Source of the DNA: Minisyncoccota bacterium
GTDB lineage: Bacteria; Patescibacteriota; Minisyncoccia; Minisyncoccales; CG1-02-41-26
Length of the DNA stretch: 64,000 nucleotides
Reading direction: 5' to 3'
NCBI GenBank assembly: GCA_028718785.1
Contig: JAQULB010000002.1
Span: 20,750-84,749 of the forward strand
Positions within the stretch are counted from its first letter, which is position 1; each line of letters opens with the position of its first letter. The notes under the pieces were generated by a model. That model was not told the origin of the DNA. It searched no databases and saw nothing but the letters and a program-made list of their open reading frames with translations. Shown here one piece after another: positions 1 through 64,000 of this stretch. A program made the position numbers and the translations under genes.

Positions 1-33
1 GTTTCCATTATTAAATCGCTTTTATAATCTGCA

Positions 34-675
34 ATGAAGATAAACAAAATTGTTAAGTATTTAATTTTAAGCGACATTGCTTTTTGGACTGGCTGGGGGC
101 TTTTAACTCCGGTTTTTGCCATTTTTATTATTGATAAAATTCAGGGTGGCAATGCTTTGGTGGTTGGTATTTCCTCAGCTGTTTTTTTGGGAGTGCGTTC
201 AATTTTAAGAATACCGCTTGGCAAGGCGCTTGATAATAGAGTTTCAGAAAAGGATGATTATTTAGTTATGGTTTTGGGAACATTTATTGCCTCTTTGGTT
301 TCTTTTGGTTATATTTTTTCTTATTTGCCTTGGCATATTTATTTATTGGAAATAGTCCACGGAATTGGGTTAGCTTTGGCCTTGGCAGGCTGGACTGCCA
401 TATTTACCCGTCATATTGACAAGGGCAAGGAGTCAACTCAGTGGGGATGGAATGAAACCACTTTGGGACTGGGAATGGGGGTGGCTGGGGCTTTGGGCGG
501 TTTTTTTGTGACTAAGTTTGGCTTTAATTTAGTTTTTTTATTAGTGGGTATTTTGGGAATTATTGGAACAATTTTATTGCTTGGGTTAAAAAATGAAATA
601 AAAGGCGTTTTTGACCACGGCCTAAAAGTGCCAGTAAAGGAGATATTTAGCCCCAATGTGTCAAATAAAATTTGA
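34..675 (+). CDS. MFS-type transporter-like membrane protein (half-size, about 6 TM helices)
   Basis: Hydrophobic helices throughout. The loop LGKALDNRVSEKD resembles the MFS 2-3 loop motif. Short for a complete MFS. Confidence 0.45.
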   Translation: MKINKIVKYLILSDIAFWTGWGLLTPVFAIFIIDKIQGGNALVVGISSAVFLGVRSILRIPLGKALDNRVSEKDDYLVMVLGTFIASLVSFGYIFSYLPWHIYLLEIVHGIGLALALAGWTAIFTRHIDKGKESTQWGWNETTLGLGMGVAGALGGFFVTKFGFNLVFLLVGILGIIGTILLLGLKNEIKGVFDHGLKVPVKEIFSPNVSNKI

Positions 676-758
676 ATAAGCACCTAATTTTTGGCCAAAA
701 GTTTAAAATTAAGATTCGAGGAGATAGTTATCAATAACACATAAAAAACTCTTAGTAT

Positions 759-950
759 ATGACATTTGATTTTTCTGGAATTTTTTTTAAAAATGTTTCA
801 TCTATTGCCAGTTTATTTTTAATTGGAGCGTTGGCCTTTATTTTGGGAACTTATGTTATTATTGAAGCAGGAAGAATAGAAAAACTTCAAAAGCCGCTAC
901 CACTCTATGTGGGGCATTTTTCAACCACAACTTTTTTAGGCGATTATTAA
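759..950 (+). CDS. hypothetical small membrane protein
   Basis: 63-aa ORF with one hydrophobic helix; no recognisable motif. Confidence 0.25.
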   Translation: MTFDFSGIFFKNVSSIASLFLIGALAFILGTYVIIEAGRIEKLQKPLPLYVGHFSTTTFLGDY

Positions 951-980
951 AAAATAATAAATATTTTATAGTTTTTATTT

Positions 981-1139
981 ATGGCAACACAACAAAATAT
1001 AAATCAGCCCCAAGAGGAGGGAAAAACTCCCGCTCCAGAAAATTCAACTGAACCGCCACAAAAAATTAGTTTAGTGTGGGTGCTTTTTGGCATTGCTGGT
1101 GTCTTGCTTATGTGGTTTGTTTCATCTAAGCTGTTTTAA
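981..1139 (+). CDS. hypothetical 52-aa protein with C-terminal TM helix
   Basis: Hand-translated ATG ORF below the track cutoff (MATQQNINQPQEEGKTPAPE...LVWVLFGIAGVLLMWFV). It fills the gap before the next gene. Confidence 0.3.
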   Translation: MATQQNINQPQEEGKTPAPENSTEPPQKISLVWVLFGIAGVLLMWFVSSKLF

Positions 1140-1150
1140 AAGCAATATTA

Positions 1151-2206
1151 ATGCAGTGGAGATATATTCCAATTTTTTGGGTTTTGTTTGCAGTAATTTT
1201 TTTAATGGCTGGTTTTTTTATTTTTTCAAAAGAATCAACTTTTTCTGTTTTATCAGCTCGCATTGATCGGCCAATTCAAAAAAATCAAATAACACAACCA
1301 ATTGTTTTAATGGCAGTGGGAGACATTATGCTTGATAGGGGAGTTAAATATATGGTTGATAAATACGGCAATGGCGATTTTAATTTTGTTTTTAATGGAA
1401 TTAAAGATTACTTAAACAAGGCGGATATTCTTTTTGGCAATTTAGAAGGACCAATTTCCAACAGAGGAGTTAGGGTGGGCAGTATTTATTCTTTTCGGTT
1501 TTCACCAACATCAACCTTGGCTCTAAAAGAGGCGGGATTTGATATTTTATCAATTGCTAATAATCATATGTTTGATTACCAAGCAATTGCTTTGGGAGAC
1601 ACAATGGCTAATTTGCAAAAATCCGGCATTGATTATGTTGGAGCAGGCAATAATGAAACAGAAGCCTTTAGTTTAAAAGTAAAAGAAATACAAGGGGTTA
1701 AATTTGGGTTTTTGGCTTTTGAAAATTTGGGACATGAAAGCTGGAAAGCTGGCGGGCCCGCCCAAAGCCCTGCGGGCAATGAGGCGGGCGGGGACAAAAC
1801 TGGAATGGCTTGGGTTGGTTGGGGTGATTTTGATGAGGTAAAGGAAACAATTGCTCAAAGCAAACAGCAAGTGGATATTTTGGTTGTTTCTTTGCATGCG
1901 GGAGTTGAATATCAAACATTACCCGATGATTTTCAAATTGCGTTTGACAAAATGGCAATTGACTCTGGGGCGGATTTGGTAGTTGGCCACCACCCGCACG
2001 TTATCGAGCCCTTAGAAAAACATAACAACGGCTGGATAATTTACTCTTTGGGTAATTTTATTTTTGACCAGTATTTTTCACCCCAAACAATGGAAGGAGG
2101 ACTTTTGAAAGTGGAAATTGTTGATAAAAAAATTAGCAATGTTATTTTAGAAAAAGTAAAATTAAATAAATACTACCAGCCCATTTTATTATCCACAAAA
2201 CTTTAG
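1151..2206 (+). CDS. CapA/PGA-cap family metallophosphatase
   Basis: Motifs MAVGDIMLDRG, GNLEGP, SIANNHxxD, HAGVEY, GHHPH. N-terminal TM anchor. Carries a GC-rich in-frame insert at 1757-1788. Confidence 0.75.
   Translation: MQWRYIPIFWVLFAVIFLMAGFFIFSKESTFSVLSARIDRPIQKNQITQPIVLMAVGDIMLDRGVKYMVDKYGNGDFNFVFNGIKDYLNKADILFGNLEGPISNRGVRVGSIYSFRFSPTSTLALKEAGFDILSIANNHMFDYQAIALGDTMANLQKSGIDYVGAGNNETEAFSLKVKEIQGVKFGFLAFENLGHESWKAGGPAQSPAGNEAGGDKTGMAWVGWGDFDEVKETIAQSKQQVDILVVSLHAGVEYQTLPDDFQIAFDKMAIDSGADLVVGHHPHVIEPLEKHNNGWIIYSLGNFIFDQYFSPQTMEGGLLKVEIVDKKISNVILEKVKLNKYYQPILLSTKL
1757..1788. repeat. 32-nt GC-rich hairpin element CCCGCC-N20-GGCGGG, copy 1 (in-frame in capA-like gene)
   Basis: cccgcccaaagccctgcgggcaatgaggcggg, encoding PAQSPAGNEAG. 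Near-identical copies at 6585 and 28078. Confidence 0.85.
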
Positions 2207-2247
2207 GTGGATCAGATAGAGCTGGTAGTGGATAAAATTTTTAAGTC

Positions 2248-2281
2248 AAAACTCCCCCGCCTTTCGGCAGGGGAGTTTTTA
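2248..2281. terminator. bidirectional intrinsic terminator-like hairpin
   Basis: aaaactcccccgcctttcggcaggggagttttt. GC stem flanked by an A-run and a T-run, between convergent capA-like and rplT genes. Confidence 0.6.
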
Positions 2282-2293
2282 GTTTTTAAACTT

Positions 2294-2328
2294 AATTCCT
2301 AATTCCTAATTCTTGATTCTTGATTCTT
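2294..2328. repeat. heptamer tandem repeat (aattcct x2, aattctt, gattctt x2)
   Basis: Five consecutive 7-bp units read directly; abuts the rplT stop codon. Confidence 0.85.
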
Positions 2329-2674
2329 ACCCCTTGGCTTTCTCCACAATCTTTTCAAATACTTCTGGTTTATCTTGGGCTAATTGGGCTAATACTTTTC
2401 TATCAAGCTCGATATTATTCTTTTTTAAGCCAGCAATAAATTTACTATATGAAAGGTCAAAGTGTCGAACAGCCGCGTTAATGTTTATTTGCCACAATGC
2501 TCTGCGGTTGGATTTGTTTTTCTTTCTGTCTCTGTAAGCATAAGTCCAGGCCTTTTGCATGGCTTGTTTGGCCTGAGCGAATTTTGATTTTCGGCCCCAT
2601 TTAAAACCCTTTGTATTTTCCAACAAATGTTTTCTGCGCTTATGAGCAATTGTTCCTCTTTTTACTCTTACCAT
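2327..2674 (-). CDS. rplT: 50S ribosomal protein L20
   Basis: MVRVKRGTIAHKRRKHLL...AYRDRKKNKSNRRALWQININAA is the canonical bL20 pattern. Lies in the rpmI-rplT operon context. Confidence 0.95.
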   Translation of the reverse strand: MVRVKRGTIAHKRRKHLLENTKGFKWGRKSKFAQAKQAMQKAWTYAYRDRKKNKSNRRALWQININAAVRHFDLSYSKFIAGLKKNNIELDRKVLAQLAQDKPEVFEKIVEKAKG

Positions 2675-2695
2675 AGATTTATAAAATTTATACTC

Positions 2696-2884
2696 TTATA
2701 CTTTTAATCCGGCTTTCTTTATTCTTTTTACAATACTTGGGTGCAACGCAATCCAGCTTCGCTTTTGGCGAATTTGTTTTCCGGTTTTTTTGGCTCGGTA
2801 GTGGTTTTGTCCGCCAACCTTTCTTAAAACCTTTCCGTTCTTTGTAATTTTAAACCTTTTCATTAAGGCCTTTCTTGTTTTCAT
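2696..2884 (-). CDS. rpmI: 50S ribosomal protein L35
   Basis: MKTRKALMKRFKITKNGKVLRK...HYRAKK is the bL35 pattern; lies between infC and rplT. Confidence 0.9.
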   Translation of the reverse strand: MKTRKALMKRFKITKNGKVLRKVGGQNHYRAKKTGKQIRQKRSWIALHPSIVKRIKKAGLKV

Positions 2885-2892
2885 AAAAATAT

Positions 2893-3000
2893 ATAATGCT
2901 AATTTACGAATTTAATGCGAATCTACAAATATACGAATAGGATTTCACGAGCAAACATTTGCATATTCGCAACATTCGCATAAAATTTGTAGATTTGTAT
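2893..3000. repeat. left arm of ~100-bp imperfect inverted repeat bracketing infC
   Basis: The reverse complement of 2961-3000 matches 3528-3567 at 37/40 positions. The outer parts (ataatgctaatttacgaat...gcgaatctacaaatat) also align with the reverse complement of 3585-3629. Confidence 0.85.
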
Positions 3001-3533
3001 TATGTTGTTTTGGCGATTATCATTGTTAAGCCCCGAGATTCCATTTTTAACTCCCTTTCAATTTTAATGGGGGTGGTGGTTTTTAACACTTCTAAAAATT
3101 TTAATAATTTCTGTTTGGCAAATTCACCCAAGCCCTTTTCTCGTCCCCTTAAAACCATTTCAATTCTTACTTTATACCCGCTTTTTAAAAATTTTTCAAC
3201 CGCCTGAGCTCTTGTTTCCATATCATGGGGAGAAATGGCAAAACTTAATCTTATGCCTTTTATCTCGCCTGCTTTTTGACTTTTACCCATTTTCTTTTCT
3301 TTTTTTCCCTGTTGGTAAGAAAACTTTCCATAATCAGCTATTTTACAAATTGGCGGAACAGTTTTTTCAGATATTTCTATTAAATCTAATCTGGCTTCAT
3401 GGGCTTTCACTAAGGCCTGTTGCAAAGTAACAATGCCAAGCATCTCTCCTTTTTCGTTGATGAGCCTAACTTCAGGAGCTTTTATTTGATTGTTGATTAA
3501 AATTCTTTTTTGCAATGGATAGATATAATACAA
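3000..3533 (-). CDS. infC: translation initiation factor IF-3
   Basis: INNQIKAPEVRLINEKGEMLGIV and the C-terminal domain are typical of IF-3. The track start is TTG and the true (possibly non-canonical) start is uncertain. Confidence 0.9.
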   Translation of the reverse strand: MYYIYPLQKRILINNQIKAPEVRLINEKGEMLGIVTLQQALVKAHEARLDLIEISEKTVPPICKIADYGKFSYQQGKKEKKMGKSQKAGEIKGIRLSFAISPHDMETRAQAVEKFLKSGYKVRIEMVLRGREKGLGEFAKQKLLKFLEVLKTTTPIKIERELKMESRGLTMIIAKTT

Positions 3534-3629
3534 ATCTACAAATTTTATACGAATACTGCGAATATGCGAATAAGTATCTGTAGATTAGCATATTTGTAGA
3601 TTCGCATTTTATTCGTAGATTAGCATTAT
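3528..3629. repeat. right arm of inverted repeat bracketing infC
   Basis: atacaaatctacaaattttatacgaatactgcgaatatgcg... is collinear with the reverse complement of the left arm. The outer end abuts the tmRNA 3' end. Confidence 0.85.
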
Positions 3630-3636
3630 TTTTTTA

Positions 3637-4003
3637 GTGGAGATGGAGAGATTGAACTCTCGTCCAAAAACAACTTACCTAACAATACTACAAGCTTAGT
3701 TAATTTAAAAGTTTAAAGGCCTAAAATATAAAAATTAACAAAATTTTTAGGTCTCGATCCCAAATTTTTCAGCAAATAGTTTGGGAGGGCTATTTGCCAA
3801 TCCTAATAATTTGTCACCTTGTTCTGTTTATTAGAAATCAACAGGCAAGATGGCCGCGACTTAAAGCCGGGCAGGCCTACGCTACTGCGTAAGCTGGTTG
3901 TGCGTATGTGTATGTTGCACTTATGTTTTTCCAAAAGTTTTTCGAGATTCTGGAGCTCGGCTTGCTCATTAAATAACTCATTCTTGTCAAAACATGCACC
4001 CCC
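3637..4003 (-). ncRNA. ssrA: tmRNA (SsrA)
   Basis: On the minus strand the 5' GGGGGUG pairs with the 3' CAUCUCC-A, including a G3:U pair. T-arm is GGACGAGAGUUCAAUCUCUCC. An internal tag frame reads ...ATYTYAQPAYAVA-stop. smpB is adjacent. Confidence 0.85.
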
Positions 4004-4054
4004 ATCTTTAATGTTTTAACTTGGTAGATAAAGCACTAAAGACGAGGCATTATT

Positions 4055-4507
4055 TTAAAAATGCTTCAAAGTTCTTTCAATTTCTCTGTTTGCTTCCCTG
4101 GTTTTTATCTTTTCTCGTTTATCTGCTTTGCGTTTGCCTTTACATAAGGCAAACTCTATCTTTACTTTACCCTTGTGATTATACACTTTTAAGGGCACCA
4201 TAGTCAACCCCTTTTGCTTATTTTTGCTGATTAACTCGCTAATTTCGGATTTTTGCAAAAGAAGTTTTCTGGTTCGCTTTGGCTCGTATTCTCCATAAAT
4301 ATTATTTGGCTGATAGGGTGGAACGTCGGCATTTAACAAAAAAACTTCGTTTTCTTTTAAAACAACAAAACTTCCTGCCAAGCTAATGCGCCCGTTTTTG
4401 ATTGACTTTACTTCTTGGCCGTTTAAAACAATGCCTGCCTGATACTTCTCTATTATTTCGTAGTCAAAAAGCGCTTTTCTATTTTCTGCTAATACACTGC
4501 CGTTCAT
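4055..4507 (-). CDS. smpB: SsrA-binding protein SmpB
   Basis: ENRKALFDYEI, GQEVKSIK, LLLQKSEI and a basic C-terminal tail; sits next to ssrA. Confidence 0.9.
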   Translation of the reverse strand: MNGSVLAENRKALFDYEIIEKYQAGIVLNGQEVKSIKNGRISLAGSFVVLKENEVFLLNADVPPYQPNNIYGEYEPKRTRKLLLQKSEISELISKNKQKGLTMVPLKVYNHKGKVKIEFALCKGKRKADKREKIKTREANREIERTLKHF

Positions 4508-4582
4508 TCTTTGATTTTAGAGCAGATTATGCTAAAAAGAAAGCAGTTACATTCTACAGTATTATTTTGGAGGTGAAAAAGA

Positions 4583-4828
4583 TTGAAAGAATTAAGGGAC
4601 AAAAAATATTTTTCAGGGTCCCTGAAATGGACAAAGGATTTGGAACATCTGACAGACCAAGGGGCAGAACAGATCCTAATAGAACGATTAAAGGGAGATG
4701 CGGAGGCGGAAGGGTTTACTCACTATACGGTTGGAGTTATGAGTAAATCTTTAGGGAGTCCAGAAATTTTAGATTCTTATGGGGGTTGGACTTTTAGTAT
4801 AATGGCTTATCGTGAGGAGGTGATATAG
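4583..4828 (+). CDS. hypothetical protein
   Basis: 81-aa ORF with a TTG start preceded by GGAGGTG at about 7 nt; no recognisable motif. Confidence 0.4.
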   Translation: MKELRDKKYFSGSLKWTKDLEHLTDQGAEQILIERLKGDAEAEGFTHYTVGVMSKSLGSPEILDSYGGWTFSIMAYREEVI

Positions 4829-4888
4829 GTAGGGAATAACCCTGCCTTTTATTTTATTTAAAAATGTGATAGGATAAAAAATAAACTT

Positions 4889-5137
4889 ATGGCTAAAAAA
4901 TTAAATCAATTTAAAGTTGTTATTGAGCAAGACGAGGACGGCTTTTTTGTGGCCTCTGTGCCAGCTCTTCCTGGCTGTTATACACAAGCAAAAACATTAG
5001 GGGATTTAAAAAAAAGAATTCGTGAGGCGATTTTGCTTTGCCTTGAAGTGGCAAAAACAAATCCTAAATATTACAAGCAAATTAAAGATTTTTCTTATGA
5101 GCCAAGCTTTATTGGGCTTGAATTGATAACAGTATGA
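4889..5137 (+). CDS. hicB: HicB-family antitoxin (UPF0150 fold)
   Basis: FKVVIEQDEDGFFVASVPALPGCYTQAKTLGDL is a typical HicB N-domain. ATGA overlap with the next ORF. Confidence 0.75.
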   Translation: MAKKLNQFKVVIEQDEDGFFVASVPALPGCYTQAKTLGDLKKRIREAILLCLEVAKTNPKYYKQIKDFSYEPSFIGLELITV

Positions 5138-5361
5138 GCCAACGAGTAGCCACATTAAAAGCAAAAGATGTTATTAGCGCTTTAAAGAAAATGGGTTTTT
5201 ATGAAGTTCGCCAAAAAGGTAGTCATTTATGTTTTCAGCATAGCGATGGTAGGTTTACTTTGGTGCCTTGTCATAGCGGTGAAGATATTGGCAGAGGTTT
5301 GTTGAGGCAAATTTTACGAGAAATTAATGTTTCACCAGTCGAGTTTTCAAATTTTTTATAA
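5134..5361 (+). CDS. hicA: HicA-family mRNA interferase toxin
   Basis: VRQKGSHLCFQHSDGRFTLVPCHSGEDIGRGLLRQIL matches the YcfA/HicA pattern. Confidence 0.75.
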   Translation: MSQRVATLKAKDVISALKKMGFYEVRQKGSHLCFQHSDGRFTLVPCHSGEDIGRGLLRQILREINVSPVEFSNFL

Positions 5362-5435
5362 ATTTTATTTTTAGGAGTTTTTGGCGGTTTTTTAAGCCGT
5401 CTTTTTTTTTACCTAAAAATAAGCTAAATTGAATA

Positions 5436-7112
5436 ATGCTGAAAAAAGAAATTGAAAATTTAATTGAAGGGGCTACTGGCAAAAAAGCAATCGTGGAAAC
5501 GCCGGATAATTTTAGTTATGGAGATTTTTCAACTAATGTGGCGATTAGAGAAAAGCTAAACGCACAGGAGGTTGTCGACAAATTGAAAGCGAGTCCCTTA
5601 TTTGAGAAAATAAAGGTTATTAATGGGTTTATAAATTTTTTTCTAAAGCCAGAATATTTTTTAGAAAATTTAAAGCAAATTTTAAAACAAAAAGAAAAAT
5701 ACGGCTCTTCAAGTATTGGCAAGGGCAAAACTATTGTTATTGATTATTCAGCCCCCAATATTGCCAAGCCCTTTGGCATTGGGCATTTGCGATCAACCAT
5801 AATTGGCCAGGCCATTTACAATTTATATAAATTTTTGGGCTACAAAACTATTGGCGACAATCACTTAGGGGATTGGGGCACACAATTTGGAAAATTGATT
5901 TATAAACTCAAAACTCAAAATTCAAAACTCACAGCATTGACTGTTGAGGATTTAGAAAAGTTATATGTGGAGTTTCACAAAGAGGCAGAGCAGAACCCTG
6001 CTTTAAATGATGAGGCAAGGGCTTGGTTTAAAAAATTAGAACAGGGCGATAAAAAAGCCAAAGAAATTTGGCAGGCCTGTAAAGAGATTTCTTTAAAAGA
6101 ATTTGATAGAATTTACAATTTGCTTGGGGTAAAAATTGACAATGTTTTAGGTGAGAGTTTTTACCAAGATAAAATGCAAGATATTTTTGAGGAAATGAAA
6201 AAGAAAAACTTAACCAAGCAAAATGAGGGCGCTTGGGTGGTGGAGTTTGAAAACAATGTTTTGCCAAGTTTAGTTTTAATGAAATCAGATGGCGCTACCA
6301 CTTACTTTTTGCGGGATTTGGCCACAATTAAGTATAGATTAAAAAAATGGAAGCCAGATATTATCGCTTATGAGGTTGGGGTTGATCAGTCGCTACACTT
6401 TAAACAATTATTTAAAACTATTGAAATGCTTGGCTGGGCTAAAAATGTTTGTTTTGAGCATATTGTTCATGGGTTGATGCGCTCAAAAAATGGCAAGTTT
6501 TCAACCAGAAAGGGAGATACAATTCATTTAGAATATGTGTTGCAAGAGGCTATTAGCAAAGCAAGCGATTTGATAAGGGAAAAACCCGCCGAAAGCCCTG
6601 TGGGCAATCAGGCGGGCAAGGGAAAAAATGAATTAGCCAAGCAAATTGGCATTGGAGCTGTAAAGTATAATGATTTAAGCCAGCATCATTCTCGGGATAT
6701 TGTTTTTGATTGGGATAAAATTATAAACTTAAAAGGCAATTCTGGCCCGTATTTACAGTATGCGTTTGCTCGCACCCAGAGCGTTTTAGAAAAAGCCAAC
6801 GGCAACCGGGTTGCCGTAAGCTCTAAAATTGATTTTAATGAGTTGGGCGAAATTGAAAAAACGCTTTTAAAAAAACTTTTGCATTTTAGTGAAATTATTG
6901 AACAAGCAACCAAAACCTTTTCACCAAACTTAATTTGCAATTATATTTTTGATTTAGCGCAAAGCTTTAATTTGTTTTACAATGAAGTTCCAATTTTAAA
7001 AGCCGATACCAAAGAACAAAAAGAATTTCGCTTAGCTTTAACGTTTGCCGTGGGCCAAATTATCAAAAATGGCTTAACTCTTTTGGGTATTGAGTCGCCA
7101 AATAAAATGTAA
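5436..7112 (+). CDS. argS: arginyl-tRNA synthetase
   Basis: SAPNIAKPFGIGHLRST (HIGH region) plus catalytic core and DALR anticodon-binding C-terminus. Contains repeat inserts at 5904 and 6585. Confidence 0.9.
   Translation: MLKKEIENLIEGATGKKAIVETPDNFSYGDFSTNVAIREKLNAQEVVDKLKASPLFEKIKVINGFINFFLKPEYFLENLKQILKQKEKYGSSSIGKGKTIVIDYSAPNIAKPFGIGHLRSTIIGQAIYNLYKFLGYKTIGDNHLGDWGTQFGKLIYKLKTQNSKLTALTVEDLEKLYVEFHKEAEQNPALNDEARAWFKKLEQGDKKAKEIWQACKEISLKEFDRIYNLLGVKIDNVLGESFYQDKMQDIFEEMKKKNLTKQNEGAWVVEFENNVLPSLVLMKSDGATTYFLRDLATIKYRLKKWKPDIIAYEVGVDQSLHFKQLFKTIEMLGWAKNVCFEHIVHGLMRSKNGKFSTRKGDTIHLEYVLQEAISKASDLIREKPAESPVGNQAGKGKNELAKQIGIGAVKYNDLSQHHSRDIVFDWDKIINLKGNSGPYLQYAFARTQSVLEKANGNRVAVSSKIDFNELGEIEKTLLKKLLHFSEIIEQATKTFSPNLICNYIFDLAQSFNLFYNEVPILKADTKEQKEFRLALTFAVGQIIKNGLTLLGIESPNKM
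5904..5931. repeat. heptamer tandem repeat inside argS (aaactca x2, aaattca, aaactca)
   Basis: Four 7-bp units, translated as KLKTQNSKLT. Confidence 0.8.
6585..6616. repeat. 32-nt CCCGCC-N20-GGCGGG element, copy 2 (in-frame in argS)
   Basis: cccgccgaaagccctgtgggcaatcaggcggg, encoding PAESPVGNQAG; 29/32 identical to copy 1. Confidence 0.85.
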
Positions 7113-7116
7113 ATTT

Positions 7117-7647
7117 ATGCAAACATCTTTACTGATTTCTGGTAGCCCCAGAAAGGGCAATACTGAATTTATCTTAAGAAGCATTTCTGAACAATTTATT
7201 GGGAATAAAGAGTTGTTGCTATTAAGAGAGAAAAATATCAAAAGATGCTGTGGCTGTTTATCATGTGAAAAAAGCAAGAAGTGTGTTCAGCAAGATGATA
7301 TACAACAGGTGTTTGAGAAGATGAAGCAAGCTGATGTTTTGGTTTTAGGTTCTCCTAATTATTTTTATAACGTAAGCGGTTTAATGAAAGACCTCATTGA
7401 CAGAACAAACTCTCTTTATAAAACCAATGTTTTTAAGGGTAAAAAAGTATTTTTGGTGGCTGTTAGCGGTGGCCAAGTAAAAAATTCTCAAGGGGTAATC
7501 GAAGCTTTTAGTAGTTTTGCTAAAATACACGGATTAAAAATTATTGGAAGCCATTGTTTTCAATTTTTTTACGCCAATGACGCAGAGAAAAATTTAAGAA
7601 TAGCTAAAAGCATTAAAGAAATAGCGGGAAAATTAAACTCTTTATAA
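7117..7647 (+). CDS. flavodoxin-like NADPH-dependent FMN reductase / iron-sulfur flavoprotein family
   Basis: LLISGSPRKGNT, a CCGCLSC cluster and LVLGSPNYFYNVSG. Start moved to the ATG after the argS stop. Confidence 0.65.
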   Translation: MQTSLLISGSPRKGNTEFILRSISEQFIGNKELLLLREKNIKRCCGCLSCEKSKKCVQQDDIQQVFEKMKQADVLVLGSPNYFYNVSGLMKDLIDRTNSLYKTNVFKGKKVFLVAVSGGQVKNSQGVIEAFSSFAKIHGLKIIGSHCFQFFYANDAEKNLRIAKSIKEIAGKLNSL

Positions 7648-7710
7648 AGTTTGTGAAGAGTTTAAAGAAAATTTTTTAAAACTGTATTATTGTATTTTTA
7701 GTGATATTTT

Positions 7711-7749
7711 ATGTGTAATTATTATGCGACCGCACAAAAAAATACACAT
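7711..7749. repeat. left terminal inverted repeat / hairpin of PaaX-like module 1
   Basis: atgtgtaattattatgcgaccgcacaaaaaaatacacat. The ends ATGTGTA/TACACAT are self-complementary, and the whole is the reverse complement of 8323-8360. Confidence 0.9.
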
Positions 7750-7760
7750 TGGTTGGTTTA

Positions 7761-8318
7761 ATGAATAAAAACAAAGCGATTAAAATTTCTAAAGAAATTT
7801 TAAAATATCTTCTAATAAGCGGAGCGATTTTAATTGCCGCGTCTTCCCCCTACTTTGCGTCAAGTTTAATAAGAGATATAAAAAGATTTAAGGCCAAAGA
7901 TAAGCAAAAAGTAAATAGCGCTTTTCAATATTTAAGAAGAAATGGACTTATTAAAGTTGAAAAATATGGTTTTGACGCTCGTATTTCTCTTACCGAAAAG
8001 GGTAAAAAGAGGGCAGGAAAATATCAAATTAACGACTTAAAAATTGAAATTCCTAACAAATGGGATGGAAAATGGCGAGTAATTATTTTTGATATTCCAG
8101 ATATTTCTAAAACAGTTAGAAATATTTTCAGAACTAAATTAAAAGAATTTAATTTTTATTCATTGCAAAAAAGCGTTTGGGTACATCCCTATAATTGCAA
8201 AAAAGAAATTGAGATTTTAAGAGATTTTTTAGGAGCAAATAGCAACCAAATTCAATTTATATTAGCTGAAGAAATTGAGCATGAAGAAAAATTAAAAAAA
8301 GTTTTTAAAATTATTTAA
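7761..8318 (+). CDS. PaaX-family protein: N-terminal wHTH + Cas2-like central domain
   Basis: LRRNGLIKVEK...LTEKGKK (wHTH), then WDGKWRVIIFDIPD...LQKSVWVHPY (Cas2/PaaX-type beta1 Asp and QxSV motif). Paralog of 57301-57903. Confidence 0.7.
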   Translation: MNKNKAIKISKEILKYLLISGAILIAASSPYFASSLIRDIKRFKAKDKQKVNSAFQYLRRNGLIKVEKYGFDARISLTEKGKKRAGKYQINDLKIEIPNKWDGKWRVIIFDIPDISKTVRNIFRTKLKEFNFYSLQKSVWVHPYNCKKEIEILRDFLGANSNQIQFILAEEIEHEEKLKKVFKII

Positions 8319-8322
8319 TTTG

Positions 8323-8360
8323 ATGTGTAATTTTTGTGCGGTCGCATAATAATTACACAT
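8323..8360. repeat. right terminal inverted repeat / hairpin of PaaX-like module 1
   Basis: atgtgtaatttttgtgcggtcgcataataattacacat equals the reverse complement of the left arm with one mismatch and one 1-nt indel. Confidence 0.9.
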
Positions 8361-8431
8361 TGTGATTGGGGAGGAGTTTTTATAATATAACTTTTATAAT
8401 ATAATAAAAAATAAGTATAAGAATGTAAGCC

Positions 8432-9028
8432 ATGCAGACAGAGTACGAGGCGACTTTTATAAATATTGATAAGGATGAAATTAGAGAAAAACTCAAAAAG
8501 GTTGGGGCAATTTTGGTTAAGCCAGAGATTTTAATGAAAAGATATATTTTTTATTTACCACAAGGTCATGATAAGCCAGGCGCCTTTGTGAGAGTTAGAG
8601 ACGAGGGAGACAAAATTACAATGAGTTTTAAAGTTATTGCTCGTGGTGGTTCTGCAAACATAGAAGACCAGAAAGAGCTTTGTTTAACAATAGATAGCTT
8701 TAACAATGCTGTTGAATTTTTAAAAGAAATGGGTTGCACAGAAAAAGCATACCAAGAAAGTAAAAGAGAAGTTTGGCAGATAATTGAAACTGAAATTTGT
8801 ATTGACGAGTGGCCGTTTTTGGAGCCGTTTGTGGAAGTTGAAGGTCCAAGCGAACAAGAGGTTAAAGATGTTTCAGAAAAATTGGGCTTTGATTATAGTC
8901 AGGCATTATTTTGTGCTGTTGGCACAATTTATGCTAAAAAATATGGCAAATATAATATTGATGAAAAGAGAATCAATAACGAAACTCCCCGCATTGTGTT
9001 TGATATGGAAAATCCGTTTGTTAAATAA
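8432..9028 (+). CDS. CYTH-domain protein (class IV adenylate cyclase / triphosphatase-like)
   Basis: N-terminal EYEATF (ExExK-like start); size and acidic/basic alternation typical of the CYTH barrel. Confidence 0.6.
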   Translation: MQTEYEATFINIDKDEIREKLKKVGAILVKPEILMKRYIFYLPQGHDKPGAFVRVRDEGDKITMSFKVIARGGSANIEDQKELCLTIDSFNNAVEFLKEMGCTEKAYQESKREVWQIIETEICIDEWPFLEPFVEVEGPSEQEVKDVSEKLGFDYSQALFCAVGTIYAKKYGKYNIDEKRINNETPRIVFDMENPFVK

Positions 9029-9046
9029 GGTACTATTAAAATAAAT

Positions 9047-9092
9047 AAAAAGGCCCATAGGAAATTCGGAAATCCTGCGAGGCCTTTTAATT
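9047..9092. terminator. bidirectional terminator-like hairpin
   Basis: aaaaggccc...aggcctttt with flanking A-run and T-run, between convergent genes. Confidence 0.55.
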
Positions 9093-9121
9093 TTTTATAT
9101 TGCTCAATATGCCCTTGTCCA

Positions 9122-9334
9122 TTAGGAGGACAATCCGAATGGTTTTATCGAGCACAGATGAGCCAATTCCTCAAAATTCCACCGCTTCAAGTCCTCAGCT
9201 CTTGTGAGGTAATTACTACGCCGTATAGCTAAAAGAAACACGATGGTTTTTTGAGGGTTGAAAAAATGAACAGATTCCTCTGGGAGAGGAATTTCGATCT
9301 GCGGCATAAGAACCGCGAAAAGCATAGAGTTCAT
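9122..9334 (-). CDS. hypothetical 70-aa protein
   Basis: Internal ATG of the 104-aa track ORF, preceded by GGAGGG at 4 nt. The region is visibly more G+C-rich than its flanks. No motif recognised. Confidence 0.35.
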   Translation of the reverse strand: MNSMLFAVLMPQIEIPLPEESVHFFNPQKTIVFLLAIRRSNYLTRAEDLKRWNFEELAHLCSIKPFGLSS

Positions 9335-9491
9335 TTTACCCTCCAGAGTTGACCTCTTCCTCAGAAGAGGCGAATTGATTTGTGTTAACTTTTGATTAAC
9401 AACTTTTATATTATAGATATTTTTTAAAAAAAGCAAGAATTTAATTTGAAAGTTTTAGCGAAAAATAGTACATTAAAGATAACTTTATAAT

Positions 9492-12400
9492 ATGGAAAAT
9501 GATTTTGTAAAAAAAGAAAAAGAGATATTAAAGTTTTGGGAGGATATTGGACTCTTGGAAAAGCTGAAAGAAAAAAATACCCTTCAGCATACTCAGGGCA
9601 GGGGCAAACCGTGGAGTTTTTTAGATGGCCCAATCACCGCCAACAATCCAATGGGCGTTCATCACGCCTGGGGAAGAACATATAAGGACTTATTTCAAAG
9701 GTTTAAATCAATGCAAGGGTTTAGCGAAAGATTTCAAAATGGGTTTGATTGCCAAGGGCTTTGGGTGGAAGTGGAAGTGGAAAAAGAGCTTGGCTTTAAA
9801 AATAAAAAAGATATTGAAAAATACGGCATTGCTAATTTTGTGAACAAATGCAAAGAACGGGTGCATAAATATTCAAAAATTCAAACCCAACAATCCATAA
9901 GATTGGGTATGTTGCGGGATTGGGGCAACTGGCAAACTGAGTTTGATGAAAAAGGCGAGTGGATGCAAAAAGCCCACTCTTATTACACAATGTCTCCTGA
10001 AAATAATTATGCTATTTGGCATTTTTTAAAAAAATGTCACGAAAAAGGGCTTTTATACAAAGGCCATGATGTGGTGGCTTGGTGTCCAAGGTGCGGCACA
10101 GCTATAAGTCAGCATGAAATCTTAACTGAAGAATATAAAGAAATAACCCACAAAGCAATTTATTTTAAACTGCCGGTTGTTGGAGAAAACGACACTTACT
10201 TTTTGGCTTGGACAACTACTCCCTGGACATTACCCGCCAATGTTTTTTTATCAGTTAATCCAGAATTTATTTACGCAAAAATAGCTGACCCAAAAACTGG
10301 CGAGATTTATATTTTATTAAAAGACAAAGCCAGCTTAATTGAAAATGGTCAAATTTTAGAAACATTTAAAGGTAAAGCATTAGAAGATAAAAAATACATT
10401 GGACTTTTTGATGAGCTACCTGCTGTGAAGGAGGCATTAAAAAATTATCAACATAAAGTTATTTTATGGAAGGATGTTACAGCTGAAGAAGGCACAGGGG
10501 TTGTGCATTCTGCTCCGGGGTGTGGGCAAGAAGATTTTGTTTTGGGGAAAGAACGGGAGTTGCCTGTTATTAATCCCACCAACGATGAAAGCTGTTACAT
10601 TGATGGTTTTGGTGAGTTAACAGGGCATTTTGTGGGTAAAGAACTTGTGAGAGATTTTATTTTTGAAAATTTAAAAGCCAAAAATTTGGTTTACGAAATA
10701 GAGGATTACACTCATAGGTACCCAACTTGTTGGAGATGTAAAAGTGAGCTGATTTTTCGCTTGGTTGACGAATGGTATATAGCGATGACAAAGTCATCGA
10801 ATTCAAAAATCAAAATTCAAAAATCAAAAAAAATAGAAGAAGACCTGAGAGGTGAGTTAATGAAATCGGTTAAGAAAATAAACTGGATGCCAGGGTTTTG
10901 TTTGGAAAGAGAGCTTGATTGGTTAAAGAATATGCATGATTGGCTTATTTCTAAAAAAAGATATTGGGGCTTGGCTTTGCCGATTTATGAATGCTCTGAA
11001 TGCAAAAATTTTGAGGTTATTGGCTCAAAAGAAGAATTGCAAAAAAGAGCGATTGAGGGTTGGGAGGAATTTGAAGGCAATTCTCCCCACAGGCCCTGGA
11101 TTGATAAAATAAAAATAAGATGCTCAAAATGTAACGCTGTTGTTAGCCGAATTTTTGATGTTGGCAACCCGTGGCTGGATGCAGGCATTGTGCCATTTTC
11201 AACTATTAGCGATGATAACAGGCACGAAAATATTCCATATTTTCATAACAATAAAAAAGAGTGGGACAAGTGGTTTCCTATTGATTTGGTTTGTGAAAGT
11301 TTTCCCGGGCAGTTTAAGAATTGGTTTTATGTTTTATTGGTAATGAGTCAGGTTTTAGAAAACAAAACTCCTTTTAAAAATTTATTGGGGTTTGCTTCAG
11401 TGGTGGATGAAAAGGGTGAGGAAATGCATAAATCCAAAGGCAATGCTATTTGGTTTGACGAGGCAGTGGAAAAAATTGGAGCTGATGTGATGCGCTGGAT
11501 GTATGTTACGCAAAACCCAGCAAATAATATGCGATTTGGCTACAATGTGGCTAAAGAAACTGAAAGAAAAATTTTAACCCTAACTAATTGTGTTAAGTTT
11601 TTTGAAACATACGCAGACAAATCAAAAATCAAAAATCAAAATTCAAAAATACAAATTCAAAATTCAAAAAACATTCTAGACAAATGGATAATATCTAAAT
11701 TGAATAATTTAATAAAAGAGGCAACTGAAAGTTTGGAAAAATTTGATCCAATGAAGGTCTGTTTGGCAATTGAAAGTTTTTGGATCAATGATTTGTCGCT
11801 TTGGTATTTGAGGCGTTCTCGAAAAAGATTTCAAAGCTCTGAAAACCCAGAAGACAGAGAGCAAGGAGAGCAAGTTTTTTATGAAGTTTTGTTAACAATT
11901 TGCAAGTTAATTGGGCCATTTATGCCATTTTTAGCTGAAGATATTTATCAGCAGTTAAAAAGTAAGGATATGCCAGAGTCAGCGCATTTGTGTGATTGGC
12001 CCAAGGAAAACAAAAAATTTATTGACCAAAGTTTAGAAAAAGAAATGCAAGAGGTTCGAGAAGTTGTTTCTTTGGCTTTAGCTAAAAGAGCGGAGGTTGG
12101 TATTGGGGTAAGGCAAGCGCTCGCTTCGCTTAAAATTCGAAATCCGAAATTCGAAATCCGAAACAAAGAGGAATTTTTAGCTTTAATAAAAGATGAAGTA
12201 AATGTGAAAGAGATTGTTTTTGATGAGAAAATTAAAGACGAAATTGAGCTGGATACAGAGATTTCAGAAGAGCTAAAAAAAGAAGGGCTTATTAGGGAAA
12301 TTATTAGAAACATTCAAAGCTTAAGAAAAAAAGCAGGTTTAACTCCAAACGACGCAGACATTGTGATTAACTATTTTGCTGGCGAAAAAATAGTTAAAGT

Positions 12401-12614
12401 TTTAAAAGAAAACCAAAAACAAATTTTAGAAAGCACTCGTTCAAAAGAAATAAAAGAAATCAAAGAAAGACAACCTGTCCGCAATGCTTCGCCCGTCAAC
12501 AACGCTTCGCGTAGCGATGCGGGCTGGCATAGCGATGCGGGCGGGGGAGAATTTTTGGCCCAATCTGAATTCAAAATAGATGAGGAATCGGCTTGGTTTG
12601 GGTTAGGAAAATAG
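9492..12614 (+). CDS. ileS: isoleucyl-tRNA synthetase
   Basis: PMGVHHAWGRT (HIGH-type), MHKSKGN (KMSKS-type), CP1 editing domain and Cys pairs. Carries three heptamer tracts and a GC-rich C-terminal tract. Confidence 0.95.
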   Translation: MENDFVKKEKEILKFWEDIGLLEKLKEKNTLQHTQGRGKPWSFLDGPITANNPMGVHHAWGRTYKDLFQRFKSMQGFSERFQNGFDCQGLWVEVEVEKELGFKNKKDIEKYGIANFVNKCKERVHKYSKIQTQQSIRLGMLRDWGNWQTEFDEKGEWMQKAHSYYTMSPENNYAIWHFLKKCHEKGLLYKGHDVVAWCPRCGTAISQHEILTEEYKEITHKAIYFKLPVVGENDTYFLAWTTTPWTLPANVFLSVNPEFIYAKIADPKTGEIYILLKDKASLIENGQILETFKGKALEDKKYIGLFDELPAVKEALKNYQHKVILWKDVTAEEGTGVVHSAPGCGQEDFVLGKERELPVINPTNDESCYIDGFGELTGHFVGKELVRDFIFENLKAKNLVYEIEDYTHRYPTCWRCKSELIFRLVDEWYIAMTKSSNSKIKIQKSKKIEEDLRGELMKSVKKINWMPGFCLERELDWLKNMHDWLISKKRYWGLALPIYECSECKNFEVIGSKEELQKRAIEGWEEFEGNSPHRPWIDKIKIRCSKCNAVVSRIFDVGNPWLDAGIVPFSTISDDNRHENIPYFHNNKKEWDKWFPIDLVCESFPGQFKNWFYVLLVMSQVLENKTPFKNLLGFASVVDEKGEEMHKSKGNAIWFDEAVEKIGADVMRWMYVTQNPANNMRFGYNVAKETERKILTLTNCVKFFETYADKSKIKNQNSKIQIQNSKNILDKWIISKLNNLIKEATESLEKFDPMKVCLAIESFWINDLSLWYLRRSRKRFQSSENPEDREQGEQVFYEVLLTICKLIGPFMPFLAEDIYQQLKSKDMPESAHLCDWPKENKKFIDQSLEKEMQEVREVVSLALAKRAEVGIGVRQALASLKIRNPKFEIRNKEEFLALIKDEVNVKEIVFDEKIKDEIELDTEISEELKKEGLIREIIRNIQSLRKKAGLTPNDADIVINYFAGEKIVKVLKENQKQILESTRSKEIKEIKERQPVRNASPVNNASRSDAGWHSDAGGGEFLAQSEFKIDEESAWFGLGK
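10801..10828. repeat. heptamer tandem repeat inside ileS (attcaaa/aatcaaa x4)
   Basis: Read directly; encodes NSKIKIQKSKK. Confidence 0.85.
11619..11667. repeat. heptamer tandem repeat inside ileS (aaatcaa x3, aattcaa, aaataca, aattcaa x2)
   Basis: Seven 7-bp units; encodes KSKIKNQNSKIQIQNSK. Confidence 0.85.
12133..12160. repeat. heptamer tandem repeat inside ileS (aaattcg/aaatccg x4)
   Basis: Encodes KIRNPKFEIRNK. Confidence 0.85.
12474..12548. repeat. GC-rich internally repetitive tract in the ileS C-terminal region
   Basis: ...aatgcttcgcccgtcaacaacgcttcgcgtagcgatgcgggctggcatagcgatgcgggcggggg. Direct sub-repeats (tagcgatgcgggc x2) and complementary cgcttcgc/gcgatgcg. Encodes PVRNASPVNNASRSDAGWHSDAGGG. 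Confidence 0.75.
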
Positions 12615-12949
12615 CTCAAAGGAATTGCTTTTTTTTATTTTTATAGTAGGATTTTAGTATAAGCTTGTTTAGCTTATATATCTTTAATAAAAAGGAGGGT
12701 TGATGCAACATGAGACAATTCGTGTCTTTTGCAGGATAGAATTTACAGAGGAAAAACAAAAAAAAGAGGCGCACCCCTCTACTCAAAAGATTTTATAACC
12801 TTCGTTTAATCCCTAAACCTGCAAGGGGGCAAACGAGCAAGATTATAAAGTTTTGGTGCATACCTGGTAGAGTAACGCTTGTAGAAGCACTACCAGGATT
12901 TTATTTATTAAAAAAAATGTTAAGATTTAACTAATATTAGTTTATTATT

Positions 12950-13351
12950 ATGGGCATATTAGATAAAGTTCCAAATTTGTTCAAAGAGGGGGGAATGAGA
13001 AGTTTTAGAAAAAGCAGTTTTAAAAAATTTGACAAAAAGGCCTTGTTTCCTGGTCGAAGAGATTTTATTAAAAGAGAAGAGGTTATAAAAAAGATAACAT
13101 TGGATAAAACTCGTATTCCCAAAACTGGTTGGGCTCCAGCCATTAGGGGCAGTTATTTAAGCCGAACTAAAAGGAAAGAATTGGCGGAAAATCTTTTTCC
13201 CAAAGAAAAATTTGGCGATTATATATCAAAAAAGAAGTTTAAAGAAATGATGATTGACTTGCAAAAGAAAACAAAAGAATATAAGCCCTCTATGGAAAAG
13301 TTTCAGGCCCAGCAAAAATACGATTATTTAAAGAAAAAATCAGGGCTATAA
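12950..13351 (+). CDS. hypothetical basic protein
   Basis: 133-aa Lys/Arg-rich ORF whose stop overlaps the recO start; no motif recognised. Confidence 0.45.
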   Translation: MGILDKVPNLFKEGGMRSFRKSSFKKFDKKALFPGRRDFIKREEVIKKITLDKTRIPKTGWAPAIRGSYLSRTKRKELAENLFPKEKFGDYISKKKFKEMMIDLQKKTKEYKPSMEKFQAQQKYDYLKKKSGL

Positions 13352-14088
13352 TGCATCAACACTATCGGACAAAGGGGATTGTTTTGTTAAAAAAGGATTC
13401 TGGGGAGGCGGACCAGATTTTTGTTTTATACACACAAGATTTTGGCAGAATAGAAGTGGTTGGCAAAGCAATTCGCAAAATTACATCAAAATTAAAGTCC
13501 AATATTGATGTTTTTTATTTTATTGAAGTGGAGTTTATTCAGGGTAAAAGCAAGAAAATTTTAACTGATGCTGTTGTTATTGATAAATTTTTGAGTTTGC
13601 GGAAAAATTTTAAAAAGCTTGTTTGTGTTAGTCAAATAGCCAAAGCCGTTAGCGCTTTAGCAAATAAAGAACAAATAGATGGCAATGTTTGGGAACTGCT
13701 TTTAAAAACCTTTAAAGCAATTGAAAATTTAGTAATTGAAAATTCATTGGAAATTTTAAAGCATTACTTTTTATGGAATTTTTTTTCTTTGCTGGGTTAT
13801 TCTCCAGAGCTTTTCGTTTGCTCAGTTTGTTCACAAAAGCTTTTGCCCCAAACATTTTTTTTGTCTCCCCATCATGGAGGAGTGGTTTGTTGGGAGTGTT
13901 GCAATAAAATGCAAAAACAAAATCAGCAATTTATATTTAGCGAAATTTCAGTTAACGCAGTTAAGCTTGTTAGGTTTTTAATCAATCAGCCAATAGAGAT
14001 GTCTCAAAGATTAAGTTTTTGCGGAAATGATTTGCACGAACTAACAAGGGTGAGTGATGCTTATTTTAATTTTTTAATTGGAGGATAA
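13351..14088 (+). CDS. recO: DNA repair protein RecO
   Basis: N-terminal OB pattern (YRTKGIVLLKKDSGEADQIFVLYTQDFGRIEVVGKA) and zinc finger CSVC...CWEC. Confidence 0.85.
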   Translation: MHQHYRTKGIVLLKKDSGEADQIFVLYTQDFGRIEVVGKAIRKITSKLKSNIDVFYFIEVEFIQGKSKKILTDAVVIDKFLSLRKNFKKLVCVSQIAKAVSALANKEQIDGNVWELLLKTFKAIENLVIENSLEILKHYFLWNFFSLLGYSPELFVCSVCSQKLLPQTFFLSPHHGGVVCWECCNKMQKQNQQFIFSEISVNAVKLVRFLINQPIEMSQRLSFCGNDLHELTRVSDAYFNFLIGG

Positions 14089-14093
14089 AACGG

Positions 14094-14121
14094 TTGACTT
14101 TGATAGCTTTTAAGCTATAAA
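14094..14121 (+). promoter_or_regulatory. sigma70-like promoter TTGACT-16-TATAAA
   Basis: Hexamers and spacing read directly; lies upstream of the small ORF at 14174. Confidence 0.5.
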
Positions 14122-14173
14122 GTAGACAGTGTTATTAATTTTTAAACAGAGCTTTATTTTGGAGGAATCAAAA

Positions 14174-14365
14174 ATGTCATCACCAACTTTGAGCTTAACA
14201 TCGACAACATTTCTAATGTTAGCCAGTAACTCCAACTCTATTATTAAAAGAAGCATAGGAACAGGAGGTAGAAATAAAAATCTCGATGTGGGGGTGGAGA
14301 AAAGGCGATACTTTAAAGACAGTAAGAAGTTTTCTGACGGGAGAGCTTACTGTCGGAGATGTTAA
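14174..14365 (+). CDS. hypothetical 63-aa basic protein
   Basis: ATG 7 nt after GGAGGA, with its own promoter and terminator. MSSPTLSLTSTTFLML...RRYFKDSKKFSDGRAYCRRC. Confidence 0.45.
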   Translation: MSSPTLSLTSTTFLMLASNSNSIIKRSIGTGGRNKNLDVGVEKRRYFKDSKKFSDGRAYCRRC

Positions 14366-14383
14366 CTAAAAAGTTGTAAGACG

Positions 14384-14423
14384 GGGCGCAGGGAAGTATT
14401 CTCCTTGTGCCCTGTTGTTTTTT
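14384..14423 (+). terminator. intrinsic terminator
   Basis: 11-bp stem gggcgcaggga/tccttgtgccc (two G-U pairs) followed by tgttgtttttt. Confidence 0.65.
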
Positions 14424-14431
14424 ATAAAGTG

Positions 14432-14460
14432 TTGAAAATGGCTGGTGAAAAGAGTAAAAT
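14432..14460 (+). promoter_or_regulatory. sigma70-like promoter TTGAAA-17-TAAAAT
   Basis: Read directly; about 45 nt upstream of the 14504 ORF. Confidence 0.5.
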
Positions 14461-14503
14461 AAAATCATCAAATTAACCTGTTAGTTTTTAAGCAAAATTA
14501 TAT

Positions 14504-16156
14504 ATGCGTAAATTTTTAACTTTTTTTCTTTTATCAATGGCTTTTTTGTCAGCCATTGCTTTTTGGTATTGGCGGGGAAATATTTATTCAAAAGAGGTTT
14601 TAAAAATTGAAATTTTGGGGCCAGAACAAATTCAATCAGGAGATGAAATCGACTACACAGTTAAATTTAAAAACAATGGCAAGGTGCGTCTTGAATCAGC
14701 TGAATTGGTTTTTGAGTATCCAAGCAACGCATCACCCGTTGAAGACACAGAACAAAGGGTTACAAAAAAATTAGAAGATATATATCCGGGAGAGGAACGA
14801 ACAGCTGTTTTTAAGGCAATAGGCATTAGCAAAGAGGGTGATGTGCTGCAGGCCCAGGCGTCGCTCACCTACAACCCCAAAAATTTAAAAGCTAGATACG
14901 AATCAACAACTAATTTAGCAACCAAAATTACTTTTGTGCCTTTAACTTTAGAGTTTGATTTGCCAGTTAAGGCCGAACAAGGAGGGGATTTAAGTTTTAC
15001 GGTAAATTATTTTTCTAATATGGATGTTACCTTAGAAAATTTGCGCTTAAAGGTTATTTATCCCTCTGGGTTTTTCTTTCAAAGCGCAAATCCAAAAGGG
15101 TTAGACATTGGAGAATGGTCATTACCCACCTTAACTCAAGCTAATGGAGGCAGAGTTAATATTAAAGGCCAGCTAAGCGGAACGCAGGGTGAAAGAAAAG
15201 TTTTTAAAGCTCAGGTGGGCATTATTAAAGACGGGGGATTTATGATTTTAAAGGAGGTTACGGGCTCCATAGAAATTTCAGACCCTTCTGTTTTTGTGTC
15301 CCAAATGATAAACGGCTCCCAAGCCGGTTCAGTTGGCATTGGAAATTTACTTCATTATGAAGTTTATTTTAAAAATATTGGAGCCACTGACATAGAAAAA
15401 AAGTTTCTTTTGGTAAAATTAAACAGCGATTTTTTTGACCTCAGTAGTTTAAAAACAGAAAACGGCAGTGTGGGGCAAGGGGATAACTCTATTATTTTTG
15501 ATTGGAAGGATGTGCAAAGCTTGCGTTTCTTGGGCGCTGGGGAAGAGGGAAAGGTGGAGTTTTGGGTGAAAACAAAAGATATTTCTTTTAGCCGAAAAAT
15601 TACAAATCCTATTTTGCGAGATACAATTTCTTTAAGCGGAGTGGAAAAGGTTTTTGAAACAAAACTGCAAGGAAAAGTTGATTTTGCCCAAAAAGTTATG
15701 TTTATCAATGACGCTTTTCCCAGTGTTGGGCTAACTCCTCCAACAGTTGGAACAAGCACAACCTATTCTGTTTTTTGGCAGATTAAAAATTATTGGAACG
15801 GCTTAAACAATGTAAAAGTAAAAGCGATTTTGCCTCCCAATGTTAGGTTAACCGGCCAAACAAATCCCCAAGACGCTCCTCTCACATTTGATTCAGCTTC
15901 TCGAGAGGTGGTTTGGTCAATTGGGAGTATGGGGGCTTTTCAGGGGTTTGACGCTCCATATACAATGGCGTTTCAAATTGAGTTAACTCCTGATATTTCA
16001 CAGGTTGGAGCAACAGCCCCATTGATTGGTGAGGCTCAAATAACAGGAGAGGATAGTTTTTCTGGCACGCCTATTTCAGAAAGATCAGAAGCAGAAGATA
16101 CTGCTTTGCCCCCAAATTACTCAACTAACGGGGACTCTGGAATAGTAAAACAATAG
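14504..16156 (+). CDS. membrane-anchored extracellular protein with beta-rich repeat domains (DUF11/CARDB-like)
   Basis: N-terminal TM helix followed by repeated roughly 110-aa segments of similar beta-strand-rich composition; no catalytic motif. Confidence 0.5.
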   Translation: MRKFLTFFLLSMAFLSAIAFWYWRGNIYSKEVLKIEILGPEQIQSGDEIDYTVKFKNNGKVRLESAELVFEYPSNASPVEDTEQRVTKKLEDIYPGEERTAVFKAIGISKEGDVLQAQASLTYNPKNLKARYESTTNLATKITFVPLTLEFDLPVKAEQGGDLSFTVNYFSNMDVTLENLRLKVIYPSGFFFQSANPKGLDIGEWSLPTLTQANGGRVNIKGQLSGTQGERKVFKAQVGIIKDGGFMILKEVTGSIEISDPSVFVSQMINGSQAGSVGIGNLLHYEVYFKNIGATDIEKKFLLVKLNSDFFDLSSLKTENGSVGQGDNSIIFDWKDVQSLRFLGAGEEGKVEFWVKTKDISFSRKITNPILRDTISLSGVEKVFETKLQGKVDFAQKVMFINDAFPSVGLTPPTVGTSTTYSVFWQIKNYWNGLNNVKVKAILPPNVRLTGQTNPQDAPLTFDSASREVVWSIGSMGAFQGFDAPYTMAFQIELTPDISQVGATAPLIGEAQITGEDSFSGTPISERSEAEDTALPPNYSTNGDSGIVKQ

Positions 16157-16180
16157 GTGTCAATAACTAATTGAAAAGAT

Positions 16181-17557
16181 ATGGATTTAATGCAAAATAT
16201 AACATCTTTATGCAAAAGGCGGGGTTTTGTTTTTGCTTCCTCGGAAATTTACGGAGGTTTTTCAGCTGTTTATGATATGGGACCATACGGGGTTGAATTG
16301 GCAAACAACATTAAAAATGCCTGGTGGAAAGCAATGGTGCAAGAAAGAGAAGATATAGTGGGGCTTGATTCGGCCATTTTTATGCATCCCAAAATTTGGG
16401 AGGCCTCTGGCCATGTTGGCGGGTTTTCTGACCCATTAACTGAATGTAAAAAATGCCATTCTCGTTTGAGAGTTGATCATTTGCTTGAAGATGTAAATAT
16501 TTTTGCTGATGAAAAAATGACTGAAAAAGAAATTAACGAACTTTTTGATACTCATAAAAGCAAGATAAAATGTCCCAACTGCGCCAAATCTGATTGGACA
16601 AAAGTTAAAAAGTTTAATTTATTAGTTAAGGCCAATTTAGGAAATTTTACTGAGGACTGGAATAAAGACCCAGTTTATCTGCGAGGAGAGACCTGTCAGG
16701 GAATTTATGTTAATTATTTAAATGTTTTAAATTCAAGCAGGGCGCAAATTCCTTTTGGCATTGCTCAAATCGGCAAGGCGTTTCGCAATGAAATAACCGC
16801 TCGTCAATTTATTTTTAGAACTCGCGAGTTTGAACAAATGGAAATGCAGTATTTTTGCTCGCCCGATCAAGAAATGCAAGAATATGAAAAATTAAGGCAA
16901 GCAAGATGGCAGTATTATTTGAATTTGGGCATTGCAGAAAAAAATTTAAAATGGCACAAACACGAAAATTTGGTTTTTTACGCCAAACAGGCCTACGATA
17001 TTGAATATAATTTTCCATTTGGGTTTAAAGAATTAGAGGGTATTCATGCCCGAAGCGATTATGACTTAACTCAGCATAGCAAGTTTTCTGGAGTGGCTTT
17101 GGATTACACTGACCTAAAAACCAAAGAAAAATACATTCCTCATATTATTGAGTCATCAGTGGGAGTGGGGCGGACAATGTTGGCTGTTTTAACAGAGGCC
17201 TATAAAGAAGAAAAAGCTGAGGGGGGTGAAACTCGGATTGTTTTGAAATTTCCCGCTAAATTAGCGCCCATTAAAGCTGCTATTTTTCCCTTATTGGCCA
17301 ACAAGCCAGAATTAGTGGAAAAAGCCAAAGCTATTTTTAATGAATTGAAAAAAGATTTTATGGTTGAGTTTGATGATTCAGGAAATATTGGCAAAAGATA
17401 CCGCAGGCAAGACGAAATTGGTACGCCCCTTTGCGTTACAATTGATTTTGACACTTTAACAGATGACACTGTAACTTTACGCGATAGAGACACAATGAAA
17501 CAAGAAAGAGTAAAAACAATTGATTTAAAAAATGTTTTGCAAGAAAAATTAAAATAA
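16181..17557 (+). CDS. glyQS: glycyl-tRNA synthetase (dimeric class II type)
   Basis: RRGFVFASSEIYGG, LRGETCQGIY, FRNEITARQFIFRTREFEQME and a C-terminal anticodon-binding domain. Confidence 0.9.
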   Translation: MDLMQNITSLCKRRGFVFASSEIYGGFSAVYDMGPYGVELANNIKNAWWKAMVQEREDIVGLDSAIFMHPKIWEASGHVGGFSDPLTECKKCHSRLRVDHLLEDVNIFADEKMTEKEINELFDTHKSKIKCPNCAKSDWTKVKKFNLLVKANLGNFTEDWNKDPVYLRGETCQGIYVNYLNVLNSSRAQIPFGIAQIGKAFRNEITARQFIFRTREFEQMEMQYFCSPDQEMQEYEKLRQARWQYYLNLGIAEKNLKWHKHENLVFYAKQAYDIEYNFPFGFKELEGIHARSDYDLTQHSKFSGVALDYTDLKTKEKYIPHIIESSVGVGRTMLAVLTEAYKEEKAEGGETRIVLKFPAKLAPIKAAIFPLLANKPELVEKAKAIFNELKKDFMVEFDDSGNIGKRYRRQDEIGTPLCVTIDFDTLTDDTVTLRDRDTMKQERVKTIDLKNVLQEKLK

Positions 17558-17560
17558 CAA

Positions 17561-18232
17561 ATGAAAAGAGAATTTAGTAAAAACGATTTTTTTACCCAAA
17601 AAGCCAAAGAACAGGGCTATCCAGCCCGTTCGGTTTATAAGCTTCAAGAAATAGATGAAAAATTTAATCTCTTGCAAAAGGGCTTTTTTGTTTTAGATTT
17701 GGGAGCGGCCCCTGGGTCTTGGCTTTTGTATATTGCCAATAAAGTTTCAATGACTGGGAAAGCGGTGGGGGTGGATATTTTAGATTTAAATACAGAATTA
17801 CCCAGCAACGCAATCTTTGTTAAAAAGAGTGTTTTAGACACCGATTTTTTAGAAAGCGGAGCCCTGGGGTCCGCCAATTTTAATGTGGTGGTTTCAGACA
17901 TGGCCCCAAACACAACCGGACTTCGCGAGGTTGATGTGGCTAATTGCTTGGAGCTAACCCAAAAGGCCTTGGAAATCGCCAAAGAGGTTTTAGTTGGGGG
18001 TGGCCTTGCCACGCCGAAGCCGAGCGAAGCCCGCCTTCGCCCTAGCGGGCTTCGGCGAGGCGAAGGCGGGGATTTTGTTTGTAAAATTTTTGAAGGTCCT
18101 GGCACTGACAATTTTGTGAAAGAAACAAAAAAATATTTTAAAATGGTAAAAAGATATCGTCCCAGAGCTGTTCGGCGTGGTAGCAAAGAATTTTACCTCA
18201 TCGCCAAAGGATTTAAGGGCAGTAAAATTTGA
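17561..18232 (+). CDS. rlmE: 23S rRNA U2552 2'-O-methyltransferase RlmE (FtsJ)
   Basis: GYPARSVYKLQEID, VLDLGAAPGSW, VVSDMAPNTTG, KIFEG. A GC-rich insert splits the GGxF motif. Confidence 0.85.
   Translation: MKREFSKNDFFTQKAKEQGYPARSVYKLQEIDEKFNLLQKGFFVLDLGAAPGSWLLYIANKVSMTGKAVGVDILDLNTELPSNAIFVKKSVLDTDFLESGALGSANFNVVVSDMAPNTTGLREVDVANCLELTQKALEIAKEVLVGGGLATPKPSEARLRPSGLRRGEGGDFVCKIFEGPGTDNFVKETKKYFKMVKRYRPRAVRRGSKEFYLIAKGFKGSKI
18001..18071. repeat. GC-rich structured insert in rlmE
   Basis: Two interleaved complementary pairs: cgccgaagcc (18012-18021) with ggcttcggcg (18048-18057), and cccgccttcgcc (18030-18041) with ggcgaaggcggg (18059-18070). Encodes LATPKPSEARLRPSGLRRGEG. Confidence 0.8.
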
Positions 18233-18268
18233 CTTTGACTTTTTGATAATCTATAATAACTTTTAAAT

Positions 18269-18481
18269 ATGGCAAATGGACAAACAGCAACAATTAGTTT
18301 AAGTGAGCAAAAATTAAAAACTCTTATAAAAGAAAGCGTGAGAGAGGGTATAAAAGCTGAAATTCTAAAATTAAGAGTGGCGTTTTTGTCTTATGTGGAC
18401 AACGCAGAGCAAAAAGAAATAGAAAAGAAATACGGAAAACCTTCTCGAAAAGTTGCTAAAACATACGAATGTGAGATATGA
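18269..18481 (+). CDS. putative antitoxin of RelE-type pair
   Basis: 70-aa ORF with ATGA overlap to the RelE-like ORF; no strong motif of its own. Confidence 0.5.
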   Translation: MANGQTATISLSEQKLKTLIKESVREGIKAEILKLRVAFLSYVDNAEQKEIEKKYGKPSRKVAKTYECEI

Positions 18482-18750
18482 CTTGGAAAATAAATCTTTC
18501 TAAAGAAGCGGATAGGTTTTTAGTAAAGAATAGGATGGGCAAAGAGGAAATTTTCGAAATAGTGGGCAATATAATTAAAAAGTTGCAGGGCGAGGATATA
18601 AATGTTGATGTTAAAAAACTAAAAGGCAAGTGGCTTGGATTTTATAGATGTAGGGTTGGAGGCGTGAGAATAATTTTTGAAATAAATTTTGACGAATTTT
18701 CAGTCTTTATTGAAGTAATTGATTTTAGGGGTAGAGTTTATAAAAAATAA
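18478..18750 (+). CDS. relE: RelE/ParE-family toxin
   Basis: KKLKGKWLGFYRCRVGGVRIIFEINFDEFSVFIEVIDFRGRVY is the RelE/StbE pattern. Confidence 0.7.
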   Translation: MTWKINLSKEADRFLVKNRMGKEEIFEIVGNIIKKLQGEDINVDVKKLKGKWLGFYRCRVGGVRIIFEINFDEFSVFIEVIDFRGRVYKK

Positions 18751-18961
18751 AATTTAAAAGTATAGAAAAGAAAACGGCGTTCTGCTGTTTTTTATTTTAT
18801 TCATTTTTACCCCCACACCAAATAAATTTATGGTGTGGGGGTGAACGACGACTGTTTCAGAATTAAATCATTTGTTTTATTATTATTTTTTGTTTATTTT
18901 TCAGCAATAGAAAAACTCATGTTGCTTTTTGTTGAAGCATTTTTTTGGTAAAGTGGAAAAT

Positions 18962-19630
18962 ATGAAAGAGATAATACAAATTCAAAGATTTTTATTAGCT
19001 TACCTTATTTTTCTTCCTGCTTTCTTTACCACCTTGTTTTTCGTTGTTAGAAAACGGTATAAAAATTATTCTGTTTTTACTTTCTGGATAAGCAATCTTG
19101 GTGTAAAAAAGTCGCATAGCCAACTTATTTTTAGTATTTGTTTTTTTATCTTTGGTTTTTTTAATGTGTTGTTTTGTTTGATATTATTTGAAACTTTACC
19201 AAAAACATTATTAACCTCGTCGATATTATTTTTTCTCTCCCTATCCACCATACTTATTATTCTTGTTCCATTTTTTCCGATGGACGAAAAAAGAAAAGTC
19301 CATGAAATGATTGCCATCTTTTTATTTATCTCTATCTTGACAGCTTGCTTGCTATTTGCTTATTTTAATTTAATTTCACAAATGTTCTCTGTCTATTTAA
19401 CAATTTTTAGTTTAGCTGTGGTTGTTTTTTCTTTCTTATTAAGCTACTCTTATTTGAAAATAAAAGCAAAATATGGTGGGTGGGCGATGAGCGATTTGGC
19501 ACTTGAAAGAAAAAAAGAAAAATCATTCATCATAAAGAATGCTACATTGTGGGAATGGCTTACTTTTTTTTCAGTAATTGTTTGGCTTTTTGTTTTAGTG
19601 ATAAACATTTTACTTGCTTACATTATTTAA
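18962..19630 (+). CDS. hypothetical polytopic membrane protein
   Basis: About 6 hydrophobic helices. Start placed at the first ATG (the track start is TTG at 18929). Confidence 0.5.
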   Translation: MKEIIQIQRFLLAYLIFLPAFFTTLFFVVRKRYKNYSVFTFWISNLGVKKSHSQLIFSICFFIFGFFNVLFCLILFETLPKTLLTSSILFFLSLSTILIILVPFFPMDEKRKVHEMIAIFLFISILTACLLFAYFNLISQMFSVYLTIFSLAVVVFSFLLSYSYLKIKAKYGGWAMSDLALERKKEKSFIIKNATLWEWLTFFSVIVWLFVLVINILLAYII

Positions 19631-19636
19631 GAAAAA

Positions 19637-20515
19637 ATGAAAAATAGCAACTTAAAACAAGAGATTGTTTGGCTGTTAAATGAAAAATATGGGGGAAAAT
19701 TGACAGATAAAGCGAAAAAGGATATAACTCGTTTGCGAGCAGGAGAACCGATTGATTATATTATTGGTCACAAAAATTTTTGTGGGTGTAAAATTGACTT
19801 ACGATACAAACCGCTTATCCCAAGAGACGAAACAGAATATTGGGTGCAAGGCAACTGCTTGCCTTGCACGGGCGTTTTAGGCGGAGCTCCTGCGGAGCCG
19901 TTAAAAAACGCCCCGGAAAATGCTAAAGATACCTCAATAGGCAAAAAGATACCCACTAGATTTTTAGACATTTTTGCGGGGTCTGGGTGTTGTGGGATTG
20001 CGGTTTTAAAAAATGTTGCAAACAGTCATTGTGATTTTGTGGATATTAATGATAACTGCTTAAAACAAATTCGGTTTAATTTAAAACTGAATGGAATTGA
20101 TAAAAAAAGATACCGCATTATAAAATCAAATATTTTTGAAAAGTTGAAGGGGAGGGCCTGCCCTGAGCGAGCGAAGCGAGTCGAAGGGTATGATGTCATT
20201 TTAGCTAATCCGCCATATATTGGGCTTGGCGAGAAAAGCAAAGTTCAAGAATCGGTTTTAAATTTTGAGCCAAGAATAGCTTTGTTTGCCAAAAATAACG
20301 GTTTGTATTTTATTGAAAAATTTTTAAAGCAAGCCAGAAGTTATTTGGCTCCAGAAGGTGTTATTTATATGGAATTTGGCTATAATCAAAAAATGGACAT
20401 TGAAAAATTGCTTAAAAAATTTAAATATCAAAATTTTGAATTTCACAAAGACCAGTTCGGAAAATGGAGATGGGTGATGGTCAAAAAACATGTTGGTGTT
20501 GACAAATTGAAATAA
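19637..20515 (+). CDS. prmC: release factor glutamine N5-methyltransferase PrmC (HemK)
   Basis: GEPIDYIIG, FAGSGC, ILANPPYI. Two GC-rich inserts. Confidence 0.8.
   Translation: MKNSNLKQEIVWLLNEKYGGKLTDKAKKDITRLRAGEPIDYIIGHKNFCGCKIDLRYKPLIPRDETEYWVQGNCLPCTGVLGGAPAEPLKNAPENAKDTSIGKKIPTRFLDIFAGSGCCGIAVLKNVANSHCDFVDINDNCLKQIRFNLKLNGIDKKRYRIIKSNIFEKLKGRACPERAKRVEGYDVILANPPYIGLGEKSKVQESVLNFEPRIALFAKNNGLYFIEKFLKQARSYLAPEGVIYMEFGYNQKMDIEKLLKKFKYQNFEFHKDQFGKWRWVMVKKHVGVDKLK
19844..19916. repeat. GC-rich double-hairpin insert in prmC
   Basis: gtgcaaggca/tgccttgcac and gggcgtttt/aaaacgccc stems. Encodes QGNCLPCTGVLGGAPAEPLKNAP. Confidence 0.75.
20156..20189. repeat. GC-rich element (ccctgagcgagcgaagcgagtcgaagggt) in-frame in prmC
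   Basis: 28/29 identical to intergenic 45801-45829. Encodes ACPERAKRVEG immediately before the NPPY motif region. Confidence 0.85.
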
Positions 20516-20649
20516 ATATTGCAATATGTTGGAGGTAGTGTTTTGTTCTTTTTTACAATTATAATTGAGAGGAGATGGTGAAAAAAAGATTAGAGAGGTT
20601 TTTTTATTTCTATTTTACTTTAGCGACCTAAGACGAAAGGAGATTTAAA

Positions 20650-21666
20650 ATGGCAAGACCAATTACGCTTTTTACAGGACAATTTGCGGATCTTCCGCTT
20701 GAAGAGCTTGCTGATAAAGCAAAAAGTTTCGGATATGACGGAGTTGAATTAGCATGTTGGGGCGATCATTTTGATGTAAACGCCGCTATGAAGGATGCCA
20801 GCTATTGCAAAGGTAAATGGGAACTTTTGAAGAAAAAAGGGCTTGGTGTTTGGGCAATAAGCAATCACCTTGTTGGGCAGGCAGTCTGCGATAATATTGA
20901 TAAAAGGCATGCTTCCATACTTTCCCCATCTATTTTTGGAGATGGCGACCCCGAAGGCGTCAGGAAACGTGCCGCTGAAGAGATGAAAACTACTGCCCGT
21001 GCCGCAAGGAAACTCGCTGACGTAGTCGGACACGAAATAGTTGTTTGCGGATTTACGGGATCAAGTATATGGCATCTGCTTTATTCGTTCCCGCCTGTTT
21101 CACCAGATATGATTGATGCTGGATACAAGGATTTCGCAGACAGATGGAATCCCATCCTTGACGTTTTTGATGCGGTTGGTGTAAAGTTTGCTCTGGAAGC
21201 GCAACCAACGGAGATCGCATTTGATGCGTATTCAGCGATGAGAGCAGTCGAAGCGCTTGGTTGGCGCAAGGCTTTCGGATTCAATTACAATCCAAGCCAT
21301 TTTGGCTATCAGGGCGTTGATTACGTTGAGTTTATCCATATGTTCGGAGATCGCATATATCACGTTCACATGAAGGATGTTGGCTGGTCATCAGTACCAA
21401 AGCTGGCAGGCGTTTTTGGTGGACATACGAATTTCGGTGACGTGAATCGTTACTGGGATTTCCGCTCACTCGGTAGAGGTAACATTAACTTTGAAGAAAT
21501 AATCCGTATGCTCAACAGAATCAATTATCAGGGACCGTTGAGTATTGAATGGGAAGATTCAGGCATGGATCGTTGGTTCGGTATCAAAAATGCCATAGAA
21601 TTCTTACGGCGTCTTTGTTTTCCACCGTCTTCAACAGCCTTTGACAGAGCCTTTGAGAGAAAGTAA
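20650..21666 (+). CDS. sugar phosphate isomerase/epimerase (xylose isomerase-like TIM barrel)
   Basis: [30 protein letters not shown] pattern of the AP-endonuclease-2/IolE-like family. RBS AAAGGAG. Visibly higher G+C and different codon bias from neighbours. Confidence 0.7.
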
Positions 21667-21674
21667 TCGTTCAA

Positions 21675-21717
21675 GATAAGTAATGGATGAGCGGAGAATC
21701 CCCATCCATTACTTATC
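21675..21717 (+). terminator. 15-bp stem hairpin after the isomerase gene
   Basis: gataagtaatggatg...catccattacttatc; only a weak T-tract follows. Confidence 0.45.
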
Positions 21718-21830
21718 GCAATTTTATTAAAATTATAGGCCTAACAAAAGTTAGCGCTTTTATTTTTAAAATTTATTTGCTAACTTGCCGTATATCGGTT
21801 ATGCTGAAAAAATAAGCTTGTAAATATACT

Positions 21831-23099
21831 ATGGATTACAAAAAAATAGTTTTAGACAATGGTTTGCGGGTAATGTTGGTGCCAAATAAAAACACTCAGG
21901 CAGTGACGGTTTTGGTTGTGGTGGGGGCGGGGAGCAAATACGAGACAAAACAAAACAATGGCATTTCTCATTTTGTGGAGCATATGTTTTTTAAGGGAAC
22001 AAATAAACGGCCAAACACTTTGGCGATTTCTGAAACATTAGATAGGGTGGGCGGTTTTTACAACGCTTTTACCAGCAAAGAATATACTGGCTATTTTGCT
22101 AAAGTTGATTCAAAGCATAGCGATTTGGCTTTGGATTGGGTGAGCGATATATTTTTAAATTCAAAAATTGATAGCCATGAAATTGAAAAAGAACGGGGAG
22201 TTATTAGCGAGGAATTGAATATGTATTTAGATACCCCTGTTAGGCATATTAGAGATTTGTTTGAAACGCTTTTATATGGAGACCAGCCAGCTGGTTGGGA
22301 GATAGTGGGCACAAAAGAAAGCATAAAAAAAATTCAAAGAAAAGATTTTATTGATTATATTAAAAATCATTATTCTGCAAGCAACACTATCGTTTGTGTT
22401 TCGGGGAATTTTAGCCAAGAAAAAATGGCTCAAGATATAAAAAGGAAATTTAAAACAATAAATAAAGAACAACCCCAAACAAAAGAAAAAGTTATTGAAA
22501 AACAAAGTTGTCCCCAAGTTCATTTAAAGTTTAAAGAAACCGACCAAACCCATTTTTGTTTGGGCGTAAGGGCTTTTGATTTGTTTAGCCCCAAGGTTTA
22601 TATCCAAGAAGTTTTAGCCACTATATTGGGGGGCAATATGAGCTCTCGGTTGTTTATTAAAGTGCGAGAAAAAAACGGCTTGGCTTATTATATAAAAACC
22701 GAAGCAGAGGGTTTTACCGACTCTGGGTATTTGGTTACTCAAGCGGGGATTCCCCATTCTGCTTTGCCAAAAGCAGTGGAAATGATTTTAAAAGAATATA
22801 AAAATTTAGCTCAAAAAACCATTACAGAACAAGAGCTAAAAAAAGCTAAAGATTACTTAAAGGGGAATTTGGTTTTAAGCTTGGAAAGTTCAGACGCGTT
22901 GGCTTCTTTTTACGCTGGTCAAGAGTTGCTAACTAATCGTATTTTGACATTGCAAGAGGAGTGTGCCAAAATTGATAAAGTAAAAGCAAGCGAAGTTAAG
23001 GCCTTAGCCAAAGAAATTTTTCAAAAACAAAGCTTAAGTTTGGCGGTTATTGGGCCCCATAAAAATGAAGAGTCATTGAAAAAGCTAATGATTTTATGA
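21831..23099 (+). CDS. M16-family zinc peptidase (insulinase-like)
   Basis: HFVEHMFFKG (HxxEH) and the downstream E of the M16 active site; two-domain length. Confidence 0.8.
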   Translation: MDYKKIVLDNGLRVMLVPNKNTQAVTVLVVVGAGSKYETKQNNGISHFVEHMFFKGTNKRPNTLAISETLDRVGGFYNAFTSKEYTGYFAKVDSKHSDLALDWVSDIFLNSKIDSHEIEKERGVISEELNMYLDTPVRHIRDLFETLLYGDQPAGWEIVGTKESIKKIQRKDFIDYIKNHYSASNTIVCVSGNFSQEKMAQDIKRKFKTINKEQPQTKEKVIEKQSCPQVHLKFKETDQTHFCLGVRAFDLFSPKVYIQEVLATILGGNMSSRLFIKVREKNGLAYYIKTEAEGFTDSGYLVTQAGIPHSALPKAVEMILKEYKNLAQKTITEQELKKAKDYLKGNLVLSLESSDALASFYAGQELLTNRILTLQEECAKIDKVKASEVKALAKEIFQKQSLSLAVIGPHKNEESLKKLMIL

Positions 23100-24139
23100 A
23101 CGAAACAACCCACTATAAACTGCATATGGATTGGCAAACCGTGGCCAAGCTGGCCTTATTAGTTATTTGCCTTTATCTTATTTTTATTTTAAAAGATGTT
23201 ATTATCTGGTTTGTTTTTGCTTTGGTTATTTCCGTATTATTTAATTTTTTAATTGACGGACTTCAAAAAAGGAGAGTGCCTCGTATTGTTTCCACCACTG
23301 TTTTATATCTTGGATTTTTTGCTTTGTTGGGGTTTTTTATTTATAAAACAGCCCCAATTTTGCTTTATGAAATTCAAGAGTTTATAGCTAGTTTGCCTGC
23401 TTACTTAAAAAAGATATCGCCATTTTTTGAAAAGTTAGGCATTACTTCATTTAAAAATAGCAAATTATTTTTGGGCAACTTGCAAGATAGCTTAAATAGC
23501 GCTGGGGGGAGTTTTACCAATGCCATGGCGAGCATCTTTGGGGGAGCGGCCTCTACCGCCCTGGTTATTGCTATGGCTTTTTTTATTTCTTTGGAAAAAC
23601 AGTTTGTTGAAAAAATATTAAGCGCTTTTTCACCTCCCCAGTATAAAGAATACTTGTTTGGATTGTGGAGGCGGTCAAAAAAGAAAGTGAGTGGCTGGTT
23701 TGTTACCCGATTGATTGGAATTGTTTTTGTGGGTTTGGGAATGTATGTTGTTTTAATGATTTTAAATGTAAAATACGCTTTTATTTTAGCTGTTATCGCT
23801 GGGGTGTTGGACTTGTTGCCTTTTATTGGGCCATTGGTGGCTGGAGTGGCTTTGTTTGCGGTTGTTTCGTTGATTTCTTTCCCTCAAGCGTTATTTGTGG
23901 TTTTAGCTTTCTTTATTATTCAAGAAATTGAAAATCATATTTTATTTCCCATTATATTTAAAAAGCTTATTGGTTTGTCTCCGGTTTTGGTTTTGGTGGC
24001 TTTTGCTGTGGGAGGGGAATTGTGGGGAGCGTCTGGAGCTATTTTGGGAATTCCTTTAGCTGGGGTGGTGTATGAAATTATTAAGGATTATTTAATAAAG
24101 CGTCAAAGACACGAATTGCCAGAGCAAAGCAACGAATAA
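23096..24139 (+). CDS. AI-2E family transporter (PerM/UPF0118)
   Basis: About 8 TM helices, with the conserved LDLLPFIGP and IPLAG segments typical of the family. Confidence 0.7.
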   Translation: MNETTHYKLHMDWQTVAKLALLVICLYLIFILKDVIIWFVFALVISVLFNFLIDGLQKRRVPRIVSTTVLYLGFFALLGFFIYKTAPILLYEIQEFIASLPAYLKKISPFFEKLGITSFKNSKLFLGNLQDSLNSAGGSFTNAMASIFGGAASTALVIAMAFFISLEKQFVEKILSAFSPPQYKEYLFGLWRRSKKKVSGWFVTRLIGIVFVGLGMYVVLMILNVKYAFILAVIAGVLDLLPFIGPLVAGVALFAVVSLISFPQALFVVLAFFIIQEIENHILFPIIFKKLIGLSPVLVLVAFAVGGELWGASGAILGIPLAGVVYEIIKDYLIKRQRHELPEQSNE

Positions 24140-24160
24140 TAAAAAGTAAGAGATATTTTT

Positions 24161-24895
24161 ATGGCAAGTTTGTATGTGGTGGGAACGCCTATTGGAAATT
24201 TAAGCGATATTTCTCAGAGAGCGTTGGACACTCTAAAATTAGTTGATTATATTTTATGCGAAGACACGCGGGTGAGCCAAAAAATGCTCACTCGTTTTGG
24301 CATTAAAAAGCCAATGATTTCCTATCATCAACATTCAAAATTAGATAAGGTTGATTGTATTTTAAATTTATTGCGTGATGGAAAAAATTTAGCTTTAATT
24401 TCTGATGCTGGAACACCAGGAGTTTCTGACCCTGGTGGCCAGCTTGTTGAGGCAGTAATAAAAGAATTTGGGGATAGCGTGGGGGTGAAAATTGAGCCAA
24501 TTCCGGGGCCATCAGCTTTAACAGCCGTTGCAAGTGTTTGTGGATTTTCAATGGATAGATTTATTTTTTTGGGTTTCCCGCCAATCAAGAAAAAACGCCA
24601 GCAATTTTTTGAGGAAGTTGTAAATTCAAAATACCCAGTAATTTTTTATGAATCACCCTATAGAATTTTAAAAACCTTGAATGAAATATTGAAATATCGA
24701 GATGTTGAGATGTTTCTTGTGGTGGGCAGGGAATTAACAAAAAAGTTTGAAACAATATATCGGGGCTCGCTACAAGATGTTGCAAAAAAAATTGAAAGTG
24801 ATAAAGTGGGAGGCAGTATCAAGGGCGAGTTTGTTGTAGTAATCAAAAATTCAAAAGAAGGTGATAATATTGACACAGCAACAGCAAAATTTTAG
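24161..24895 (+). CDS. rsmI: 16S rRNA C1402 2'-O-methyltransferase RsmI
   Basis: LYVVGTPIGNLSDISQRAL, CEDTR, SDAGTPGVSDPG. Confidence 0.85.
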   Translation: MASLYVVGTPIGNLSDISQRALDTLKLVDYILCEDTRVSQKMLTRFGIKKPMISYHQHSKLDKVDCILNLLRDGKNLALISDAGTPGVSDPGGQLVEAVIKEFGDSVGVKIEPIPGPSALTAVASVCGFSMDRFIFLGFPPIKKKRQQFFEEVVNSKYPVIFYESPYRILKTLNEILKYRDVEMFLVVGRELTKKFETIYRGSLQDVAKKIESDKVGGSIKGEFVVVIKNSKEGDNIDTATAKF

Positions 24896-24896
24896 T

Positions 24897-25115
24897 ATGG
24901 GAACTGTTGTATCGGGAGAATTGAAAGTTATGATAGAAGGAATCGGTAGCTATGGAGCGATTTTCCAAGGCTCTTCGTTGAGATGTTTTGCTGGGAATGT
25001 TTATGTGGTATTGACTGGAAAGGTTTTGTTTGACAATGGAGATTTTTTCGAGCTTGTTTCCTTTGATCCTGATAAGAAAGAGTTAGTTGTCAAAATAAAA
25101 AATAAAACACAATAA
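24897..25115 (+). CDS. hypothetical small protein
   Basis: 72-aa ORF from an internal ATG just after the rsmI stop; the palindrome ggacttgctcgcgagcaagccc follows it. Confidence 0.35.
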   Translation: MGTVVSGELKVMIEGIGSYGAIFQGSSLRCFAGNVYVVLTGKVLFDNGDFFELVSFDPDKKELVVKIKNKTQ

Positions 25116-25215
25116 TATTTTAGGACTTGCTCGCGAGCAAGCCCTATTTTAATCAGATAAAAGGAGAGTTTGTGGTGGTGGTTAATAAATAAAGTTGGCT
25201 TGTAAAAATGGCAAA

Positions 25216-25266
25216 GCGGCAATCAGGTTCTTGCTAATGAAGCAAATGACTGATTGCCGCTTTTTA
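25216..25266. terminator. bidirectional intrinsic terminator
   Basis: gcggcaatcag...ctgattgccgc 11-bp stem with T-run; A-rich on the other side. Confidence 0.6.
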
Positions 25267-25269
25267 TTT

Positions 25270-25563
25270 TTAAAGCTTGGAGTAAGGACTTAATCCAAGC
25301 TTTGTTTTTCTTCTTATAGATTGAAAAAAGATTTTTTTTGCACGACTAATCTTTTTTCGAGCGTGGGTTGGTATTACATTTGACACAATAAGGACCACCC
25401 CCACAAAAAAGGGAACTGCCGACCAAAGCCACTCTAATCCAACCGGGCCGGTTGGGCGATGAGCAATAAACCCATCTGCCCTATATTGAGGAGCATAAGC
25501 GATTATTAAGAGAATTGCAGAGAAAAACAAAAGAGCAACCCCAATCCAAATTTTTTTGTTCAT
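25270..25563 (-). CDS. hypothetical membrane protein
   Basis: 97-aa ORF with two hydrophobic helices and a basic C-terminus. Confidence 0.45.
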   Translation of the reverse strand: MNKKIWIGVALLFFSAILLIIAYAPQYRADGFIAHRPTGPVGLEWLWSAVPFFVGVVLIVSNVIPTHARKKISRAKKIFFQSIRRKTKLGLSPYSKL

Positions 25564-25695
25564 TTCTTACTCCTTATTTCTTATTTTTAATACTTTAAAA
25601 TTTGGAGAAATATAAATATACCATAACACTTTATTTTATTATGTCAAGGTTAGAAATGTAAGAAAAATTGTGATAGAGTGGATTTAATAAAAAAA

Positions 25696-27165
25696 ATGAC
25701 AGAAAAAAATAATAAAATTTATTTAACGACTCCTATCTACTATGTCAACTCAGTTGCTCATCTCGGGCATGCTTACACTACTTTAGCAATTGATGTTTTA
25801 ACTCGCTATTACCGGGAGCTGGGAAAAGACGTTTTCTTTTTAACTGGCACAGATGAGCATGGCGCTAAAATTTTTGAGGCCGCTCAAAAAGCAGGCAAAA
25901 CTCCTCAAGGGTTTTGTGATGAAGTTTCAAGTTTATTTAAAAAAGCGTGGGGAAATTTAAATATTGGCTACTCTTATTTTATAAGAACAACCGATAAAAA
26001 CCACGAGGAAAAGGTGGCTGAATTTCTAACTATATTAAAAGACAAGGGCTTTTTATACGAGGGAGAATATGCTGGCAAATATTGCGTGGGCTGTGAAAAG
26101 TTTGTGACAGAAAAAGATTTGGTTGATGGCAAATGCCCTGACCACAAATGCGAGCCCCAAGATGTGGCTGAGGAAAATTGGTTTTTTAAATTAAGGCAAT
26201 TGTTGCCAAAAATTCAAGAACTTATTGAAAGCGATAAAATATTAATAAGGCCAGAAAACGCCAAAAGCGAAGTTTTGGGCGTTATAAAACAAGGGATTGA
26301 CGATATTTCAATTTCTCGCAAAAATGTTTCTTGGGGAATAAAATTGCCTTGGGATGAAAGCCAAACAATTTATGTGTGGGTGGACGCTTTGCTTAATTAT
26401 TGGACTGTTTTGCAAAACTTTAATAAAACTGAATTTTGGCCAGCAGATTTGCATTTGGTGGGTAGAGATATTTTAAAGTTTCATTGTATTATGTGGCCAG
26501 CCCTATTGCTTGCTTATTATAAGGAGGGCGCTATTGACCAGTTGCCAAAACAGATTTTTTGCCACGGATATTTTACAATTGATGGGCAAAAAATGTCCAA
26601 AACAATTGGCAATGTAATTGATCCAAATAATTTAATAAAAAAATACGGGATTGACGCCACCAGATATTTGCTTTTAACCCAGTTTCCATTTGGCAATGAT
26701 GGAGATGTTTCGCTTGGTCGATTAGATGAAAAATATAATAGCGATTTAGCGAGCGGATTGGGAAACCTCACTGCAAGGGTGATCACTCTTGCGAGGAAAT
26801 CAAACATCAAAAATCAAACATCAAAAATAAAAATTAAAAGTCAAAAAGTAAAACAAGCTATCTTGGAGGCAAAAAATAAGCATAACTTTAGTTTGGCTTT
26901 GGAAAATTTAAAAATTGATGAAGCATTGGGGGCTGTTTGGGAGTTGATCGGGGCTTGTGATAAAATAATTGATACCGAAAAACCATGGGAGGTGACAGAT
27001 CAAAAATCAAAAATTAAAAATCAAAAGGTTATTGAAGATTTATTGTTGGCTTTGCAGGAAATCGCAGAGTTATTGAAGCCGTTTATGCCCCAAACCGCAG
27101 AGAAAATTACAGGGCAAATCAAAACCGGTAAAAGCGAACCGCTTTTCCCCCGCCTTAATTTTTAA
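25696..27165 (+). CDS. metG: methionyl-tRNA synthetase
   Basis: TPIYYVNSVAHLGHAYT (HIGH), KMSKTIGN (KMSKS) and Zn knuckle CVGCEKF...CPDH. Start set at the ATG (the track start is GTG at 25678). Confidence 0.9.
   Translation: MTEKNNKIYLTTPIYYVNSVAHLGHAYTTLAIDVLTRYYRELGKDVFFLTGTDEHGAKIFEAAQKAGKTPQGFCDEVSSLFKKAWGNLNIGYSYFIRTTDKNHEEKVAEFLTILKDKGFLYEGEYAGKYCVGCEKFVTEKDLVDGKCPDHKCEPQDVAEENWFFKLRQLLPKIQELIESDKILIRPENAKSEVLGVIKQGIDDISISRKNVSWGIKLPWDESQTIYVWVDALLNYWTVLQNFNKTEFWPADLHLVGRDILKFHCIMWPALLLAYYKEGAIDQLPKQIFCHGYFTIDGQKMSKTIGNVIDPNNLIKKYGIDATRYLLLTQFPFGNDGDVSLGRLDEKYNSDLASGLGNLTARVITLARKSNIKNQTSKIKIKSQKVKQAILEAKNKHNFSLALENLKIDEALGAVWELIGACDKIIDTEKPWEVTDQKSKIKNQKVIEDLLLALQEIAELLKPFMPQTAEKITGQIKTGKSEPLFPRLNF
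26800..26855. repeat. heptamer tandem repeat inside metG (tcaaaca/tcaaaaa...)
   Basis: About 8 units of 7 bp; encodes NIKNQTSKIKIKSQKVKQ. Confidence 0.8.
27000..27027. repeat. heptamer tandem repeat inside metG (tcaaaaa x2, ttaaaaa, tcaaaag)
   Basis: Encodes DQKSKIKNQK. Confidence 0.8.
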
Positions 27166-27169
27166 TTTT

Positions 27170-27949
27170 ATGTATATTGATACTCACGCGCATTTAGATG
27201 TGGAGCAATATGACAGCGATAGGGAGCAAGTGATTAAAAACGCCATAAAAAATGGCGTTGGTTTTATTGTTAACCCCAGTTTTGATCTACAAAGCGCCAA
27301 AAAAGCCATTGACTTAGCAAATAAATATGAAAATATTTTTGCTGGTGTTGGGTGCCATCCAAAAACAAGAGAAGAAAGCGGATATGTTTTTAATAAAAAA
27401 GATTATTTAAAAATTATTGGAAACAAAAAAGTGGTGGCTGTTGGGGAGTGTGGCTTGGAATTAGCAAGTTCTAAGATTCCAGAGGGGCAGAAACAAGAAT
27501 TATTAAAACACCAAAAAGAAATTTTTGTTGAGCAAATAAATTTGGCAAAAGAATTTAATTTGCCAATAATTGTGCATTGTCGTAATACCCATAAAGAGGT
27601 TATTGAAATTTTATCAAAAGAAAATAATTTACAAGGAGTTATCCATTGTTTTTCGGGCTCTTGGGGGGATGCTCAAAAATATTTAGAAATGGGGATTTAT
27701 ATTTCGTTTACTGGCATTATTACTTATGCAAACGACTACGATAAAGTGGTAAAAAATACGCCATTGGATAGAATTTTAATTGAAACTGATTGCCCGTATT
27801 TATCGCCTGTTCCGTTGAAGGGGCAAAGAAATGAGCCAGCCAATGTTAAATATGTAGCTCAAAGAATTGCAGAGATTAAGGGGGAGCCATTAGAAAGAGT
27901 TGCTGATATAACCACCCAAAACGCTAAAAAACTCTTTAATTTAAGTTGA
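27170..27949 (+). CDS. tatD: TatD-family metal-dependent hydrolase/DNase
   Basis: IDTHAHLD, GECGLE, HCR, ETDCPYL. Confidence 0.85.
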   Translation: MYIDTHAHLDVEQYDSDREQVIKNAIKNGVGFIVNPSFDLQSAKKAIDLANKYENIFAGVGCHPKTREESGYVFNKKDYLKIIGNKKVVAVGECGLELASSKIPEGQKQELLKHQKEIFVEQINLAKEFNLPIIVHCRNTHKEVIEILSKENNLQGVIHCFSGSWGDAQKYLEMGIYISFTGIITYANDYDKVVKNTPLDRILIETDCPYLSPVPLKGQRNEPANVKYVAQRIAEIKGEPLERVADITTQNAKKLFNLS

Positions 27950-27972
27950 TTTTGGCGTACAATATAACATTT

Positions 27973-30360
27973 ATGGCAGAACAAGAAAAAAAATACGAGC
28001 CAAATAAAATTGAGCCCAAGTGGCAGAAATATTGGGAGAAGGAAGGGTTAAACAGGGCAAAGGACTTTGACAAAAATCCCGCCCAAAGTGCTACGCATAA
28101 TGAGGCGGGCAGGCCAAAGTTTTATTGTTTGGATATGTTCCCATACCCCTCTGGCGCTGGATTGCATGTGGGCCATCCTAAGGGCTACACTGCCACTGAT
28201 ATTATTTCTCGCTATAAGAGAATGAATGGCTTTAATGTATTTCATCCAATTGGCTGGGACGCTTTTGGCTTACCAGCAGAAAACTATGCCATTAAAACCA
28301 AAGTCCACCCCAATGAAAGCACGCATAAAAATATAGCTCATTTCAAAGAGCAGATTAAGTCATTGGGGTTTTCTTATGATTGGGAAAGAGAAATAGACAC
28401 CTCGTCACCCGAGTATTACAAATGGACGCAATGGTTTTTTCTTTTTCTTTACAAAAATGGCTGGGCATACAAAGCAAAAGCAGCCGTTAATTGGTGCGAT
28501 TCCTGCCAAACAGTTTTAGCCAACGAGCAAGCGCAAGATGGAAAATGTGAAAGATGCTCTAGCAATGTTTTACAAAAAGATTTGGAGCAGTGGTTTTTTA
28601 AAATAACTGATTTTAGCGAGGAGTTATTAGCTGGCTTGGATAAGATTGATTGGCCAGAACCAATTAAAATAATGCAAAAAAATTGGATCGGCAAATCTGA
28701 AGGATATGAGATAGATTTTAACATAAAAAATAGTGTAACAAAGTTAGCCGATCGGCACAGTTTGTTACAGATTAGAGTTTTTACAACAAGGATAGATACA
28801 ATTTTTGGCTGTACTTATTTGGTAATAGCCCCTGAACACGAGATAGCCAAGAATCAAGAATTGGGAATTAAGAATTATGAAGAAGTAAAAGATTACGTTG
28901 AGACAGCGAAAAAGAAAAGCGAACGGGACAGGCAAGCTGATGTAAAAGATAAAACGGGCGTGAAGTTGGAAGGCGTTACGGCAATTAATCCAGCTAATGG
29001 AAAAGAAATTCCAATTTTTGTGGCTGATTATGTTTTATCAAGTTATGGCACGGGAGCAATAATGGCAGTTCCCGCTCAAGATGAAAGGGATTTTGAGTTT
29101 GCGAAAAAATTTAATTTGCCAATTGTTGAAGTTCCAAATTCTATGGAAATGGCAGAAAAAGGCATAGCAAAGAAAAAAATAAATTATAGATTAAGAGATT
29201 GGCTGGTTTCACGCCAGCGTTATTGGGGAGCTCCCATTCCCATTGTTTATTGCGAGAAATGCGGAGAGCAGGCAGTGCCAGAAAAAGATTTGCCGGTATT
29301 GCTGCCAACAGATGTTGATTTTATGCCAACAGGCGAATCGCCCTTGGTAAAATCAAAAGAATTCCATAAAGTTAAATGTCCAAAATGCGGCGGGCCAGCT
29401 AGGCGGGAAAGCGATACTATGGATACTTTTGTTTGTTCGTCTTGGTATTTTTTTCGCTATCTTGACCATAAAAATAAAAATGAATTTGCTGATAAAAAAT
29501 TAATTGATTATTGGCTACCAGTTGATTTGTATGTGGGCGGGGCGGAACATGCGGTTTTACATCTTTTATATGCTCGTTTTTTTGCTAAGGCGTTGAAAAG
29601 AATTAGCTTGATTGGCTTTGACGAACCATTTTTAAAGCTGAGAAATGTTGGTTTAATTCTGGCCGAAGGTGGAGTAAAAATGAGCAAATCAAAGGGCAAT
29701 GTTATAAACCCTGATGATATTGTTAAAGAATACGGCGCTGATACTTTAAGGATTTACGAAATGTTTATGGGGCCTTTTGACCAAGCTATTGCTTGGGATA
29801 CAAAAGGGGTTGGGGGGGCGAGAAGATTCTTAGACAGGATATATAAATTAAAAGAAAGAGTTTCTGCTAAGAGCAGTAATTTAGAGCTTGAAAAAGCAGT
29901 TAATAAAATAATTAAAAAAGTCGGGGAAGATATTGAACAGATGAAATTTAATACAGCCATTTCTTCGTTAATGATTTTGCTTAACGAAATGGAAGGGGAA
30001 GAAGAAATTTCGGGTGATATTTTTGAAAGGTTTTTATTGCTTTTAGCGCCTTTTGCCCCGCACATCGCTGAGGAGTTATATGAAGGATTCAAGATTCAAG
30101 ATTCAAGATTCAAGAATGGATCAATCTTTGAGCAAGAGTGGCCAAAGTACGATACCGCCTTACTAAAGGAGGAAAAAGTTAATATAGTGGTTCAAATAAG
30201 CGGCAAGGCAAGAGGAGTTGTGGAAGTTGAAACAGGTGCGAGCGAACAAGAGGTTTTAGATATAGTCAAAGCAGATTCAAAGATAAATAAATGGATAGAA
30301 GGGCAAAATATTAAAAAAGTCATTTTTATCCAAAATAAATTAATTAATCTAGTTTTATAG
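27973..30360 (+). CDS. leuS: leucyl-tRNA synthetase
   Basis: PYPSGAGLHVGHPKGY (HIGH), VKMSKSKGN (KMSKS), CP1 editing domain. Start placed at the ATG at 27973. Confidence 0.95.
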   Translation: MAEQEKKYEPNKIEPKWQKYWEKEGLNRAKDFDKNPAQSATHNEAGRPKFYCLDMFPYPSGAGLHVGHPKGYTATDIISRYKRMNGFNVFHPIGWDAFGLPAENYAIKTKVHPNESTHKNIAHFKEQIKSLGFSYDWEREIDTSSPEYYKWTQWFFLFLYKNGWAYKAKAAVNWCDSCQTVLANEQAQDGKCERCSSNVLQKDLEQWFFKITDFSEELLAGLDKIDWPEPIKIMQKNWIGKSEGYEIDFNIKNSVTKLADRHSLLQIRVFTTRIDTIFGCTYLVIAPEHEIAKNQELGIKNYEEVKDYVETAKKKSERDRQADVKDKTGVKLEGVTAINPANGKEIPIFVADYVLSSYGTGAIMAVPAQDERDFEFAKKFNLPIVEVPNSMEMAEKGIAKKKINYRLRDWLVSRQRYWGAPIPIVYCEKCGEQAVPEKDLPVLLPTDVDFMPTGESPLVKSKEFHKVKCPKCGGPARRESDTMDTFVCSSWYFFRYLDHKNKNEFADKKLIDYWLPVDLYVGGAEHAVLHLLYARFFAKALKRISLIGFDEPFLKLRNVGLILAEGGVKMSKSKGNVINPDDIVKEYGADTLRIYEMFMGPFDQAIAWDTKGVGGARRFLDRIYKLKERVSAKSSNLELEKAVNKIIKKVGEDIEQMKFNTAISSLMILLNEMEGEEEISGDIFERFLLLLAPFAPHIAEELYEGFKIQDSRFKNGSIFEQEWPKYDTALLKEEKVNIVVQISGKARGVVEVETGASEQEVLDIVKADSKINKWIEGQNIKKVIFIQNKLINLVL
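28078..28109. repeat. 32-nt CCCGCC-N20-GGCGGG element, copy 3 (in-frame in leuS)
   Basis: cccgcccaaagtgctacgcataatgaggcggg; encodes PAQSATHNEAG in the same codon phase as copies 1 and 2. Confidence 0.85.
28733..28770. repeat. GCCGATCGGC-core palindromic element (variant) in-frame in leuS
   Basis: gtgtaacaaagttagccgatcggcacagtttgttacag, with tgtaacaaa/tttgttaca arms. Encodes VTKLADRHSLLQ. Confidence 0.85.
30086..30113. repeat. heptamer tandem repeat inside leuS (gattcaa x4)
   Basis: Perfect 4x7 bp; encodes GFKIQDSRFKN. Confidence 0.9.
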
Positions 30361-30382
30361 TTTTTTGTTTTTGTTTCTAATC

Positions 30383-30424
30383 ATTAAAAATTGATTAAAA
30401 ATTAAAAATTAAAAATTAAAAATT
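30383..30424. repeat. heptamer tandem repeat (taaaaat-type) in the leuS-downstream spacer
   Basis: cattaaaaattgattaaaaattaaaaattaaaaattaaaaatt runs right up to the next ATG. Confidence 0.8.
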
Positions 30425-31186
30425 ATGGTGCATAAAGTTGTAATTGCAGCAGCCGGGCAGGGCACAAGAATGAAGGAGCTTTCAAAAGACAAGCCAAAGT
30501 CTTTGATTTGCGTTAAGCAAAGGCCATTTTTAGCTTTTTTGCTGGATAATTTAATTGAAGCGGGATACAAGGATTTTATGCTGGTGGTTGGCTTTCACGC
30601 TGAATTAATGGAAAGATTTGTTAAAGAATATTTGGATTTTTGTTCTCAAAAAGGCAAAACAGATGTGAAAATAGATTTGGTTAACCAGTTTGAAATTTTG
30701 GGACCAAAAGAAAAAGAATATGGCACTTTATGTCCAATGAAGTGCGTTAGGGATTTTGTTGGCAATGAAAACTTTCTTTCTATTTACGGAGACAATTTGT
30801 TTTCTGTTAGAGACCTGCAAGCAATGGGCATTGAAGATGAATACAACTATATTGGCGCTTCCACAACCGACCACCCAGAAAAATATGGAGTTTTAATAAC
30901 TGATGGAAATGGGAATTTAAAAGAAATTATTGAAAAGCCAAAAGAGTTTGTTGGCAACTTGGTTAATAAAGGAATTTATAAATTTACCCCGGAGGTTTTT
31001 GACGTGCTTCCTCAAGTTTGCATATCTCCGCGAGGAGAATACGAGCTAACTGACGCAGTTACTTTATTGGCAAAAGAAGGAAAAGTGAAGGTGAGAATGT
31101 TGCAGGATTACTGGCTGGATTTTGGCAACCCCGACGATATCGTCAAAGTAGAAAACTTTTTAAACGAACAAAAAATCTGCGAATAA
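30425..31186 (+). CDS. sugar-phosphate nucleotidyltransferase (NTP_transferase family)
   Basis: VIAAAGQGTRMKELSKDKPKSLI (GxGTRxxPxxxxxPK signature). Confidence 0.7.
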   Translation: MVHKVVIAAAGQGTRMKELSKDKPKSLICVKQRPFLAFLLDNLIEAGYKDFMLVVGFHAELMERFVKEYLDFCSQKGKTDVKIDLVNQFEILGPKEKEYGTLCPMKCVRDFVGNENFLSIYGDNLFSVRDLQAMGIEDEYNYIGASTTDHPEKYGVLITDGNGNLKEIIEKPKEFVGNLVNKGIYKFTPEVFDVLPQVCISPRGEYELTDAVTLLAKEGKVKVRMLQDYWLDFGNPDDIVKVENFLNEQKICE

Positions 31187-31199
31187 CCGCAGATTTTTT
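31171..31199 (+). terminator. intrinsic terminator overlapping the stop codon
   Basis: atctgcg-aataac-cgcagat followed by ttttt. Confidence 0.6.
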
Positions 31200-31361
31200 G
31201 TTTTGATATTAAAAACGTACATTGCAAAATTTTTCAATAAAAAAGAGAAGAGCCGTACCATTTTGAAAACGGTACGGCCTTGAGTGAGGGGGACGGTTCT
31301 TGTTCTGCCCAATGTCTCCAGAAGTGGAGAGAGAGATCAATTACCCGTTTAGAAGTTTGAC

Positions 31362-31598
31362 TTACCCTGTCACTCTCACCTTTGGAACATATTCCTGCTT
31401 TGGTTTCGCGAATGTTTCTTCAACTAGTTCGCGAACGATTAACTCTGTGAATTCCATGGTTTCCTCGAGAGAAATACCAATGGCCTTCGCTTCGTTTCCT
31501 ATTTCCCGTCTAATATCCGGAGTAAGGCGGACCCCTTTTTGGCGGAACAGTTGTTTAATTAACAACAAGGCAATTTCTTTTTTTCTTTCGTTGGTCAT
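31362..31598 (-). CDS. hypothetical 78-aa protein
   Basis: AGGAGG 5 nt before the ATG, a TTGACA-17-TATATA promoter upstream, and a terminator hairpin gccgtacc...ggtacggc downstream. Preferred over the antisense + ORF. Confidence 0.55.
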   Translation of the reverse strand: MTNERKKEIALLLIKQLFRQKGVRLTPDIRREIGNEAKAIGISLEETMEFTELIVRELVEETFAKPKQEYVPKVRVTG

Positions 31599-31674
31599 GA
31601 TAACCTCCTAAAAATGTACTGATACCACGAAACCTCCGTGGCTTGGATTCCCAATTTATTTCAGGAATGTTTTA

Positions 31675-31703
31675 TATATACTACGAAACGAAATGTTTGT
31701 CAA
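31675..31703 (-). promoter_or_regulatory. sigma70-like promoter TTGACA-17-TATATA (minus strand)
   Basis: Read from the reverse complement; drives the 78-aa gene. Confidence 0.55.
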
Positions 31704-31734
31704 GTCAAATAGTGCGTGATGCTTATAATTTTAG

Positions 31735-31818
31735 TGCCGGGGGAGGGACTTGAACCCTCAAGGGCTTGCGCCCACAGCATTTTGAGTGCTGCGTGTTTCC
31801 CAATTTCACCACCTCGGC
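31735..31818 (-). tRNA. tRNA-Leu (anticodon CAA)
   Basis: Minus strand: GCCGAGG acceptor stem (one A:C mismatch), anticodon stem cagca/tgctg with loop cuCAAaa, long variable arm gggcgcaagccc, T-arm gaggGTTCAAGtccctc. CCA is not encoded. Confidence 0.85.
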
Positions 31819-31855
31819 TTTATGGCTTTTAGTATTGCAAATTTTAAGGGGAAAT

Positions 31856-33628
31856 TCAAGAATTAATCCATTTCGCAGGGATTACCCGTTCAGGCCATTT
31901 TTGTTTTAATTCAGCCAAATTTGGGCAGGTTTCTTTGTGGATTGAGGCGCCTTCTCCTTGGGTAATAAAAGCTAAAATTGGCTCAGGTTGTTTTGGATGG
32001 CAACACATCGCTAATTTAAAAGCAATTCCTTGCTCTCCTCCAATTAAAATTTTTGGCGCTTTGATAAATCGCTCAGGGATAATTTTTTTAATAAGAGCAA
32101 CTTTTTCAGTAATCGCTGAAACAGCGGCTTGGGTTATTGATTGAGGGGCTTGGCCCAGGGATTGTTCTATAAATTTGCTGATTTTGTTTTTGGCTTTTTG
32201 AGTTTTAACAAAATGCAACCATTTTTCAGAGGGAGAGTGGTTTTTACTGGTTAAAATTTCCACATGGTCGTTGTTTTGAAGTTTATAATCCAAAGGAACC
32301 ATTTTTTGATTAACCAAAGCGCCTTCACAATGATCTCCAATATCTGAATGAACAGCATAAGCAAAATCAACCGGAGTAGAGTCCTTTGGAAGATTAATAA
32401 CATCGCCTTTTGGCGTGGAAACAAAAATTAAATCCTTAAATAAACCCTTTTTAATATCTTTTGAGAGCCCATCCATTGTGGCTGTTTCAGTTTTCCATTG
32501 CCGAATCTTGTCAAGCCAAAAAAATTGTTTGTATGCTTTTGAATTTATTTTTCCCTTATAGCCCAAATGAGCGGCAATGCCAAACTCGGCTTCTTGATGC
32601 ATCTGGATTGTTTTTATCTGGATTTCAAAGTTTTTGTCCTCTGGGCCAATAACGGTTGTGTGAATAGCCCGATAGCCATTTTTTTTGGGATTGCCAATAT
32701 AGTCCTTTGTTCGGTTTGGTAAGGGCTGGAAAAATTGATGCAAAAATCCTAAGGCCTTGTAGCAATCATCCGTGTTTTCAAGCACCACTCTCACAGCCAC
32801 CACATCAAAAATTTGGTTAAAGTCCATATCGTGTTTTAGCAGTTTTTGATAAAGAGAAAACAGGCCTTTTGCTCGAGAAAAAACCTCAACTTTTACTAAC
32901 CCTTTGTCTTGGAGAATTTTTTTAATTTTTGGTTTTATTTTTTCGGTGTAGGCCTTTATCTTTGCTCTATCGTCAGTAAAGTTTTTAATTAGCCAATCAT
33001 ATTCTTTTGGATAAAGAATGGGGAAAGCGGCGTCCTCAAACCTCATTTTTAAACTTTCCATACCAAGCGCGTAGCATAAAGGCGCCATAATTTCTAAAGC
33101 AATTATGGCCTGGTTTTTTTGTTTGTCTTTGTTGTAGTATTTAGTTAAACTTTCTATTTCATCTAAAGAGTCAGCTATTAAAACCAATATGGGCTGAACA
33201 TCTTTTGTTAAGGCAAAAAAGGACTTTCTGATATTTTCTGACTGTTCGTCAAAAAGAATTTTCTGCCAATCTTTAATTGATTTTACTTTTGGCTCTTTTA
33301 AAAAACCAAAAGAATCTTTTAACTTTTTTGTTAAAAATATAATTTCTTCAATTTCTTTTTGCTGACTTTCTTTTGTAATTGATGTTGGAAGGATGAGGTC
33401 TTTGAATTGATAAAGAATTCCAGCTAAAATTGTTTCTTTTGAAGAATTAATTTCACCTAATATTTCGCCCGTTCTGATGGCGTGGTTAAACAAAAAGGCC
33501 TTGTTTTGAGGGGATTTTTCATCCGTTAAAACAGGCCTAAAATTCGCTTCTTTGGCAAGCTTGATTATTTCTTCAAATAAATCTGGGGAGTTAAGTTTCC
33601 TTTTTAAGTTTTTTATTTTCTTTTGCAT
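31856..33628 (-). CDS. RelA/SpoT homolog, (p)ppGpp synthetase with TGS domain; hydrolase HD motif degenerate
   Basis: KDYIGNPKKNGYRAIHTTV...EIQIKTIQMHQEAEFGIAAHLGYKG (synthetase). TGS: IFVSTPKGDVINLPKDSTPVDFAY. The expected LHD is replaced by LYQ. Confidence 0.8.
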   Translation of the reverse strand: MQKKIKNLKRKLNSPDLFEEIIKLAKEANFRPVLTDEKSPQNKAFLFNHAIRTGEILGEINSSKETILAGILYQFKDLILPTSITKESQQKEIEEIIFLTKKLKDSFGFLKEPKVKSIKDWQKILFDEQSENIRKSFFALTKDVQPILVLIADSLDEIESLTKYYNKDKQKNQAIIALEIMAPLCYALGMESLKMRFEDAAFPILYPKEYDWLIKNFTDDRAKIKAYTEKIKPKIKKILQDKGLVKVEVFSRAKGLFSLYQKLLKHDMDFNQIFDVVAVRVVLENTDDCYKALGFLHQFFQPLPNRTKDYIGNPKKNGYRAIHTTVIGPEDKNFEIQIKTIQMHQEAEFGIAAHLGYKGKINSKAYKQFFWLDKIRQWKTETATMDGLSKDIKKGLFKDLIFVSTPKGDVINLPKDSTPVDFAYAVHSDIGDHCEGALVNQKMVPLDYKLQNNDHVEILTSKNHSPSEKWLHFVKTQKAKNKISKFIEQSLGQAPQSITQAAVSAITEKVALIKKIIPERFIKAPKILIGGEQGIAFKLAMCCHPKQPEPILAFITQGEGASIHKETCPNLAELKQKWPERVIPAKWINS

Positions 33629-35675
33629 TAATAATTGAGGGGCAAGTTTTATTTGGACACTTTATTGTTTTGCTTTTAGTTTCAATCATTATTGAGTGGC
33701 AGTCCGGACAAAACTGATTAACTGGTTTATCCCACAAAGCAAAATCGCATTTGGGCCAGTTTGAACAGCCATAAAATACCTTTTTTCTTTTAGTTGTTTT
33801 TTCAGTTATCTCCCCTTGGGCGCACTTTGGACATTCAATGCCCAAAGTGGGTTTTTTAATTGGTTCGGTGTGCTTGCATTCTGGAAACTTACTGCAAGCG
33901 TAAAACTTTCCATATCTACCCAAACGAAGAACCATTGGATTTTTACATTCTGGGCAAATTTTGTCGGTTTCTTCTGTTAAATCCAACTTTTCCACTGTTT
34001 TTTCTTTTTGTTTTAAAATTTGTTCAAATGGCATATAAAAATCTTTTAAAGTTTTTTGAAAAGTATCTTTTCCATCAGCTACTTCATCAAACTCTTTCTC
34101 CATTTTAGCAGTAAATTGAATATCTACAATCTGGGGAAAGTTTGTTAAAAGCATAGTGTCAACCATTATTCCTATTTGAGTGGGTTTTAATTTTTTATTT
34201 TCATCTTTTTCAACATAATTTCTTTGTTGAATTGTATCAATAATTGGGGCATAGGTTGATGGACGGCCAATGCCTTCTTTTTCTAAAACTTTTATTAAAG
34301 TTGCTTCTGAATATCTGGCTGGGGGCTGGGTGAAGTGCTGAGATGGCAATAATTCTTTTAGCTCTAAAACTTCACTTTCTTTAAGCTCTGGCAATTCTGT
34401 TTCTTCAAATTTTGTTGGGTAAATTTTTAAAAAACCATCAAACTTCATTGTTTGTCCGGTGGCTCTAAAGGTGTAGATTTGATTTAAGTTAGCTGAGGAG
34501 TTAGCTTTTATATCAATTGAGCAACTGTCAAAAACGGCCTGTTGCATTTGGCTGGCTATAAATCTTTGCCAAATCAACGAGTAAAGTTTTGATTCGTCGG
34601 GAGTTAACTTGGCGCTTTTTTTAAATCCTTCGGGAGTGTGTTCTGGGTGGGTTGGCCTTATGGCTTCGTGGGCCTCTTGGGCGGATTTTGATTTTGTTTT
34701 AAATTTTCTTTCAAACCCTGGCCAATAATTAGCGCCAAAGCTGTCAATTATAAATTGTTTGGCTTGCTGTTGGCTTTGCTCACTTAAATTTAAAGAATCG
34801 GTTCGGTGGTAGGTGATGTGGCCTTTTTCATAAAGTTTTTGAGCAATAGCCATTGCCCTTTTAGCGCCAAATCCAAGCTTGTTAACAGAGGCCTGTTGGA
34901 GAGTGCTGGTGGTAAAAGGAGCTCCAGGGTTTTTAATAGTTTCTTTTTTTTCAACGCTTTCAACAGCGTAAGTTGCTCCACTTAAGTTGTTTAAAATTTC
35001 ATCGGCTTGTTGTTTGTTTTTTATTTCTAATCTGTCAATTGGTTTTCCGTTTTTGGCAATCAAATTTGATAAAAATTCTTTGTCTTTAAAAAGTTTTGCT
35101 TCCAGTGTCCAATACTCAACTGGTGTAAATTTTTTAATTTCATTTTCTCGCTCGCAAATCAAGCGCATAGCCACTGACTGCACCCTGCCAGCTGATAATC
35201 CTCGCATTATTTTTTTCCAAAGAAAGGGGGATAACTTATACCCAACCAACCTGTCTAAAACCCTTCTGGACTGCTGGGCATTTACTAAATTCATATCTAT
35301 TTTTCTTGGGCTTTCAAGAGCTTTTTCTATGGCTGTTTTAGTTATTTCATGAAAAACAATTCTTTTGGGTTCTTTTAATTTTAAAACTTCAGCCAAGTGC
35401 CAAGCAATGGCCTCGCCTTCTCTGTCCTCGTCAGTTGCTAAGATTATCTCATCGGCTTTTTTGGTTTCTTCTTTTAAAATTTTTACTTTTGGTTTGGCCT
35501 TAACTGGCACAACATATTTAACCTGAAAGTTTTTTTCAACATCAACGCCCAAAACACTTGTTGGCAAATCGCGCACATGACCAAAAGAAGAAAGAACCTT
35601 GTAGTTCTTTCCTAAGAATTTTTCAATTGTTTTAGCTTTTGTGGGACTCTCCACCACAACTAATGTGTTGCTCAT
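33591..35675 (-). CDS. topA: DNA topoisomerase I
   Basis: VVVESPTKAKTI, Toprim ATDEDREGEAIAWH, active-site ITYHRTDS, and C-terminal Cys4 zinc ribbons. Confidence 0.95.
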   Translation of the reverse strand: MSNTLVVVESPTKAKTIEKFLGKNYKVLSSFGHVRDLPTSVLGVDVEKNFQVKYVVPVKAKPKVKILKEETKKADEIILATDEDREGEAIAWHLAEVLKLKEPKRIVFHEITKTAIEKALESPRKIDMNLVNAQQSRRVLDRLVGYKLSPFLWKKIMRGLSAGRVQSVAMRLICERENEIKKFTPVEYWTLEAKLFKDKEFLSNLIAKNGKPIDRLEIKNKQQADEILNNLSGATYAVESVEKKETIKNPGAPFTTSTLQQASVNKLGFGAKRAMAIAQKLYEKGHITYHRTDSLNLSEQSQQQAKQFIIDSFGANYWPGFERKFKTKSKSAQEAHEAIRPTHPEHTPEGFKKSAKLTPDESKLYSLIWQRFIASQMQQAVFDSCSIDIKANSSANLNQIYTFRATGQTMKFDGFLKIYPTKFEETELPELKESEVLELKELLPSQHFTQPPARYSEATLIKVLEKEGIGRPSTYAPIIDTIQQRNYVEKDENKKLKPTQIGIMVDTMLLTNFPQIVDIQFTAKMEKEFDEVADGKDTFQKTLKDFYMPFEQILKQKEKTVEKLDLTEETDKICPECKNPMVLRLGRYGKFYACSKFPECKHTEPIKKPTLGIECPKCAQGEITEKTTKRKKVFYGCSNWPKCDFALWDKPVNQFCPDCHSIMIETKSKTIKCPNKTCPSIINAKENKKLKKET

Positions 35676-35678
35676 ATT

Positions 35679-36593
35679 TTAATTTAATGAATAAATATTT
35701 CCTCCTAAATTTTTTATTTTATCTTCTAATTCCATTATACAGATAATTCCAGATATTGCTTGAGAAGGCAGTTTTGTTATTTCAATTATTTTATCAATAT
35801 GTAGAGGTCCATTTTCCAGAGCGCTTGCCACTAATAGTTCTTCTGGGGGTAAAAATAGGTTTTGGGTTTGATTGGTTTTTTCTTCTCCAAGCTCTTTTAA
35901 AATATCATTGGCGCTTTCAACTAATTTAGCGCCTTGCTTAATTAGCAAATGAGGCCCTTTGGAATTTTGATTGTGAATGTCTCCTGGGATAGCGAAAATT
36001 GGTTTTTTGTATTTTTTTGCGTATTTAGCGGTTATTAGTGCCCCTGATTTTATTTTTGCTTCAACCACCAAAACCCCAGCTGACAACCCTGCTATTATGC
36101 GGTTTCTTTTGGGAAATGTAAAGTTTGCGCCCCTAGTTTCTGGAGAATATTCTGAAATTAAACATCCGTTTTTTTCTAAAATTTCTTTAGCTAATTTTAA
36201 GTTTTCTTGAGGGTAAATAACATTTTCGCTAAGCCCTGTCCCAAAAACTGCCATTGTTGAGCAAAAATTAGCGGAAGTCCGACGTCCGCTAATTTGGACG
36301 CTGTAGTTTTTTAAAGCGCCTTTGTGACTCCAAGTGTCAATGCCCAATGCCATACCAGAAACAATGCAAAAGCCCGCTTGAGACAAATCTTTAGCAATAG
36401 AAAAAGCGATTTCTTTTCCATAATTACTAGGCAATCTTGTTCCCACAATAGCAAAAAATTTTTCATTGGGTTTGAAATTACCCCTAAAAAACAACTCTTG
36501 TGGAGCTTCAGCAATATTTTTTAGAGTTTCTGGGAAAAGCGAGTCGCTTGGAGTTATTTTTTGAATTGGAAAATTTTGTAAAAACCTGTCCAT
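35679..36593 (-). CDS. dprA: DNA processing protein DprA (Smf)
   Basis: VGTRLPSNYG, IVSGMALGIDTWSH and the Rossmann-like core. A palindromic insert sits at 36265-36295. Confidence 0.85.
   Translation of the reverse strand: MDRFLQNFPIQKITPSDSLFPETLKNIAEAPQELFFRGNFKPNEKFFAIVGTRLPSNYGKEIAFSIAKDLSQAGFCIVSGMALGIDTWSHKGALKNYSVQISGRRTSANFCSTMAVFGTGLSENVIYPQENLKLAKEILEKNGCLISEYSPETRGANFTFPKRNRIIAGLSAGVLVVEAKIKSGALITAKYAKKYKKPIFAIPGDIHNQNSKGPHLLIKQGAKLVESANDILKELGEEKTNQTQNLFLPPEELLVASALENGPLHIDKIIEITKLPSQAISGIICIMELEDKIKNLGGNIYSLN
36265..36295. repeat. 31-bp palindrome aaattagcgga-agtccgacg-tccgctaattt in-frame in dprA
   Basis: Read directly; a related copy gcagaggtccgacctccgctaattt lies at 36694-36720. 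Confidence 0.85.
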
Positions 36594-36693
36594 TGGTTAT
36601 TGTATCAGCTAAAATCTTTTTAGCCAAATCTTGTAAAATTTGATAAAAAGTGTAATATAATGCGTATTGAGTTTTGGGTGTGTTGTTGAATAG

Positions 36694-36720
36694 TTGCAGA
36701 GGTCCGACCTCCGCTAATTT
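36694..36720. repeat. second copy of the GTCCGAC-core palindrome (intergenic)
   Basis: gcagaggtccgacctccgctaattt shares gtccgac + tccgctaattt with the dprA copy. Confidence 0.8.
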
Positions 36721-36944
36721 TGAAGGAGGCGATTAAGTTGGCAGAAAAAAATATTTATCGCTTTAGATGTAAAGATACAGAGGAACATTTGGTTGAGATC
36801 TTGGGAAAGCCCGAAGATTTCGAAAAATCAGACGAGATGTTTTGCATTTGGTGTGGCAAGAAAGGCCTTATCTTTTCTGGGGCAGAGACGTCTTTGGATC
36901 AGATGGTTCAAGTTTTAAAAAGGGAAAATGAAAAGTATTCATAA
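36720..36944 (+). CDS. hypothetical small protein
   Basis: 74-aa ORF with an uncertain start (TTG; AAGGAGG lies within the first codons, so a later TTG at about 36738 is possible). Confidence 0.4.
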   Translation: MKEAIKLAEKNIYRFRCKDTEEHLVEILGKPEDFEKSDEMFCIWCGKKGLIFSGAETSLDQMVQVLKRENEKYS

Positions 36945-36970
36945 CCTTATAATTTCGACTATTAGTATTA

Positions 36971-39178
36971 CTAATAGTCGTTTTTCTTTAATTTTTCTAC
37001 GGCCTCAGATAACATTTGGCAGTATAGATTTAGGCCAATGCGGTTAACCGAGCCAGATTGCTCACGGCCCAAAATATTGCCTGCTCCTCGAATTTCCAAG
37101 TCCGCTTGCGCAATTTTGTATCCACTACCCAACTCTTCAGCTTGTTTTAAGGCAGTAAGTCGCTGTTTGGCCAAACCCTTTAAAGTATTTTTGGGATATA
37201 AAAAGTAGGCGTTGGCTTGGGTATTGCTTCGGCCAATCCGGCCTCGCAACTGATAGGCCTGGGCCAAGCCCAAGCGGGTGGCGTTGTCCACAATTAAAGT
37301 GTTGGCATTGGAAATATCTAATCCGTTTTCAATAATAGTGGTGGCTAAAAGCAAGTTAGTTTTTCCGGTTTGAAAATCGCTTAAGGCCTTTACAATTTCT
37401 TTGTCTGGCAGTTTGGCGTGCAAAACGCCAATTTTAACTTTTGATTTTTCTAACTCAAAGCGTATCAAAGTTGGCCGATCGGCACAGATTGACACACTTT
37501 TGGAAGATGGTTTTTTGTTAAGAAGTTCCTCTAACAAAAGCTTAAAGGCATTGATTGTTTCCACTCTGTTGTGCAAGAAATAAATTTGTCCGCCTCGTTT
37601 TAGTTCATTTTCAATAGCGTTTTTTATAACATCTTTTTTAAATGGTAAAATAAATGTCTTTACTGGTTTACGGCCTTGGGGAGGAGTTTGAATAAAGCTG
37701 ATTTCTTTTAAAGACGACAAAGCCAAGTAAAGAGTGCGGGGGATTGGCGTGGCCGAAAGATAAAGAATGTCAATTGAGGGATTTGTTGTTCTTAATTTTT
37801 CTTTTTGTTTAACACCAAACCTTTGCTCATCATCAATGATTAAAAGTCCCAAGTTTTTAAATTCAATATTTTTAGCTAAAACGCTATGGGTGGCAATCAA
37901 AATATCCACGTTGCCATCTTTTAAGCCCTGTAGAATTTTGGGTTTTTCGTTTTTGTTTTGAAGCCGTGAAAGTAAAGCTACTTTTACGGGCAAGCCAGTT
38001 AGCCGTTTCTGAAAAGTATTAAAATGTTGGGTGGCCAAAATGGTGGTGGGGCACATAATTACTGCTTGCTTGCTGTTTTCAGCAGCCAATGTGGCTGCCC
38101 TTAAAGCCACTTCGGTTTTGCCAAAACCAACATCCCCGCAAATTATGCGGTCAATGGGTTTTTGTTTGCTAAAATCGTTTTCAATTTCGTTTAAACACTG
38201 GGATTGGTCTGGGGTTAAAGTATAAGGAAAAGTGGCCTCTAATTTTTCGTAAATTTCTGTTTTGCTGTATGCGGGTCTAGTGGCAAGTTCCTTTAAAGCA
38301 AACATTTCCAAAAGTTCTTTGGCAAATTTTTCAGCGTCTTCTTTTATTTTATATTTTGTTTTTTGCCAAAATATACCTCCAAGCCGGGATAATTTTGGCT
38401 CAACAAAACCAAGATATCGCGTTAGCTTTCTCTCAAGCCCAACAGGCACAAAAAGTTTGTCTCCTTGGGCGTATTCTAAAACATAGTATTCTTTGGCTGG
38501 CGAAGTGGCGGAAACCTTTTCAGGGTACGCTTGTTCGCCCAGCGCGCTCACTCGCTCCTGTCCTCGGCTCGCTCTCTCACTATGTTCGAACCCTGCCCGC
38601 TCGCCTGCGGATGCCCCTGAAAAGGTTTCTGCCACTTCGCTTTCTTGAACCGTTTGTATTTCTAAGAATCGGGAGATGCCGTGGTCAAGGTGTACTAAAT
38701 AATCCCCGGTTTTTAGGCCTTTTAAATCGCTAAAGATTTTTTGGGATTTTAATTTCTTTTTTAAAACATTTTTGGCGGTTTCTTCGTTGGTTATTTCAAT
38801 TGGCAGTTTTTCGATTGTTTCAATGGTGTTGCCTAAAAAATCTAAACGAAAAGCAAAAAAGGAGTTAATGGGGAAAATTTCCACAACTCCTCCAATTTGA
38901 GAAAATTCGCCTGGCTCGGTTATTTTGAAAACTTTTTCATAGCCCATTTCATCAATTTTTTTTAAAACTTCAGAAATGTTTATTTTTTGATTTGCTTCTA
39001 AAAATAAAGTATTGTCTTGCCAAAAGGCCTGGGTTTTTTGAGATTTTTTAATATGGCTTAAATTTTCTGTAAACCAAAGAATTTCTTTTTCAAGAAAGTA
39101 GGGGGTGATACTAACAATTAAAGCGCTTTGGAGCGCTTTTTTACTTGCTAAATCCATATTATGGTTATAGTATGGCAA
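36971..39178 (-). CDS. mfd: transcription-repair coupling factor Mfd (short N-terminus)
   Basis: RNAP-interacting domain LVHLDHGI...KLFVPV, helicase motifs GDVGFGKTEVA, DDEQRFGV, RGRIGR. Carries two repeat inserts. Confidence 0.9.
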   Translation of the reverse strand: MPYYNHNMDLASKKALQSALIVSITPYFLEKEILWFTENLSHIKKSQKTQAFWQDNTLFLEANQKINISEVLKKIDEMGYEKVFKITEPGEFSQIGGVVEIFPINSFFAFRLDFLGNTIETIEKLPIEITNEETAKNVLKKKLKSQKIFSDLKGLKTGDYLVHLDHGISRFLEIQTVQESEVAETFSGASAGERAGFEHSERASRGQERVSALGEQAYPEKVSATSPAKEYYVLEYAQGDKLFVPVGLERKLTRYLGFVEPKLSRLGGIFWQKTKYKIKEDAEKFAKELLEMFALKELATRPAYSKTEIYEKLEATFPYTLTPDQSQCLNEIENDFSKQKPIDRIICGDVGFGKTEVALRAATLAAENSKQAVIMCPTTILATQHFNTFQKRLTGLPVKVALLSRLQNKNEKPKILQGLKDGNVDILIATHSVLAKNIEFKNLGLLIIDDEQRFGVKQKEKLRTTNPSIDILYLSATPIPRTLYLALSSLKEISFIQTPPQGRKPVKTFILPFKKDVIKNAIENELKRGGQIYFLHNRVETINAFKLLLEELLNKKPSSKSVSICADRPTLIRFELEKSKVKIGVLHAKLPDKEIVKALSDFQTGKTNLLLATTIIENGLDISNANTLIVDNATRLGLAQAYQLRGRIGRSNTQANAYFLYPKNTLKGLAKQRLTALKQAEELGSGYKIAQADLEIRGAGNILGREQSGSVNRIGLNLYCQMLSEAVEKLKKNDY
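37457..37500. repeat. GTGTCAA..GCCGATCGGC..TTGACAC palindromic element in-frame in mfd
   Basis: aaagcgtatcaaagttggccgatcggcacagattgacacacttt is about 95% identical to the 57214-57259 copy. Encodes (minus strand) SVSICADRPTLIRF. Confidence 0.9.
38500..38640. mobile_element. 141-bp MITE-like GC-rich element with 26-bp terminal inverted repeats, in-frame in mfd
   Basis: gcgaagtggcggaaaccttttcaggg (38500-38525) against cccctgaaaaggtttctgccacttcgc (38614-38640). Length 141 = 47 codons. Encodes ...ETFSGASAGERAGFEHSERASRGQERVSALGEQAYPEKVSATSP... Confidence 0.8.
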
Positions 39179-39224
39179 TTAGTGAGAGTTTGCAATATTT
39201 TACTGTTTAAAAAGGAGGACAATA

Positions 39225-39524
39225 ATGAAAAAAGGAGAAATATTTCTTGTGGTTGTGATAATAGGGTTGCTTGTTGCCGCTCTCTTTTTACGAAATGTAA
39301 TAAAAGTTTCAAATCCAAAGGAGAGTTTGCCGTCGGTAGTTTGGAGCCAGGGGGATTACCCAGATCAAATAATGGCTTCGTTTGAAAAAAGGAAGCCTTA
39401 CTTTGATGTTCGAGAATTGGCTGATAATGAGGTGCGTCGTTGGTACAGAAACAACCCAGAGAAAGAGATTACTGCAACCTCGCTAACGGTTATTCTAACC
39501 GTTAGCGATCGTAAAGAAAGGTGA
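39225..39524 (+). CDS. hypothetical membrane-anchored protein
   Basis: 99-aa ORF with RBS AAGGAGG upstream and an N-terminal TM helix. Confidence 0.5.
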   Translation: MKKGEIFLVVVIIGLLVAALFLRNVIKVSNPKESLPSVVWSQGDYPDQIMASFEKRKPYFDVRELADNEVRRWYRNNPEKEITATSLTVILTVSDRKER

Positions 39525-39530
39525 GAAATA

Positions 39531-39570
39531 AAACCAGGGCACAAAAGGAGCGTGGCCCTGGTTTTGCATT
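39531..39570. terminator. bidirectional intrinsic terminator
   Basis: aaaccagggc...gccctggtttt between convergent genes. Confidence 0.65.
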
Positions 39571-40149
39571 TTAAAGAAGCGACATAATGTTGTGGCTGGC
39601 TTTTTCTAACAAGTCAGCCATGTTTTTTTCTTCGGCTTTAGAAAATTTTTTTAAAACAAAATCTTCAGCTTTTAGGTTTGCGGCAACCGGGTTGCCGTTA
39701 GCTGGGCGAAGTCCTGTAGTGAGCCCTGCTCTACTGCTGGGGCGGATGCCGATACGGATCCTTTTAAAATTTTGGGTTTTTAGGTTATCAATAATTGACT
39801 GAACTCCGCGATGACCACCACTGCTTGAGTTTTCTGCTATTTTTATTTCTCCAAATGGCAAGTCAAAATCATCATGAACTACAATAAGCGTAGAACATGG
39901 AACGTAGAACGTAGAACATAGGGCTTCAACAGAAAAACCAGAGTTATTCATAAATATCTGGGGTTTGGCAAGTAAAACTTTTTGGCTACTAATAACTCCT
40001 TTTGAAATTTCCGCTTTGGATTTTTTGTCTAACTTAAATTTTGGGAAATTGTTTTCTTTTTGCAAAAAATCCAAAAACCTAAACCCTATGTTATGACGGG
40101 TTTTGCGAAATTTTAAACCAGGATTGCCCAAACCAACAATAATTTTCAT
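39571..40149 (-). CDS. pth: peptidyl-tRNA hydrolase
   Basis: MKIIVGLGNPG..TRHNIGF, VVHDDFDLPFG, GGHRGVQSI. Start set at the ATG giving MKIIVGL; the upstream ATGs come from the heptamer repeat. Confidence 0.9.
   Translation of the reverse strand: MKIIVGLGNPGLKFRKTRHNIGFRFLDFLQKENNFPKFKLDKKSKAEISKGVISSQKVLLAKPQIFMNNSGFSVEALCSTFYVPCSTLIVVHDDFDLPFGEIKIAENSSSGGHRGVQSIIDNLKTQNFKRIRIGIRPSSRAGLTTGLRPANGNPVAANLKAEDFVLKKFSKAEEKNMADLLEKASHNIMSLL
39679..39752. repeat. GC-rich insert in pth
   Basis: Contains hairpin cggcaac-cgg-gttgccg. Encodes SSRAGLTTGLRPANGNPVAANL between conserved RIGI and DFVL segments. Confidence 0.7.
39890..39917. repeat. heptamer tandem repeat inside pth (gtagaac/atggaac x4)
   Basis: Read directly; encodes LCSTFYVPCSTL on the minus strand. 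Confidence 0.8.
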
Positions 40150-40218
40150 GAAACATGAAACATGAAACATGAAACATATAAAAAAGTTTCAAGTTTCAAG
40201 TTATAAGTTTTAAGATTT
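40147..40218. repeat. two adjacent heptamer arrays (catgaaa x4; aagtttc-type x5) at the pth start and upstream
   Basis: 40147-40174 catgaaa x4 and 40184-40218 aagtttc, aagtttc, aagttat, aagtttt, aagattt. Confidence 0.9.
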
Positions 40219-40297
40219 TATAATTATAGCATTTTCTTGTTGTTATTTAAAATATCTGCTAAAATATATTTAAATTACTTTTAAAAATATTAAATTT

Positions 40298-40855
40298 ATG
40301 AGCATAAAAGCAGGTTTTTCTTTTATTTGGGAGGTTTTACAGGTGGTTATTGTGGCTTTGGCCATTGTGTTGCCAATTCGTTTTTTTGTATTTCAGCCCT
40401 TTATTGTAAAAGGAGCGTCAATGGAGCCAAGTTTCCATGGGGGGGATTATTTAATAGTTGATGAAATAAGCTACAGATTTACAGAGCCCCAAAGGGGAGA
40501 GGTTTTGGTTTTTAAATACCCATTAGACAAAACTCAGAGGTTTATAAAAAGAATCATTGGTTTGCCAGGAGAAAAAGTGGATATTGAGGCGGGCAGGATT
40601 ACCATTACTTCACCCCTGGGAGATAAAAAAACGCTTGATGAACCATATATCACAACCCCTTTATCGGAAATGATTTTAGAAAATAACTCATTAAAATTGG
40701 GAAGAGACGAATATTATGTAATGGGAGACAATAGAGCTCATTCCTTTGATTCTCGAAGCTGGGGAGTTTTAAAAAAAGAAGACATTGTGGGCAGAGTTGT
40801 TTTTAGGGCCTGGCCGCCATTGGATGTAACTCTTTTCCCAGCTTTAAGCTACTAA
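40298..40855 (+). CDS. lepB: signal peptidase I
   Basis: N-terminal TM, VKGASMEPSF (catalytic Ser), KRIIGLPGE (Lys), GDNRAHSFDSR. Confidence 0.9.
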   Translation: MSIKAGFSFIWEVLQVVIVALAIVLPIRFFVFQPFIVKGASMEPSFHGGDYLIVDEISYRFTEPQRGEVLVFKYPLDKTQRFIKRIIGLPGEKVDIEAGRITITSPLGDKKTLDEPYITTPLSEMILENNSLKLGRDEYYVMGDNRAHSFDSRSWGVLKKEDIVGRVVFRAWPPLDVTLFPALSY

Positions 40856-40902
40856 AAGTATAATTGCCACAAAGCGACACCTAAATTTTTACTTTTTAAT
40901 TT

Positions 40903-42174
40903 ATGTTAAAATATCAAACACCAACAGGAATGCACGATTTGTTTCAAAAAGATTTGGAACAAGTTGCCAAAATAGAACAGTTAGCCAAAAAAATGGCGGA
41001 TTTTTACGGGTTTGAAAAAATTGAAACTCCAATTTTGGAATTTTCGGAAATTTTTGAAAAAGGCACAGGAGGTTCCACTGACATTGTAGAAAAAGAGATG
41101 TATTCTTTAAAAACTAAAGGGGGGGATCTTTTAACTTTAAGACCAGAGATAACTCCCGGGGTGGTTAGGGCTTATAGTCAAGCTGGAATGCAGAACTTGC
41201 CAAAGCCAGTCCGGCTTTGGTATTTGGGGCCTTGCTTTAGGCATGAAAGACCACAGGCTGGTAGATACAGGCAATTTAATCAGCTTGGTTTTGAAAGCTT
41301 GGGAACCCCTCATCCAATTATTGACACTATCACCATTTTAATATTTTATAACTTATTAAAATCTTTGGGTTTTAAAAAGCTAATAGTTGAAGTGAGCTGT
41401 ATTGGAGATGGCCAGTGCCGAGGAGCTTTTAAAAAGGCCTTAACAAATTATTTTCGTTCAAAAGTTTCTTCTTTATGCGCTGATTGTCGCAATAGATTAA
41501 AGAGGAATCCTTTAAGAGTTTTAGATTGCAAAGAAGAAAAATGTTGTGTTGTAAAAAAGAACGCTCCCCAAGTATTAGATTATTTATGCAAGGATTGTAG
41601 CGATCATTTTAAAAGTTTGTTGGAATTTTTAGAAGAGCTTGAGATACCTTATAGCATAAATCCTTATTTGGTGAGAGGGCTGGATTATTATACCAGAACT
41701 GTTTTTGAAATAATTGAAGACACTGAAGAAGGCAAGGTTCAGGGCTCTTTGGCGGGCGGGGGAAGGTACGATGGTTTGGTAAAGCTTTTGGGTGGAAAGG
41801 ACACTCCGGCTTGTGGAGGGGCAATGGGAGTGGAAAGAGTTATCAATTTAATAAAAGCTAAAAATAAGCAAGCAGAAAAAGAAAAACAAACTTGCGAGGT
41901 TTACTTGACTCAGGTTGGAGAATTGGCTAAAAAAAAGGCCTTAAAGCTTTTTGAGCAGTTAAGGCAAGCCAACATTAAAGCTGGAGAGGGTTTGCACAAA
42001 GAGTCATTGTCAGCCCAATTGGGAGCGGCTGACGCAATGAAAGCAAAGTATAGCTTGATTATTGGTCAAAAAGAGGCCTTAAGCAACCAAGTTATTATTA
42101 GAGAAATGAAAAATGGCCGTCAAAAAGTTGTGGATATTGATAAGGTGATTAAAGAATTAAAAAACAAAATATAA
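40903..42174 (+). CDS. hisS: histidyl-tRNA synthetase
   Basis: Class II motifs LRPEITPG, CFRHERPQAGRYRQF, GGGRYD, and an anticodon-binding C-terminus. Confidence 0.9.
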   Translation: MLKYQTPTGMHDLFQKDLEQVAKIEQLAKKMADFYGFEKIETPILEFSEIFEKGTGGSTDIVEKEMYSLKTKGGDLLTLRPEITPGVVRAYSQAGMQNLPKPVRLWYLGPCFRHERPQAGRYRQFNQLGFESLGTPHPIIDTITILIFYNLLKSLGFKKLIVEVSCIGDGQCRGAFKKALTNYFRSKVSSLCADCRNRLKRNPLRVLDCKEEKCCVVKKNAPQVLDYLCKDCSDHFKSLLEFLEELEIPYSINPYLVRGLDYYTRTVFEIIEDTEEGKVQGSLAGGGRYDGLVKLLGGKDTPACGGAMGVERVINLIKAKNKQAEKEKQTCEVYLTQVGELAKKKALKLFEQLRQANIKAGEGLHKESLSAQLGAADAMKAKYSLIIGQKEALSNQVIIREMKNGRQKVVDIDKVIKELKNKI

Positions 42175-42176
42175 AA

Positions 42177-42320
42177 AATTCTAAATTCTAATATCTAAAC
42201 TCTAAACAATATCAAATTATCAAAATACAAAATTCAAAATGAGCTCTTGTTGTTTTGAATTTAAAACATTTGAATTTTGGATTTGTTTAGGATTTAGGAT
42301 TTAGATATTAGGATTTATTT
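42177..42320. repeat. ~145-bp imperfect palindrome built from heptamer words (ttctaaa... / tttagga...)
   Basis: The left run ttctaaattctaatatctaaactctaaa is complementary to the right run tttaggatttagatattaggattta (about 25/28). Inner hairpin aaattcaaaa/ttttgaattt. Confidence 0.85.
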
Positions 42321-42322
42321 TT

Positions 42323-42637
42323 ATGGATTGTATTTTTTGCAAAATAGTTAATAAGGAACTGCCAGCGGATATTGTGTATGAAAATGAAAATGTTTTGGCG
42401 TTTAAAGATATTCACCCCAAAGCAGCTGTCCACATTTTAGTAGTTCCAAAAATTCATATTGAGTCAATAAACTCTGAAAATTCAGAAAACATTGTTGGGG
42501 ACTTGATTTTAGCGGCTAAAAATATTATAAAGAGAGATAACATCACAGGATATAAATTACTTTTTAATATTGGAAGAGAGGGCGGGCAAATGGTTGATCA
42601 TTTGCATATGCATCTTTTAGCAGGAAACCCCAGTTAA
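42323..42637 (+). CDS. HIT-family (histidine triad) nucleotide hydrolase
   Basis: CIFCKI...; HLHMHLL histidine triad. Confidence 0.85.
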   Translation: MDCIFCKIVNKELPADIVYENENVLAFKDIHPKAAVHILVVPKIHIESINSENSENIVGDLILAAKNIIKRDNITGYKLLFNIGREGGQMVDHLHMHLLAGNPS

Positions 42638-42760
42638 ACAGCTCCCTGAGGTCGTTTAACACTCGGAGCCACCCCAGTTGAATCCGCCCTTAGGCGGTGT
42701 TTCGCAGAAAGCGAAACAATTTAACGGGGTATAAGAACTTCTAAATTCATTCGTGGCTAA
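42626..42760. repeat. ccccagttaaac...gtttaacgggg hairpin element with nested ~60-nt insertion (upstream of rpsU)
   Basis: Shares accccagttaaacagctccYtgaggtcg ... ttaacggggtRtaag..ctNNtaaattc with 53248-53325. Overlaps the HIT stop codon. Confidence 0.8.
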
Positions 42761-42791
42761 ACGCCACTTCATTCATTAAAGAATTTCTAAT

Positions 42792-43043
42792 ATGCCAATT
42801 ATAGCTCAAAAACAAGGAAAAGAAACAACTCAAAGTTTGGTGAGGCGTTTTACTCAAAAGCTCAGAAAGAGCGGAACTTTGCTTGAAGTGCGAAAAAGGC
42901 AGTTTCATAAAAAATCAAAATCAAGACCATTATTAAAACGTTCGGCCTTGCGAAGATTAGAAAAAAAGCAGGAGTTTGCCAAGCAAAGAAAATTAACCGG
43001 CGCTCCAACTAAAACATTCACCAGATATAGCAAATCTAAATAA
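42792..43043 (+). CDS. rpsU: 30S ribosomal protein S21
   Basis: SLVRRFTQKLRKSGTLLEVRKRQFHKKSKSR is the bS21 pattern, with an extended basic tail. Confidence 0.8.
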   Translation: MPIIAQKQGKETTQSLVRRFTQKLRKSGTLLEVRKRQFHKKSKSRPLLKRSALRRLEKKQEFAKQRKLTGAPTKTFTRYSKSK

Positions 43044-43055
43044 TATTTAAAAAAC

Positions 43056-43095
43056 AAAACCGCCCTGATTTTAGGGCGGTTTTGTTTTGTTTTTC
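43056..43095 (+). terminator. intrinsic terminator
   Basis: aaaaccgccct-gatttt-agggcggtttt followed by gttttgttttt. Confidence 0.7.
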
Positions 43096-43180
43096 CTTAT
43101 CTAATTTTGCCAATCAAGGGAATTAGCAGAATGCATTTTCCCCAGTTTGCTAAAAAATAAAGGTTTGCTAAAATAATTAA

Positions 43181-43594
43181 ATGATTGAGATTATAAATTT
43201 GACTAAACAGAAAGTCAGAAATGATTTGGTTGTGGATATTGTCCAAAAAGTTTTGGCTGGAGAAAAAGCGAATAACTGGGACATCTCCATTGTTTTTATT
43301 GGTTGTGCTAAAATAAAAGAATTAAATAAAAAATTTAGGAAAAAAGATTCTTCAACTGATGTTTTAAGTTTTTCTGGGCTTGAAATAAAAGGAGGCCAGG
43401 AAAGAATTGGTGAGATATTTATTTGTTTAGAAAAAATACAAGAGAATGCTCAAAAAGATGGCCAAAGTTTTCAAAAGGCGCTAAACTGGGCAATTAGCCA
43501 TTCAGTTTTACACCTGCTTGGCTATGATCACGAAAAATCAGAAAAAGACGCAAAAAAAATGCGTCAAAAAGAGGAAAAATATTTAAAAAAGTAG
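43181..43594 (+). CDS. ybeY: rRNA maturation endoribonuclease YbeY
   Basis: HSVLHLLGYDH zinc-binding motif; typical size. Confidence 0.85.
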   Translation: MIEIINLTKQKVRNDLVVDIVQKVLAGEKANNWDISIVFIGCAKIKELNKKFRKKDSSTDVLSFSGLEIKGGQERIGEIFICLEKIQENAQKDGQSFQKALNWAISHSVLHLLGYDHEKSEKDAKKMRQKEEKYLKK

Positions 43595-43610
43595 TTTTTA
43601 TTTTCACAAT

Positions 43611-44822
43611 ATGAGAAATTTAATTTTAACAGCGTTAGACATTGGCTCTGGAAGCATTAAGGGAGTAGTTGGTGAAAAAAATCAGGAAACTGACGAGATA
43701 GAAATTTTAGCTGTGGCTGAAAAATCTTGCTTGGGTGTTAGAAATGGTGAAGTTGTAAACCCAGAACAGGTTTCATTGGGTATAGCGCAAATAAAAGAAG
43801 AACTTGCTAATTCGTCTGGGGTTAAAATTAGAGAGGTTTTTACTAATATTGGAGGCACGCATTTATTTTCTGTTCCGTCTCAGGGCCTTGTTTCTGTGGC
43901 CAGAGCTGACCAGCTTATTTCCAAAGACGAAATCCAAAGGGTAAAAAAAGAGGCAGAAGCTGTTAATTTACAATCAAAAAACAATGAAATTTTAGAAGTT
44001 TTTCCCAAAGAGTTTATAGTTGATGGTGAGGGGGGAATAAAAGAATCTGCGGTTTTGGGATTAAGGGGAATTCGTTTGGAGGTAAAGGTTTTGTTGGCTT
44101 GTATTTTTTCTCCGGTTATTCGTAATTTAGAAAAAGCCATTAGTCTGTCTGGATTAAATTATCTGGACTCTTTTATTACCCCAATGGCGGTTTCAAGCGC
44201 GGTTTTAAGTCAAGAACAAAAAGAACTCGGGGTGGCGGTTTTGGATATTGGGTTTTCTGTTTCATCTTTGATAGTTTTTAACAAAGGAGAAGTTGTGGAT
44301 TTTGCTGTTTTTCCCTTGGGGTCTTCGCATATAACTAACGATTTAGCTATTGGCTTGAGAACAGAAATTCAAACAGCCGAAAATATTAAGAAAGAGTTCG
44401 GCACTTTAAAAACCGCTATTAAGAAATCATCTGGGGATAAAATAAAAATAATTGATGGAGACATAGAATTTTCGAAAGCGTTTTTAAAAAGCGTGGTTGA
44501 GTCCAGAGCCAATGAGATATTTTTTGAAGCTCAAAAAGCTCTTAAAAAAATTGTTGGGCAAAATCTGCCTCCAGCGGGAATTGTTTTAGTGGGCGGAGGT
44601 TCTTTATTGCCAGGAATTGTGGAATTTGCCAAGCAAAAAACAAAATTGCCCTGTAGAATTGGAGAAATAAGAGGGGTAAAGGGAGTAGAAAATTCTTGTT
44701 TTGCCACATGTTGTGGAATTTTAATGTTAGGGTTTGACGATATGGAAAATGATGAAGGAAAACATTCTTCTTATGGAATTGGCAGAAAAGCAAAGAGAGT
44801 TTTCAAGGCCTTTTTACCCTGA
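43611..44822 (+). CDS. ftsA: cell division protein FtsA
   Basis: Actin-fold phosphate motifs ALDIGSGSIKG and VLVGGGSLLPGI; adjacent to ftsZ. Confidence 0.85.
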   Translation: MRNLILTALDIGSGSIKGVVGEKNQETDEIEILAVAEKSCLGVRNGEVVNPEQVSLGIAQIKEELANSSGVKIREVFTNIGGTHLFSVPSQGLVSVARADQLISKDEIQRVKKEAEAVNLQSKNNEILEVFPKEFIVDGEGGIKESAVLGLRGIRLEVKVLLACIFSPVIRNLEKAISLSGLNYLDSFITPMAVSSAVLSQEQKELGVAVLDIGFSVSSLIVFNKGEVVDFAVFPLGSSHITNDLAIGLRTEIQTAENIKKEFGTLKTAIKKSSGDKIKIIDGDIEFSKAFLKSVVESRANEIFFEAQKALKKIVGQNLPPAGIVLVGGGSLLPGIVEFAKQKTKLPCRIGEIRGVKGVENSCFATCCGILMLGFDDMENDEGKHSSYGIGRKAKRVFKAFLP

Positions 44823-44827
44823 AGATT

Positions 44828-45760
44828 ATGAATAATATACCTAAAATTAAGGTGGTGGGAATTGGCGGTTCTGGAGTGAACGCTGTTTCTCGTATGCATA
44901 AAGAAAAAATTGTTGGGGTTGAATTGATTGCTGTGAACACCGATGACCAGTCGCTTAAAATTTGCCCTGTGGCTAAAAAAATTTTAATTGGCAAAAAAAC
45001 TACTGGGGGATTTGGATCTGGAATGGATGTATCAGCAGGTGAAAAAGCCGCTAGAGAAAGTTATAGCGAGTTAAAACAGGCCATTGAAGGAGCGGAGCTT
45101 GTTTTTTTAACTTGCGGGTTGGGCGGGGGTACTGGAAGCGGCGCTATTTCAGTTATTGGGGAAATTGTCAAACAAGTTGGAGCATTAGCAATTGCTGTTG
45201 TTACTTTTCCATTTGCTTTTGAGGGAACGCAAAGGAAAAATATCGCTAATTGGGGGTTAAAAAGATTAGAAAATAAAGTTGATAGTTTTTTGGTAATTCA
45301 AAACGACCGGCTTTTAAAAATGGTGGGGCCATCATCAACTGTTGAAAACGCTTTTTGGGTTTGCGATAGCATTTTAAGAGAAGCTGTTAAGGGAATATCG
45401 GATTTAGTTTCTCTGCCAGGCATTATCAATGTTGATTTTGCTGACTTAAGAAGCATACTTGTGGGTTCTGGGAGAGCGTTTTTAGGCATTGGTAGGGCCA
45501 AGGGCGAAAAAAGAGCGCTATCAGCGGCCAGCTCTGCTTTGCAGTCGCCTTTGTTGGATTTTTCTTTAAAAAATGCTCAAGGGATATTGTTAAATATTGC
45601 GGGGGGAGATGACTTGTCAATTACTGAGGTTAATTTAGCGGCCACTTTTATAAAAAAGAACGCTTTGCCCCAAGCAAAAATTATTTTTGGCGTTTCAGAG
45701 GATACGCATATAGAAAGCGGAGAGCTTAAAATTACATTAATTGCCACATCAAAAGGATAG
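44828..45760 (+). CDS. ftsZ: cell division protein FtsZ (core only, no C-terminal linker or tail)
   Basis: GIGGSGVNAV, NTDDQSL, GLGGGTGSGA tubulin signature. Ends 3 aa after ...ITLIATS. Confidence 0.9.
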   Translation: MNNIPKIKVVGIGGSGVNAVSRMHKEKIVGVELIAVNTDDQSLKICPVAKKILIGKKTTGGFGSGMDVSAGEKAARESYSELKQAIEGAELVFLTCGLGGGTGSGAISVIGEIVKQVGALAIAVVTFPFAFEGTQRKNIANWGLKRLENKVDSFLVIQNDRLLKMVGPSSTVENAFWVCDSILREAVKGISDLVSLPGIINVDFADLRSILVGSGRAFLGIGRAKGEKRALSAASSALQSPLLDFSLKNAQGILLNIAGGDDLSITEVNLAATFIKKNALPQAKIIFGVSEDTHIESGELKITLIATSKG

Positions 45761-45800
45761 TTTTTTTAGAGCCTGCCGTTCGGCTGAGCTCACGATGAAG

Positions 45801-45829
45801 CCCTGAGCGAGCGAAGCGAGTTGAAGGGT
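45801..45829. repeat. intergenic copy of the ccctgagcgagcgaagcgagtYgaagggt element
   Basis: 28/29 identical to the in-frame prmC copy at 20161-20189. Confidence 0.85.
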
Positions 45830-45867
45830 TATCCACAGGTTGCCTATTTTTTTTGAAGGCATATAAT
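45827..45867 (+). promoter_or_regulatory. DnaA-box + promoter module: gTTATCCACAgg TTGCCT-16-TATAAT
   Basis: Perfect DnaA-box 9-mer at 45829-45837, 2 nt before the -35 hexamer. The 16-mer gttatccacaggttgc recurs at 58511. Confidence 0.55.
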
Positions 45868-45882
45868 TAAGTAATCCAAAAG

Positions 45883-45945
45883 ACCTGTTAGAGGTTTTCT
45901 AAAAATTATTTGTTAAATTTAAGAAACTTCTAACAGGTTTTTTGC
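45883..45945 (+). terminator. terminator-like hairpin in the nrdD leader / end of the ftsAZ unit
   Basis: acctgttagaggttttct...agaaacttctaacaggt (about 17 bp) followed by tttttt. Lies between the predicted promoter and the nrdD ATG. Confidence 0.55.
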
Positions 45946-45985
45946 CCCTAAAAAAGCCGAAAAAGTTCAAAAAGAATTAAAAAAT

Positions 45986-48900
45986 ATGACCCAACTTGCC
46001 AAACCAATTGAAAAAATTCGCAAAAGAGATGGAAATTTAGCTGATTTTGAGCAAGATAAAATTACCAAAGCAATTGCTAAAGCATTGTCAGCCAGTGGGC
46101 AGGAAAGTCAAGAAACAGCAGAAAAGGTTTCCAACAAAGTTGTGGATTTTTTGCAAAGAAGGTTCAAAGAAGATCAAATTCCTGAAGTTGAGCAAATCCA
46201 AGATATTATTGAAGAGGTTTTAATGTTAGAGGAATTGGTTGAAGCGGCCAAGGCCTTTATTCTTTACAGAGAACAAAGAAGAGTATTGAGAGAAACAGAA
46301 GTTATTTCAGATGAAGCAGTGGAAATTTTTGAAAAATATATCGGTGAAATGGATTGGCAGGTAAAAGAAAATGCCAACATGGCTTATTCTTTGCAGGGGC
46401 TAAATCATTACGCAGTTTCTGTTTTAACAAAAAGATATTGGCTTAATAAAGTTTATCCAAAATATATAAGAGAGGCCTATAATTCTGGGGATATGCACAT
46501 TCATGATTTGGATTGTTTGGCAACATATTGCAATGGCTGGGATTTATATGATTTATTGATAAGAGGGTTTGGGGGAGTGGCTGGGAAAGTGGAAACATCT
46601 CCAGCCAAACATTTTAGAGTGGCATTGGGGCAGGTGGTGAATTTTTTCTATACAATGCAAGGTGAATGTTTTTCAAAAGATACACAAGTGTTAACGGATT
46701 CTGGGTGGAAATATTTTTTTGATGTGGCAAAAAGTGATAAGATTTTTACGCTAAATAATCAAACCAACGAAATTGAATTGCAAGAACCCTTAAAATTTTT
46801 TGAATTTGATTATAATGGCGAACTTTATAATTTTAAAACAAAAAAATTAGACCTAATGGTTACTCCCAACCACAATATGGTAGTTGACCAATATTGTCCA
46901 GGATGTTCGTTTAAGCAATTATCTCAATTTCAAGAGCAAGAAAAAGAAGTTGGAGCAGAAAATAGTTCAATTGGGGTTTTAAATCAAGTGAAAAAACAAG
47001 TTTTTGCTATTGAACCCCTTTATTATCGTAAATTTATTAAAGCAAAGGATTTTAATCCAAATCAGCATTTTGTTCCCAAGCAATCAGTTTGGATGGGGGA
47101 AGAAAAAGAATTTTTTGAGTTGCCAAGCATTGAAATTAAACAATATCGAAATTTTGGCAAAATATACGAAACAATTAAAATAGCTCCTAAAAAGATTTTA
47201 ATAAACGATTGGGTAGCCTTTTTTGGTTTTTTCTTGGCCGAAGGCAATATCTATAAAAGAATAAGAAAAAGAGAAGAAGGAAAATCATATCACGAATATT
47301 GTGTGCGGGTTTCTCAAAATCAAGGTCTGGTTAGTCAGGATTTTGAAGCAATTTTGCAAAAACTACCCTTTAATTACCGAAAAAAAATAACAGACAATAA
47401 AATTACTTTTGAAATTACTGACAAGCAACTTTTTTCTTATTTAGAGCAATTTGGCAAAGCAGGCAATAAATTTATTCCAAGCGATATTAAGAAGCTGCCA
47501 AAGGAACAATTGAAAGTTTTGTTTGATTGGATGATGAAAGGGGATGGTCATATTAGTAATGGCTTGGTGGAGTATTCTACTAAAAGTCAAAAATTAGCTG
47601 ATGATTTTCAGGAAATAGTTTTGAAATTGGGCTGGAGCGCCAACATATATAAAAGAACAAAGGGAGAGTTTGCTTGGTTTGATGTGGGCGTTTCAATGGC
47701 AAAGCATTTTAGATTTCAGCCAGAGAGTGTGCAAAAAGTTTTTTATCAGGACAAAGTTTATTGTTTAGAGGTGCCAAACCATACTTTGTATGTTAGAAGG
47801 AACGGAAAGGCCTGTTGGAGCGGTAATTCAGCTGGGGCGCAGGCCTTATCAAGCATTGATACTTTGTTAGCGCCCTTTATTAGGTATGATAGTTTAGATT
47901 ATGCTCAGGTAAAACAAGCAATGCAGGAGTTTTTATTTAACTGCGCTGTGCCCACAAGGGTTGGGTTCCAAACTCCTTTCAGTAATGTTACTTTAGATGT
48001 TCATCCATCTCTTTCTTTTGCCAAACAGCCAATTATTATTGGAGGCAAGCCCCAAAAAGAAACCTACGCTGAATTTCAAGAAGAGATGAATATGTTTAAC
48101 AACGCCTTTTTTGAAGTAATGATGCAGGGCGATAAAAACGGACGGCCGTTTACTTTTCCCATTCCCACAATAAATATAACCAAAGATTTTCCCTGGGACG
48201 ATTCAAAATTGGATTTAATGTGGCAAGCAACCGCTAAATACGGCATTTGTTATTTTACAAATTTTATTCAATCAGAGATGAAACCAGAGGATGTTAGAAG
48301 TATGTGCTGTCGGCTTCGGCTTGACAATAAAGAGCTTTACAAAAGAGGCGGGGGCTATTTTGGCGCAAACCCTCTAACCGGCAGTTGTGGCGTGGTTACA
48401 ATCAACCTTCCTCGGCTTGGTTATTCAACTAAAACTAAAAAAGAATTTTTTGAAAAATTAGCCAATATAATGGATGTGGCGCGAGATTCTTTGGAAATAA
48501 AAAGAAAAGCCCTTGAGGATTTGATAAAAAAAGGGCTTTACCCATATTCAAAAGTTTATTTATCGGGCATTGAAAAAATGCGAGGTAAATATTTTGGCAA
48601 TCATTTTTCAACCATTGGTTTACTGGGACTTAACGAATGTTTGCTCAATTTTATGGGTGAGGATATTGGCTCAAAAAACGGGCAGGCCTTGGCTTTGGAG
48701 GTGCTGGACTTTATGAGAAATAGAATTATTGGTTATCAAAAAGAAACCGACAACTTATATAATTTAGAGGCCACGCCCGCTGAAGGAACAAGCCACAAGT
48801 TAGCTTTAAAAGATCAAGAAAAATGTCCGGGCATTATACAAGCAGGCACAAAAGAGGCTCCATATTATACCAATAGCTCTCAACTGCCAGTTAATTACAC

Positions 48901-49309
48901 TGATGATATTTTTCACACATTAGAGCTTCAAGACGAACTGCAATGTAAATATACGGGAGGGACTGTTCAGCATTTGTTTTTGGGCGAGCAAATAACTGAT
49001 ATTTCCAATATGAAGGCCTTGATAAAAAAAGTGTTTGAGACATTTCATCTGCCTTATATTACTTTAACCCCAACATTTTCTATTTGTCCATCGCACGGAT
49101 ATATATCCGGAGAACACTGGACTTGCCCAAAGTGCACCATTGAACAGCCCTGCGAGGTTTATTCAAGAATAGTTGGGTATATTAGACCAGTAATGCAATG
49201 GCATAAAGGAAAAGCCCAAGAGTTTAAAGAGCGAAAAACTTTTCAAGTGCCTCAAGTTGTAGAAAAAATTTATGAAAATAGGGGGGTTACAGAAGTTAAC
49301 ATTGATTGA
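45986..49309 (+). CDS. nrdD: anaerobic ribonucleoside-triphosphate reductase NrdD, interrupted by an intein
   Basis: ATP-cone IRKRDGNLADFEQDKI; C-terminal Zn site CPSHGY...CPKC; glycyl-radical motif SRIVGYIRP. The extein is about 720 aa once the 387-aa intein is removed. Confidence 0.9.
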   Translation: MTQLAKPIEKIRKRDGNLADFEQDKITKAIAKALSASGQESQETAEKVSNKVVDFLQRRFKEDQIPEVEQIQDIIEEVLMLEELVEAAKAFILYREQRRVLRETEVISDEAVEIFEKYIGEMDWQVKENANMAYSLQGLNHYAVSVLTKRYWLNKVYPKYIREAYNSGDMHIHDLDCLATYCNGWDLYDLLIRGFGGVAGKVETSPAKHFRVALGQVVNFFYTMQGECFSKDTQVLTDSGWKYFFDVAKSDKIFTLNNQTNEIELQEPLKFFEFDYNGELYNFKTKKLDLMVTPNHNMVVDQYCPGCSFKQLSQFQEQEKEVGAENSSIGVLNQVKKQVFAIEPLYYRKFIKAKDFNPNQHFVPKQSVWMGEEKEFFELPSIEIKQYRNFGKIYETIKIAPKKILINDWVAFFGFFLAEGNIYKRIRKREEGKSYHEYCVRVSQNQGLVSQDFEAILQKLPFNYRKKITDNKITFEITDKQLFSYLEQFGKAGNKFIPSDIKKLPKEQLKVLFDWMMKGDGHISNGLVEYSTKSQKLADDFQEIVLKLGWSANIYKRTKGEFAWFDVGVSMAKHFRFQPESVQKVFYQDKVYCLEVPNHTLYVRRNGKACWSGNSAGAQALSSIDTLLAPFIRYDSLDYAQVKQAMQEFLFNCAVPTRVGFQTPFSNVTLDVHPSLSFAKQPIIIGGKPQKETYAEFQEEMNMFNNAFFEVMMQGDKNGRPFTFPIPTINITKDFPWDDSKLDLMWQATAKYGICYFTNFIQSEMKPEDVRSMCCRLRLDNKELYKRGGGYFGANPLTGSCGVVTINLPRLGYSTKTKKEFFEKLANIMDVARDSLEIKRKALEDLIKKGLYPYSKVYLSGIEKMRGKYFGNHFSTIGLLGLNECLLNFMGEDIGSKNGQALALEVLDFMRNRIIGYQKETDNLYNLEATPAEGTSHKLALKDQEKCPGIIQAGTKEAPYYTNSSQLPVNYTDDIFHTLELQDELQCKYTGGTVQHLFLGEQITDISNMKALIKKVFETFHLPYITLTPTFSICPSHGYISGEHWTCPKCTIEQPCEVYSRIVGYIRPVMQWHKGKAQEFKERKTFQVPQVVEKIYENRGVTEVNID
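46667..47827 (+). mobile_element. intein with LAGLIDADG homing endonuclease domain in NrdD
   Basis: Starts at Cys (MQGE|CFSKDTQVLT), block B TPNHNMVV, LAGLIDADG motifs VAFFGFFLAEGN and LFDWMMKGDGHI, ends ...LYVRRNGKACWSGN|S. 1161 nt = 387 aa. Confidence 0.85.
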
Positions 49310-49982
49310 TTATCCCAATATTTTAGCTTGCACAGTTTTTTTAAGCGGATGTAATTTTCGCTGTCCTTGGTGTTATTCATCAGAATTGGTTTTGCCAAAA
49401 CTTATATCACATCAGCCAGAAATTAAAGAAAATGAATTTTTTGATTTTTTAAAAACAAAAAAAGGGCTTATAGATGGCGTGGTTGTTTGCGGAGGCGAGC
49501 CAACTATCCATCAAGAGCTGCCGCTTTTTTGTTCAAAAATAAAAAATGCCGGGTATAAAATAAAATTAGACACAAATGGTTCATCGCCCGAGATGTTAGA
49601 AAAGCTTTTTAAATTAAAGCTAGTGGATTATGTGGCCATGGACATAAAAGCTCCAAAAGAAAAATACACCCAGGCGGTTGGTTTTGAGGGAACAACAGGA
49701 AATTATTTAGTGGATAAAATTGAACAATCAATCAATATTTTAAAAAATAGCAACATTGACCACGAGTTTAGAACCACAGTGGTGCCAGGAGTGCACACTA
49801 AAGAGGATATTGTTAAAATAGCCCACTGGATAAGGCCAGCCAAAAAATATTTCTTACAAAAATTTAGACCTGAAAAAACTTTAGACCCAGCATTTGAAGA
49901 AAAACAAACCTTTGATGAGGAAGAGATGTATCAAATAAAAGAGTGTGTTGCCCCGTTATTTGACGCAATTTATCTTAGATAA
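49272..49982 (+). CDS. nrdG: anaerobic RNR activating protein (radical SAM)
   Basis: CNFRCPWCY (CxxxCxxC), GGEPT; overlaps the nrdD 3' end. Confidence 0.85.
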   Translation: MKIGGLQKLTLIDYPNILACTVFLSGCNFRCPWCYSSELVLPKLISHQPEIKENEFFDFLKTKKGLIDGVVVCGGEPTIHQELPLFCSKIKNAGYKIKLDTNGSSPEMLEKLFKLKLVDYVAMDIKAPKEKYTQAVGFEGTTGNYLVDKIEQSINILKNSNIDHEFRTTVVPGVHTKEDIVKIAHWIRPAKKYFLQKFRPEKTLDPAFEEKQTFDEEEMYQIKECVAPLFDAIYLR

Positions 49983-49984
49983 AA

Positions 49985-50941
49985 ATGCCTCAGTCCAAAA
50001 TCTTTTTTATTTCCTGCCTTTGTTTTATTGGCAGTATTTTTATTTGTTCGTTTATTTTTTTAAACTCACCCCCAAAGAAGTTAAACTCCTTCCAAAGCTC
50101 TGCAAGGAGTTTAACTCCTTGCAGTTCTGTTAAAGAAAAATTTAGGGAAGTTATTAACACTAATTTGCCAAATCCCCAATCAGCTATTTTGGCTGGCATA
50201 TTGCTTGGAGATAAAGCCAGTTTTAGTGGCGAGTGGAAGCAAAAACTATCAAACACTGGCACAAGCCACATAGTGGCGGTTTCGGGAATGAATATTGTTA
50301 TGCTGTCTCAAATTTTAGTTGTTTTGGGGGTGGCTTTGGGGCTTTATCGAAGGCAGGCCTTGTTTTTTTCTTTAATTTTAATTTGGCTTTTTATTGCTTT
50401 AATTGGTTTTCAGGTGTCAGCTGTGAGAGCTGGAATCATGGGTTCAATTTTAATTGTTTGCTCTCTTTTGGGCCGGCAAAATGCCAGTTTTCGGGCTTTG
50501 GTTTTAGCAGTGGCTGTAATGTTGGCAATAGATCCAACATTGTTAAGGTATAGTTTAAGCTTTCAGCTTTCGGTTTTAGCCACTCTGGGGCTTATTCAAT
50601 TAAGCGGGGTTATAAAAAGTAAGCTTTCTAAGTTGAAAATCTTTAGAAGCAATAAAGAACTTACAGAAATAATTTCAGCCACCATATCTGCTCAGATATT
50701 CACCTTACCGCTTTTAATTTACACTTTTAACGCTGTTTCTTTGGTTGGTTTGCTTGTTAATATCTTAATTGTGCCGTTATTATCCGTGGTGATGGTTTTG
50801 GGAATTATATTTTTAATCGGCGCTTTAGTTTACAACCCCTTGGGAATTATATTGGGTTGGCTGGTTGGAATTTTACTTTCTTTCATTGTCTGGGTAATTG
50901 ATATATTTTCTAAAATTCCATTTGCCATTTTAAGGTTTTGA
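49985..50941 (+). CDS. comEC: ComEC/Rec2-family competence membrane protein (competence domain only)
   Basis: TGTSHIVAVSGMNIVML signature; polytopic. Confidence 0.7.
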   Translation: MPQSKIFFISCLCFIGSIFICSFIFLNSPPKKLNSFQSSARSLTPCSSVKEKFREVINTNLPNPQSAILAGILLGDKASFSGEWKQKLSNTGTSHIVAVSGMNIVMLSQILVVLGVALGLYRRQALFFSLILIWLFIALIGFQVSAVRAGIMGSILIVCSLLGRQNASFRALVLAVAVMLAIDPTLLRYSLSFQLSVLATLGLIQLSGVIKSKLSKLKIFRSNKELTEIISATISAQIFTLPLLIYTFNAVSLVGLLVNILIVPLLSVVMVLGIIFLIGALVYNPLGIILGWLVGILLSFIVWVIDIFSKIPFAILRF

Positions 50942-51035
50942 TAGTGGCAAAAAACGATTTTTTGTGGTATATTAAAAAGCATAAACTCTCAAAAAGAGCT
51001 TTGAGCTTAAAGGTGAAAATAAAAATTTAAAAAAT

Positions 51036-51407
51036 ATGCATATAAAAAGTATTATTAACGCTCGCAAACAGGTCAATAGCTTTAAAAATTCTTTTCATGG
51101 TTTAAAAGTGGCTTTTTTTGAAGAACAAAGCTTTAAAATTCAAGCTATACTGGCTTTAGTGGTTTTTCTTTTAATGTTTTCTTTGCCCTTGCATTCCATT
51201 GAAAGAGCTATTTTGGTTTTAGCGGTTATGTTTGTTTTGGGCTTGGAGCTTTTAAATTCTCAAATTGAAAGAGCACTGGATACCGCGCAGTTTGATCATA
51301 ATCCTAAAATAAAAGATATAAAGGACTTGTCAGCGGGCGCTGTTTTGTTGGCTTCTATTGGCGCTTTAATTATTGGTCTTTTTATATTTATTCCATATCT
51401 TACCTAA
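51036..51407 (+). CDS. dgkA: diacylglycerol/undecaprenol kinase (DgkA family)
   Basis: Three TM helices, ELLNSQIERALD and KDLSAGAVLLASI motifs. Confidence 0.7.
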   Translation: MHIKSIINARKQVNSFKNSFHGLKVAFFEEQSFKIQAILALVVFLLMFSLPLHSIERAILVLAVMFVLGLELLNSQIERALDTAQFDHNPKIKDIKDLSAGAVLLASIGALIIGLFIFIPYLT

Positions 51408-51482
51408 AGTGAAACTTTTTTTCGCTTTTTTCGTAATAGTATATATGGGGAAATACCCAATTAAATAAACGATTTCTAAGAT

Positions 51483-52868
51483 ATGTATATAGAGATTTCA
51501 TCTAAAAAAATTCAAAATAAAATCAAAAGTTTTCTTGCAACATTAAAGGGTTTAAAAATAAGTTTTCCAAAAATAAAAATAAAAGGCATAGCTAAAACAA
51601 AAATCAGTTTTGTTTTTTTGGTTTTAGCTATTTTTTTGGTTTTTGCTCTTGGTTTTTGGGGCGGGGATTTTTTTGCCAAACAGGCCAAAGGAGAATTAAG
51701 CGGACTTTTTGGCCAGGTTAAAGAATTTGTTTTAAATAAAGGATTTAATCAAGCTCCAATACTTCCCCCTATTCCCCTTGAAGAATACAAGCCCCAAACA
51801 TCTCAAGAAGAAGCAATTATAAATGTGGTAAAAAACGCTTCTCCTTCAGTTGTGAGCGTAATTATTAGTAAAGATATGCCAGTTTATGAGCAGTATGTGG
51901 AAACACAGCCCTTTTCTGATTTTTTTGGCGGGCAAATTCAAATCCAAGTTCCCAAAACCCGTCAAAAAGGCACGCAAAGACAAGTGATTGGCAGTGGAAG
52001 CGGGTTTATTGTTTCTTCTGATGGCACAATAATAACCAACAAGCATGTTGTTTCAGATCAAGACGCTTTCTATGAGGTGATTACATCAGAAGGAAAAAAA
52101 TATCCAGCTAAGGTTTTAGCTAAAGACCCCTTGCAGGATTTAGCGATTATGAAAATAACGCAAAAAGCCACTTCAAGCCCTGAGGTTTTTCCAGCTGTTA
52201 GTTTTGGCAACTCTGATTTGGCAATAGTGGGCCAAACTGCCATTGCCATTGGAAACGCTTTGGGAGAATTTAGCAATTCGGTTTCTGTGGGGGTGATTTC
52301 TGGGCTATCAAGAAGCATTACAGCTGAGGGCGGGGGAGTATCTGAGGATTTACAAGATATATTGCAAACTGACGCGGCTATTAACAAAGGAAATTCTGGA
52401 GGGCCTTTGTTAAATTTAAAAGGCGAGGTTATTGGAGTTAATGTGGCAGTGGCTGAAGGCGCTCAAAGCATTGGCTTTGCCATTCCAGTTAATAAAGCCA
52501 GAAGAGATATTCGCCAGTTAAGGGAGCAAGGCAAAATATCTTATCCGTTTTTGGGTATTAGATATGTTTTAATTAACTCCGACATTCAAGAAACAGAAAA
52601 ATTATCAGTTGATTATGGCGCTTTAGTTTCAAAAGGCGACACTGCCAATGAGCCAGCCATTGAGCCGGGCTCTTCTGCTCAAAAAGCTGGCTTAAAAGAA
52701 AACGATATTATTTTAGAGGTGGATGGGGTTAAAATTACCTCAAAAATTCCATTGGCTAATATTGTTCAAAACCAGCATATCCCGGGAGATAAAATTGTTT
52801 TAAAAGTTTTGCGAGGCGCAAAAGAAATGGAAATTACCGTAACTTTAGGTGAAAAATCCAGCGAATAG
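51483..52868 (+). CDS. HtrA/DegP-family serine protease with PDZ domain
   Basis: Catalytic triad context TNKHVV, DLAIMK, GNSGGPLLN. C-terminal PDZ (GLKENDIILEVDG). N-terminal TM anchor. Confidence 0.85.
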   Translation: MYIEISSKKIQNKIKSFLATLKGLKISFPKIKIKGIAKTKISFVFLVLAIFLVFALGFWGGDFFAKQAKGELSGLFGQVKEFVLNKGFNQAPILPPIPLEEYKPQTSQEEAIINVVKNASPSVVSVIISKDMPVYEQYVETQPFSDFFGGQIQIQVPKTRQKGTQRQVIGSGSGFIVSSDGTIITNKHVVSDQDAFYEVITSEGKKYPAKVLAKDPLQDLAIMKITQKATSSPEVFPAVSFGNSDLAIVGQTAIAIGNALGEFSNSVSVGVISGLSRSITAEGGGVSEDLQDILQTDAAINKGNSGGPLLNLKGEVIGVNVAVAEGAQSIGFAIPVNKARRDIRQLREQGKISYPFLGIRYVLINSDIQETEKLSVDYGALVSKGDTANEPAIEPGSSAQKAGLKENDIILEVDGVKITSKIPLANIVQNQHIPGDKIVLKVLRGAKEMEITVTLGEKSSE

Positions 52869-52882
52869 ATTAAGGAAATAAG

Positions 52883-52958
52883 AAAAGTGTACAAATCTGT
52901 GCCGACTCGCCTTGCTGGAGCCTTCGGCGTAGCGCAGGTCGGCTAACTTTTGACACGG
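52883..52958. repeat. long (nested) variant of the GTGTCAA..GCCGA|..|TCGGC..TTGACAC element
   Basis: aaaagtgtacaaatctgtgccga[ctcgccttgctggagccttcggcgtagcgcaggt]cggctaacttttgacacgg. The 34-nt core insertion is identical to that in the reverse complement of 62451-62526. Confidence 0.9.
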
Positions 52959-53009
52959 TTTATTTTCTCATTATTTTGTGGTATTGTTTGACAATAAGAG
53001 AGAAATCAT

Positions 53010-53186
53010 ATGAAAACAATTTTAATTGTGATTTTAGCGGGTTTAGTGATAATAGCAGGAGCGTTTTATTGGTATTCTTGGAGGCCGACACAGATTAGGC
53101 AGGAATGTGTAGACGCTACTCTTTCGGGGGTTGTAGTAGATGGAGCTTATGAGTTATGTTTATTAAGACACGGATTAGAAAAATAA
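53010..53186 (+). CDS. hypothetical 58-aa membrane-anchored peptide
   Basis: Hand-translated MKTILIVILAGLVIIAGAFYWYSWRPTQIRQECVDATL...; below the track cutoff. Confidence 0.35.
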   Translation: MKTILIVILAGLVIIAGAFYWYSWRPTQIRQECVDATLSGVVVDGAYELCLLRHGLEK

Positions 53187-53247
53187 TTTTTAAATTAGAA
53201 ATTAAGTCATTAAAAATTATTTAAAAATTAAAAATTATTTTACGAAG

Positions 53248-53325
53248 TTACCCCAGTTAAACAGCTCCTTGAGGTCGCGTTTAACGGGGTGTAAGTTCTC
53301 GTAAATTCGTTTCACTCATTAACGA
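53248..53325. repeat. compact copy of the ccccagttaaac...gtttaacgggg hairpin element (upstream of clpB)
   Basis: accccagttaaacagctccttgaggtcgcgtttaacggggtgtaagttctcgtaaattcg; an 11-bp stem with one bulge. Confidence 0.8.
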
Positions 53326-53333
53326 TAACTAAC

Positions 53334-56039
53334 ATGCCATTTATACAAGGGGGAGAATTTACATATAAGGCCCAAGAGGCAATGATGAAAGCTCAATCAT
53401 TCGCTCGGGAGCGGAATCAACAGCAGGTTGACGCCTTGCATCTTTTGCTTGCTTTGTTGATTCAAGAAGAAAGCGTGGTTGTTAGTTTGTTGCGAAGCTT
53501 GCAGCTTGACATTGATGATTTAAAACATAAAGTTGAAACCGCTTTAAACCAGTTAAAGCCAGTGGCGCCTGGGGGGCCAACCGTAATGGGCCAGTTTTAC
53601 TTAACGCAGGACTTGGCTATGGTGTTGGAAAAATCAAAAGAAGAAGCAATGGCAATGGGGGATGAGTTTATATCCATTGAGCATATGTTTTTAAGTATTC
53701 TTTCCAATCAAACCAGAGCTTTTGAAGTATTACAAACCGCTCATTTTACTTCTCAGCTAATATCGGCTCCGTTGGAAAGGGAAATTGTTTTAAAAAAATT
53801 AGCGGAAATTAGGGGTGGTGAAAGAATAAGCGACCCCAACCCAGAAAGCAAATTTGAAGTTATTAAAAAATATTCTCGCAATTTAACCGCTTTAGCCATT
53901 GAAGGAAAATTAGACCCAGTTATTGGTAGAGAGTCAGAAATAAGGCGGGTAATGCAGGTGTTGAGCCGTAGAACAAAAAATAATCCTGTTTTAGTTGGAG
54001 AGGCTGGAGTTGGCAAAACCGCGGTTGTTGAAGGCCTAGCTAAAAAAATTGTTTCTTTAGATGTGCCCGAAAGCTTAAAAGGCAAAGAGATTATTGCTTT
54101 GGATCTGGGCTCTTTAGTGGCAGGCACAAAATTTAGGGGCGAATTTGAAGCTCGGCTAAAGGCCTTTGTTAATGAAATTGAAAGAGCTCAAGACCACTAT
54201 ATTTTATTTATAGACGAGTTGCACACATTAGTGGGGGCTGGAGCGGCTGAGGGTTCAATTGACGCTTCCAATTTATTAAAACCCGCTTTAGCTCGGGGAG
54301 AACTGCGAGCCATTGGAGCCACCACCTTAAAAGAATATCAAAAATATATTGAAAAAGACCCGGCCTTAGAAAGAAGGTTTCAGCCAGTTTTGGTTGTTGA
54401 GCCATCAGTTGAGGACACCATTGCTATATTGAGAGGCATAAAAGAAAAATACGAACTGCACCATGGCGTTAAAATAAAAGATGCGGCTTTAAAAGCCGCC
54501 GCTGAGTTAAGCTCACGGTATATATCTGACAGGTTTTTGCCCGATAAAGCCGTGGATTTAATGGACGAGGCCGCTTCTTCTTTGCGTCTTGAAATTGAAT
54601 CTGAGCCAACCGAACTTGAGGACTTAAGAAATGAAATTACAAAACTGGAAATTGAAAAGCGGGTTTTAAGCAAAGAACAAGGCAATATCACTCGACTAAA
54701 AGCGGTTGAACGGAGTTTAGCTGATTTAAACGAAAAGGTTTCAGCTATAAAAATGAAATGGGCAGGAGAAAAAGCTATTATCACTGAAATAAAAGAGCTA
54801 AAAAAAGAAATGGACCAAGTTTCTTTTCAGGTGGAGGTGGCTCACCGAGAAACTGATTTGCAAAAAGTGGCTGAATTAAAATACGGAAAAATTCCTGAGC
54901 TAAAAAAGCGAATGACAGAAGCAGAAAAAAAACTGCAAAATATCCAGCAAAACAACTCTATTTTAAAAGAAGAAGTAACCGAAGAAGATGTGGCCATGGT
55001 GGTTTCTCGTTGGACAGGCATTCCAGTTAATCGTTTAATAGAGGCAGAAGCGCGTAAATTAGAAAAAATGGAGCAAGAATTAAAGAACAGAGTAATTGGC
55101 CAAGACGAGGCAATTATGGCTGTTTCAAACGCTATTAGGCGAGGCCGGTCAGGTATTGGAGATGAAAGCCGGCCAATGGGAGTGTTTATGTTTTTGGGGC
55201 CAACAGGCGTGGGAAAAACCGAAACCGCTCGAGCCTTAGCTGACTTTTTATTTAGCACAGAAAAATCGCTTATAACTGTTGATATGAGCGAGTATATGGA
55301 AAAATACAGCGTGTCTAAAATTTTGGGCAGTCCTCCCGGATATGTTGGTTATGAAGAAGGCGGGCAATTAACTGAAAAAGTAAGACGCAGGCCTTATAGC
55401 GTGATTTTGCTTGATGAAATTGAAAAAGCTCACCCAGAAGTTTTTAATATTTTGTTGCAAATTTTTGAAGAAGGCCGTTTAACTGACGCCAAGGGTCGGC
55501 CGGTTTCGTTTAGAAATTGCATAATTATAATGACCTCAAATGTGGGCAGTGATTTTATTGCTCAAATGAAACCAATTGGTTTTGAAATGCAAAAAGGCGA
55601 CAGCCCGGCCCAAAAGAAAGACAACATTCAAAAGAAAATTCAAGAGGCCTTAAAAGAGGCGTTTAAGCCCGAGTTTTTAAACCGAATTGATGAAATAATC
55701 ACTTTCAATTATTTGGGCGCCAAAGAAATAAGGCAAATTGTGGATTTAGAGCTAAATAAAGTGGAAAAAAGATTGGCAAAAGCTAAAAGTGTTAAATTAA
55801 AGTTTTCCAAGGCCTTGTGCGACGCTATGGCCCAAAAAGGATTTGACGCTGATTTGGGAGCAAGGCCTTTAAAAAGAATAATTCAAAAGTTAATTTTAGA
55901 TCCTTTGGCCTTAAAAATTATTATTGGGGAAATAAAAGAAAAAGACGCAGTATCAGCTGACTTTAAAAATAACGAAGTGGTTTTTGTTGTGTCTCATATA
56001 TCGCCCAAAAAACGAGAAAAAGCATCCATTGCCAAGTAA
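53334..56039 (+). CDS. clpB: ATP-dependent chaperone ClpB
   Basis: Clp N-domain, two AAA+ modules ([16 protein letters not shown]) and a long coiled-coil M-domain between them. Confidence 0.95.
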
Positions 56040-56065
56040 ATTTAAAAATTTAATTTAAGTTTTTA

Positions 56066-56098
56066 CCCTCCGCCTTAAGCGGAGGGTTTTGCTTTTTT
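56066..56098 (+). terminator. intrinsic terminator
   Basis: ccctccgc-cttaa-gcggaggg followed by ttttgctttttt. Confidence 0.75.
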
Positions 56099-56301
56099 AA
56101 ATTAAAATGTTAAATTGAAATTGGAAACGAAAAGTTTAAAAATTATCAACCCAAACAGAAAAGGAGTGGACAATGAGGGGAATGCTGCGGATTTATTCAT
56201 CTATTTATTCTTGGAAATACCCCGGAAAGAGGTGATCCAGCGTCTACCTGCATGCGGCTCCTTTTTTAAAGCAGGTTTTTATATTGAGTGATACGGGGTC
56301 A

Positions 56302-56366
56302 CTCCAAAAATGGCTTGAGTATTTAAGAAACTAATCGACCAGCTTAAATATTTCAAGCCATTTTTT
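56302..56366. terminator. long bidirectional terminator-like hairpin
   Basis: atggcttgagtatttaag...cttaaatatttcaagccat (about 17 bp) with an A-run before and tttttt after. Confidence 0.5.
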
Positions 56367-56773
56367 CTTGTAATTTTTATTAATTTTGCTATAGTTATAG
56401 TTGATAGGGCATTGCTTAAGGTTCATTTTACGATCCTTCGTTTATGAATTTTTGACTAATGCTTTATCCTCCGAAAAAAGAAAAAAAGTCCACCGTATGG
56501 TGGCGAAAGGAGGATAGAACTTTGAAAAAATTTTCTCGGAATTTTGGGCTTAGTAAGCCATTATGAAAGAATTCCGAACAAAACAGTTTTCCAACACAGG
56601 GTCAAAAGCGATGGCCCTGTTGTTTTTTTGTTTTTAAAAATAATAAAAAAGCCAAGTGTGGTTGTAAACTACGATGGTAATTTTTAAAATTTATTGGTAA
56701 AGTATTTAATAAGTCATTGGGTTTTTTATTGTCTTTGCGTCTGTATCGTTCTATAAAAAATAGGAGGAGAAAA

Positions 56774-57061
56774 ATGGCACAAGGCAAAAAGAGCTTTTTT
56801 GAGGAGATGATAGAAATTACAGAGGATGGTCTTCAAGATGTTCAAAACGCTAACGCCAATGCTGGGGTAATTATGGCTTTTGATGGAGATATTCATTTGG
56901 ACAATATGGCGGTATCTATGATGGGAAGATATCAGATTCCAGTAGAGGAAATGGCCATGTTCATTGTGGCAATGGGAGTTAAGATTTTTCAAGAAGCGAA
57001 AAGGGAAGTTTCTATTACTGTGGTGATGGAAACCCCCAAGATTGAGCAAAAGGTTGAGTAA
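56774..57061 (+). CDS. hypothetical 95-aa protein
   Basis: ATG 8 nt after TAGGAGGAG; the hairpin aaatgcctttcca...tggaagggcattt follows the stop. No motif recognised. Confidence 0.5.
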   Translation: MAQGKKSFFEEMIEITEDGLQDVQNANANAGVIMAFDGDIHLDNMAVSMMGRYQIPVEEMAMFIVAMGVKIFQEAKREVSITVVMETPKIEQKVE

Positions 57062-57213
57062 AATGTATATAATAAAAAATGCCTTTCCATATATATTGGA
57101 AGGGCATTTATATTATAGAAAGGCGATTGGGGCATTTGAAAGGGAATTTGAAGGGGTACTTGGAAGACATTTGGAAGGCATTTTATGTATACTTTATTTA
57201 TAGAAGTGAGTTT

Positions 57214-57259
57214 AAAAGCGTGTCAAAGTTGGCCGATCGGCACGGATTGACACACTTTT
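57214..57259. repeat. GTGTCAA..GCCGATCGGC..TTGACAC element, left flank of PaaX-like module 2
   Basis: aaaagcgtgtcaaagttggccgatcggcacggattgacacactttt, 42 nt upstream of the ATG. Confidence 0.9.
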
Positions 57260-57300
57260 AAGTTTAGTGATAAAGTAAAAAATAAATAGAGAATAGAAAT

Positions 57301-57903
57301 ATGAAGTATTCTTTCCAACAAAAGAAAAGGTCTGTCACTTATAAACTTTTCAGCAAAGGCATAGACGCAACAACCCATATTTTATTAGCCTTGTATGAAA
57401 ATACCCAGTTAGCTAGAGAAGGTTTTCTTAGAGGTTGCCCTCAATATTCTGGTTTTGGATTAGCAAGAGCGGTATTTGGGAAAGATAGTTATCCACAGCC
57501 CAAAAAAGAAGCAATCCGTACCGATCTTTCTCGTTTGCAAAAAGAAGGTTTGATAAAAAAAGACCCAAAACAAAAAATTTATTACTTAACTGATAAGGGA
57601 AAAGAACTTGTAAGCTACATCGAAAATCGTTTTTTAATTTTACAAGAACCTTGGGATAAAAAGTTTCGTGTTGTTATTTTTGATGTGCCAGAAAAGAAAA
57701 GATATTGGAGAGTTTTCTTAAAAAGAGAGTTAGAATTAATGCAATTTCAACAACTCCAAAAAAGTGTTTACATTGGCAAGTATCCTTTGCCAGCAAGCTT
57801 GATAAAAGAAATAGAGGCCGATAATATGGGGGAGTTTGTTTATATTTTTACAGCGGAGAATATTGACAGGCAAGATGAGATTTTAAAAATGCTAAATGAA
57901 TAG
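57301..57903 (+). CDS. PaaX-family protein: wHTH + Cas2-like central domain (paralog 2)
   Basis: LSRLQKEGLIKKD...LTDKGKE (wHTH), then PWDKKFRVVIFDVPEKKR...LQKSVYIGKYP. Homologous to 7761-8318. Confidence 0.7.
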   Translation: MKYSFQQKKRSVTYKLFSKGIDATTHILLALYENTQLAREGFLRGCPQYSGFGLARAVFGKDSYPQPKKEAIRTDLSRLQKEGLIKKDPKQKIYYLTDKGKELVSYIENRFLILQEPWDKKFRVVIFDVPEKKRYWRVFLKRELELMQFQQLQKSVYIGKYPLPASLIKEIEADNMGEFVYIFTAENIDRQDEILKMLNE

Positions 57904-57941
57904 TGTGTCAATCCGTGCCGATCGGCACGGATTGACACACT
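57902..57941. repeat. perfect 40-bp palindrome of the same family, right flank of PaaX-like module 2
   Basis: agtgtgtcaatccgtgccga|tcggcacggattgacacact; overlaps the stop codon. Confidence 0.95.
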
Positions 57942-58022
57942 ATTTAATAAAGAAATTAGCAACGGGGTTGACAAATAGATGTGGTTTTGATAGGTTTGCT
58001 GTAAGTAAATAAAATAATAAAT

Positions 58023-58295
58023 ATGGAACAAACAAGCCTAAGTTCAAGCGTTTCAACAAAGAAAAGTTCAAAAAAGTTGGCAATTTTTTTAATTTTGGGA
58101 GTGGTAATTCTGGCCGGTATAGCTGGAATTTTTTATTATAAATATAAAAGTAATGGAGTTTATGGTGAGCTTGCCGAACCACCGAAATTGTTTGAGAAAG
58201 GGGATTATAAGGTGGAAGACAGAGCTGATGGCCAGTATATTGTGGTGGATAAAGTGGGCCTAACCGCCAAGGTTCCAGATGGCTGGAGGGGTTGA
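58023..58295 (+). CDS. hypothetical membrane-anchored protein, possibly truncated
   Basis: N-terminal TM helix, then a short ectodomain ending ...KVPDGWRG-stop. Two hairpins follow immediately. Confidence 0.4.
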   Translation: MEQTSLSSSVSTKKSSKKLAIFLILGVVILAGIAGIFYYKYKSNGVYGELAEPPKLFEKGDYKVEDRADGQYIVVDKVGLTAKVPDGWRG

Positions 58296-58510
58296 AAGCA
58301 TATTATTCTTTCAACGGGAATTTTAGCCAAATGCTTTTGGCGTGAAAATTCACAGGGTCGTGCGGAATATAATATTTATTCTTTTTCCGCACGAGGAGTT
58401 TGAAAATACTTTTGGTCGTTGATTTTGAAAATAAGTCGTTTTATTATTTCCAAAAAAAGCGTCAGATAGATGGTGAATGTAGTTAAAAGTGTTTGGTTTA
58501 AAGATTGAGA

Positions 58511-58550
58511 GTTATCCACAGGTTGCGTAAGTTTTCTGTTTTGTTAAAAT
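58511..58550 (+). promoter_or_regulatory. DnaA-box + promoter module: gTTATCCACAgg TTGCGT-16-TAAAAT
   Basis: Same 16-mer and same box-to--35 spacing as upstream of nrdD. Confidence 0.5.
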
Positions 58551-58556
58551 TAAATA

Positions 58557-58740
58557 TAAAATACATACACTAACAATTCATTGTCTCACTGGCAAGCGAG
58601 ACAGCAGGGCGAACAATAAGCATCGGAAACACCTCAATAGCGGTGCACTCTGTGGGGGGAAACCCCACAGCTTGCCAAAATTTGTGGGGTTCGTGATTGA
58701 ATTCAGGAATCCTACAGAGTGTCCTGCTATTGGGGTTTTT
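58557..58740 (+). ncRNA. candidate ~180-nt structured RNA of unknown class
   Basis: Hairpin tgtctc/gagaca (58582-58603). Its loop tggcaagc is complementary to gcttgcca (58670-58677). Long composite stem caatagc+cactctgt / acagagtg+gctattg encloses ctgtgggg-ggaaa-ccccacag. Ends in ggggttttt. Confidence 0.4.
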
Positions 58741-58794
58741 AATTAAGTATACTTACAAAAAAAGTAATTACAGCGGGAGGTTGGTAATAGAAAT

Positions 58795-59002
58795 AATGAT
58801 AAAAAAATGTTCAGAATTAGAGAATCAACGATGCTTTCTAGTTGATGGTGGTAGAGTATGTAACCATAGAAAGCTAAAAGATGGACTATGTGCCATTTCC
58901 AATAAGATTGGGGGGTGGCTATTCATGAAGGACAAGGTTATAAAAAAAGATAAAACCCCAGGTCATATTGAGGTTTTATCAAATGTTAAGTCTAGCTCTT
59001 AA
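58795..59002 (+). CDS. hypothetical 68-aa Cys-containing protein (weak call)
   Basis: Internal ATG of the track ORF (MIKKCSELENQRCFLVDGGRVCNHRKLKDGLC...). No convincing RBS. Bounded by 15-bp inverted repeats at 58761 and 59041. Confidence 0.25.
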
Positions 59003-59334
59003 TAATTGTTAACCGAACCGCTGTAATTACTCATTAGGCACGCTGTAATTACTTTCTTTGTAAATATTTAACTTACTTTTATTTTCACAAAGATAGAAAC
59101 TTCTGTCAAACATCCCCAAGCTCTATTTCTGTGGATAACTTTTAATAAGAAAACACTACCATAGTGTTTCTTTTTTTACAAGAGTTTTGATAAATACTGT
59201 TTGTAATTATAATACGAACGATCAAGTCTCCCTATTGGAGAATAGTTTTTTTATTGATAATATGAAATTAATGAATAATTTAGAATTGACCATTAAGAGC
59301 TAACTAACTTTTTAAATAAAGTAAAAACAAAAAA

Positions 59335-60774
59335 ATGAGTAAGCTAACGAAAATTTCCAAAAATAAAATAAAAAATAATGGGCAAATTTATACCCCAGAT
59401 TTTATAGTAAATAATATCCTTGATATTGTCGGATATGATGGGAATAGTATTTTAGAGAAAGATATTATTGATAATAGTTGCGGAAACGGAGCTTTCTTAA
59501 TCGGAATAGTAAAAAGATATTGTGGGGCTTTCTATAAAAAATACGGTAAGTCCGATAATGAAAAACTAAAAAGCCACTTGGAGAAATATATTCATGGTGT
59601 TGAGGTGCAAAGCGAGGAAATTGGAGGCTGTGTCGCTAACTTAAATAATGAAGTTAAAAATTTTGGGTTATTAAACGTTAAATGGGATTTAATTTGCGCA
59701 GACGCATTATCGGTTGATAGTTATAACGGGAAAATGGATTTTGTAGTAGGAAATCCTCCTTATGTTAGAGTTCATAACCTAAATGAAAGCTATAATAAAG
59801 TGAAAGAATTTAAATTTTGCAAAAAAGGAATGATCGATTTGTATATAGTTTTCTTTGAAATAAGTTTAAAAATGCTCAATAAATCAGGAAAGATGTGTTT
59901 AATAACTCCCAGTTCATTTCTGAGAAGCAATGCTGGTGCAGAATTAAGGAAATATATATTTGAGAACAAAAATTTAACGAAAGTCATAGATTTGGAGCAT
60001 TTTCAACCATTTAATGCTACAACCTACACCATGATAACCCTTTTTGAAATGGGTAAAAAATGTAATCAAATAGAATACTATATATACGACGAGGATAAAA
60101 AAGAACCAAAAAAGATAGAGAGTTTAAACTATTCAGATATATTTATAGATGGAAAGATCTATTTTTCAAAAAATGAAAATTTGAAATTTTTAAGAGAAGT
60201 AGAGGTTTATAATACTAATAACAAAGCAGATTTTGATGTTAAGAATGGTTTTGCAACGCTGGCTGATAGTGTTTTTATTAACAAGTTAAACTTTGAGAAT
60301 AAAACCATTCCCGTATTAAAGGCCTCTACTGGTAAATGGTATAGCTGTTTTTTTCCATATGATGAGGCGGGAGAACCAATCAATTTTGATGAAATAAAGC
60401 AAAACTCACAGCTATATAACTATTTATTGGACAATAAGGCGATGTTAGAAGAAAGAAGTTTAGAAAAAAATAGTAGCTGGTTTTTATTTGGTAGAAGTCA
60501 GGGGATAAAAGATGTGTTTAAGAATAAAATAGCGATAAATACAATAATAAAAGATGTTGACAGTATAAGGATTGAAGAAGTTCCGTCTGGTAGTGGTATA
60601 TATAGTGGATTATATGTCTTATCAAATATGTCTTTTAACAAAGTAAAGGAGAGCGTTAAGAATAGTGATTTTATAAATTATATTAAATTATTAAAAAATT
60701 ATAAAAGTGGAGGATACTACACTTTTTCTTCTGGCGAATTAAAGAATTTTTTGAATTATAAAATAAAAAGATAA
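59335..60774 (+). CDS. N6-adenine DNA methyltransferase (gamma class, Eco57I/TaqI-like)
   Basis: GQIYTPDFIV (motif X), DNSCGNGAFL (motif I), VVGNPPYVRV (motif IV, NPPY), followed by a large C-terminal target-recognition region. Confidence 0.8.
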   Translation: MSKLTKISKNKIKNNGQIYTPDFIVNNILDIVGYDGNSILEKDIIDNSCGNGAFLIGIVKRYCGAFYKKYGKSDNEKLKSHLEKYIHGVEVQSEEIGGCVANLNNEVKNFGLLNVKWDLICADALSVDSYNGKMDFVVGNPPYVRVHNLNESYNKVKEFKFCKKGMIDLYIVFFEISLKMLNKSGKMCLITPSSFLRSNAGAELRKYIFENKNLTKVIDLEHFQPFNATTYTMITLFEMGKKCNQIEYYIYDEDKKEPKKIESLNYSDIFIDGKIYFSKNENLKFLREVEVYNTNNKADFDVKNGFATLADSVFINKLNFENKTIPVLKASTGKWYSCFFPYDEAGEPINFDEIKQNSQLYNYLLDNKAMLEERSLEKNSSWFLFGRSQGIKDVFKNKIAINTIIKDVDSIRIEEVPSGSGIYSGLYVLSNMSFNKVKESVKNSDFINYIKLLKNYKSGGYYTFSSGELKNFLNYKIKR

Positions 60775-60778
60775 TAAT

Positions 60779-61489
60779 ATGGAAAATAAAGAATTTTTAG
60801 AAATAATAAGCTCGTCATTTGTTAAGTTTTTAGAAACCTCTGCCAGAAGTAATAAAAAATTAAAAATACTTCACGGGGCGATAGCTATAGATATAGAGAA
60901 AAGGCTTGGGAAAGGTTATGCCATTTGCTCTCTCGGTTGTGGCGAGGGTAAGGAAGTTAAAATAAGTGGGAGATATATGGATAAAACGGTTGACATAGCA
61001 GTTTATAAGGGCGAGAACGACATAGCGGCGATCGGGGTTAAGTTTGTAATGAATAATTATTCCCAAAATTCAAACAATTATTTTGAAAATATGCTTGGGG
61101 AAACTGCCAATATAAGGGCGAATAAAAAGAAGTATTTTCAAATTTTAATTCTTCCCGAAGAATTACCCTACTATGATAATTCTGGGAAGATTACGCATTG
61201 GGAGAAAATTACAACTCATAACATCAATAAATATATTAAATTGTCTAATGACGATGAAGATGTATTTTTTCATACACCTATCAAAACGCTTATTTGCATA
61301 ATCAAACTGCCAAAACTTGATATTCAAACAATAACCAACAAAACCCAATATAAAAAACATTATTTAGATATTGGGAGTATTAAATTGGATTTTTCCACAA
61401 ACATATCGAATAGTTTTGGTGAAAGGGTGGTTTTGAATGATTATGAAGACTTTATCAAAAAAGTAGTTTTCTTTCTTAAAAGTATCTAA
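60779..61489 (+). CDS. putative type II restriction endonuclease partner
   Basis: Starts 5 nt after the methyltransferase stop and shares its extreme AT-richness. KTVDIAV...AAIGVKFV resembles a degenerate PD-(D/E)XK core. Family not recognised. Confidence 0.45.
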   Translation: MENKEFLEIISSSFVKFLETSARSNKKLKILHGAIAIDIEKRLGKGYAICSLGCGEGKEVKISGRYMDKTVDIAVYKGENDIAAIGVKFVMNNYSQNSNNYFENMLGETANIRANKKKYFQILILPEELPYYDNSGKITHWEKITTHNINKYIKLSNDDEDVFFHTPIKTLICIIKLPKLDIQTITNKTQYKKHYLDIGSIKLDFSTNISNSFGERVVLNDYEDFIKKVVFFLKSI

Positions 61490-61550
61490 TCTACTAAAAT
61501 ACACTGGTCTTACCAGTGGAACTTCTACTATTTCCAATATTGCATCAGGC

Positions 61551-62450
61551 ATGGCTTGGCCGGGGTTTCAGGATAATGGCGATACATTAACCGACTTGCG
61601 TACAAATTTAACTTGGCAAAAAGATGCTTTAAGCTCTATAAACAATTTTGGAGCCAGTACCACTCAAGACAATGCTGTTGATTTTATAACAGGACAAAAC
61701 AGCGATTGGCGCTTGCCAAATTTTAAAGAGTTAGCCAGTTTGTTTAGCTATGCCCTCCCCAATCCCGGAGTGTGGAGCGGATTTTTAAACATAAAGCCAG
61801 AAAATTATTGGTCAATAAGCAAAAGAATGATTAACGCTCCCACTTGGGGCATACCTCCCCGGTACAGTGGCTGGTCTTTTAATTTCTTAAATGGAATAGT
61901 TGAAAATAATATTTATGACTTGGGGCAAGACAATAATTTTTATTCTTTTATGGCCACTAAAAATCAAGGAATCCCCGGTGGGCTATCGGGTGATGATGAT
62001 TTTGATTTTACCGACAATAATGATGGCACAATAAAAGACAACAAAACTGGCTTAATGTGGCTTAACGCAAATTTATCCCATGTAATGGGCAATCGCAAAA
62101 ATTGGAATTCGGCTTTTATGCTTGCTAATAATGTTGCTTTATGCAACGACGGAACTTTGCAGGGCAATGAAAACAAAGCTGGGGATTGCTTGGCTAATGG
62201 GGGAGTAAAATATGATGACTGGCGATTGCCCAATGTTCAAGAGTTAATGGAAATAACTAAACTGGACAATCAGCCCGGGATTCCTTCAATTTTGCCAAAC
62301 TTGAGCTTGGGTGTTTCTTTCTACTGGACTGGCACAATGTTTGACGCAAATAATGTTTGGTATGTGGGAGATGGGTTTTGTTTTGGTATGGTTAATTACA
62401 GGGCAAAAATTGGCGAGGAGTTTAATGTTCAGCTAGTGCGGGAGGAGTAA
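61551..62450 (+). pseudogene. DUF1566 (Lcl C-terminal domain-like) protein, apparently 5'-truncated
   Basis: Two DUF1566-type modules (..TNLTWQKD..DWRLPNFKELASL.. and ..TGLMWLN..DDWRLPNVQELMEI). The frame stays open upstream to 61467 without a start or signal peptide, and it abuts the R-M island. Confidence 0.55.
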
Positions 62451-62526
62451 CCGTGTCAAAAGTTTGCCGACCTGCGCTACGCCGAAGGCTCCAGCAAGGC
62501 GAGTCGGCGCAGATTGACACGCTTTT
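62451..62526. repeat. long (nested) variant of the palindromic element, inverted relative to 52883-52958
   Basis: ccgtgtcaaaagtttgccgacctgcgctacgccgaaggctccagcaaggcgagtcggcgcagattgacacgctttt starts 1 nt after the DUF1566 stop. Confidence 0.9.
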
Positions 62527-62747
62527 GGTTTGATCTTTAGGTGGGGGAATAATTTTATAAAAAAAAGGAGAAACAGCATAATTGCTAATGGGGAAAGGCG
62601 GCGACCTTAAAACCATTTTTTGTTTATGCGAGTTTCTCCTATAGAGGAGAAGGGCAGGTTGGGCGAAAGCTGTCAAAATTCCGTGGGAGATGGATATTTT
62701 GACGACTTTAGGCCTGCCCCTCTTTTTAAAAAATTTTTAAGGCGCTT

Positions 62748-62767
62748 GCCACCCTTAAGGGGGTGGC
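62748..62767 (-). terminator. hairpin after the Cys-rich peptide gene
   Basis: gccaccc-ttaagg-gggtggc, 9 nt downstream of the stop; T-rich tract a few nt further on the minus strand. Confidence 0.45.
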
Positions 62768-62775
62768 TTTGGTTT

Positions 62776-63015
62776 TTAATGGTGATGGGGTGGCTCGTGG
62801 TGTTCCCACGGTTGTCCACCGTAAGAACAACAAGGCGTTGCTCCGTTTCCGTTTTTGCAACCATCAATGTTGGCATTTGTGCCAACTAAACACCCAACAG
62901 CTGACATTCCCTCCTTACATCCAGCAGTGGGATTAGATCCCGGCTGACAAATCACGCATCCCCTTGTTTCGTGAGTGTTGAAAAGTTCCGGTTTTTCGTA
63001 TTTTCTTTTTTCCAA
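62776..63015 (-). CDS. 79-aa Cys-rich peptide with YxxPxL-type leader and His-rich tail (RiPP-precursor-like or metal-binding)
   Basis: TTG start 7 nt after AAGGAGG. MEKRKYEKPELFNTHETRG then five Cys sites about 10 aa apart (RGC..C, AGC, VGC, DGC, PCC), ending HHEPPHHH. G+C-richer than its surroundings. Confidence 0.6.
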   Translation of the reverse strand: MEKRKYEKPELFNTHETRGCVICQPGSNPTAGCKEGMSAVGCLVGTNANIDGCKNGNGATPCCSYGGQPWEHHEPPHHH

Positions 63016-63290
63016 AAGATTACCTCCTTTTTCAAAGTATAGAACAAAATTTGTTTATTTTTTATACCACAAAATTTGTAGATGTGCAAATAAAAACAGG
63101 GAAAGCGTTTTGGTCTGGTTTATTTTAACAACCCCTTACGGAGTTAAAATAAAGCAATTTTTTAAAACGCTTTCCCTTTGTTTTGGAGGTCTTTTGCTTG
63201 ACGAAAAAAAGCAAAAGACAGAATTTAAAAGCATAGCATTAACCCAAAAACAAGTCAAAAAAAATACAAGTAAATATCAAGTAAAATTGT

Positions 63291-63319
63291 TTGACAAAAC
63301 AGGGAATTTTTGCTATAAA
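63291..63319 (+). promoter_or_regulatory. sigma70-like promoter TTGACA-17-TATAAA
   Basis: Read directly, about 130 nt upstream of the 63451 ORF. The leader contains a terminator-like hairpin. Confidence 0.55.
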
Positions 63320-63450
63320 TACAAGCATAATGGCGTAAAAGTAAAATTTTTAAGGTGGTATTTTTCGCCACTTAAAACCCCTCCACCTTATTTACTTTTA
63401 CGCTCTTTTTTTAAAGTTGATTTTTATTTTAGGTGTGATAAAATCTAAAA

Positions 63451-64000
63451 ATGTTTGAAAGGAGCCATGTTATTAAGCTCACCATGGTTTTATATAAGGT
63501 GAGTGATTTTTTTCCTGAAAAAGAACCATTGAAAGCTCTGATTAGAAAAAAAGCTGACGAAGTGCTGGCTGGTTTGATATTGCTGGAAAAAGATAGTAAT
63601 TTGGCAGTGCAGGTTTTGGGAGATATTGAAATAATAAAAGCTTATATTGAGCTGGCCCAAAATCAAGATTGGCTAAAAAGCGAAAATTTTGAAGTTTTAA
63701 AAAAAGAGTATTGTTTGATTAATGATAAAATAAAAGAACAGATTATTTTTGAAAAAAATACCACTAGCCAAGAGCAAGAAAAAAAGAAATTTGTTTCTGC
63801 TCTGCCACATTCAATTAAGACAAACAATGAAAGTGAAGATTCAAGAGTTCACCTAAACGAAAGACATAAAAAAATTATTGGTATTTTAAAACAAGGAAAG
63901 TTAATTCAAGTAAAAGATTTAAAAGATGTTTTTCCAAACATTAGCAAAAGAACAATAAGAAGAGATTTTGAATATTTATTTGAAAATGGCTTAGTGGAGA
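63451..64000 (+). CDS. helical N-domain + DeoR-type wHTH protein (partial, runs off the window)
   Basis: Hand-translated open frame from the ATG at 63451. ...HKKIIGILKQGKLIQVKDLKDVFPNISKRTIRRDFEYLFENGLVE matches the DeoR-type HTH. No stop before the window end. Confidence 0.6.
   Translation, partial: MFERSHVIKLTMVLYKVSDFFPEKEPLKALIRKKADEVLAGLILLEKDSNLAVQVLGDIEIIKAYIELAQNQDWLKSENFEVLKKEYCLINDKIKEQIIFEKNTTSQEQEKKKFVSALPHSIKTNNESEDSRVHLNERHKKIIGILKQGKLIQVKDLKDVFPNISKRTIRRDFEYLFENGLVE

Follow-up and report, generated by a model that had tools for sequence, protein, structure and literature searches.

The palindromes that stand on either side of a short PaaX-like gene in this patescibacterial genome are probably, at a rough probability of 0.55, the putative DNA sites specifically recognized by the protein whose gene they enclose. 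Gene and sites would form an autoregulated, bracketed module whose sites are occasionally copied. The window, i.e., the whole 64,000-nucleotide stretch of DNA analyzed here, is part of a housekeeping chromosome with 35.7% G+C and contains genes for aminoacyl-tRNA synthetases, FtsA/FtsZ, ClpB, Mfd, and TopA as well as tmRNA. The names of homologs and an Mfd entry with 100% identity assign it to the Parcubacteria/Pacebacteria part of the Candidate Phyla Radiation (CPR). The gene under study, module 2, and its immediate surroundings show the following features:

57214 to 57259, no strand: upstream imperfect palindrome of 46 bp (AAAAGCGTGTCAAAGTTGGCCGA and TCGGCACGGATTGACACACTTTT on the two sides), an asymmetric "hybrid" form and the proposed operator
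57247 to 57276, plus strand: predicted sigma-70-type promoter, in which the right arm of the palindrome is the -35 hexamer TTGACA, followed by an 18-nt spacer and the TG-extended -10 hexamer TAAAGT
57301 to 57903, plus strand: module 2 gene, encoding a 200-aa winged-helix and Cas2-like (PaaX_M) protein that lacks the PaaX C-terminal domain
57899 to 57944, no strand: downstream perfect palindrome of 46 bp, overlapping the stop codon of the module 2 gene

The preliminary description of this DNA had placed a 200-aa PaaX/Cas2-like paralog between two palindromes, and both the coordinates and the sequences are confirmed. The downstream element had been reported as a perfect 40-bp palindrome across the stop codon; the overlap stands, with the TAG stop at 57901 to 57903 inside the element, but the length does not, the palindrome being perfect over 46 nt. 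Folded as DNA, it reaches -25.1 kcal/mol (z = -11.7), and the upstream element shows a self-complementarity of 79% over 46 nt. Against shuffled sequences, the 34-nt core was found once with 0 expected, and the GCCGATCGGC centre was found five times with 0.31 expected.

The encoded protein belongs to the PaaX_M domain family without being a PaaX equivalog. It matches Pfam PF20803, the central Cas2-like domain of PaaX, with an E value of 2.1e-14 (53.8 bits; cut-off of 24), and the N-terminal PaaX-type winged helix, PF07848, is recognized weakly with 17.7 bits (cut-off of 24.8). No match to PaaX_C (PF08223) is found, the protein ending directly after the Cas2-like domain. TIGR02277 scores 39.2 bits compared to its cut-off of 264.55, and Cas2 models score under their cut-offs. 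The AlphaFold model shows a mean pLDDT of 68.7, with values above 80 for most of residues 80 to 190 and a dip to 72 to 79 around residues 101 to 120; the winged helix is found at residues 69 to 96. The best matches of the model in the PDB according to Foldseek are E. coli PaaX (8a39; E = 1.4e-5) and M. tuberculosis Rv0674, followed by Cas2 structures; when only the Cas2-like half was compared by sequence with the PDB, the matches were noise. Invariant residues in 33 diverse family members are D119, R123, F127, D128, P130, R137, L144, Q153, and S155. D128 takes the position of the metal-binding (catalytic) aspartate of Cas2; both canonical PaaX-family proteins compared have a glutamine there. 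This hints at a function beyond binding.

The window contains a second, divergent member of the family, module 1, whose protein is 28% identical to that of module 2 (E = 1e-11):

7711 to 7749, no strand: module 1 upstream palindrome, ATGTGTAATTATTATGCGACCGCACAAAAAAATACACAT
7749 to 8318, plus strand: module 1 paralog of 189 aa, with a likely ATG start at 7761
8323 to 8360, no strand: module 1 downstream palindrome, repeating 7711 to 7749 in inverted orientation

Both paralogs thus show the same hairpin-gene-hairpin layout, as originally described. The distinction drawn between the two modules also holds, the module 1 type of palindrome being limited within the window to its two flanking copies. 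The proposed relatedness of the element termini (TGTGTAA in contrast to GTGTCAA) carries little weight, as the arms vary freely across the family.

The PaaX_M-like family comprises 4,987 cluster representatives at an E value of ≤0.001 and 2,335 at ≤1e-10. A family profile was used to collect 40 loci (552 kb) on one-genome-per-species contigs from other Patescibacteria, and palindromes were scored with an automatic criterion at 44 gene copies from many Patescibacteria. A strong matching palindrome is present on both sides of at least 28 of the 44 copies and on one side of 8 more. Among the remainder, weaker or AT-rich palindromes are visible by eye at L005/L009 and L035. The orthologs of the module 2 protein in L001 (89% identity), L003 (65%), and L005 (54%) have two flanking palindromes each. 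Regions within 150 nt of the gene ends, which account for 2.4% of the 552 kb, hold 52 of 108 strong palindromes (binomial p = 7e-54) and 47 of the 62 palindromes centred on CGATCG, CGGCCG, CACGTG, CGTACG, or CAATTG (binomial p = 9e-63), an enrichment of about 30-fold. Two of the palindromes scored as lying elsewhere flank another, unsearched paralog in L017. The centre of the flanking palindromes is CGATCG in 45 of 64 cases, and in the half-site logo, TCG(T) stands out at the centre and TTG at positions +11 to +13, with the remainder variable. Paralogs within one genome have their own arms each, three in JABMPZ01 and two in the window. Bracketing by palindromes is thus a rule of this family that is conserved across Patescibacteria. 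The functional link between protein family and palindromes that had been suggested for the window is strongly supported by the enrichment at gene ends and by the paralog-specific arms. Consistent association with the palindromes is limited to the PaaX_M-like protein.

Ordinary bidirectional terminators or insulators without a specific tie to the protein would not be expected to show such enrichment at one gene family, a CGATCG centre, paralog-specific arms, or the footprint conservation described below. The window-type element does carry an A-run and a T-run (AAAAG...CTTTT), and three copies are located right after stop codons. A terminator scan of 56900 to 58200, however, flagged neither flank of module 2 as a GC-rich stem with a T-run, and the copies inside LeuRS and Mfd could not terminate transcription harmlessly. 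The terminator or insulator reading is disfavoured and highly improbable. The next gene downstream is convergent in 13 of 38 loci with the downstream palindrome still present, which indicates that the downstream site is not simply the operator of the next gene.

The module 2 locus is syntenic and vertically inherited beside clpB down to a protein identity of 65%. Asymmetric positions are common to both flanks, in direct order in L003, L005, and L007 and in inverted order in L008 and module 1, which points to copying or gene conversion. These shared positions could also be expected if the whole unit moved as an IS200-like or integron-cassette-like element, with the ends as recombination sites and the solitary palindromes as scars. 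A compact unit of about 730 bp, enclosed by matching repeats irrespective of the surrounding genes and present in two to three or more divergent copies per genome, fits such a mobile cassette. Identical multicopy units are absent, however, the paralogs being ∼28 to 50% identical; the locus is stable beside clpB; and the in-frame copies within genes cannot be scars. The viral collection and phage records searched hold no relatives of the 200-aa protein family, and the plasmid records searched hold only canonical PaaX-family regulators. Movement of the whole cassette is therefore improbable.

Three species (L024, L025, and L026) allow a direct comparison of the flanks. Their coding regions align, and of the intergenic flanks only the 44-bp palindromes do, which is evidence for selection on the palindromes. 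The arms also follow the protein to some extent. They change quickly within the clade of the window itself. L001 shares with the window both the recognition helix EAIRTDLSRLQKEG and the outer arms GTGTCAA, whereas in L006 the helix is EAIRANLSRLQKDG, with TD changed to AN and E to D compared to the window protein, and the arms are GCAGTCAC. Over 33 loci, a partial Mantel test gave r = 0.15 (permutation p = 0.0035) for arms and winged helix, with the Cas2-like domain as the control, and the converse test of arms against the Cas2-like domain was not significant. Since shared ancestry inflates correlations of this kind, the result is best taken as no more than supporting evidence.

The predicted promoter of the module 2 gene shows 10 of 12 consensus matches, and its -10 hexamer lies 25 nt before the ATG. 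Promoter scores of ≥9 are found at the upstream palindromes of 9 of 33 relatives compared to 2.7% at random positions. The overlap with the -35 hexamer is not universal, and in several loci the upstream palindrome ends less than 20 nt from the start codon. A palindrome in the latter position would fall in the 5′ leader, and hairpins are present at both gene ends. Because endoribonucleases are found among the Cas2 and VapD relatives in the literature, a Cas2/VapD-like ribonuclease domain that binds or cuts the hairpins at the mRNA ends and thereby controls its own transcript can be considered. This control at the RNA level is very unlikely. Arm mismatches are not biased toward either strand, with 22 G:T compared to 26 A:C and thus no sense-strand excess of G:U-compatible pairs, which fits the recognition of a duplex and argues against an RNA hairpin. 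The predicted promoter in the window and its nearest relatives places the upstream palindrome before the transcription start, and no Rfam family matches.

Recognition of the palindromes as duplex DNA by the protein encoded between them would proceed as follows. The protein would be a shortened PaaX-type regulator, consisting of a winged helix and a Cas2-fold domain without the ligand-binding C-terminal domain, and a dimer would occupy the palindrome of about 40 bp. Here, the variable winged helices would read the variable outer arms with TTG at +11 to +13 from the centre, and the conserved Cas2-like domains would cover the conserved CGATCG centre. With the upstream site overlapping the -35 hexamer, we infer that the protein represses its own gene, like E. 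coli PaaX at Px. The downstream site would close the bracket, with a possible role as roadblock, terminator, or additional operator. Gene and two sites would in this way constitute a self-contained, vertically inherited module.

The proposed mechanism has a precedent in PaaX from E. coli and Pseudomonas. The operator bound by the E. coli protein is TGATTC-N27-GAATCA, and its own promoter, Px, is repressed through a block of RNA polymerase (reviewed in PMC9493321). Common to both systems are the order of winged helix and Cas2-like domain, the fold, with 8a39 as the best structural match, a long palindromic site with widely spaced half-sites, and probably the repression of the own promoter. In contrast to PaaX, the protein described here has only 200 aa and lacks the PaaX_C ligand domain (PF08223), which senses phenylacetyl-CoA in PaaX. 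No paa genes are found among the ∼50 window proteins, which belong to housekeeping functions; neighbouring genes vary between family loci, and the sites bracket the gene whatever its neighbours. Further differences from PaaX are the copying of sites into coding regions and the invariant aspartate at the Cas2 catalytic position. On an actinobacterial plasmid, a canonical PaaX-family gene stands between related inverted repeats of the ATGTAAC...GTTACAT type, which indicates that two-sided sites are not foreign to the PaaX family.

Besides its two flanking copies, the module 2-type palindrome occurs elsewhere in the window. At least four more copies had been claimed, and an nhmmer profile built from the short copies recovers all of them, at 28733, 37457, 52883, and 62451, giving six copies in 64 kb:

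28732 to 28771, plus strand: variant copy in leuS, with the arms TGTAACAAA and TTTGTTACA, in frame within the editing domain and encoding SVTKLADRHSLLQ
37448 to 37522, minus strand: in-frame insertion of 75 nt (25 aa) in mfd, LNKKPSSKSVSICADRPTLIRFELE, containing the copy at 37457 to 37501
52883 to 52958, minus strand: long-form copy with a 33-nt GC-rich central insert, 15 nt past the stop of an HtrA-like protease gene
62451 to 62526, plus strand: long-form copy directly after the stop of an Lcl_C-domain gene

The two long forms, the asymmetry of the short form, and the location of two copies inside LeuRS and Mfd were missed in the preliminary description. In the copies at 52883 and 62451, the centre GCCGA/TCGGC is split by a near-identical 33-nt GC-rich block. 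The common short form is asymmetric, with the inner arm AAGTTGG on the left and ACGGA or ACAGA on the right. The asymmetric form of 57214 to 57259 is found again at 37457 and in the groundwater-metagenome loci L047 and L050, a metagenome scan with the window-type right half having returned only five loci. The same asymmetry in window and metagenome copies indicates that the copies are related by descent and not by convergence. No target-site duplication is seen at the copy borders.

Copy number changes between relatives. Two cases are the Mfd insertion discussed below and the copy at 62451, which opens a stretch of about 1 kb missing at the syntenic site in L001, the locus with the 89% identical ortholog. 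In a Logan assembly of the same organism, one contig terminates within the copy at 62451. A candidate empty site for 52883 in L006 was rejected as invalid, the upstream gene there being different and the shared sequence being a repeated promoter-like motif only. In the other genomes, copies were sought within 10 to 20 kb around each locus; most loci show only the two flanking ones, and extra copies are found in the window, L003, L015, L020, and L021.

The copies in LeuRS and Mfd sit in surface loops. The leuS open reading frame (27946 to 30360) hosts the copy at 28733 in frame and is still full-length. The LeuRS loop that contains SVTKLADRHSLLQ is 9 residues longer than those of Thermus thermophilus LeuRS and of the nearest fragment homolog, a comparison with distant sequences only (fragments at most 64% identical to the 140-aa query) in a loop of variable length. 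Similarly, the mfd open reading frame (36971 to 39178, minus strand) is full-length despite the copy at 37457, which lies within the peptide KSVSICADRPTLIRF. The 75-nt insertion is missing from Mfd homologs with 88%, 86%, 83%, and 79% identity, and the DNA of L051 represents the empty site. The same Mfd loop holds CGATCG-centred palindromes in L052 (TGATGCAAAACAGAGCGATCGCTCAGAATTGCATCA), L054 (GTGACAAGTAAGAACGATCGTTCTTACTTGTCAC), and L055 (GGGACAAACGGGGACGATCGTTCTAATTTGTCCC), and the arms differ strongly between these three loci and the window. These palindromes may result from repeated insertion or from one old insertion with subsequent turnover of the arms. The loop is basal in 97 of 120 Mfd homologs, and assorted insertions in 17 of 120 show it to be permissive.

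Such copies resemble the Rickettsia palindromic elements (RPEs), which are likewise short palindromic repeats inserted in frame in essential genes, keep the frame open in either orientation, and sit in surface loops. In contrast to RPEs of 100 to 150 bp from a different phylum, the element described here measures 46 bp and is tied to a specific protein gene that it flanks. In the lineage of the window, the site of the module has also been copied behind two genes and into the LeuRS and Mfd loops, leading to a small REP-like or RPE-like family.

The copying raises the possibility of a system analogous to REP/RAYT with a new type of enzyme. Here, the winged helix would recognize a hairpin or cruciform and the Cas2 fold would cut the CGATCG centre, thereby copying or moving the palindromes, and the gene would stay put as a single, vertically inherited copy. 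The analogy had been drawn in the preliminary description; it stands for the layout, the vertical inheritance, and the co-variation, and it fails for the type of enzyme and, over the 10 to 20 kb covered around most loci, for the copy number. As with REP/REPIN-RAYT, the gene is present once, is inherited vertically, and stands between its own palindromes, whose sequence varies together with it; different paralogs have palindromes of different classes, and dispersed copies are found after genes. The hybrid form and the 33-nt insert recur, as expected for copies made by descent; the clean 75-nt insertion is absent from 88% identical relatives; and the CGATCG palindromes in the Mfd loop differ in their arms from lineage to lineage. 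The combination of a constant centre and changing arms is reminiscent of a stem of variable sequence around a conserved nick site, and D128 is invariant in the family and not in the canonical PaaX-family proteins. The ∼50 window proteins include no transposase or recombinase.

Several observations argue against this enzymatic role. Neither the two paralogs nor the other window proteins give a Pfam or NCBIfam match to an HUH/Y1 (IS200/IS605 TnpA-like) transposase, the enzyme type of RAYTs, and no other transposase domain is present in the protein. The element starts with AAAAGYGTGTCAA and has no GTAG/CGTC head, in contrast to REPs, one end of which is marked by a conserved tetranucleotide, GTAG or CGTC (PMC3733652). 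REPs reach dozens to hundreds of extragenic copies per genome; the regions covered here contain usually two copies in 10 to 20 kb of other genomes and six in the window, where copies also lie inside genes. Target-site duplications are not visible, and together with the lack of a window transposase as an autonomous partner, this also distinguishes the copies from MITEs. In PaaX, the Cas2-like domain is considered to be a dimerization motif (PMC9493321), and since the Mfd loop also takes unrelated insertions, recurrence there may reflect tolerance and not targeting. An enzymatic, REP/RAYT-like role is hence a tentative possibility of rather low probability. The same holds for the wider proposal of a new palindrome-handling class across the CPR, in which a Cas2-fold nuclease with a winged helix nicks or cuts its own CGATCG palindromes at the centre and spreads them; it is doubtful at present.

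Likeness to the Cas2 proteins of CRISPR-Cas adaptation extends to the ferredoxin-like fold, the hhhFD motif ending strand 1, the QxSV motif, and the association with palindromic repeats of ∼30 to 46 bp. Contrary to CRISPR-Cas systems, no cas1 is found among the window proteins and no tandem repeat-spacer array in the window; the Cas2-like domain is fused to a winged helix, and two repeats enclose the gene. No PADLOC defence family matches.

Some points also speak against the palindromes being binding sites of the enclosed protein. In most loci, the sites are found only around the gene itself, with no obvious regulatory output, and operators inside essential coding regions would be unusual. Copies that repeat the asymmetric and long forms need a duplicative copying process beyond binding.

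No published description of the palindrome-bracketed PaaX_M-like module, or of any tie between PaaX_M-like CPR proteins and flanking palindromes, was found in the open-access literature. The host genomes of the family are very poor in regulators and poor in mobile elements. The rule that each protein is bracketed by its own palindromes provides hundreds of natural protein-site pairs, which could be used to read the recognition code of the winged helix. The family is also a concrete candidate for the maker or maintainer of short palindromic repeats in CPR genomes and would account for part of the insertions in essential CPR proteins, Mfd and LeuRS among them, that have lacked an explanation. 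Should the Cas2-like domain turn out to be catalytic, the modules would represent a second, independent partnership of a palindrome with a domesticated nuclease beside REP/RAYT. Such a parallel on the Cas2 fold could bear on how Cas2 became tied to palindromic repeats.

The window-type palindrome also occurs away from PaaX_M-like genes. At locus L046 from a related groundwater organism, two copies (197-1131) surround a different gene:

389-1093 (L046), gene for a 234-aa winged-helix and NUDIX protein

Because two copies flank this gene, the window-type element can bracket other genes too. A second palindrome type, TGTGTCAAAATCCTGCGATCGCAGGATTTTGACACA, is found twice at the related loci L005/L009, at ∼12765-12800 and 17275-17310 with a spacing of 4.5 kb; both copies lie at gene boundaries with no PaaX_M-like gene adjoining. 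A further variant is located within the Memo/AMMECR1 gene (∼18839).

A region of ∼1 kb (window 62451-63446) is missing from the syntenic site of the related locus L001; at its start stands the long-form copy at 62451, in which a 33-nt GC-rich insert splits the palindrome center. The region contains a small ORF:

62776-63015, minus strand, Cys-rich 79-aa ORF (...CVICQPGSNPTAGCKEG...CCSYGG...HHEPPHHH)

The product resembles a short peptide that is secreted or modified. Logan assembly contig L053, which comes from the same organism, terminates inside the 33-nt insert at the equivalent of window 62451-62490, a break of the kind expected at a multi-copy repeat. Beside the other long-form copy, at 52883, lies a promoter-like motif with three further occurrences in L006, a related contig (777-814, 2740-2782, and 3324-3355):

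52958-53040, promoter-like motif TTATTTTGTGGTATTGTTTGACAATAAGAGA ahead of a small membrane-peptide ORF

An Eco57I/N6-adenine methyltransferase-like gene and a 236-aa gene, possibly a restriction-modification pair, are situated 1.4 kb downstream of the module containing the 200-aa PaaX_M-like gene (59335-61489). NrdD, the anaerobic ribonucleotide reductase (45986-49309), carries a LAGLIDADG-type intein, as it does in L003, and in L052 an intein is also present in topA.

The mfd gene harbors a second in-frame insertion besides the one bearing the palindrome copy at 37457:

38497-38640, minus strand, GC-rich in-frame insertion of ∼140 nt

Its ends are 24-bp terminal inverted repeats, GAAGTGGC(A/G)GAAACCTTTTCAGGG, and it adds ∼35 to 45 residues in the CarD/RID region that are missing in close homologs. 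This insertion is a MITE-like element distinct from the window-type palindrome. At the Mfd loop that carries copy 37457 (residues 553-577), homologs from other CPR lineages contain unrelated Arg/Gly-rich insertions of 16 to 37 residues (P0381, P0382, P0386, P0391, P0393, P0410, and others), which suggests that in-frame insertions either favor this loop in general or are tolerated there.

What the first reader, a model, noticed from the sequence alone, without database searches (positions are those of the whole stretch)
62776..63015. Orphan Cys-rich peptide gene with RiPP-like leader and His-rich tail
Seen: a strong RBS (AAGGAGG, 7-nt spacer) with a TTG start, its own hairpin after the stop, and higher G+C than the surroundings. 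Peptide: MEKRKYEKPELFNTHETRG-CVIC-QPGSNPTAG-C-KEGMSAVG-C-LVGTNANIDG-C-KNGNGATP-CC-SYGGQPWEHHEPPHHH. The N-terminus contains Y-x-x-P-x-L, the leader motif bound by RRE/PqqD-like domains in lasso and other RiPP pathways (established knowledge). The core has Gly-Cys sites at a regular spacing of about 10 residues, as in radical-SAM thioether (sacti-/ranthipeptide-type) precursors. The HHEPPHHH tail and 7 Cys equally suggest a small metal-binding protein. No maturase is visible within the window.
Basis: partly seen in the sequence, partly recalled or inferred. Interest (0 to 1): 0.55.

Follow-up and report, generated by a model that had tools for sequence, protein, structure and literature searches.

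The report
Stranded radical-SAM peptide precursor gene
A small gene in a tiny-genome bacterium encodes a cysteine-rich peptide related to precursors that radical-SAM enzymes modify in other bacteria, but this genome has none of those enzymes, so the peptide stands alone.

Summary
The 79-codon ORF at 62776-63015 (-) is real. It has a TTG start, AAGGAGG 7 nt upstream, a promoter-like site and a hairpin after the stop.

It is not a family-less orphan. A profile of six relatives, built without it, finds it as the only hit among 13,120 open frames of its own genome (E 1.4e-10; 0 of 2000 shuffles reach its score). All seven peptides share Y-x-K-P-E in the leader and five C-x-x-G motifs.

In the one relative locus with readable flanks, four tandem paralogs lie inside a SynChlorMet (SCM) cassette. 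It holds PqqD-like ScmD, radical SAM/SPASM ScmE and ScmF, ScmC, an S26-type peptidase and an ABC exporter.

The window's own genome (841 kb, 100% marker completeness) has no ScmC, no ScmD or PqqD, and no ScmE/F-grade enzyme. The gene was not found in 40 relatives. It fills an intergenic gap that two same-genus genomes lack.

Verdict: a stand-alone, divergent ScmA-like precursor homolog with two extra Cys and a new His-rich tail. Its function here is unresolved. Most likely it is left unmodified, as a relic or a co-opted Cys/His peptide. Interest is moderate to low.

The parts
63061..63089 (-). Promoter-like site for the peptide gene: TTGCAC (63089-63084), 17-nt spacer ending in TGG, then TATAAA (63066-63061)
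   Evidence: Read by eye. The automatic scan does not list it, because that scan requires T at the last position of the -10 hexamer. Inference, not shown.
63023..63029 (-). Shine-Dalgarno AAGGAGG, 7 nt before the TTG start
   Evidence: Read directly.
62776..63015 (-). 79-codon ORF plus stop: a stand-alone ScmA-like Cys-rich peptide
   Evidence: A profile of 6 relatives built without it scores it at 40.9 bits, E 1.4e-10, as the only hit among 13,120 open frames of the genome; 0 of 2000 shuffles reach it.
62959..63015 (-). Leader part, residues 1-19, with Y6-x-K8-P9-E10 invariant in all 7 aligned peptides (L11 is Ile in one of them)
   Evidence: Alignment A3. The start codon aligns within one residue of the relatives' Met.
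62818..62958 (-). Core part, residues 20-66: five C-x-x-G motifs (C23, C33, C42, C53, C63) invariant in the family, plus two extra Cys (C20, C62) found only in this copy
   Evidence: Alignment A3.
62779..62817 (-). C-terminal extension, residues 67-79 (QPWEHHEPPHHH region), with no His-rich counterpart in the six relatives
   Evidence: Alignment A3. The relatives end 2-11 residues after the Gly of the fifth aligned C-x-x-G and none carries His there.
62748..62767 (.). G+C-rich hairpin directly after the stop codon; terminator-like on both strands, more canonical on +
62601..62745 (-). Long, very stable imperfect hairpin 3' of the gene, unexplained; no second copy found in the genome
   Evidence: Folding 62600-62790 (-) gives -62.9 kcal/mol against shuffles at -37.4 +/- 3.6, z = -7.0. 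There is only a chance-level Rfam match (MIR1033, 28.5 bits against a gathering score of 70). Within the genome only query positions 10-94 (the REP-like repeat) recur.

Best explanation
**What it is.** The ORF is a genuine small gene. It encodes a divergent, stand-alone homolog of the precursor peptides of SynChlorMet (SCM)-type radical SAM/SPASM peptide-modification cassettes.

**How the family is expected to work (inferred from gene content, not shown).**
- The N-terminal Y-x-K-P-E-L leader is held by the PqqD-like protein ScmD.
- The two rSAM/SPASM enzymes ScmE and ScmF modify the core at the repeated C-x-x-G cysteines.
- An S26-type peptidase removes the leader and an ABC transporter exports the product.

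**What differs here.**
- None of that machinery is present in this genome.
- The gene is a compact unit of its own (promoter-like site, strong RBS, ORF, hairpin).
- It lies in an intergenic gap that the closest relatives lack.

**Most likely mode here.** The peptide, if made, stays unmodified by radical SAM enzymes. It is then either a relic of a transferred precursor gene or a co-opted Cys/His-rich peptide, since it has two extra Cys and a new His-rich tail that could bind metal.

**Shown:** the homology and the orphan state. **Inferred:** the present function.
For: **Coding and homology.**
- The SD and start were read.
- GC1 and GC2 (0.54, 0.51) far exceed GC3 (0.385), and GC3 equals the host expectation.
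- A full HMMER search of 1.84 billion representatives found a 73-aa peptide, P0005, at E 7.3e-4; pairwise it shows 38% identity, E 4e-13.
- Alignment A3 of 7 peptides has M1, Y6, K8, P9, E10 and five C..G pairs invariant.
- The profile built without the query gives E 1.4e-10, the next frame scores E 0.68, and 0 of 2000 shuffles reach it.

**Context of relatives, locus L039.**
- ScmD 127.8 bits (cut-off 100).
- ScmE 640 bits (cut-off 400).
- ScmF 634 bits (cut-off 400).
- Four tandem paralogous peptides.
- ScmC 329 bits (cut-off 125).
- A signal-peptidase-I-like gene and an ABC exporter.
- A second locus, L049 (1.4 kb), has three tandem peptides of the same type.
- Three of the 7 A3 members and 2 of the 3 L049 peptides touch the ScmA model TIGR04252 below its cut-off; best E 9.4e-5.

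**Orphan state.**
- The genome has 6 rSAM genes: MiaB, NrdG, Elp3, RlmN, one unclassified B12-type and one SPASM-type.
- The SPASM one lies between sugar-pathway genes. Its nearest solved relatives are GDGT-MAS, DesII, BtrN, viperin and MoaA.
- No ScmC, PqqD or ScmD was found at E <= 1.
- tblastn with all cassette proteins found only generic rSAM and ABC hits.
- Nothing relevant lies in the 16 kb beyond the window.

**Insertion.**
- Not found in 40 relatives.
- In G002 and G003 the flanking Lcl_C-type and DeoR-type genes are neighbours, with 200- and 544-nt gaps against 1000 nt here, and without the ORF.

**Leader competence (weak).** Complex prediction of L039 ScmD with this peptide gave 'weak support': score 0.32, best of 3 controls 0.02. 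That mark was reached by 58 of 80 solved complexes and 2 of 110 mismatched pairs. At 0.60 or under it was reached by only 7 of those 80 and by both passing mismatches. The runs agree in at least 55% of contacts and the partner's pLDDT is at least 38.
Against: - Every family-invariant position, including the leader motif that should only matter if an RRE protein reads it, is intact. Yet third codon positions look host-like. A long-stranded, unselected relic should have decayed. This favours a recent arrival from an A+T-rich donor, ongoing selection, or a maturase that I could not see.
- The assembly has 18 contigs. 100% marker completeness does not exclude a missing accessory contig or plasmid.
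- Only one relative locus has readable flanks. The contigs of P0005 (17.8 kb) and P0008 (5.3 kb) could not be fetched.
- No expression or metal-binding data exist.
- The peptide itself scores only 8.9 bits (E 1.8) on TIGR04252, whose cut-off is 35.
- Both the SPASM rSAM and the peptide are species-specific accessory genes of this genome. A link between them is therefore not strictly excluded.
Confidence: 0.6

Rival explanations
1. It is a working RiPP precursor. The peptide is matured by radical SAM/SPASM enzymes encoded in trans: on an unassembled part of this genome, on a plasmid, or in a partner organism. Precursor genes far from their cassette are known in other RiPP classes (recalled, not checked here).
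For: - The leader motif and all five C-x-x-G sites are intact despite 62-66% divergence from the relatives.
- Expression signals are intact.
- GC3 is host-like, so residence in an A+T-rich genome has not eroded the motifs.
- There is weak predicted docking to a cassette ScmD: 0.32 against a best control of 0.02, with the caveats.
- The assembly is in 18 contigs.
Against: - No ScmC, ScmD, PqqD or ScmE/F-grade gene is in the assembly, which has 100% marker completeness.
- ScmC was found in 0 of 401 genomes of the same phylum, while the positive control G440 scored 328 bits.
- Relatives keep their precursors in tandem right beside the enzymes.
- Maturation by another cell's cytoplasmic enzymes has no known route.
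Confidence: 0.15
2. It is a co-opted, unmodified Cys/His-rich metal-binding peptide. A precursor scaffold lost its enzymes, gained two Cys and a C-terminal His cluster, and now binds or buffers a metal, or serves as a thiol-rich peptide.
For: - It has 7 Cys and 6 His in 79 residues.
- The extra Cys (C20, C62) and the 13-residue His-rich tail occur only in this copy among the 7 aligned peptides.
- The strong RBS and intact ORF argue for use.
- The absence of any maturase makes an unmodified role the simplest way to explain retention.
Against: - No match to any metal-binding family was found in Pfam or NCBIfam.
- The ESM Atlas model is disordered, with pLDDT 0.33.
- The leader motif would be useless in this role, yet it is intact.
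- The gene is absent from the 3 same-genus and 37 other relatives searched, so any such role is dispensable.
- No metal-related genes lie nearby.
Confidence: 0.2
3. It is a chance ORF, or the G+C-rich stretch is a non-coding RNA or repeat and not a gene.
For: - The ORF is short, has a TTG start and has no close homolog.
- The word-indexed search of 5.8 billion proteins found only the ORF itself.
- The neighbouring 300 nt are also G+C-rich and strongly structured, z = -7.0.
Against: - The profile built without the query gives E 1.4e-10, with 0 of 2000 shuffles reaching its score.
- The start codon aligns with the relatives' Met.
- A perfect SD lies at 7 nt.
- GC1 and GC2 far exceed GC3.
- No Rfam family matched at gathering level in 56000-64000.
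Confidence: 0.05

Closest known systems
ScmA, the putative precursor of the SynChlorMet (SCM) cassette (NCBIfam TIGR04252), with ScmC/D/E/F (TIGR04249/04248/04250/04251)
   Same: - It has the Y-x-K-P-E-L type leader followed by a Gly/Ser/Thr-rich core with repeated Cys.
- Its nearest relatives sit inside a cassette whose ScmC, ScmD, ScmE and ScmF all pass their curated cut-offs.
- Several of those relatives touch the ScmA model at E 1e-4 to 4e-3.
   Different: - The window's peptide scores 8.9 bits against a cut-off of 35.
- It is 79 aa against a 49-position model.
- It has five C-x-x-G repeats plus two extra Cys and a His-rich tail.
- It stands alone in a genome without any Scm gene.
- To my knowledge (recalled) the cassette is defined only by comparative genomics. 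The paper library holds no text with 'SynChlorMet' or the TIGR numbers.
Sactipeptide and ranthipeptide precursors with rSAM/SPASM maturases (for example the SkfB, PapB and AlbA families)
   Same: - It has a leader plus a Cys-repeat core.
- In relatives the neighbouring enzymes are rSAM/SPASM proteins. The closest solved structure for ScmE is the thioether-forming SkfB (E 9.7e-24), followed by PqqE.
- ScmE also hits the PapB-family model at 85.9 bits, below its cut-off of 340.
   Different: - ScmE and ScmF are their own families, not PapB, AlbA or SkfB.
- No thioether or any other product is known.
- Here there is no maturase at all.
Lasso-peptide and other RRE-dependent leaders (Y-x-x-P-x-L motif bound by PqqD-like domains)
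   Same: The motif Y6-x-x-P9-x-L11 is present, and the relatives' cassette has a discrete PqqD-like protein.
   Different: - No PqqD domain is in this genome.
- The relatives' cassette has no lasso cyclase or leader peptidase. I did not search this genome for lasso enzymes.
- The core is far longer and Cys-rich.
Bacterial metallothionein-like small Cys/His proteins
   Same: It is small, has 7 Cys and 6 His, and is predicted to be disordered without ligand.
   Different: - It has no Pfam or NCBIfam match.
- The Cys pattern is inherited from a precursor-peptide family.
- It carries a leader that such proteins lack.

Membership tests
ScmA (NCBIfam TIGR04252, SynChlorMet cassette precursor) | Score at or above the curated cut-off (35 bits) of the family model | tested here: not met
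   It scores 8.9 bits, E 1.8. The relatives reach 17-23 bits, also below the cut-off.
ScmA (NCBIfam TIGR04252, SynChlorMet cassette precursor) | Encoded in a cassette with ScmC, ScmD (PqqD-like) and ScmE/ScmF (rSAM/SPASM) | tested here: not met
   - ScmC, ScmD and PqqD are not found in the own genome at E <= 1.
- The sole SPASM rSAM scores 44 and 55 bits on ScmE and ScmF against cut-offs of 400.
- tblastn with the cassette proteins finds nothing specific.
- The feature is met in the relative locus L039.
5 x C-x-x-G peptide family defined here (P0005, P0006, P0007, P0008 and two more L039 paralogs) | Leader Y-x-K-P-E-[LI] near the N-terminus and five in-register C-x-x-G motifs | tested here: met
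   All 17 invariant columns of A3 are kept. The profile built without the query gives 40.9 bits, E 1.4e-10, and 0 of 2000 shuffles reach it.
rSAM/SPASM-modified RiPP precursor (sacti-/ranthipeptide kind) | Cognate rSAM/SPASM maturase with an RRE in the same genome | tested here: not met
   The six rSAM genes are MiaB, NrdG, Elp3, RlmN, one B12-type and one SPASM-type in a sugar cluster. No PqqD/RRE was found.
rSAM/SPASM-modified RiPP precursor (sacti-/ranthipeptide kind) | Cys-to-carbon thioether cross-links in the mature product | not testable with these tools
   This needs mass spectrometry or NMR of the native or co-expressed peptide.
Metallothionein-like metal-binding protein | Match to a known metal-binding family, or demonstrated metal binding | tested here: inconclusive
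   No family match was found. Binding cannot be tested here.
Lasso peptide precursor | Lasso cyclase and leader peptidase with a PqqD-like RRE nearby | tested here: inconclusive
   PqqD is absent from the genome. Nothing of that kind lies in the 16 kb beyond the window. The cyclase and peptidase families were not searched genome-wide.

The most novel reading that the evidence does not exclude
A reduced-genome, probably symbiotic bacterium keeps a leader-bearing SCM-type precursor under selection without owning the enzymes. The peptide would then depend on, or interfere with, another organism's SCM machinery. It could be matured in trans by a partner. Alternatively it could act as a leader decoy that occupies the partner's PqqD-like ScmD, with the His-rich tail adding a new property. 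This would explain why the RRE-binding motif and all five modification sites are intact while third codon positions are already host-like.
Probability: 0.07. Interest if true: 0.75.

Novelty: new variant of a known kind. Interest (0 to 1): 0.35.

Why it matters
- **An uncharacterised cassette gains a substrate family.** The work links a so-far uncharacterised, computationally defined cassette (SCM) to a recognisable long-form precursor family. That family has tandem arrays and five C-x-x-G repeats, and the curated ScmA model misses it. This gives anyone who wants to work out ScmE/ScmF chemistry a set of natural substrates.
- **A clean case of a stranded precursor.** This copy is a precursor gene stranded without enzymes in a very small genome, in a phylum where ScmC was found in 0 of 401 sampled genomes. 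Such cases bear on how RiPP precursors move and whether they are re-used as unmodified Cys/His peptides.
- **Limits.** It does not open a new mechanism, and the function here remains untested.

Tried and rejected
**Family and homolog searches**
- Pfam and NCBIfam scans of the peptide gave nothing significant.
- The word-indexed search of 5.8 billion proteins found only the peptide itself, 1 of 1 candidates. With alignment A1 it found 2 of 6 candidates, the peptide and P0005. With A2 it found 5 of 13.
- The full HMMER search listed 4 proteins at E <= 0.001. Two are long repeat proteins (878 and 794 aa) whose best matched stretches cover only 20-26 query residues, and I dropped them as compositional.
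- The six-frame search of 41 genomes (own plus 40 relatives) gave one other hit, G001 at E 0.079. It spans 29 positions with a stop inside, so I dropped it.
- The six-frame search of 401 genomes of the phylum gave 9 weak hits besides the genome's own.
  - Seven of them lie on tRNA-Leu(CAA) genes.
  - One lies in a low-complexity part of an open frame of more than 600 aa.
  - One lies in a Gly/Lys repeat with a stop inside.
  - All 9 were dropped.
- The search of 301 genomes of G440's phylum found only G440 itself.
- The first metagenome scan found 0 relatives among 245 pattern matches.
- The second metagenome scan found 2 loci among 246 pattern matches. L050 is a chance match of the leader to the C-terminus of a 285-aa protein and was dropped. 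L049 was kept.
- The viral scan found 0 relatives among 75 pattern matches.

**Other checks that led nowhere**
- Rfam on 56000-64000 gave only chance-level matches.
- There are no tRNAs in 50000-64000.
- A regex scan of the own genome for further [YFW]-x-K-P-x-[LIVM] leaders followed by at least 3 Cys gave 8 frames. Only the ORF itself is a plausible peptide.
- ESM Atlas gave feature hits of 0.89-0.90 to unnamed small proteins, which are leads only, and no structural match above TM 0.32.

**Sequencing runs**
- No RNA holder was listed. There are four DNA runs from one landfill-metagenome study.
- Contigs of a second sample (X2) cover 62725-63247 without a difference. This is the same study, so it is not independent.
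- One low-depth X2 contig (275 nt, 19 other letters and 17 gaps) joins 62754 to 63092. It skips 337 nt, which is the whole promoter-to-hairpin unit. Only 30 letters lie on one side, so I treat it as a hint of a strain without the gene and not as evidence.

**Literature**
- 'SynChlorMet' gave 0 papers.
- The four TIGR accession numbers gave 0 papers.
- 'ScmE/ScmF/radical SAM' gave 7 listings, none relevant by title or abstract.
- 'Patescibacteria + ranthipeptide' (15 papers, 10 listed), 'orphan precursor + RiPP + radical SAM' (1) and the ranthipeptide/PqqD/SPASM search (10 papers, 8 listed) were seen as search listings only.
- In PMC10288494 I saw only two passages from a term search. 'SCM', 'ScmA' and 'orphan' have 0 occurrences there.
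- Supplements were not opened.

**Not possible**
The contigs of P0005 and P0008 were therefore never seen.

**Considered and rejected**
- The SPASM rSAM at C2:114274-115257 as maturase. It has a sugar-cluster context, no room for an RRE before the cluster-binding motif at about residue 64, and its nearest solved relatives act on small molecules.
- Recent transfer from a G+C-rich donor, because GC3 is host-like.
Full report
**1. The observation**

- On the minus strand, AAGGAGG (63029-63023) is followed by 7 nt and the TTG start (63015-63013).
- By eye there is also a promoter-like TTGCAC-17 nt-TATAAA at 63089-63061, with TGG just before the -10 hexamer. The automatic scan does not list it.
- A G+C-rich hairpin (62748-62767) follows the stop at once. 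The scan rates it as a terminator on the + strand and finds a weaker overlapping one on the - strand. The count of such sites in the region is not above shuffles (2 against 1.6 +/- 1.3).
- G+C over the ORF is 0.44-0.51, against about 0.29 just 5' of it.
- The excess lies in codon positions 1 and 2 (0.54, 0.51).
- Position 3 (0.385) is what the host's codon usage predicts for this amino-acid sequence: 0.371 +/- 0.053, with 45% of simulations at least as high. The genome-wide GC3 is 0.32.
- This periodicity is a coding signature. It also argues against recent arrival from a G+C-rich donor.

**2. The genome**

- The window is C2:20750-84749 of an 841,226-base assembly in 18 contigs, with 36% G+C and 100% marker completeness.
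- Its relatives have genomes of 0.3-1.0 Mb.
- I infer a CPR/Patescibacteria-type organism. No tool named it.
- The DNA occurs in four runs of one landfill-metagenome study.

**3. Homologs**

- Pfam and NCBIfam give nothing for the peptide. The ScmA model TIGR04252 appears only at E 1.8.
- The word-indexed protein search found only the peptide itself.
- The exhaustive HMMER search of 1.84 billion representatives found one credible relative, P0005. It is 73 aa and scores E 7.3e-4 library-wide; pairwise it shows 38% identity, E 4e-13. Two long repeat proteins from that search were dismissed.
- P0005 touches TIGR04252 at E 0.0013.
- A scan of 185,579 species' genomes found one locus, L039, a 26.5-kb contig of a Nitrospirae MAG.
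- A profile search added P0006 and P0007 (both from L039) and P0008 (68 aa).
- A second metagenome scan added L049, with three tandem peptides of the same type.
- In the 7-sequence alignment A3, identity to the window's peptide is only 34-38%. Even so, M1, Y6, K8, P9, E10, S27, P29 and five C-x-x-G pairs (C23/G26, C33/G36, C42/G45, C53/G56, C63/G66) are invariant.
- A profile of the six relatives, built without the query, was run against all 13,120 stop-to-stop frames of at least 30 aa in the own genome. It finds this ORF alone (40.9 bits, E 1.4e-10); the next frame scores 9.8 bits, E 0.68.
- Against the same profile the peptide scores 43.5 bits, and 0 of 2000 shuffles reach that (maximum 12.4).
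- Homology is therefore solid.

**4. What the relatives are**

L039 reads, in order:

| Gene | Coordinates in L039 | Score (curated cut-off) |
|---|---|---|
| ScmD, a discrete PqqD-like protein | 5346-5633 | 127.8 bits (100) |
| ScmE, rSAM/SPASM | 5640-6773 | 640 bits (400) |
| ScmF, rSAM/SPASM | 6767-7891 | 634 bits (400) |
| Four tandem paralogous peptides | about 7935-9011 | not applicable |
| ScmC | 9079-9999 | 329 bits (125) |
| Signal-peptidase-I-like protein | 9996-10697 | 53.1 bits on TIGR02228 (51.85) |
| ABC exporter | 10807-12606 | below the cut-offs of all matched models (best MsbA 292.9/602) |

- This is a complete SynChlorMet cassette as NCBIfam defines it.
- The closest solved structure to ScmE is the thioether-forming SkfB (E 9.7e-24), followed by PqqE.
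- So the family is a precursor family of an rSAM/SPASM peptide-modification system with a discrete RRE-type protein.
- The chemistry is unknown. The paper library has no text with 'SynChlorMet' or the four TIGR numbers. That the cassette is purely computational is my recollection.
- None of these peptides reaches the 35-bit cut-off of the ScmA model; the best is 22.6 bits. They form a longer, repeat-rich variant of ScmA.
- The family is rare. It was found in 0 of 300 further genomes of G440's phylum.

**5. This copy is alone**

- The own genome has six radical SAM genes: MiaB, NrdG, Elp3, RlmN, an unclassified B12-binding one (C4:20914-22428) and one SPASM protein (C2:114274-115257).
- The SPASM protein lies 31 kb from the peptide gene. 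By my reading of the translations, without a family scan, it sits between a putative glycosyl/phosphotransferase-type gene and PseB-like dehydratase and DegT-type aminotransferase genes.
- It scores 44-55 bits on ScmE/ScmF against cut-offs of 400.
- Its nearest solved relatives are GDGT-MAS, DesII, BtrN, viperin and MoaA. I read it as a sugar or small-molecule enzyme.
- It too has no close ortholog in 25 relatives; the best is 29% identity.
- ScmC, ScmD and PqqD give no match at E <= 1.
- tblastn with all L039 cassette proteins gives only generic rSAM and ABC-ATPase hits.
- The 16 kb beyond the window hold a DeoR-type regulator, an ECF sigma factor and large PG_binding proteins.
- ScmC was found in 0 of 401 genomes of the phylum. 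The same search scored 328 bits in G440 as positive control.

**6. It is a species-specific insert**

- The peptide was not found in 40 relatives searched in six frames: 3 of the same genus, 21 of the same family and 16 of the same order.
- It was not found in 400 genomes of the phylum either. All 9 weak hits there are artefacts, and 7 of them lie on tRNA-Leu genes.
- In the same-genus genomes G003 and G002, the flanking Lcl_C-domain gene and the DeoR-type gene are direct neighbours. Their gaps are 544 and 200 nt against 1000 nt here, with no such ORF.
- Only the last ~150 nt before the DeoR-type gene align.
- A second sample of the same study reproduces the ORF and its junctions without a difference.
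- One poor contig there skips exactly 62755-63091. I treat it as a hint only.

**7. How it most likely works**

- Shown: it is a coding sequence homologous to SCM-cassette precursors, with intact expression signals, and it lacks any cognate enzyme in a near-complete genome.
- Inferred for the family: the leader is read by ScmD, ScmE/F modify the C-x-x-G cysteines, and an S26 peptidase and an ABC exporter finish the job.
- A structure-prediction test of L039 ScmD against this peptide gave only weak support: score 0.32, best of 3 controls 0.02.
  - The mark was reached by 58 of 80 solved complexes and 2 of 110 mismatches.
  - At 0.60 or under it was reached by only 7 of those 80 and by both passing mismatches.
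  - The runs agree in at least 55% of contacts, and the partner's pLDDT is at least 38.
- For this organism I commit to 'made but not rSAM-modified'. It is then either a relic or a co-opted Cys/His peptide.
- The two extra Cys and the His-rich 13-residue tail are unique to this copy. They are the only features that point to a new role.
- The main difficulty is that the leader motif and all five sites are intact while GC3 is already host-like. That fits continued selection or a recent A+T-rich donor better than a long-stranded relic. It keeps the in-trans reading alive at about 0.15.

**8. Comparison and novelty**

- It works like, and is related to, ScmA-type precursors.
- It fails two membership tests: the model cut-off and the cassette context.
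- It is not a documented sacti- or ranthipeptide, lasso peptide or metallothionein.
- I rate it a new variant of a known, computationally defined kind.
- The useful by-products are the recognition of a long-form, tandemly arrayed 5 x C-x-x-G precursor family for the SCM cassette, and a clean example of a stranded precursor in a minimal genome.
- Interest is 0.35.

Noticed in passing
window 62449-62526: A ~78-nt imperfect palindromic repeat lies just after the Lcl_C-type gene. At least 6 further near-full copies (86-92% identity) occur in the own genome, for example at C2:73632-73709 and C2:85403-85479 and on C3 and C4. Copies also occur in same-genus genome G001. It looks like a REP/MITE-type intergenic element. 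Its fold is not exceptional (z = -1.5).
   Followed up: partly
window 62601-62745 (-): A very stable long hairpin lies 3' of the peptide gene (z = -7.0 for 62600-62790). There is no Rfam family at gathering level and no second copy in the genome. It is unexplained and may belong to the inserted segment.
   Followed up: partly
window 63290-63450 (+): TTGACA-17-TATAAA, followed by nested inverted repeats, lies upstream of the DeoR-type gene (63451->). The last ~150 nt are the only part of the intergenic region conserved in G002 and G003. It is possibly a regulated leader.
   Followed up: no
window 59335-61489 (+): An Eco57I/N6_Mtase-type DNA methyltransferase (479 aa) is followed by a 236-aa ORF with no Pfam family, presumably its nuclease partner. 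It lies two genes from the peptide gene and marks a variable-looking neighbourhood.
   Followed up: partly
G000:C2:114274-115257 (outside the window): This is the only SPASM-domain radical SAM protein of the genome (327 aa). It lies in a sugar-biosynthesis cluster and has no close ortholog in 25 relatives. It is probably a sugar-modifying enzyme of a strain-specific glycan locus.
   Followed up: partly
G000:C4:20914-22428 (outside the window): A B12-binding-type radical SAM protein (504 aa) matches no NCBIfam family above cut-off; the best is 50.6 bits against 600. Its neighbours were not annotated.
   Followed up: no
L039:7935-9011 and L049:413-1096: SCM-type precursors come as tandem arrays of 4 and 3 diverged paralogs with near-identical leaders. 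The curated ScmA model misses all of them at its cut-off.
   Followed up: partly
L030, L032, L033, L035-L038: Translated tRNA-Leu(CAA) genes give recurrent weak false hits to the peptide profile in six-frame searches. This is a trap for small Cys/Gly-rich queries.
   Followed up: yes
L050:1828-2685: A 285-aa protein, which by my reading of its sequence looks like a periplasmic solute-binding protein (no family scan was run), ends in a stretch nearly identical to the peptide's leader. It has no other likeness, so this is a chance match.
   Followed up: yes
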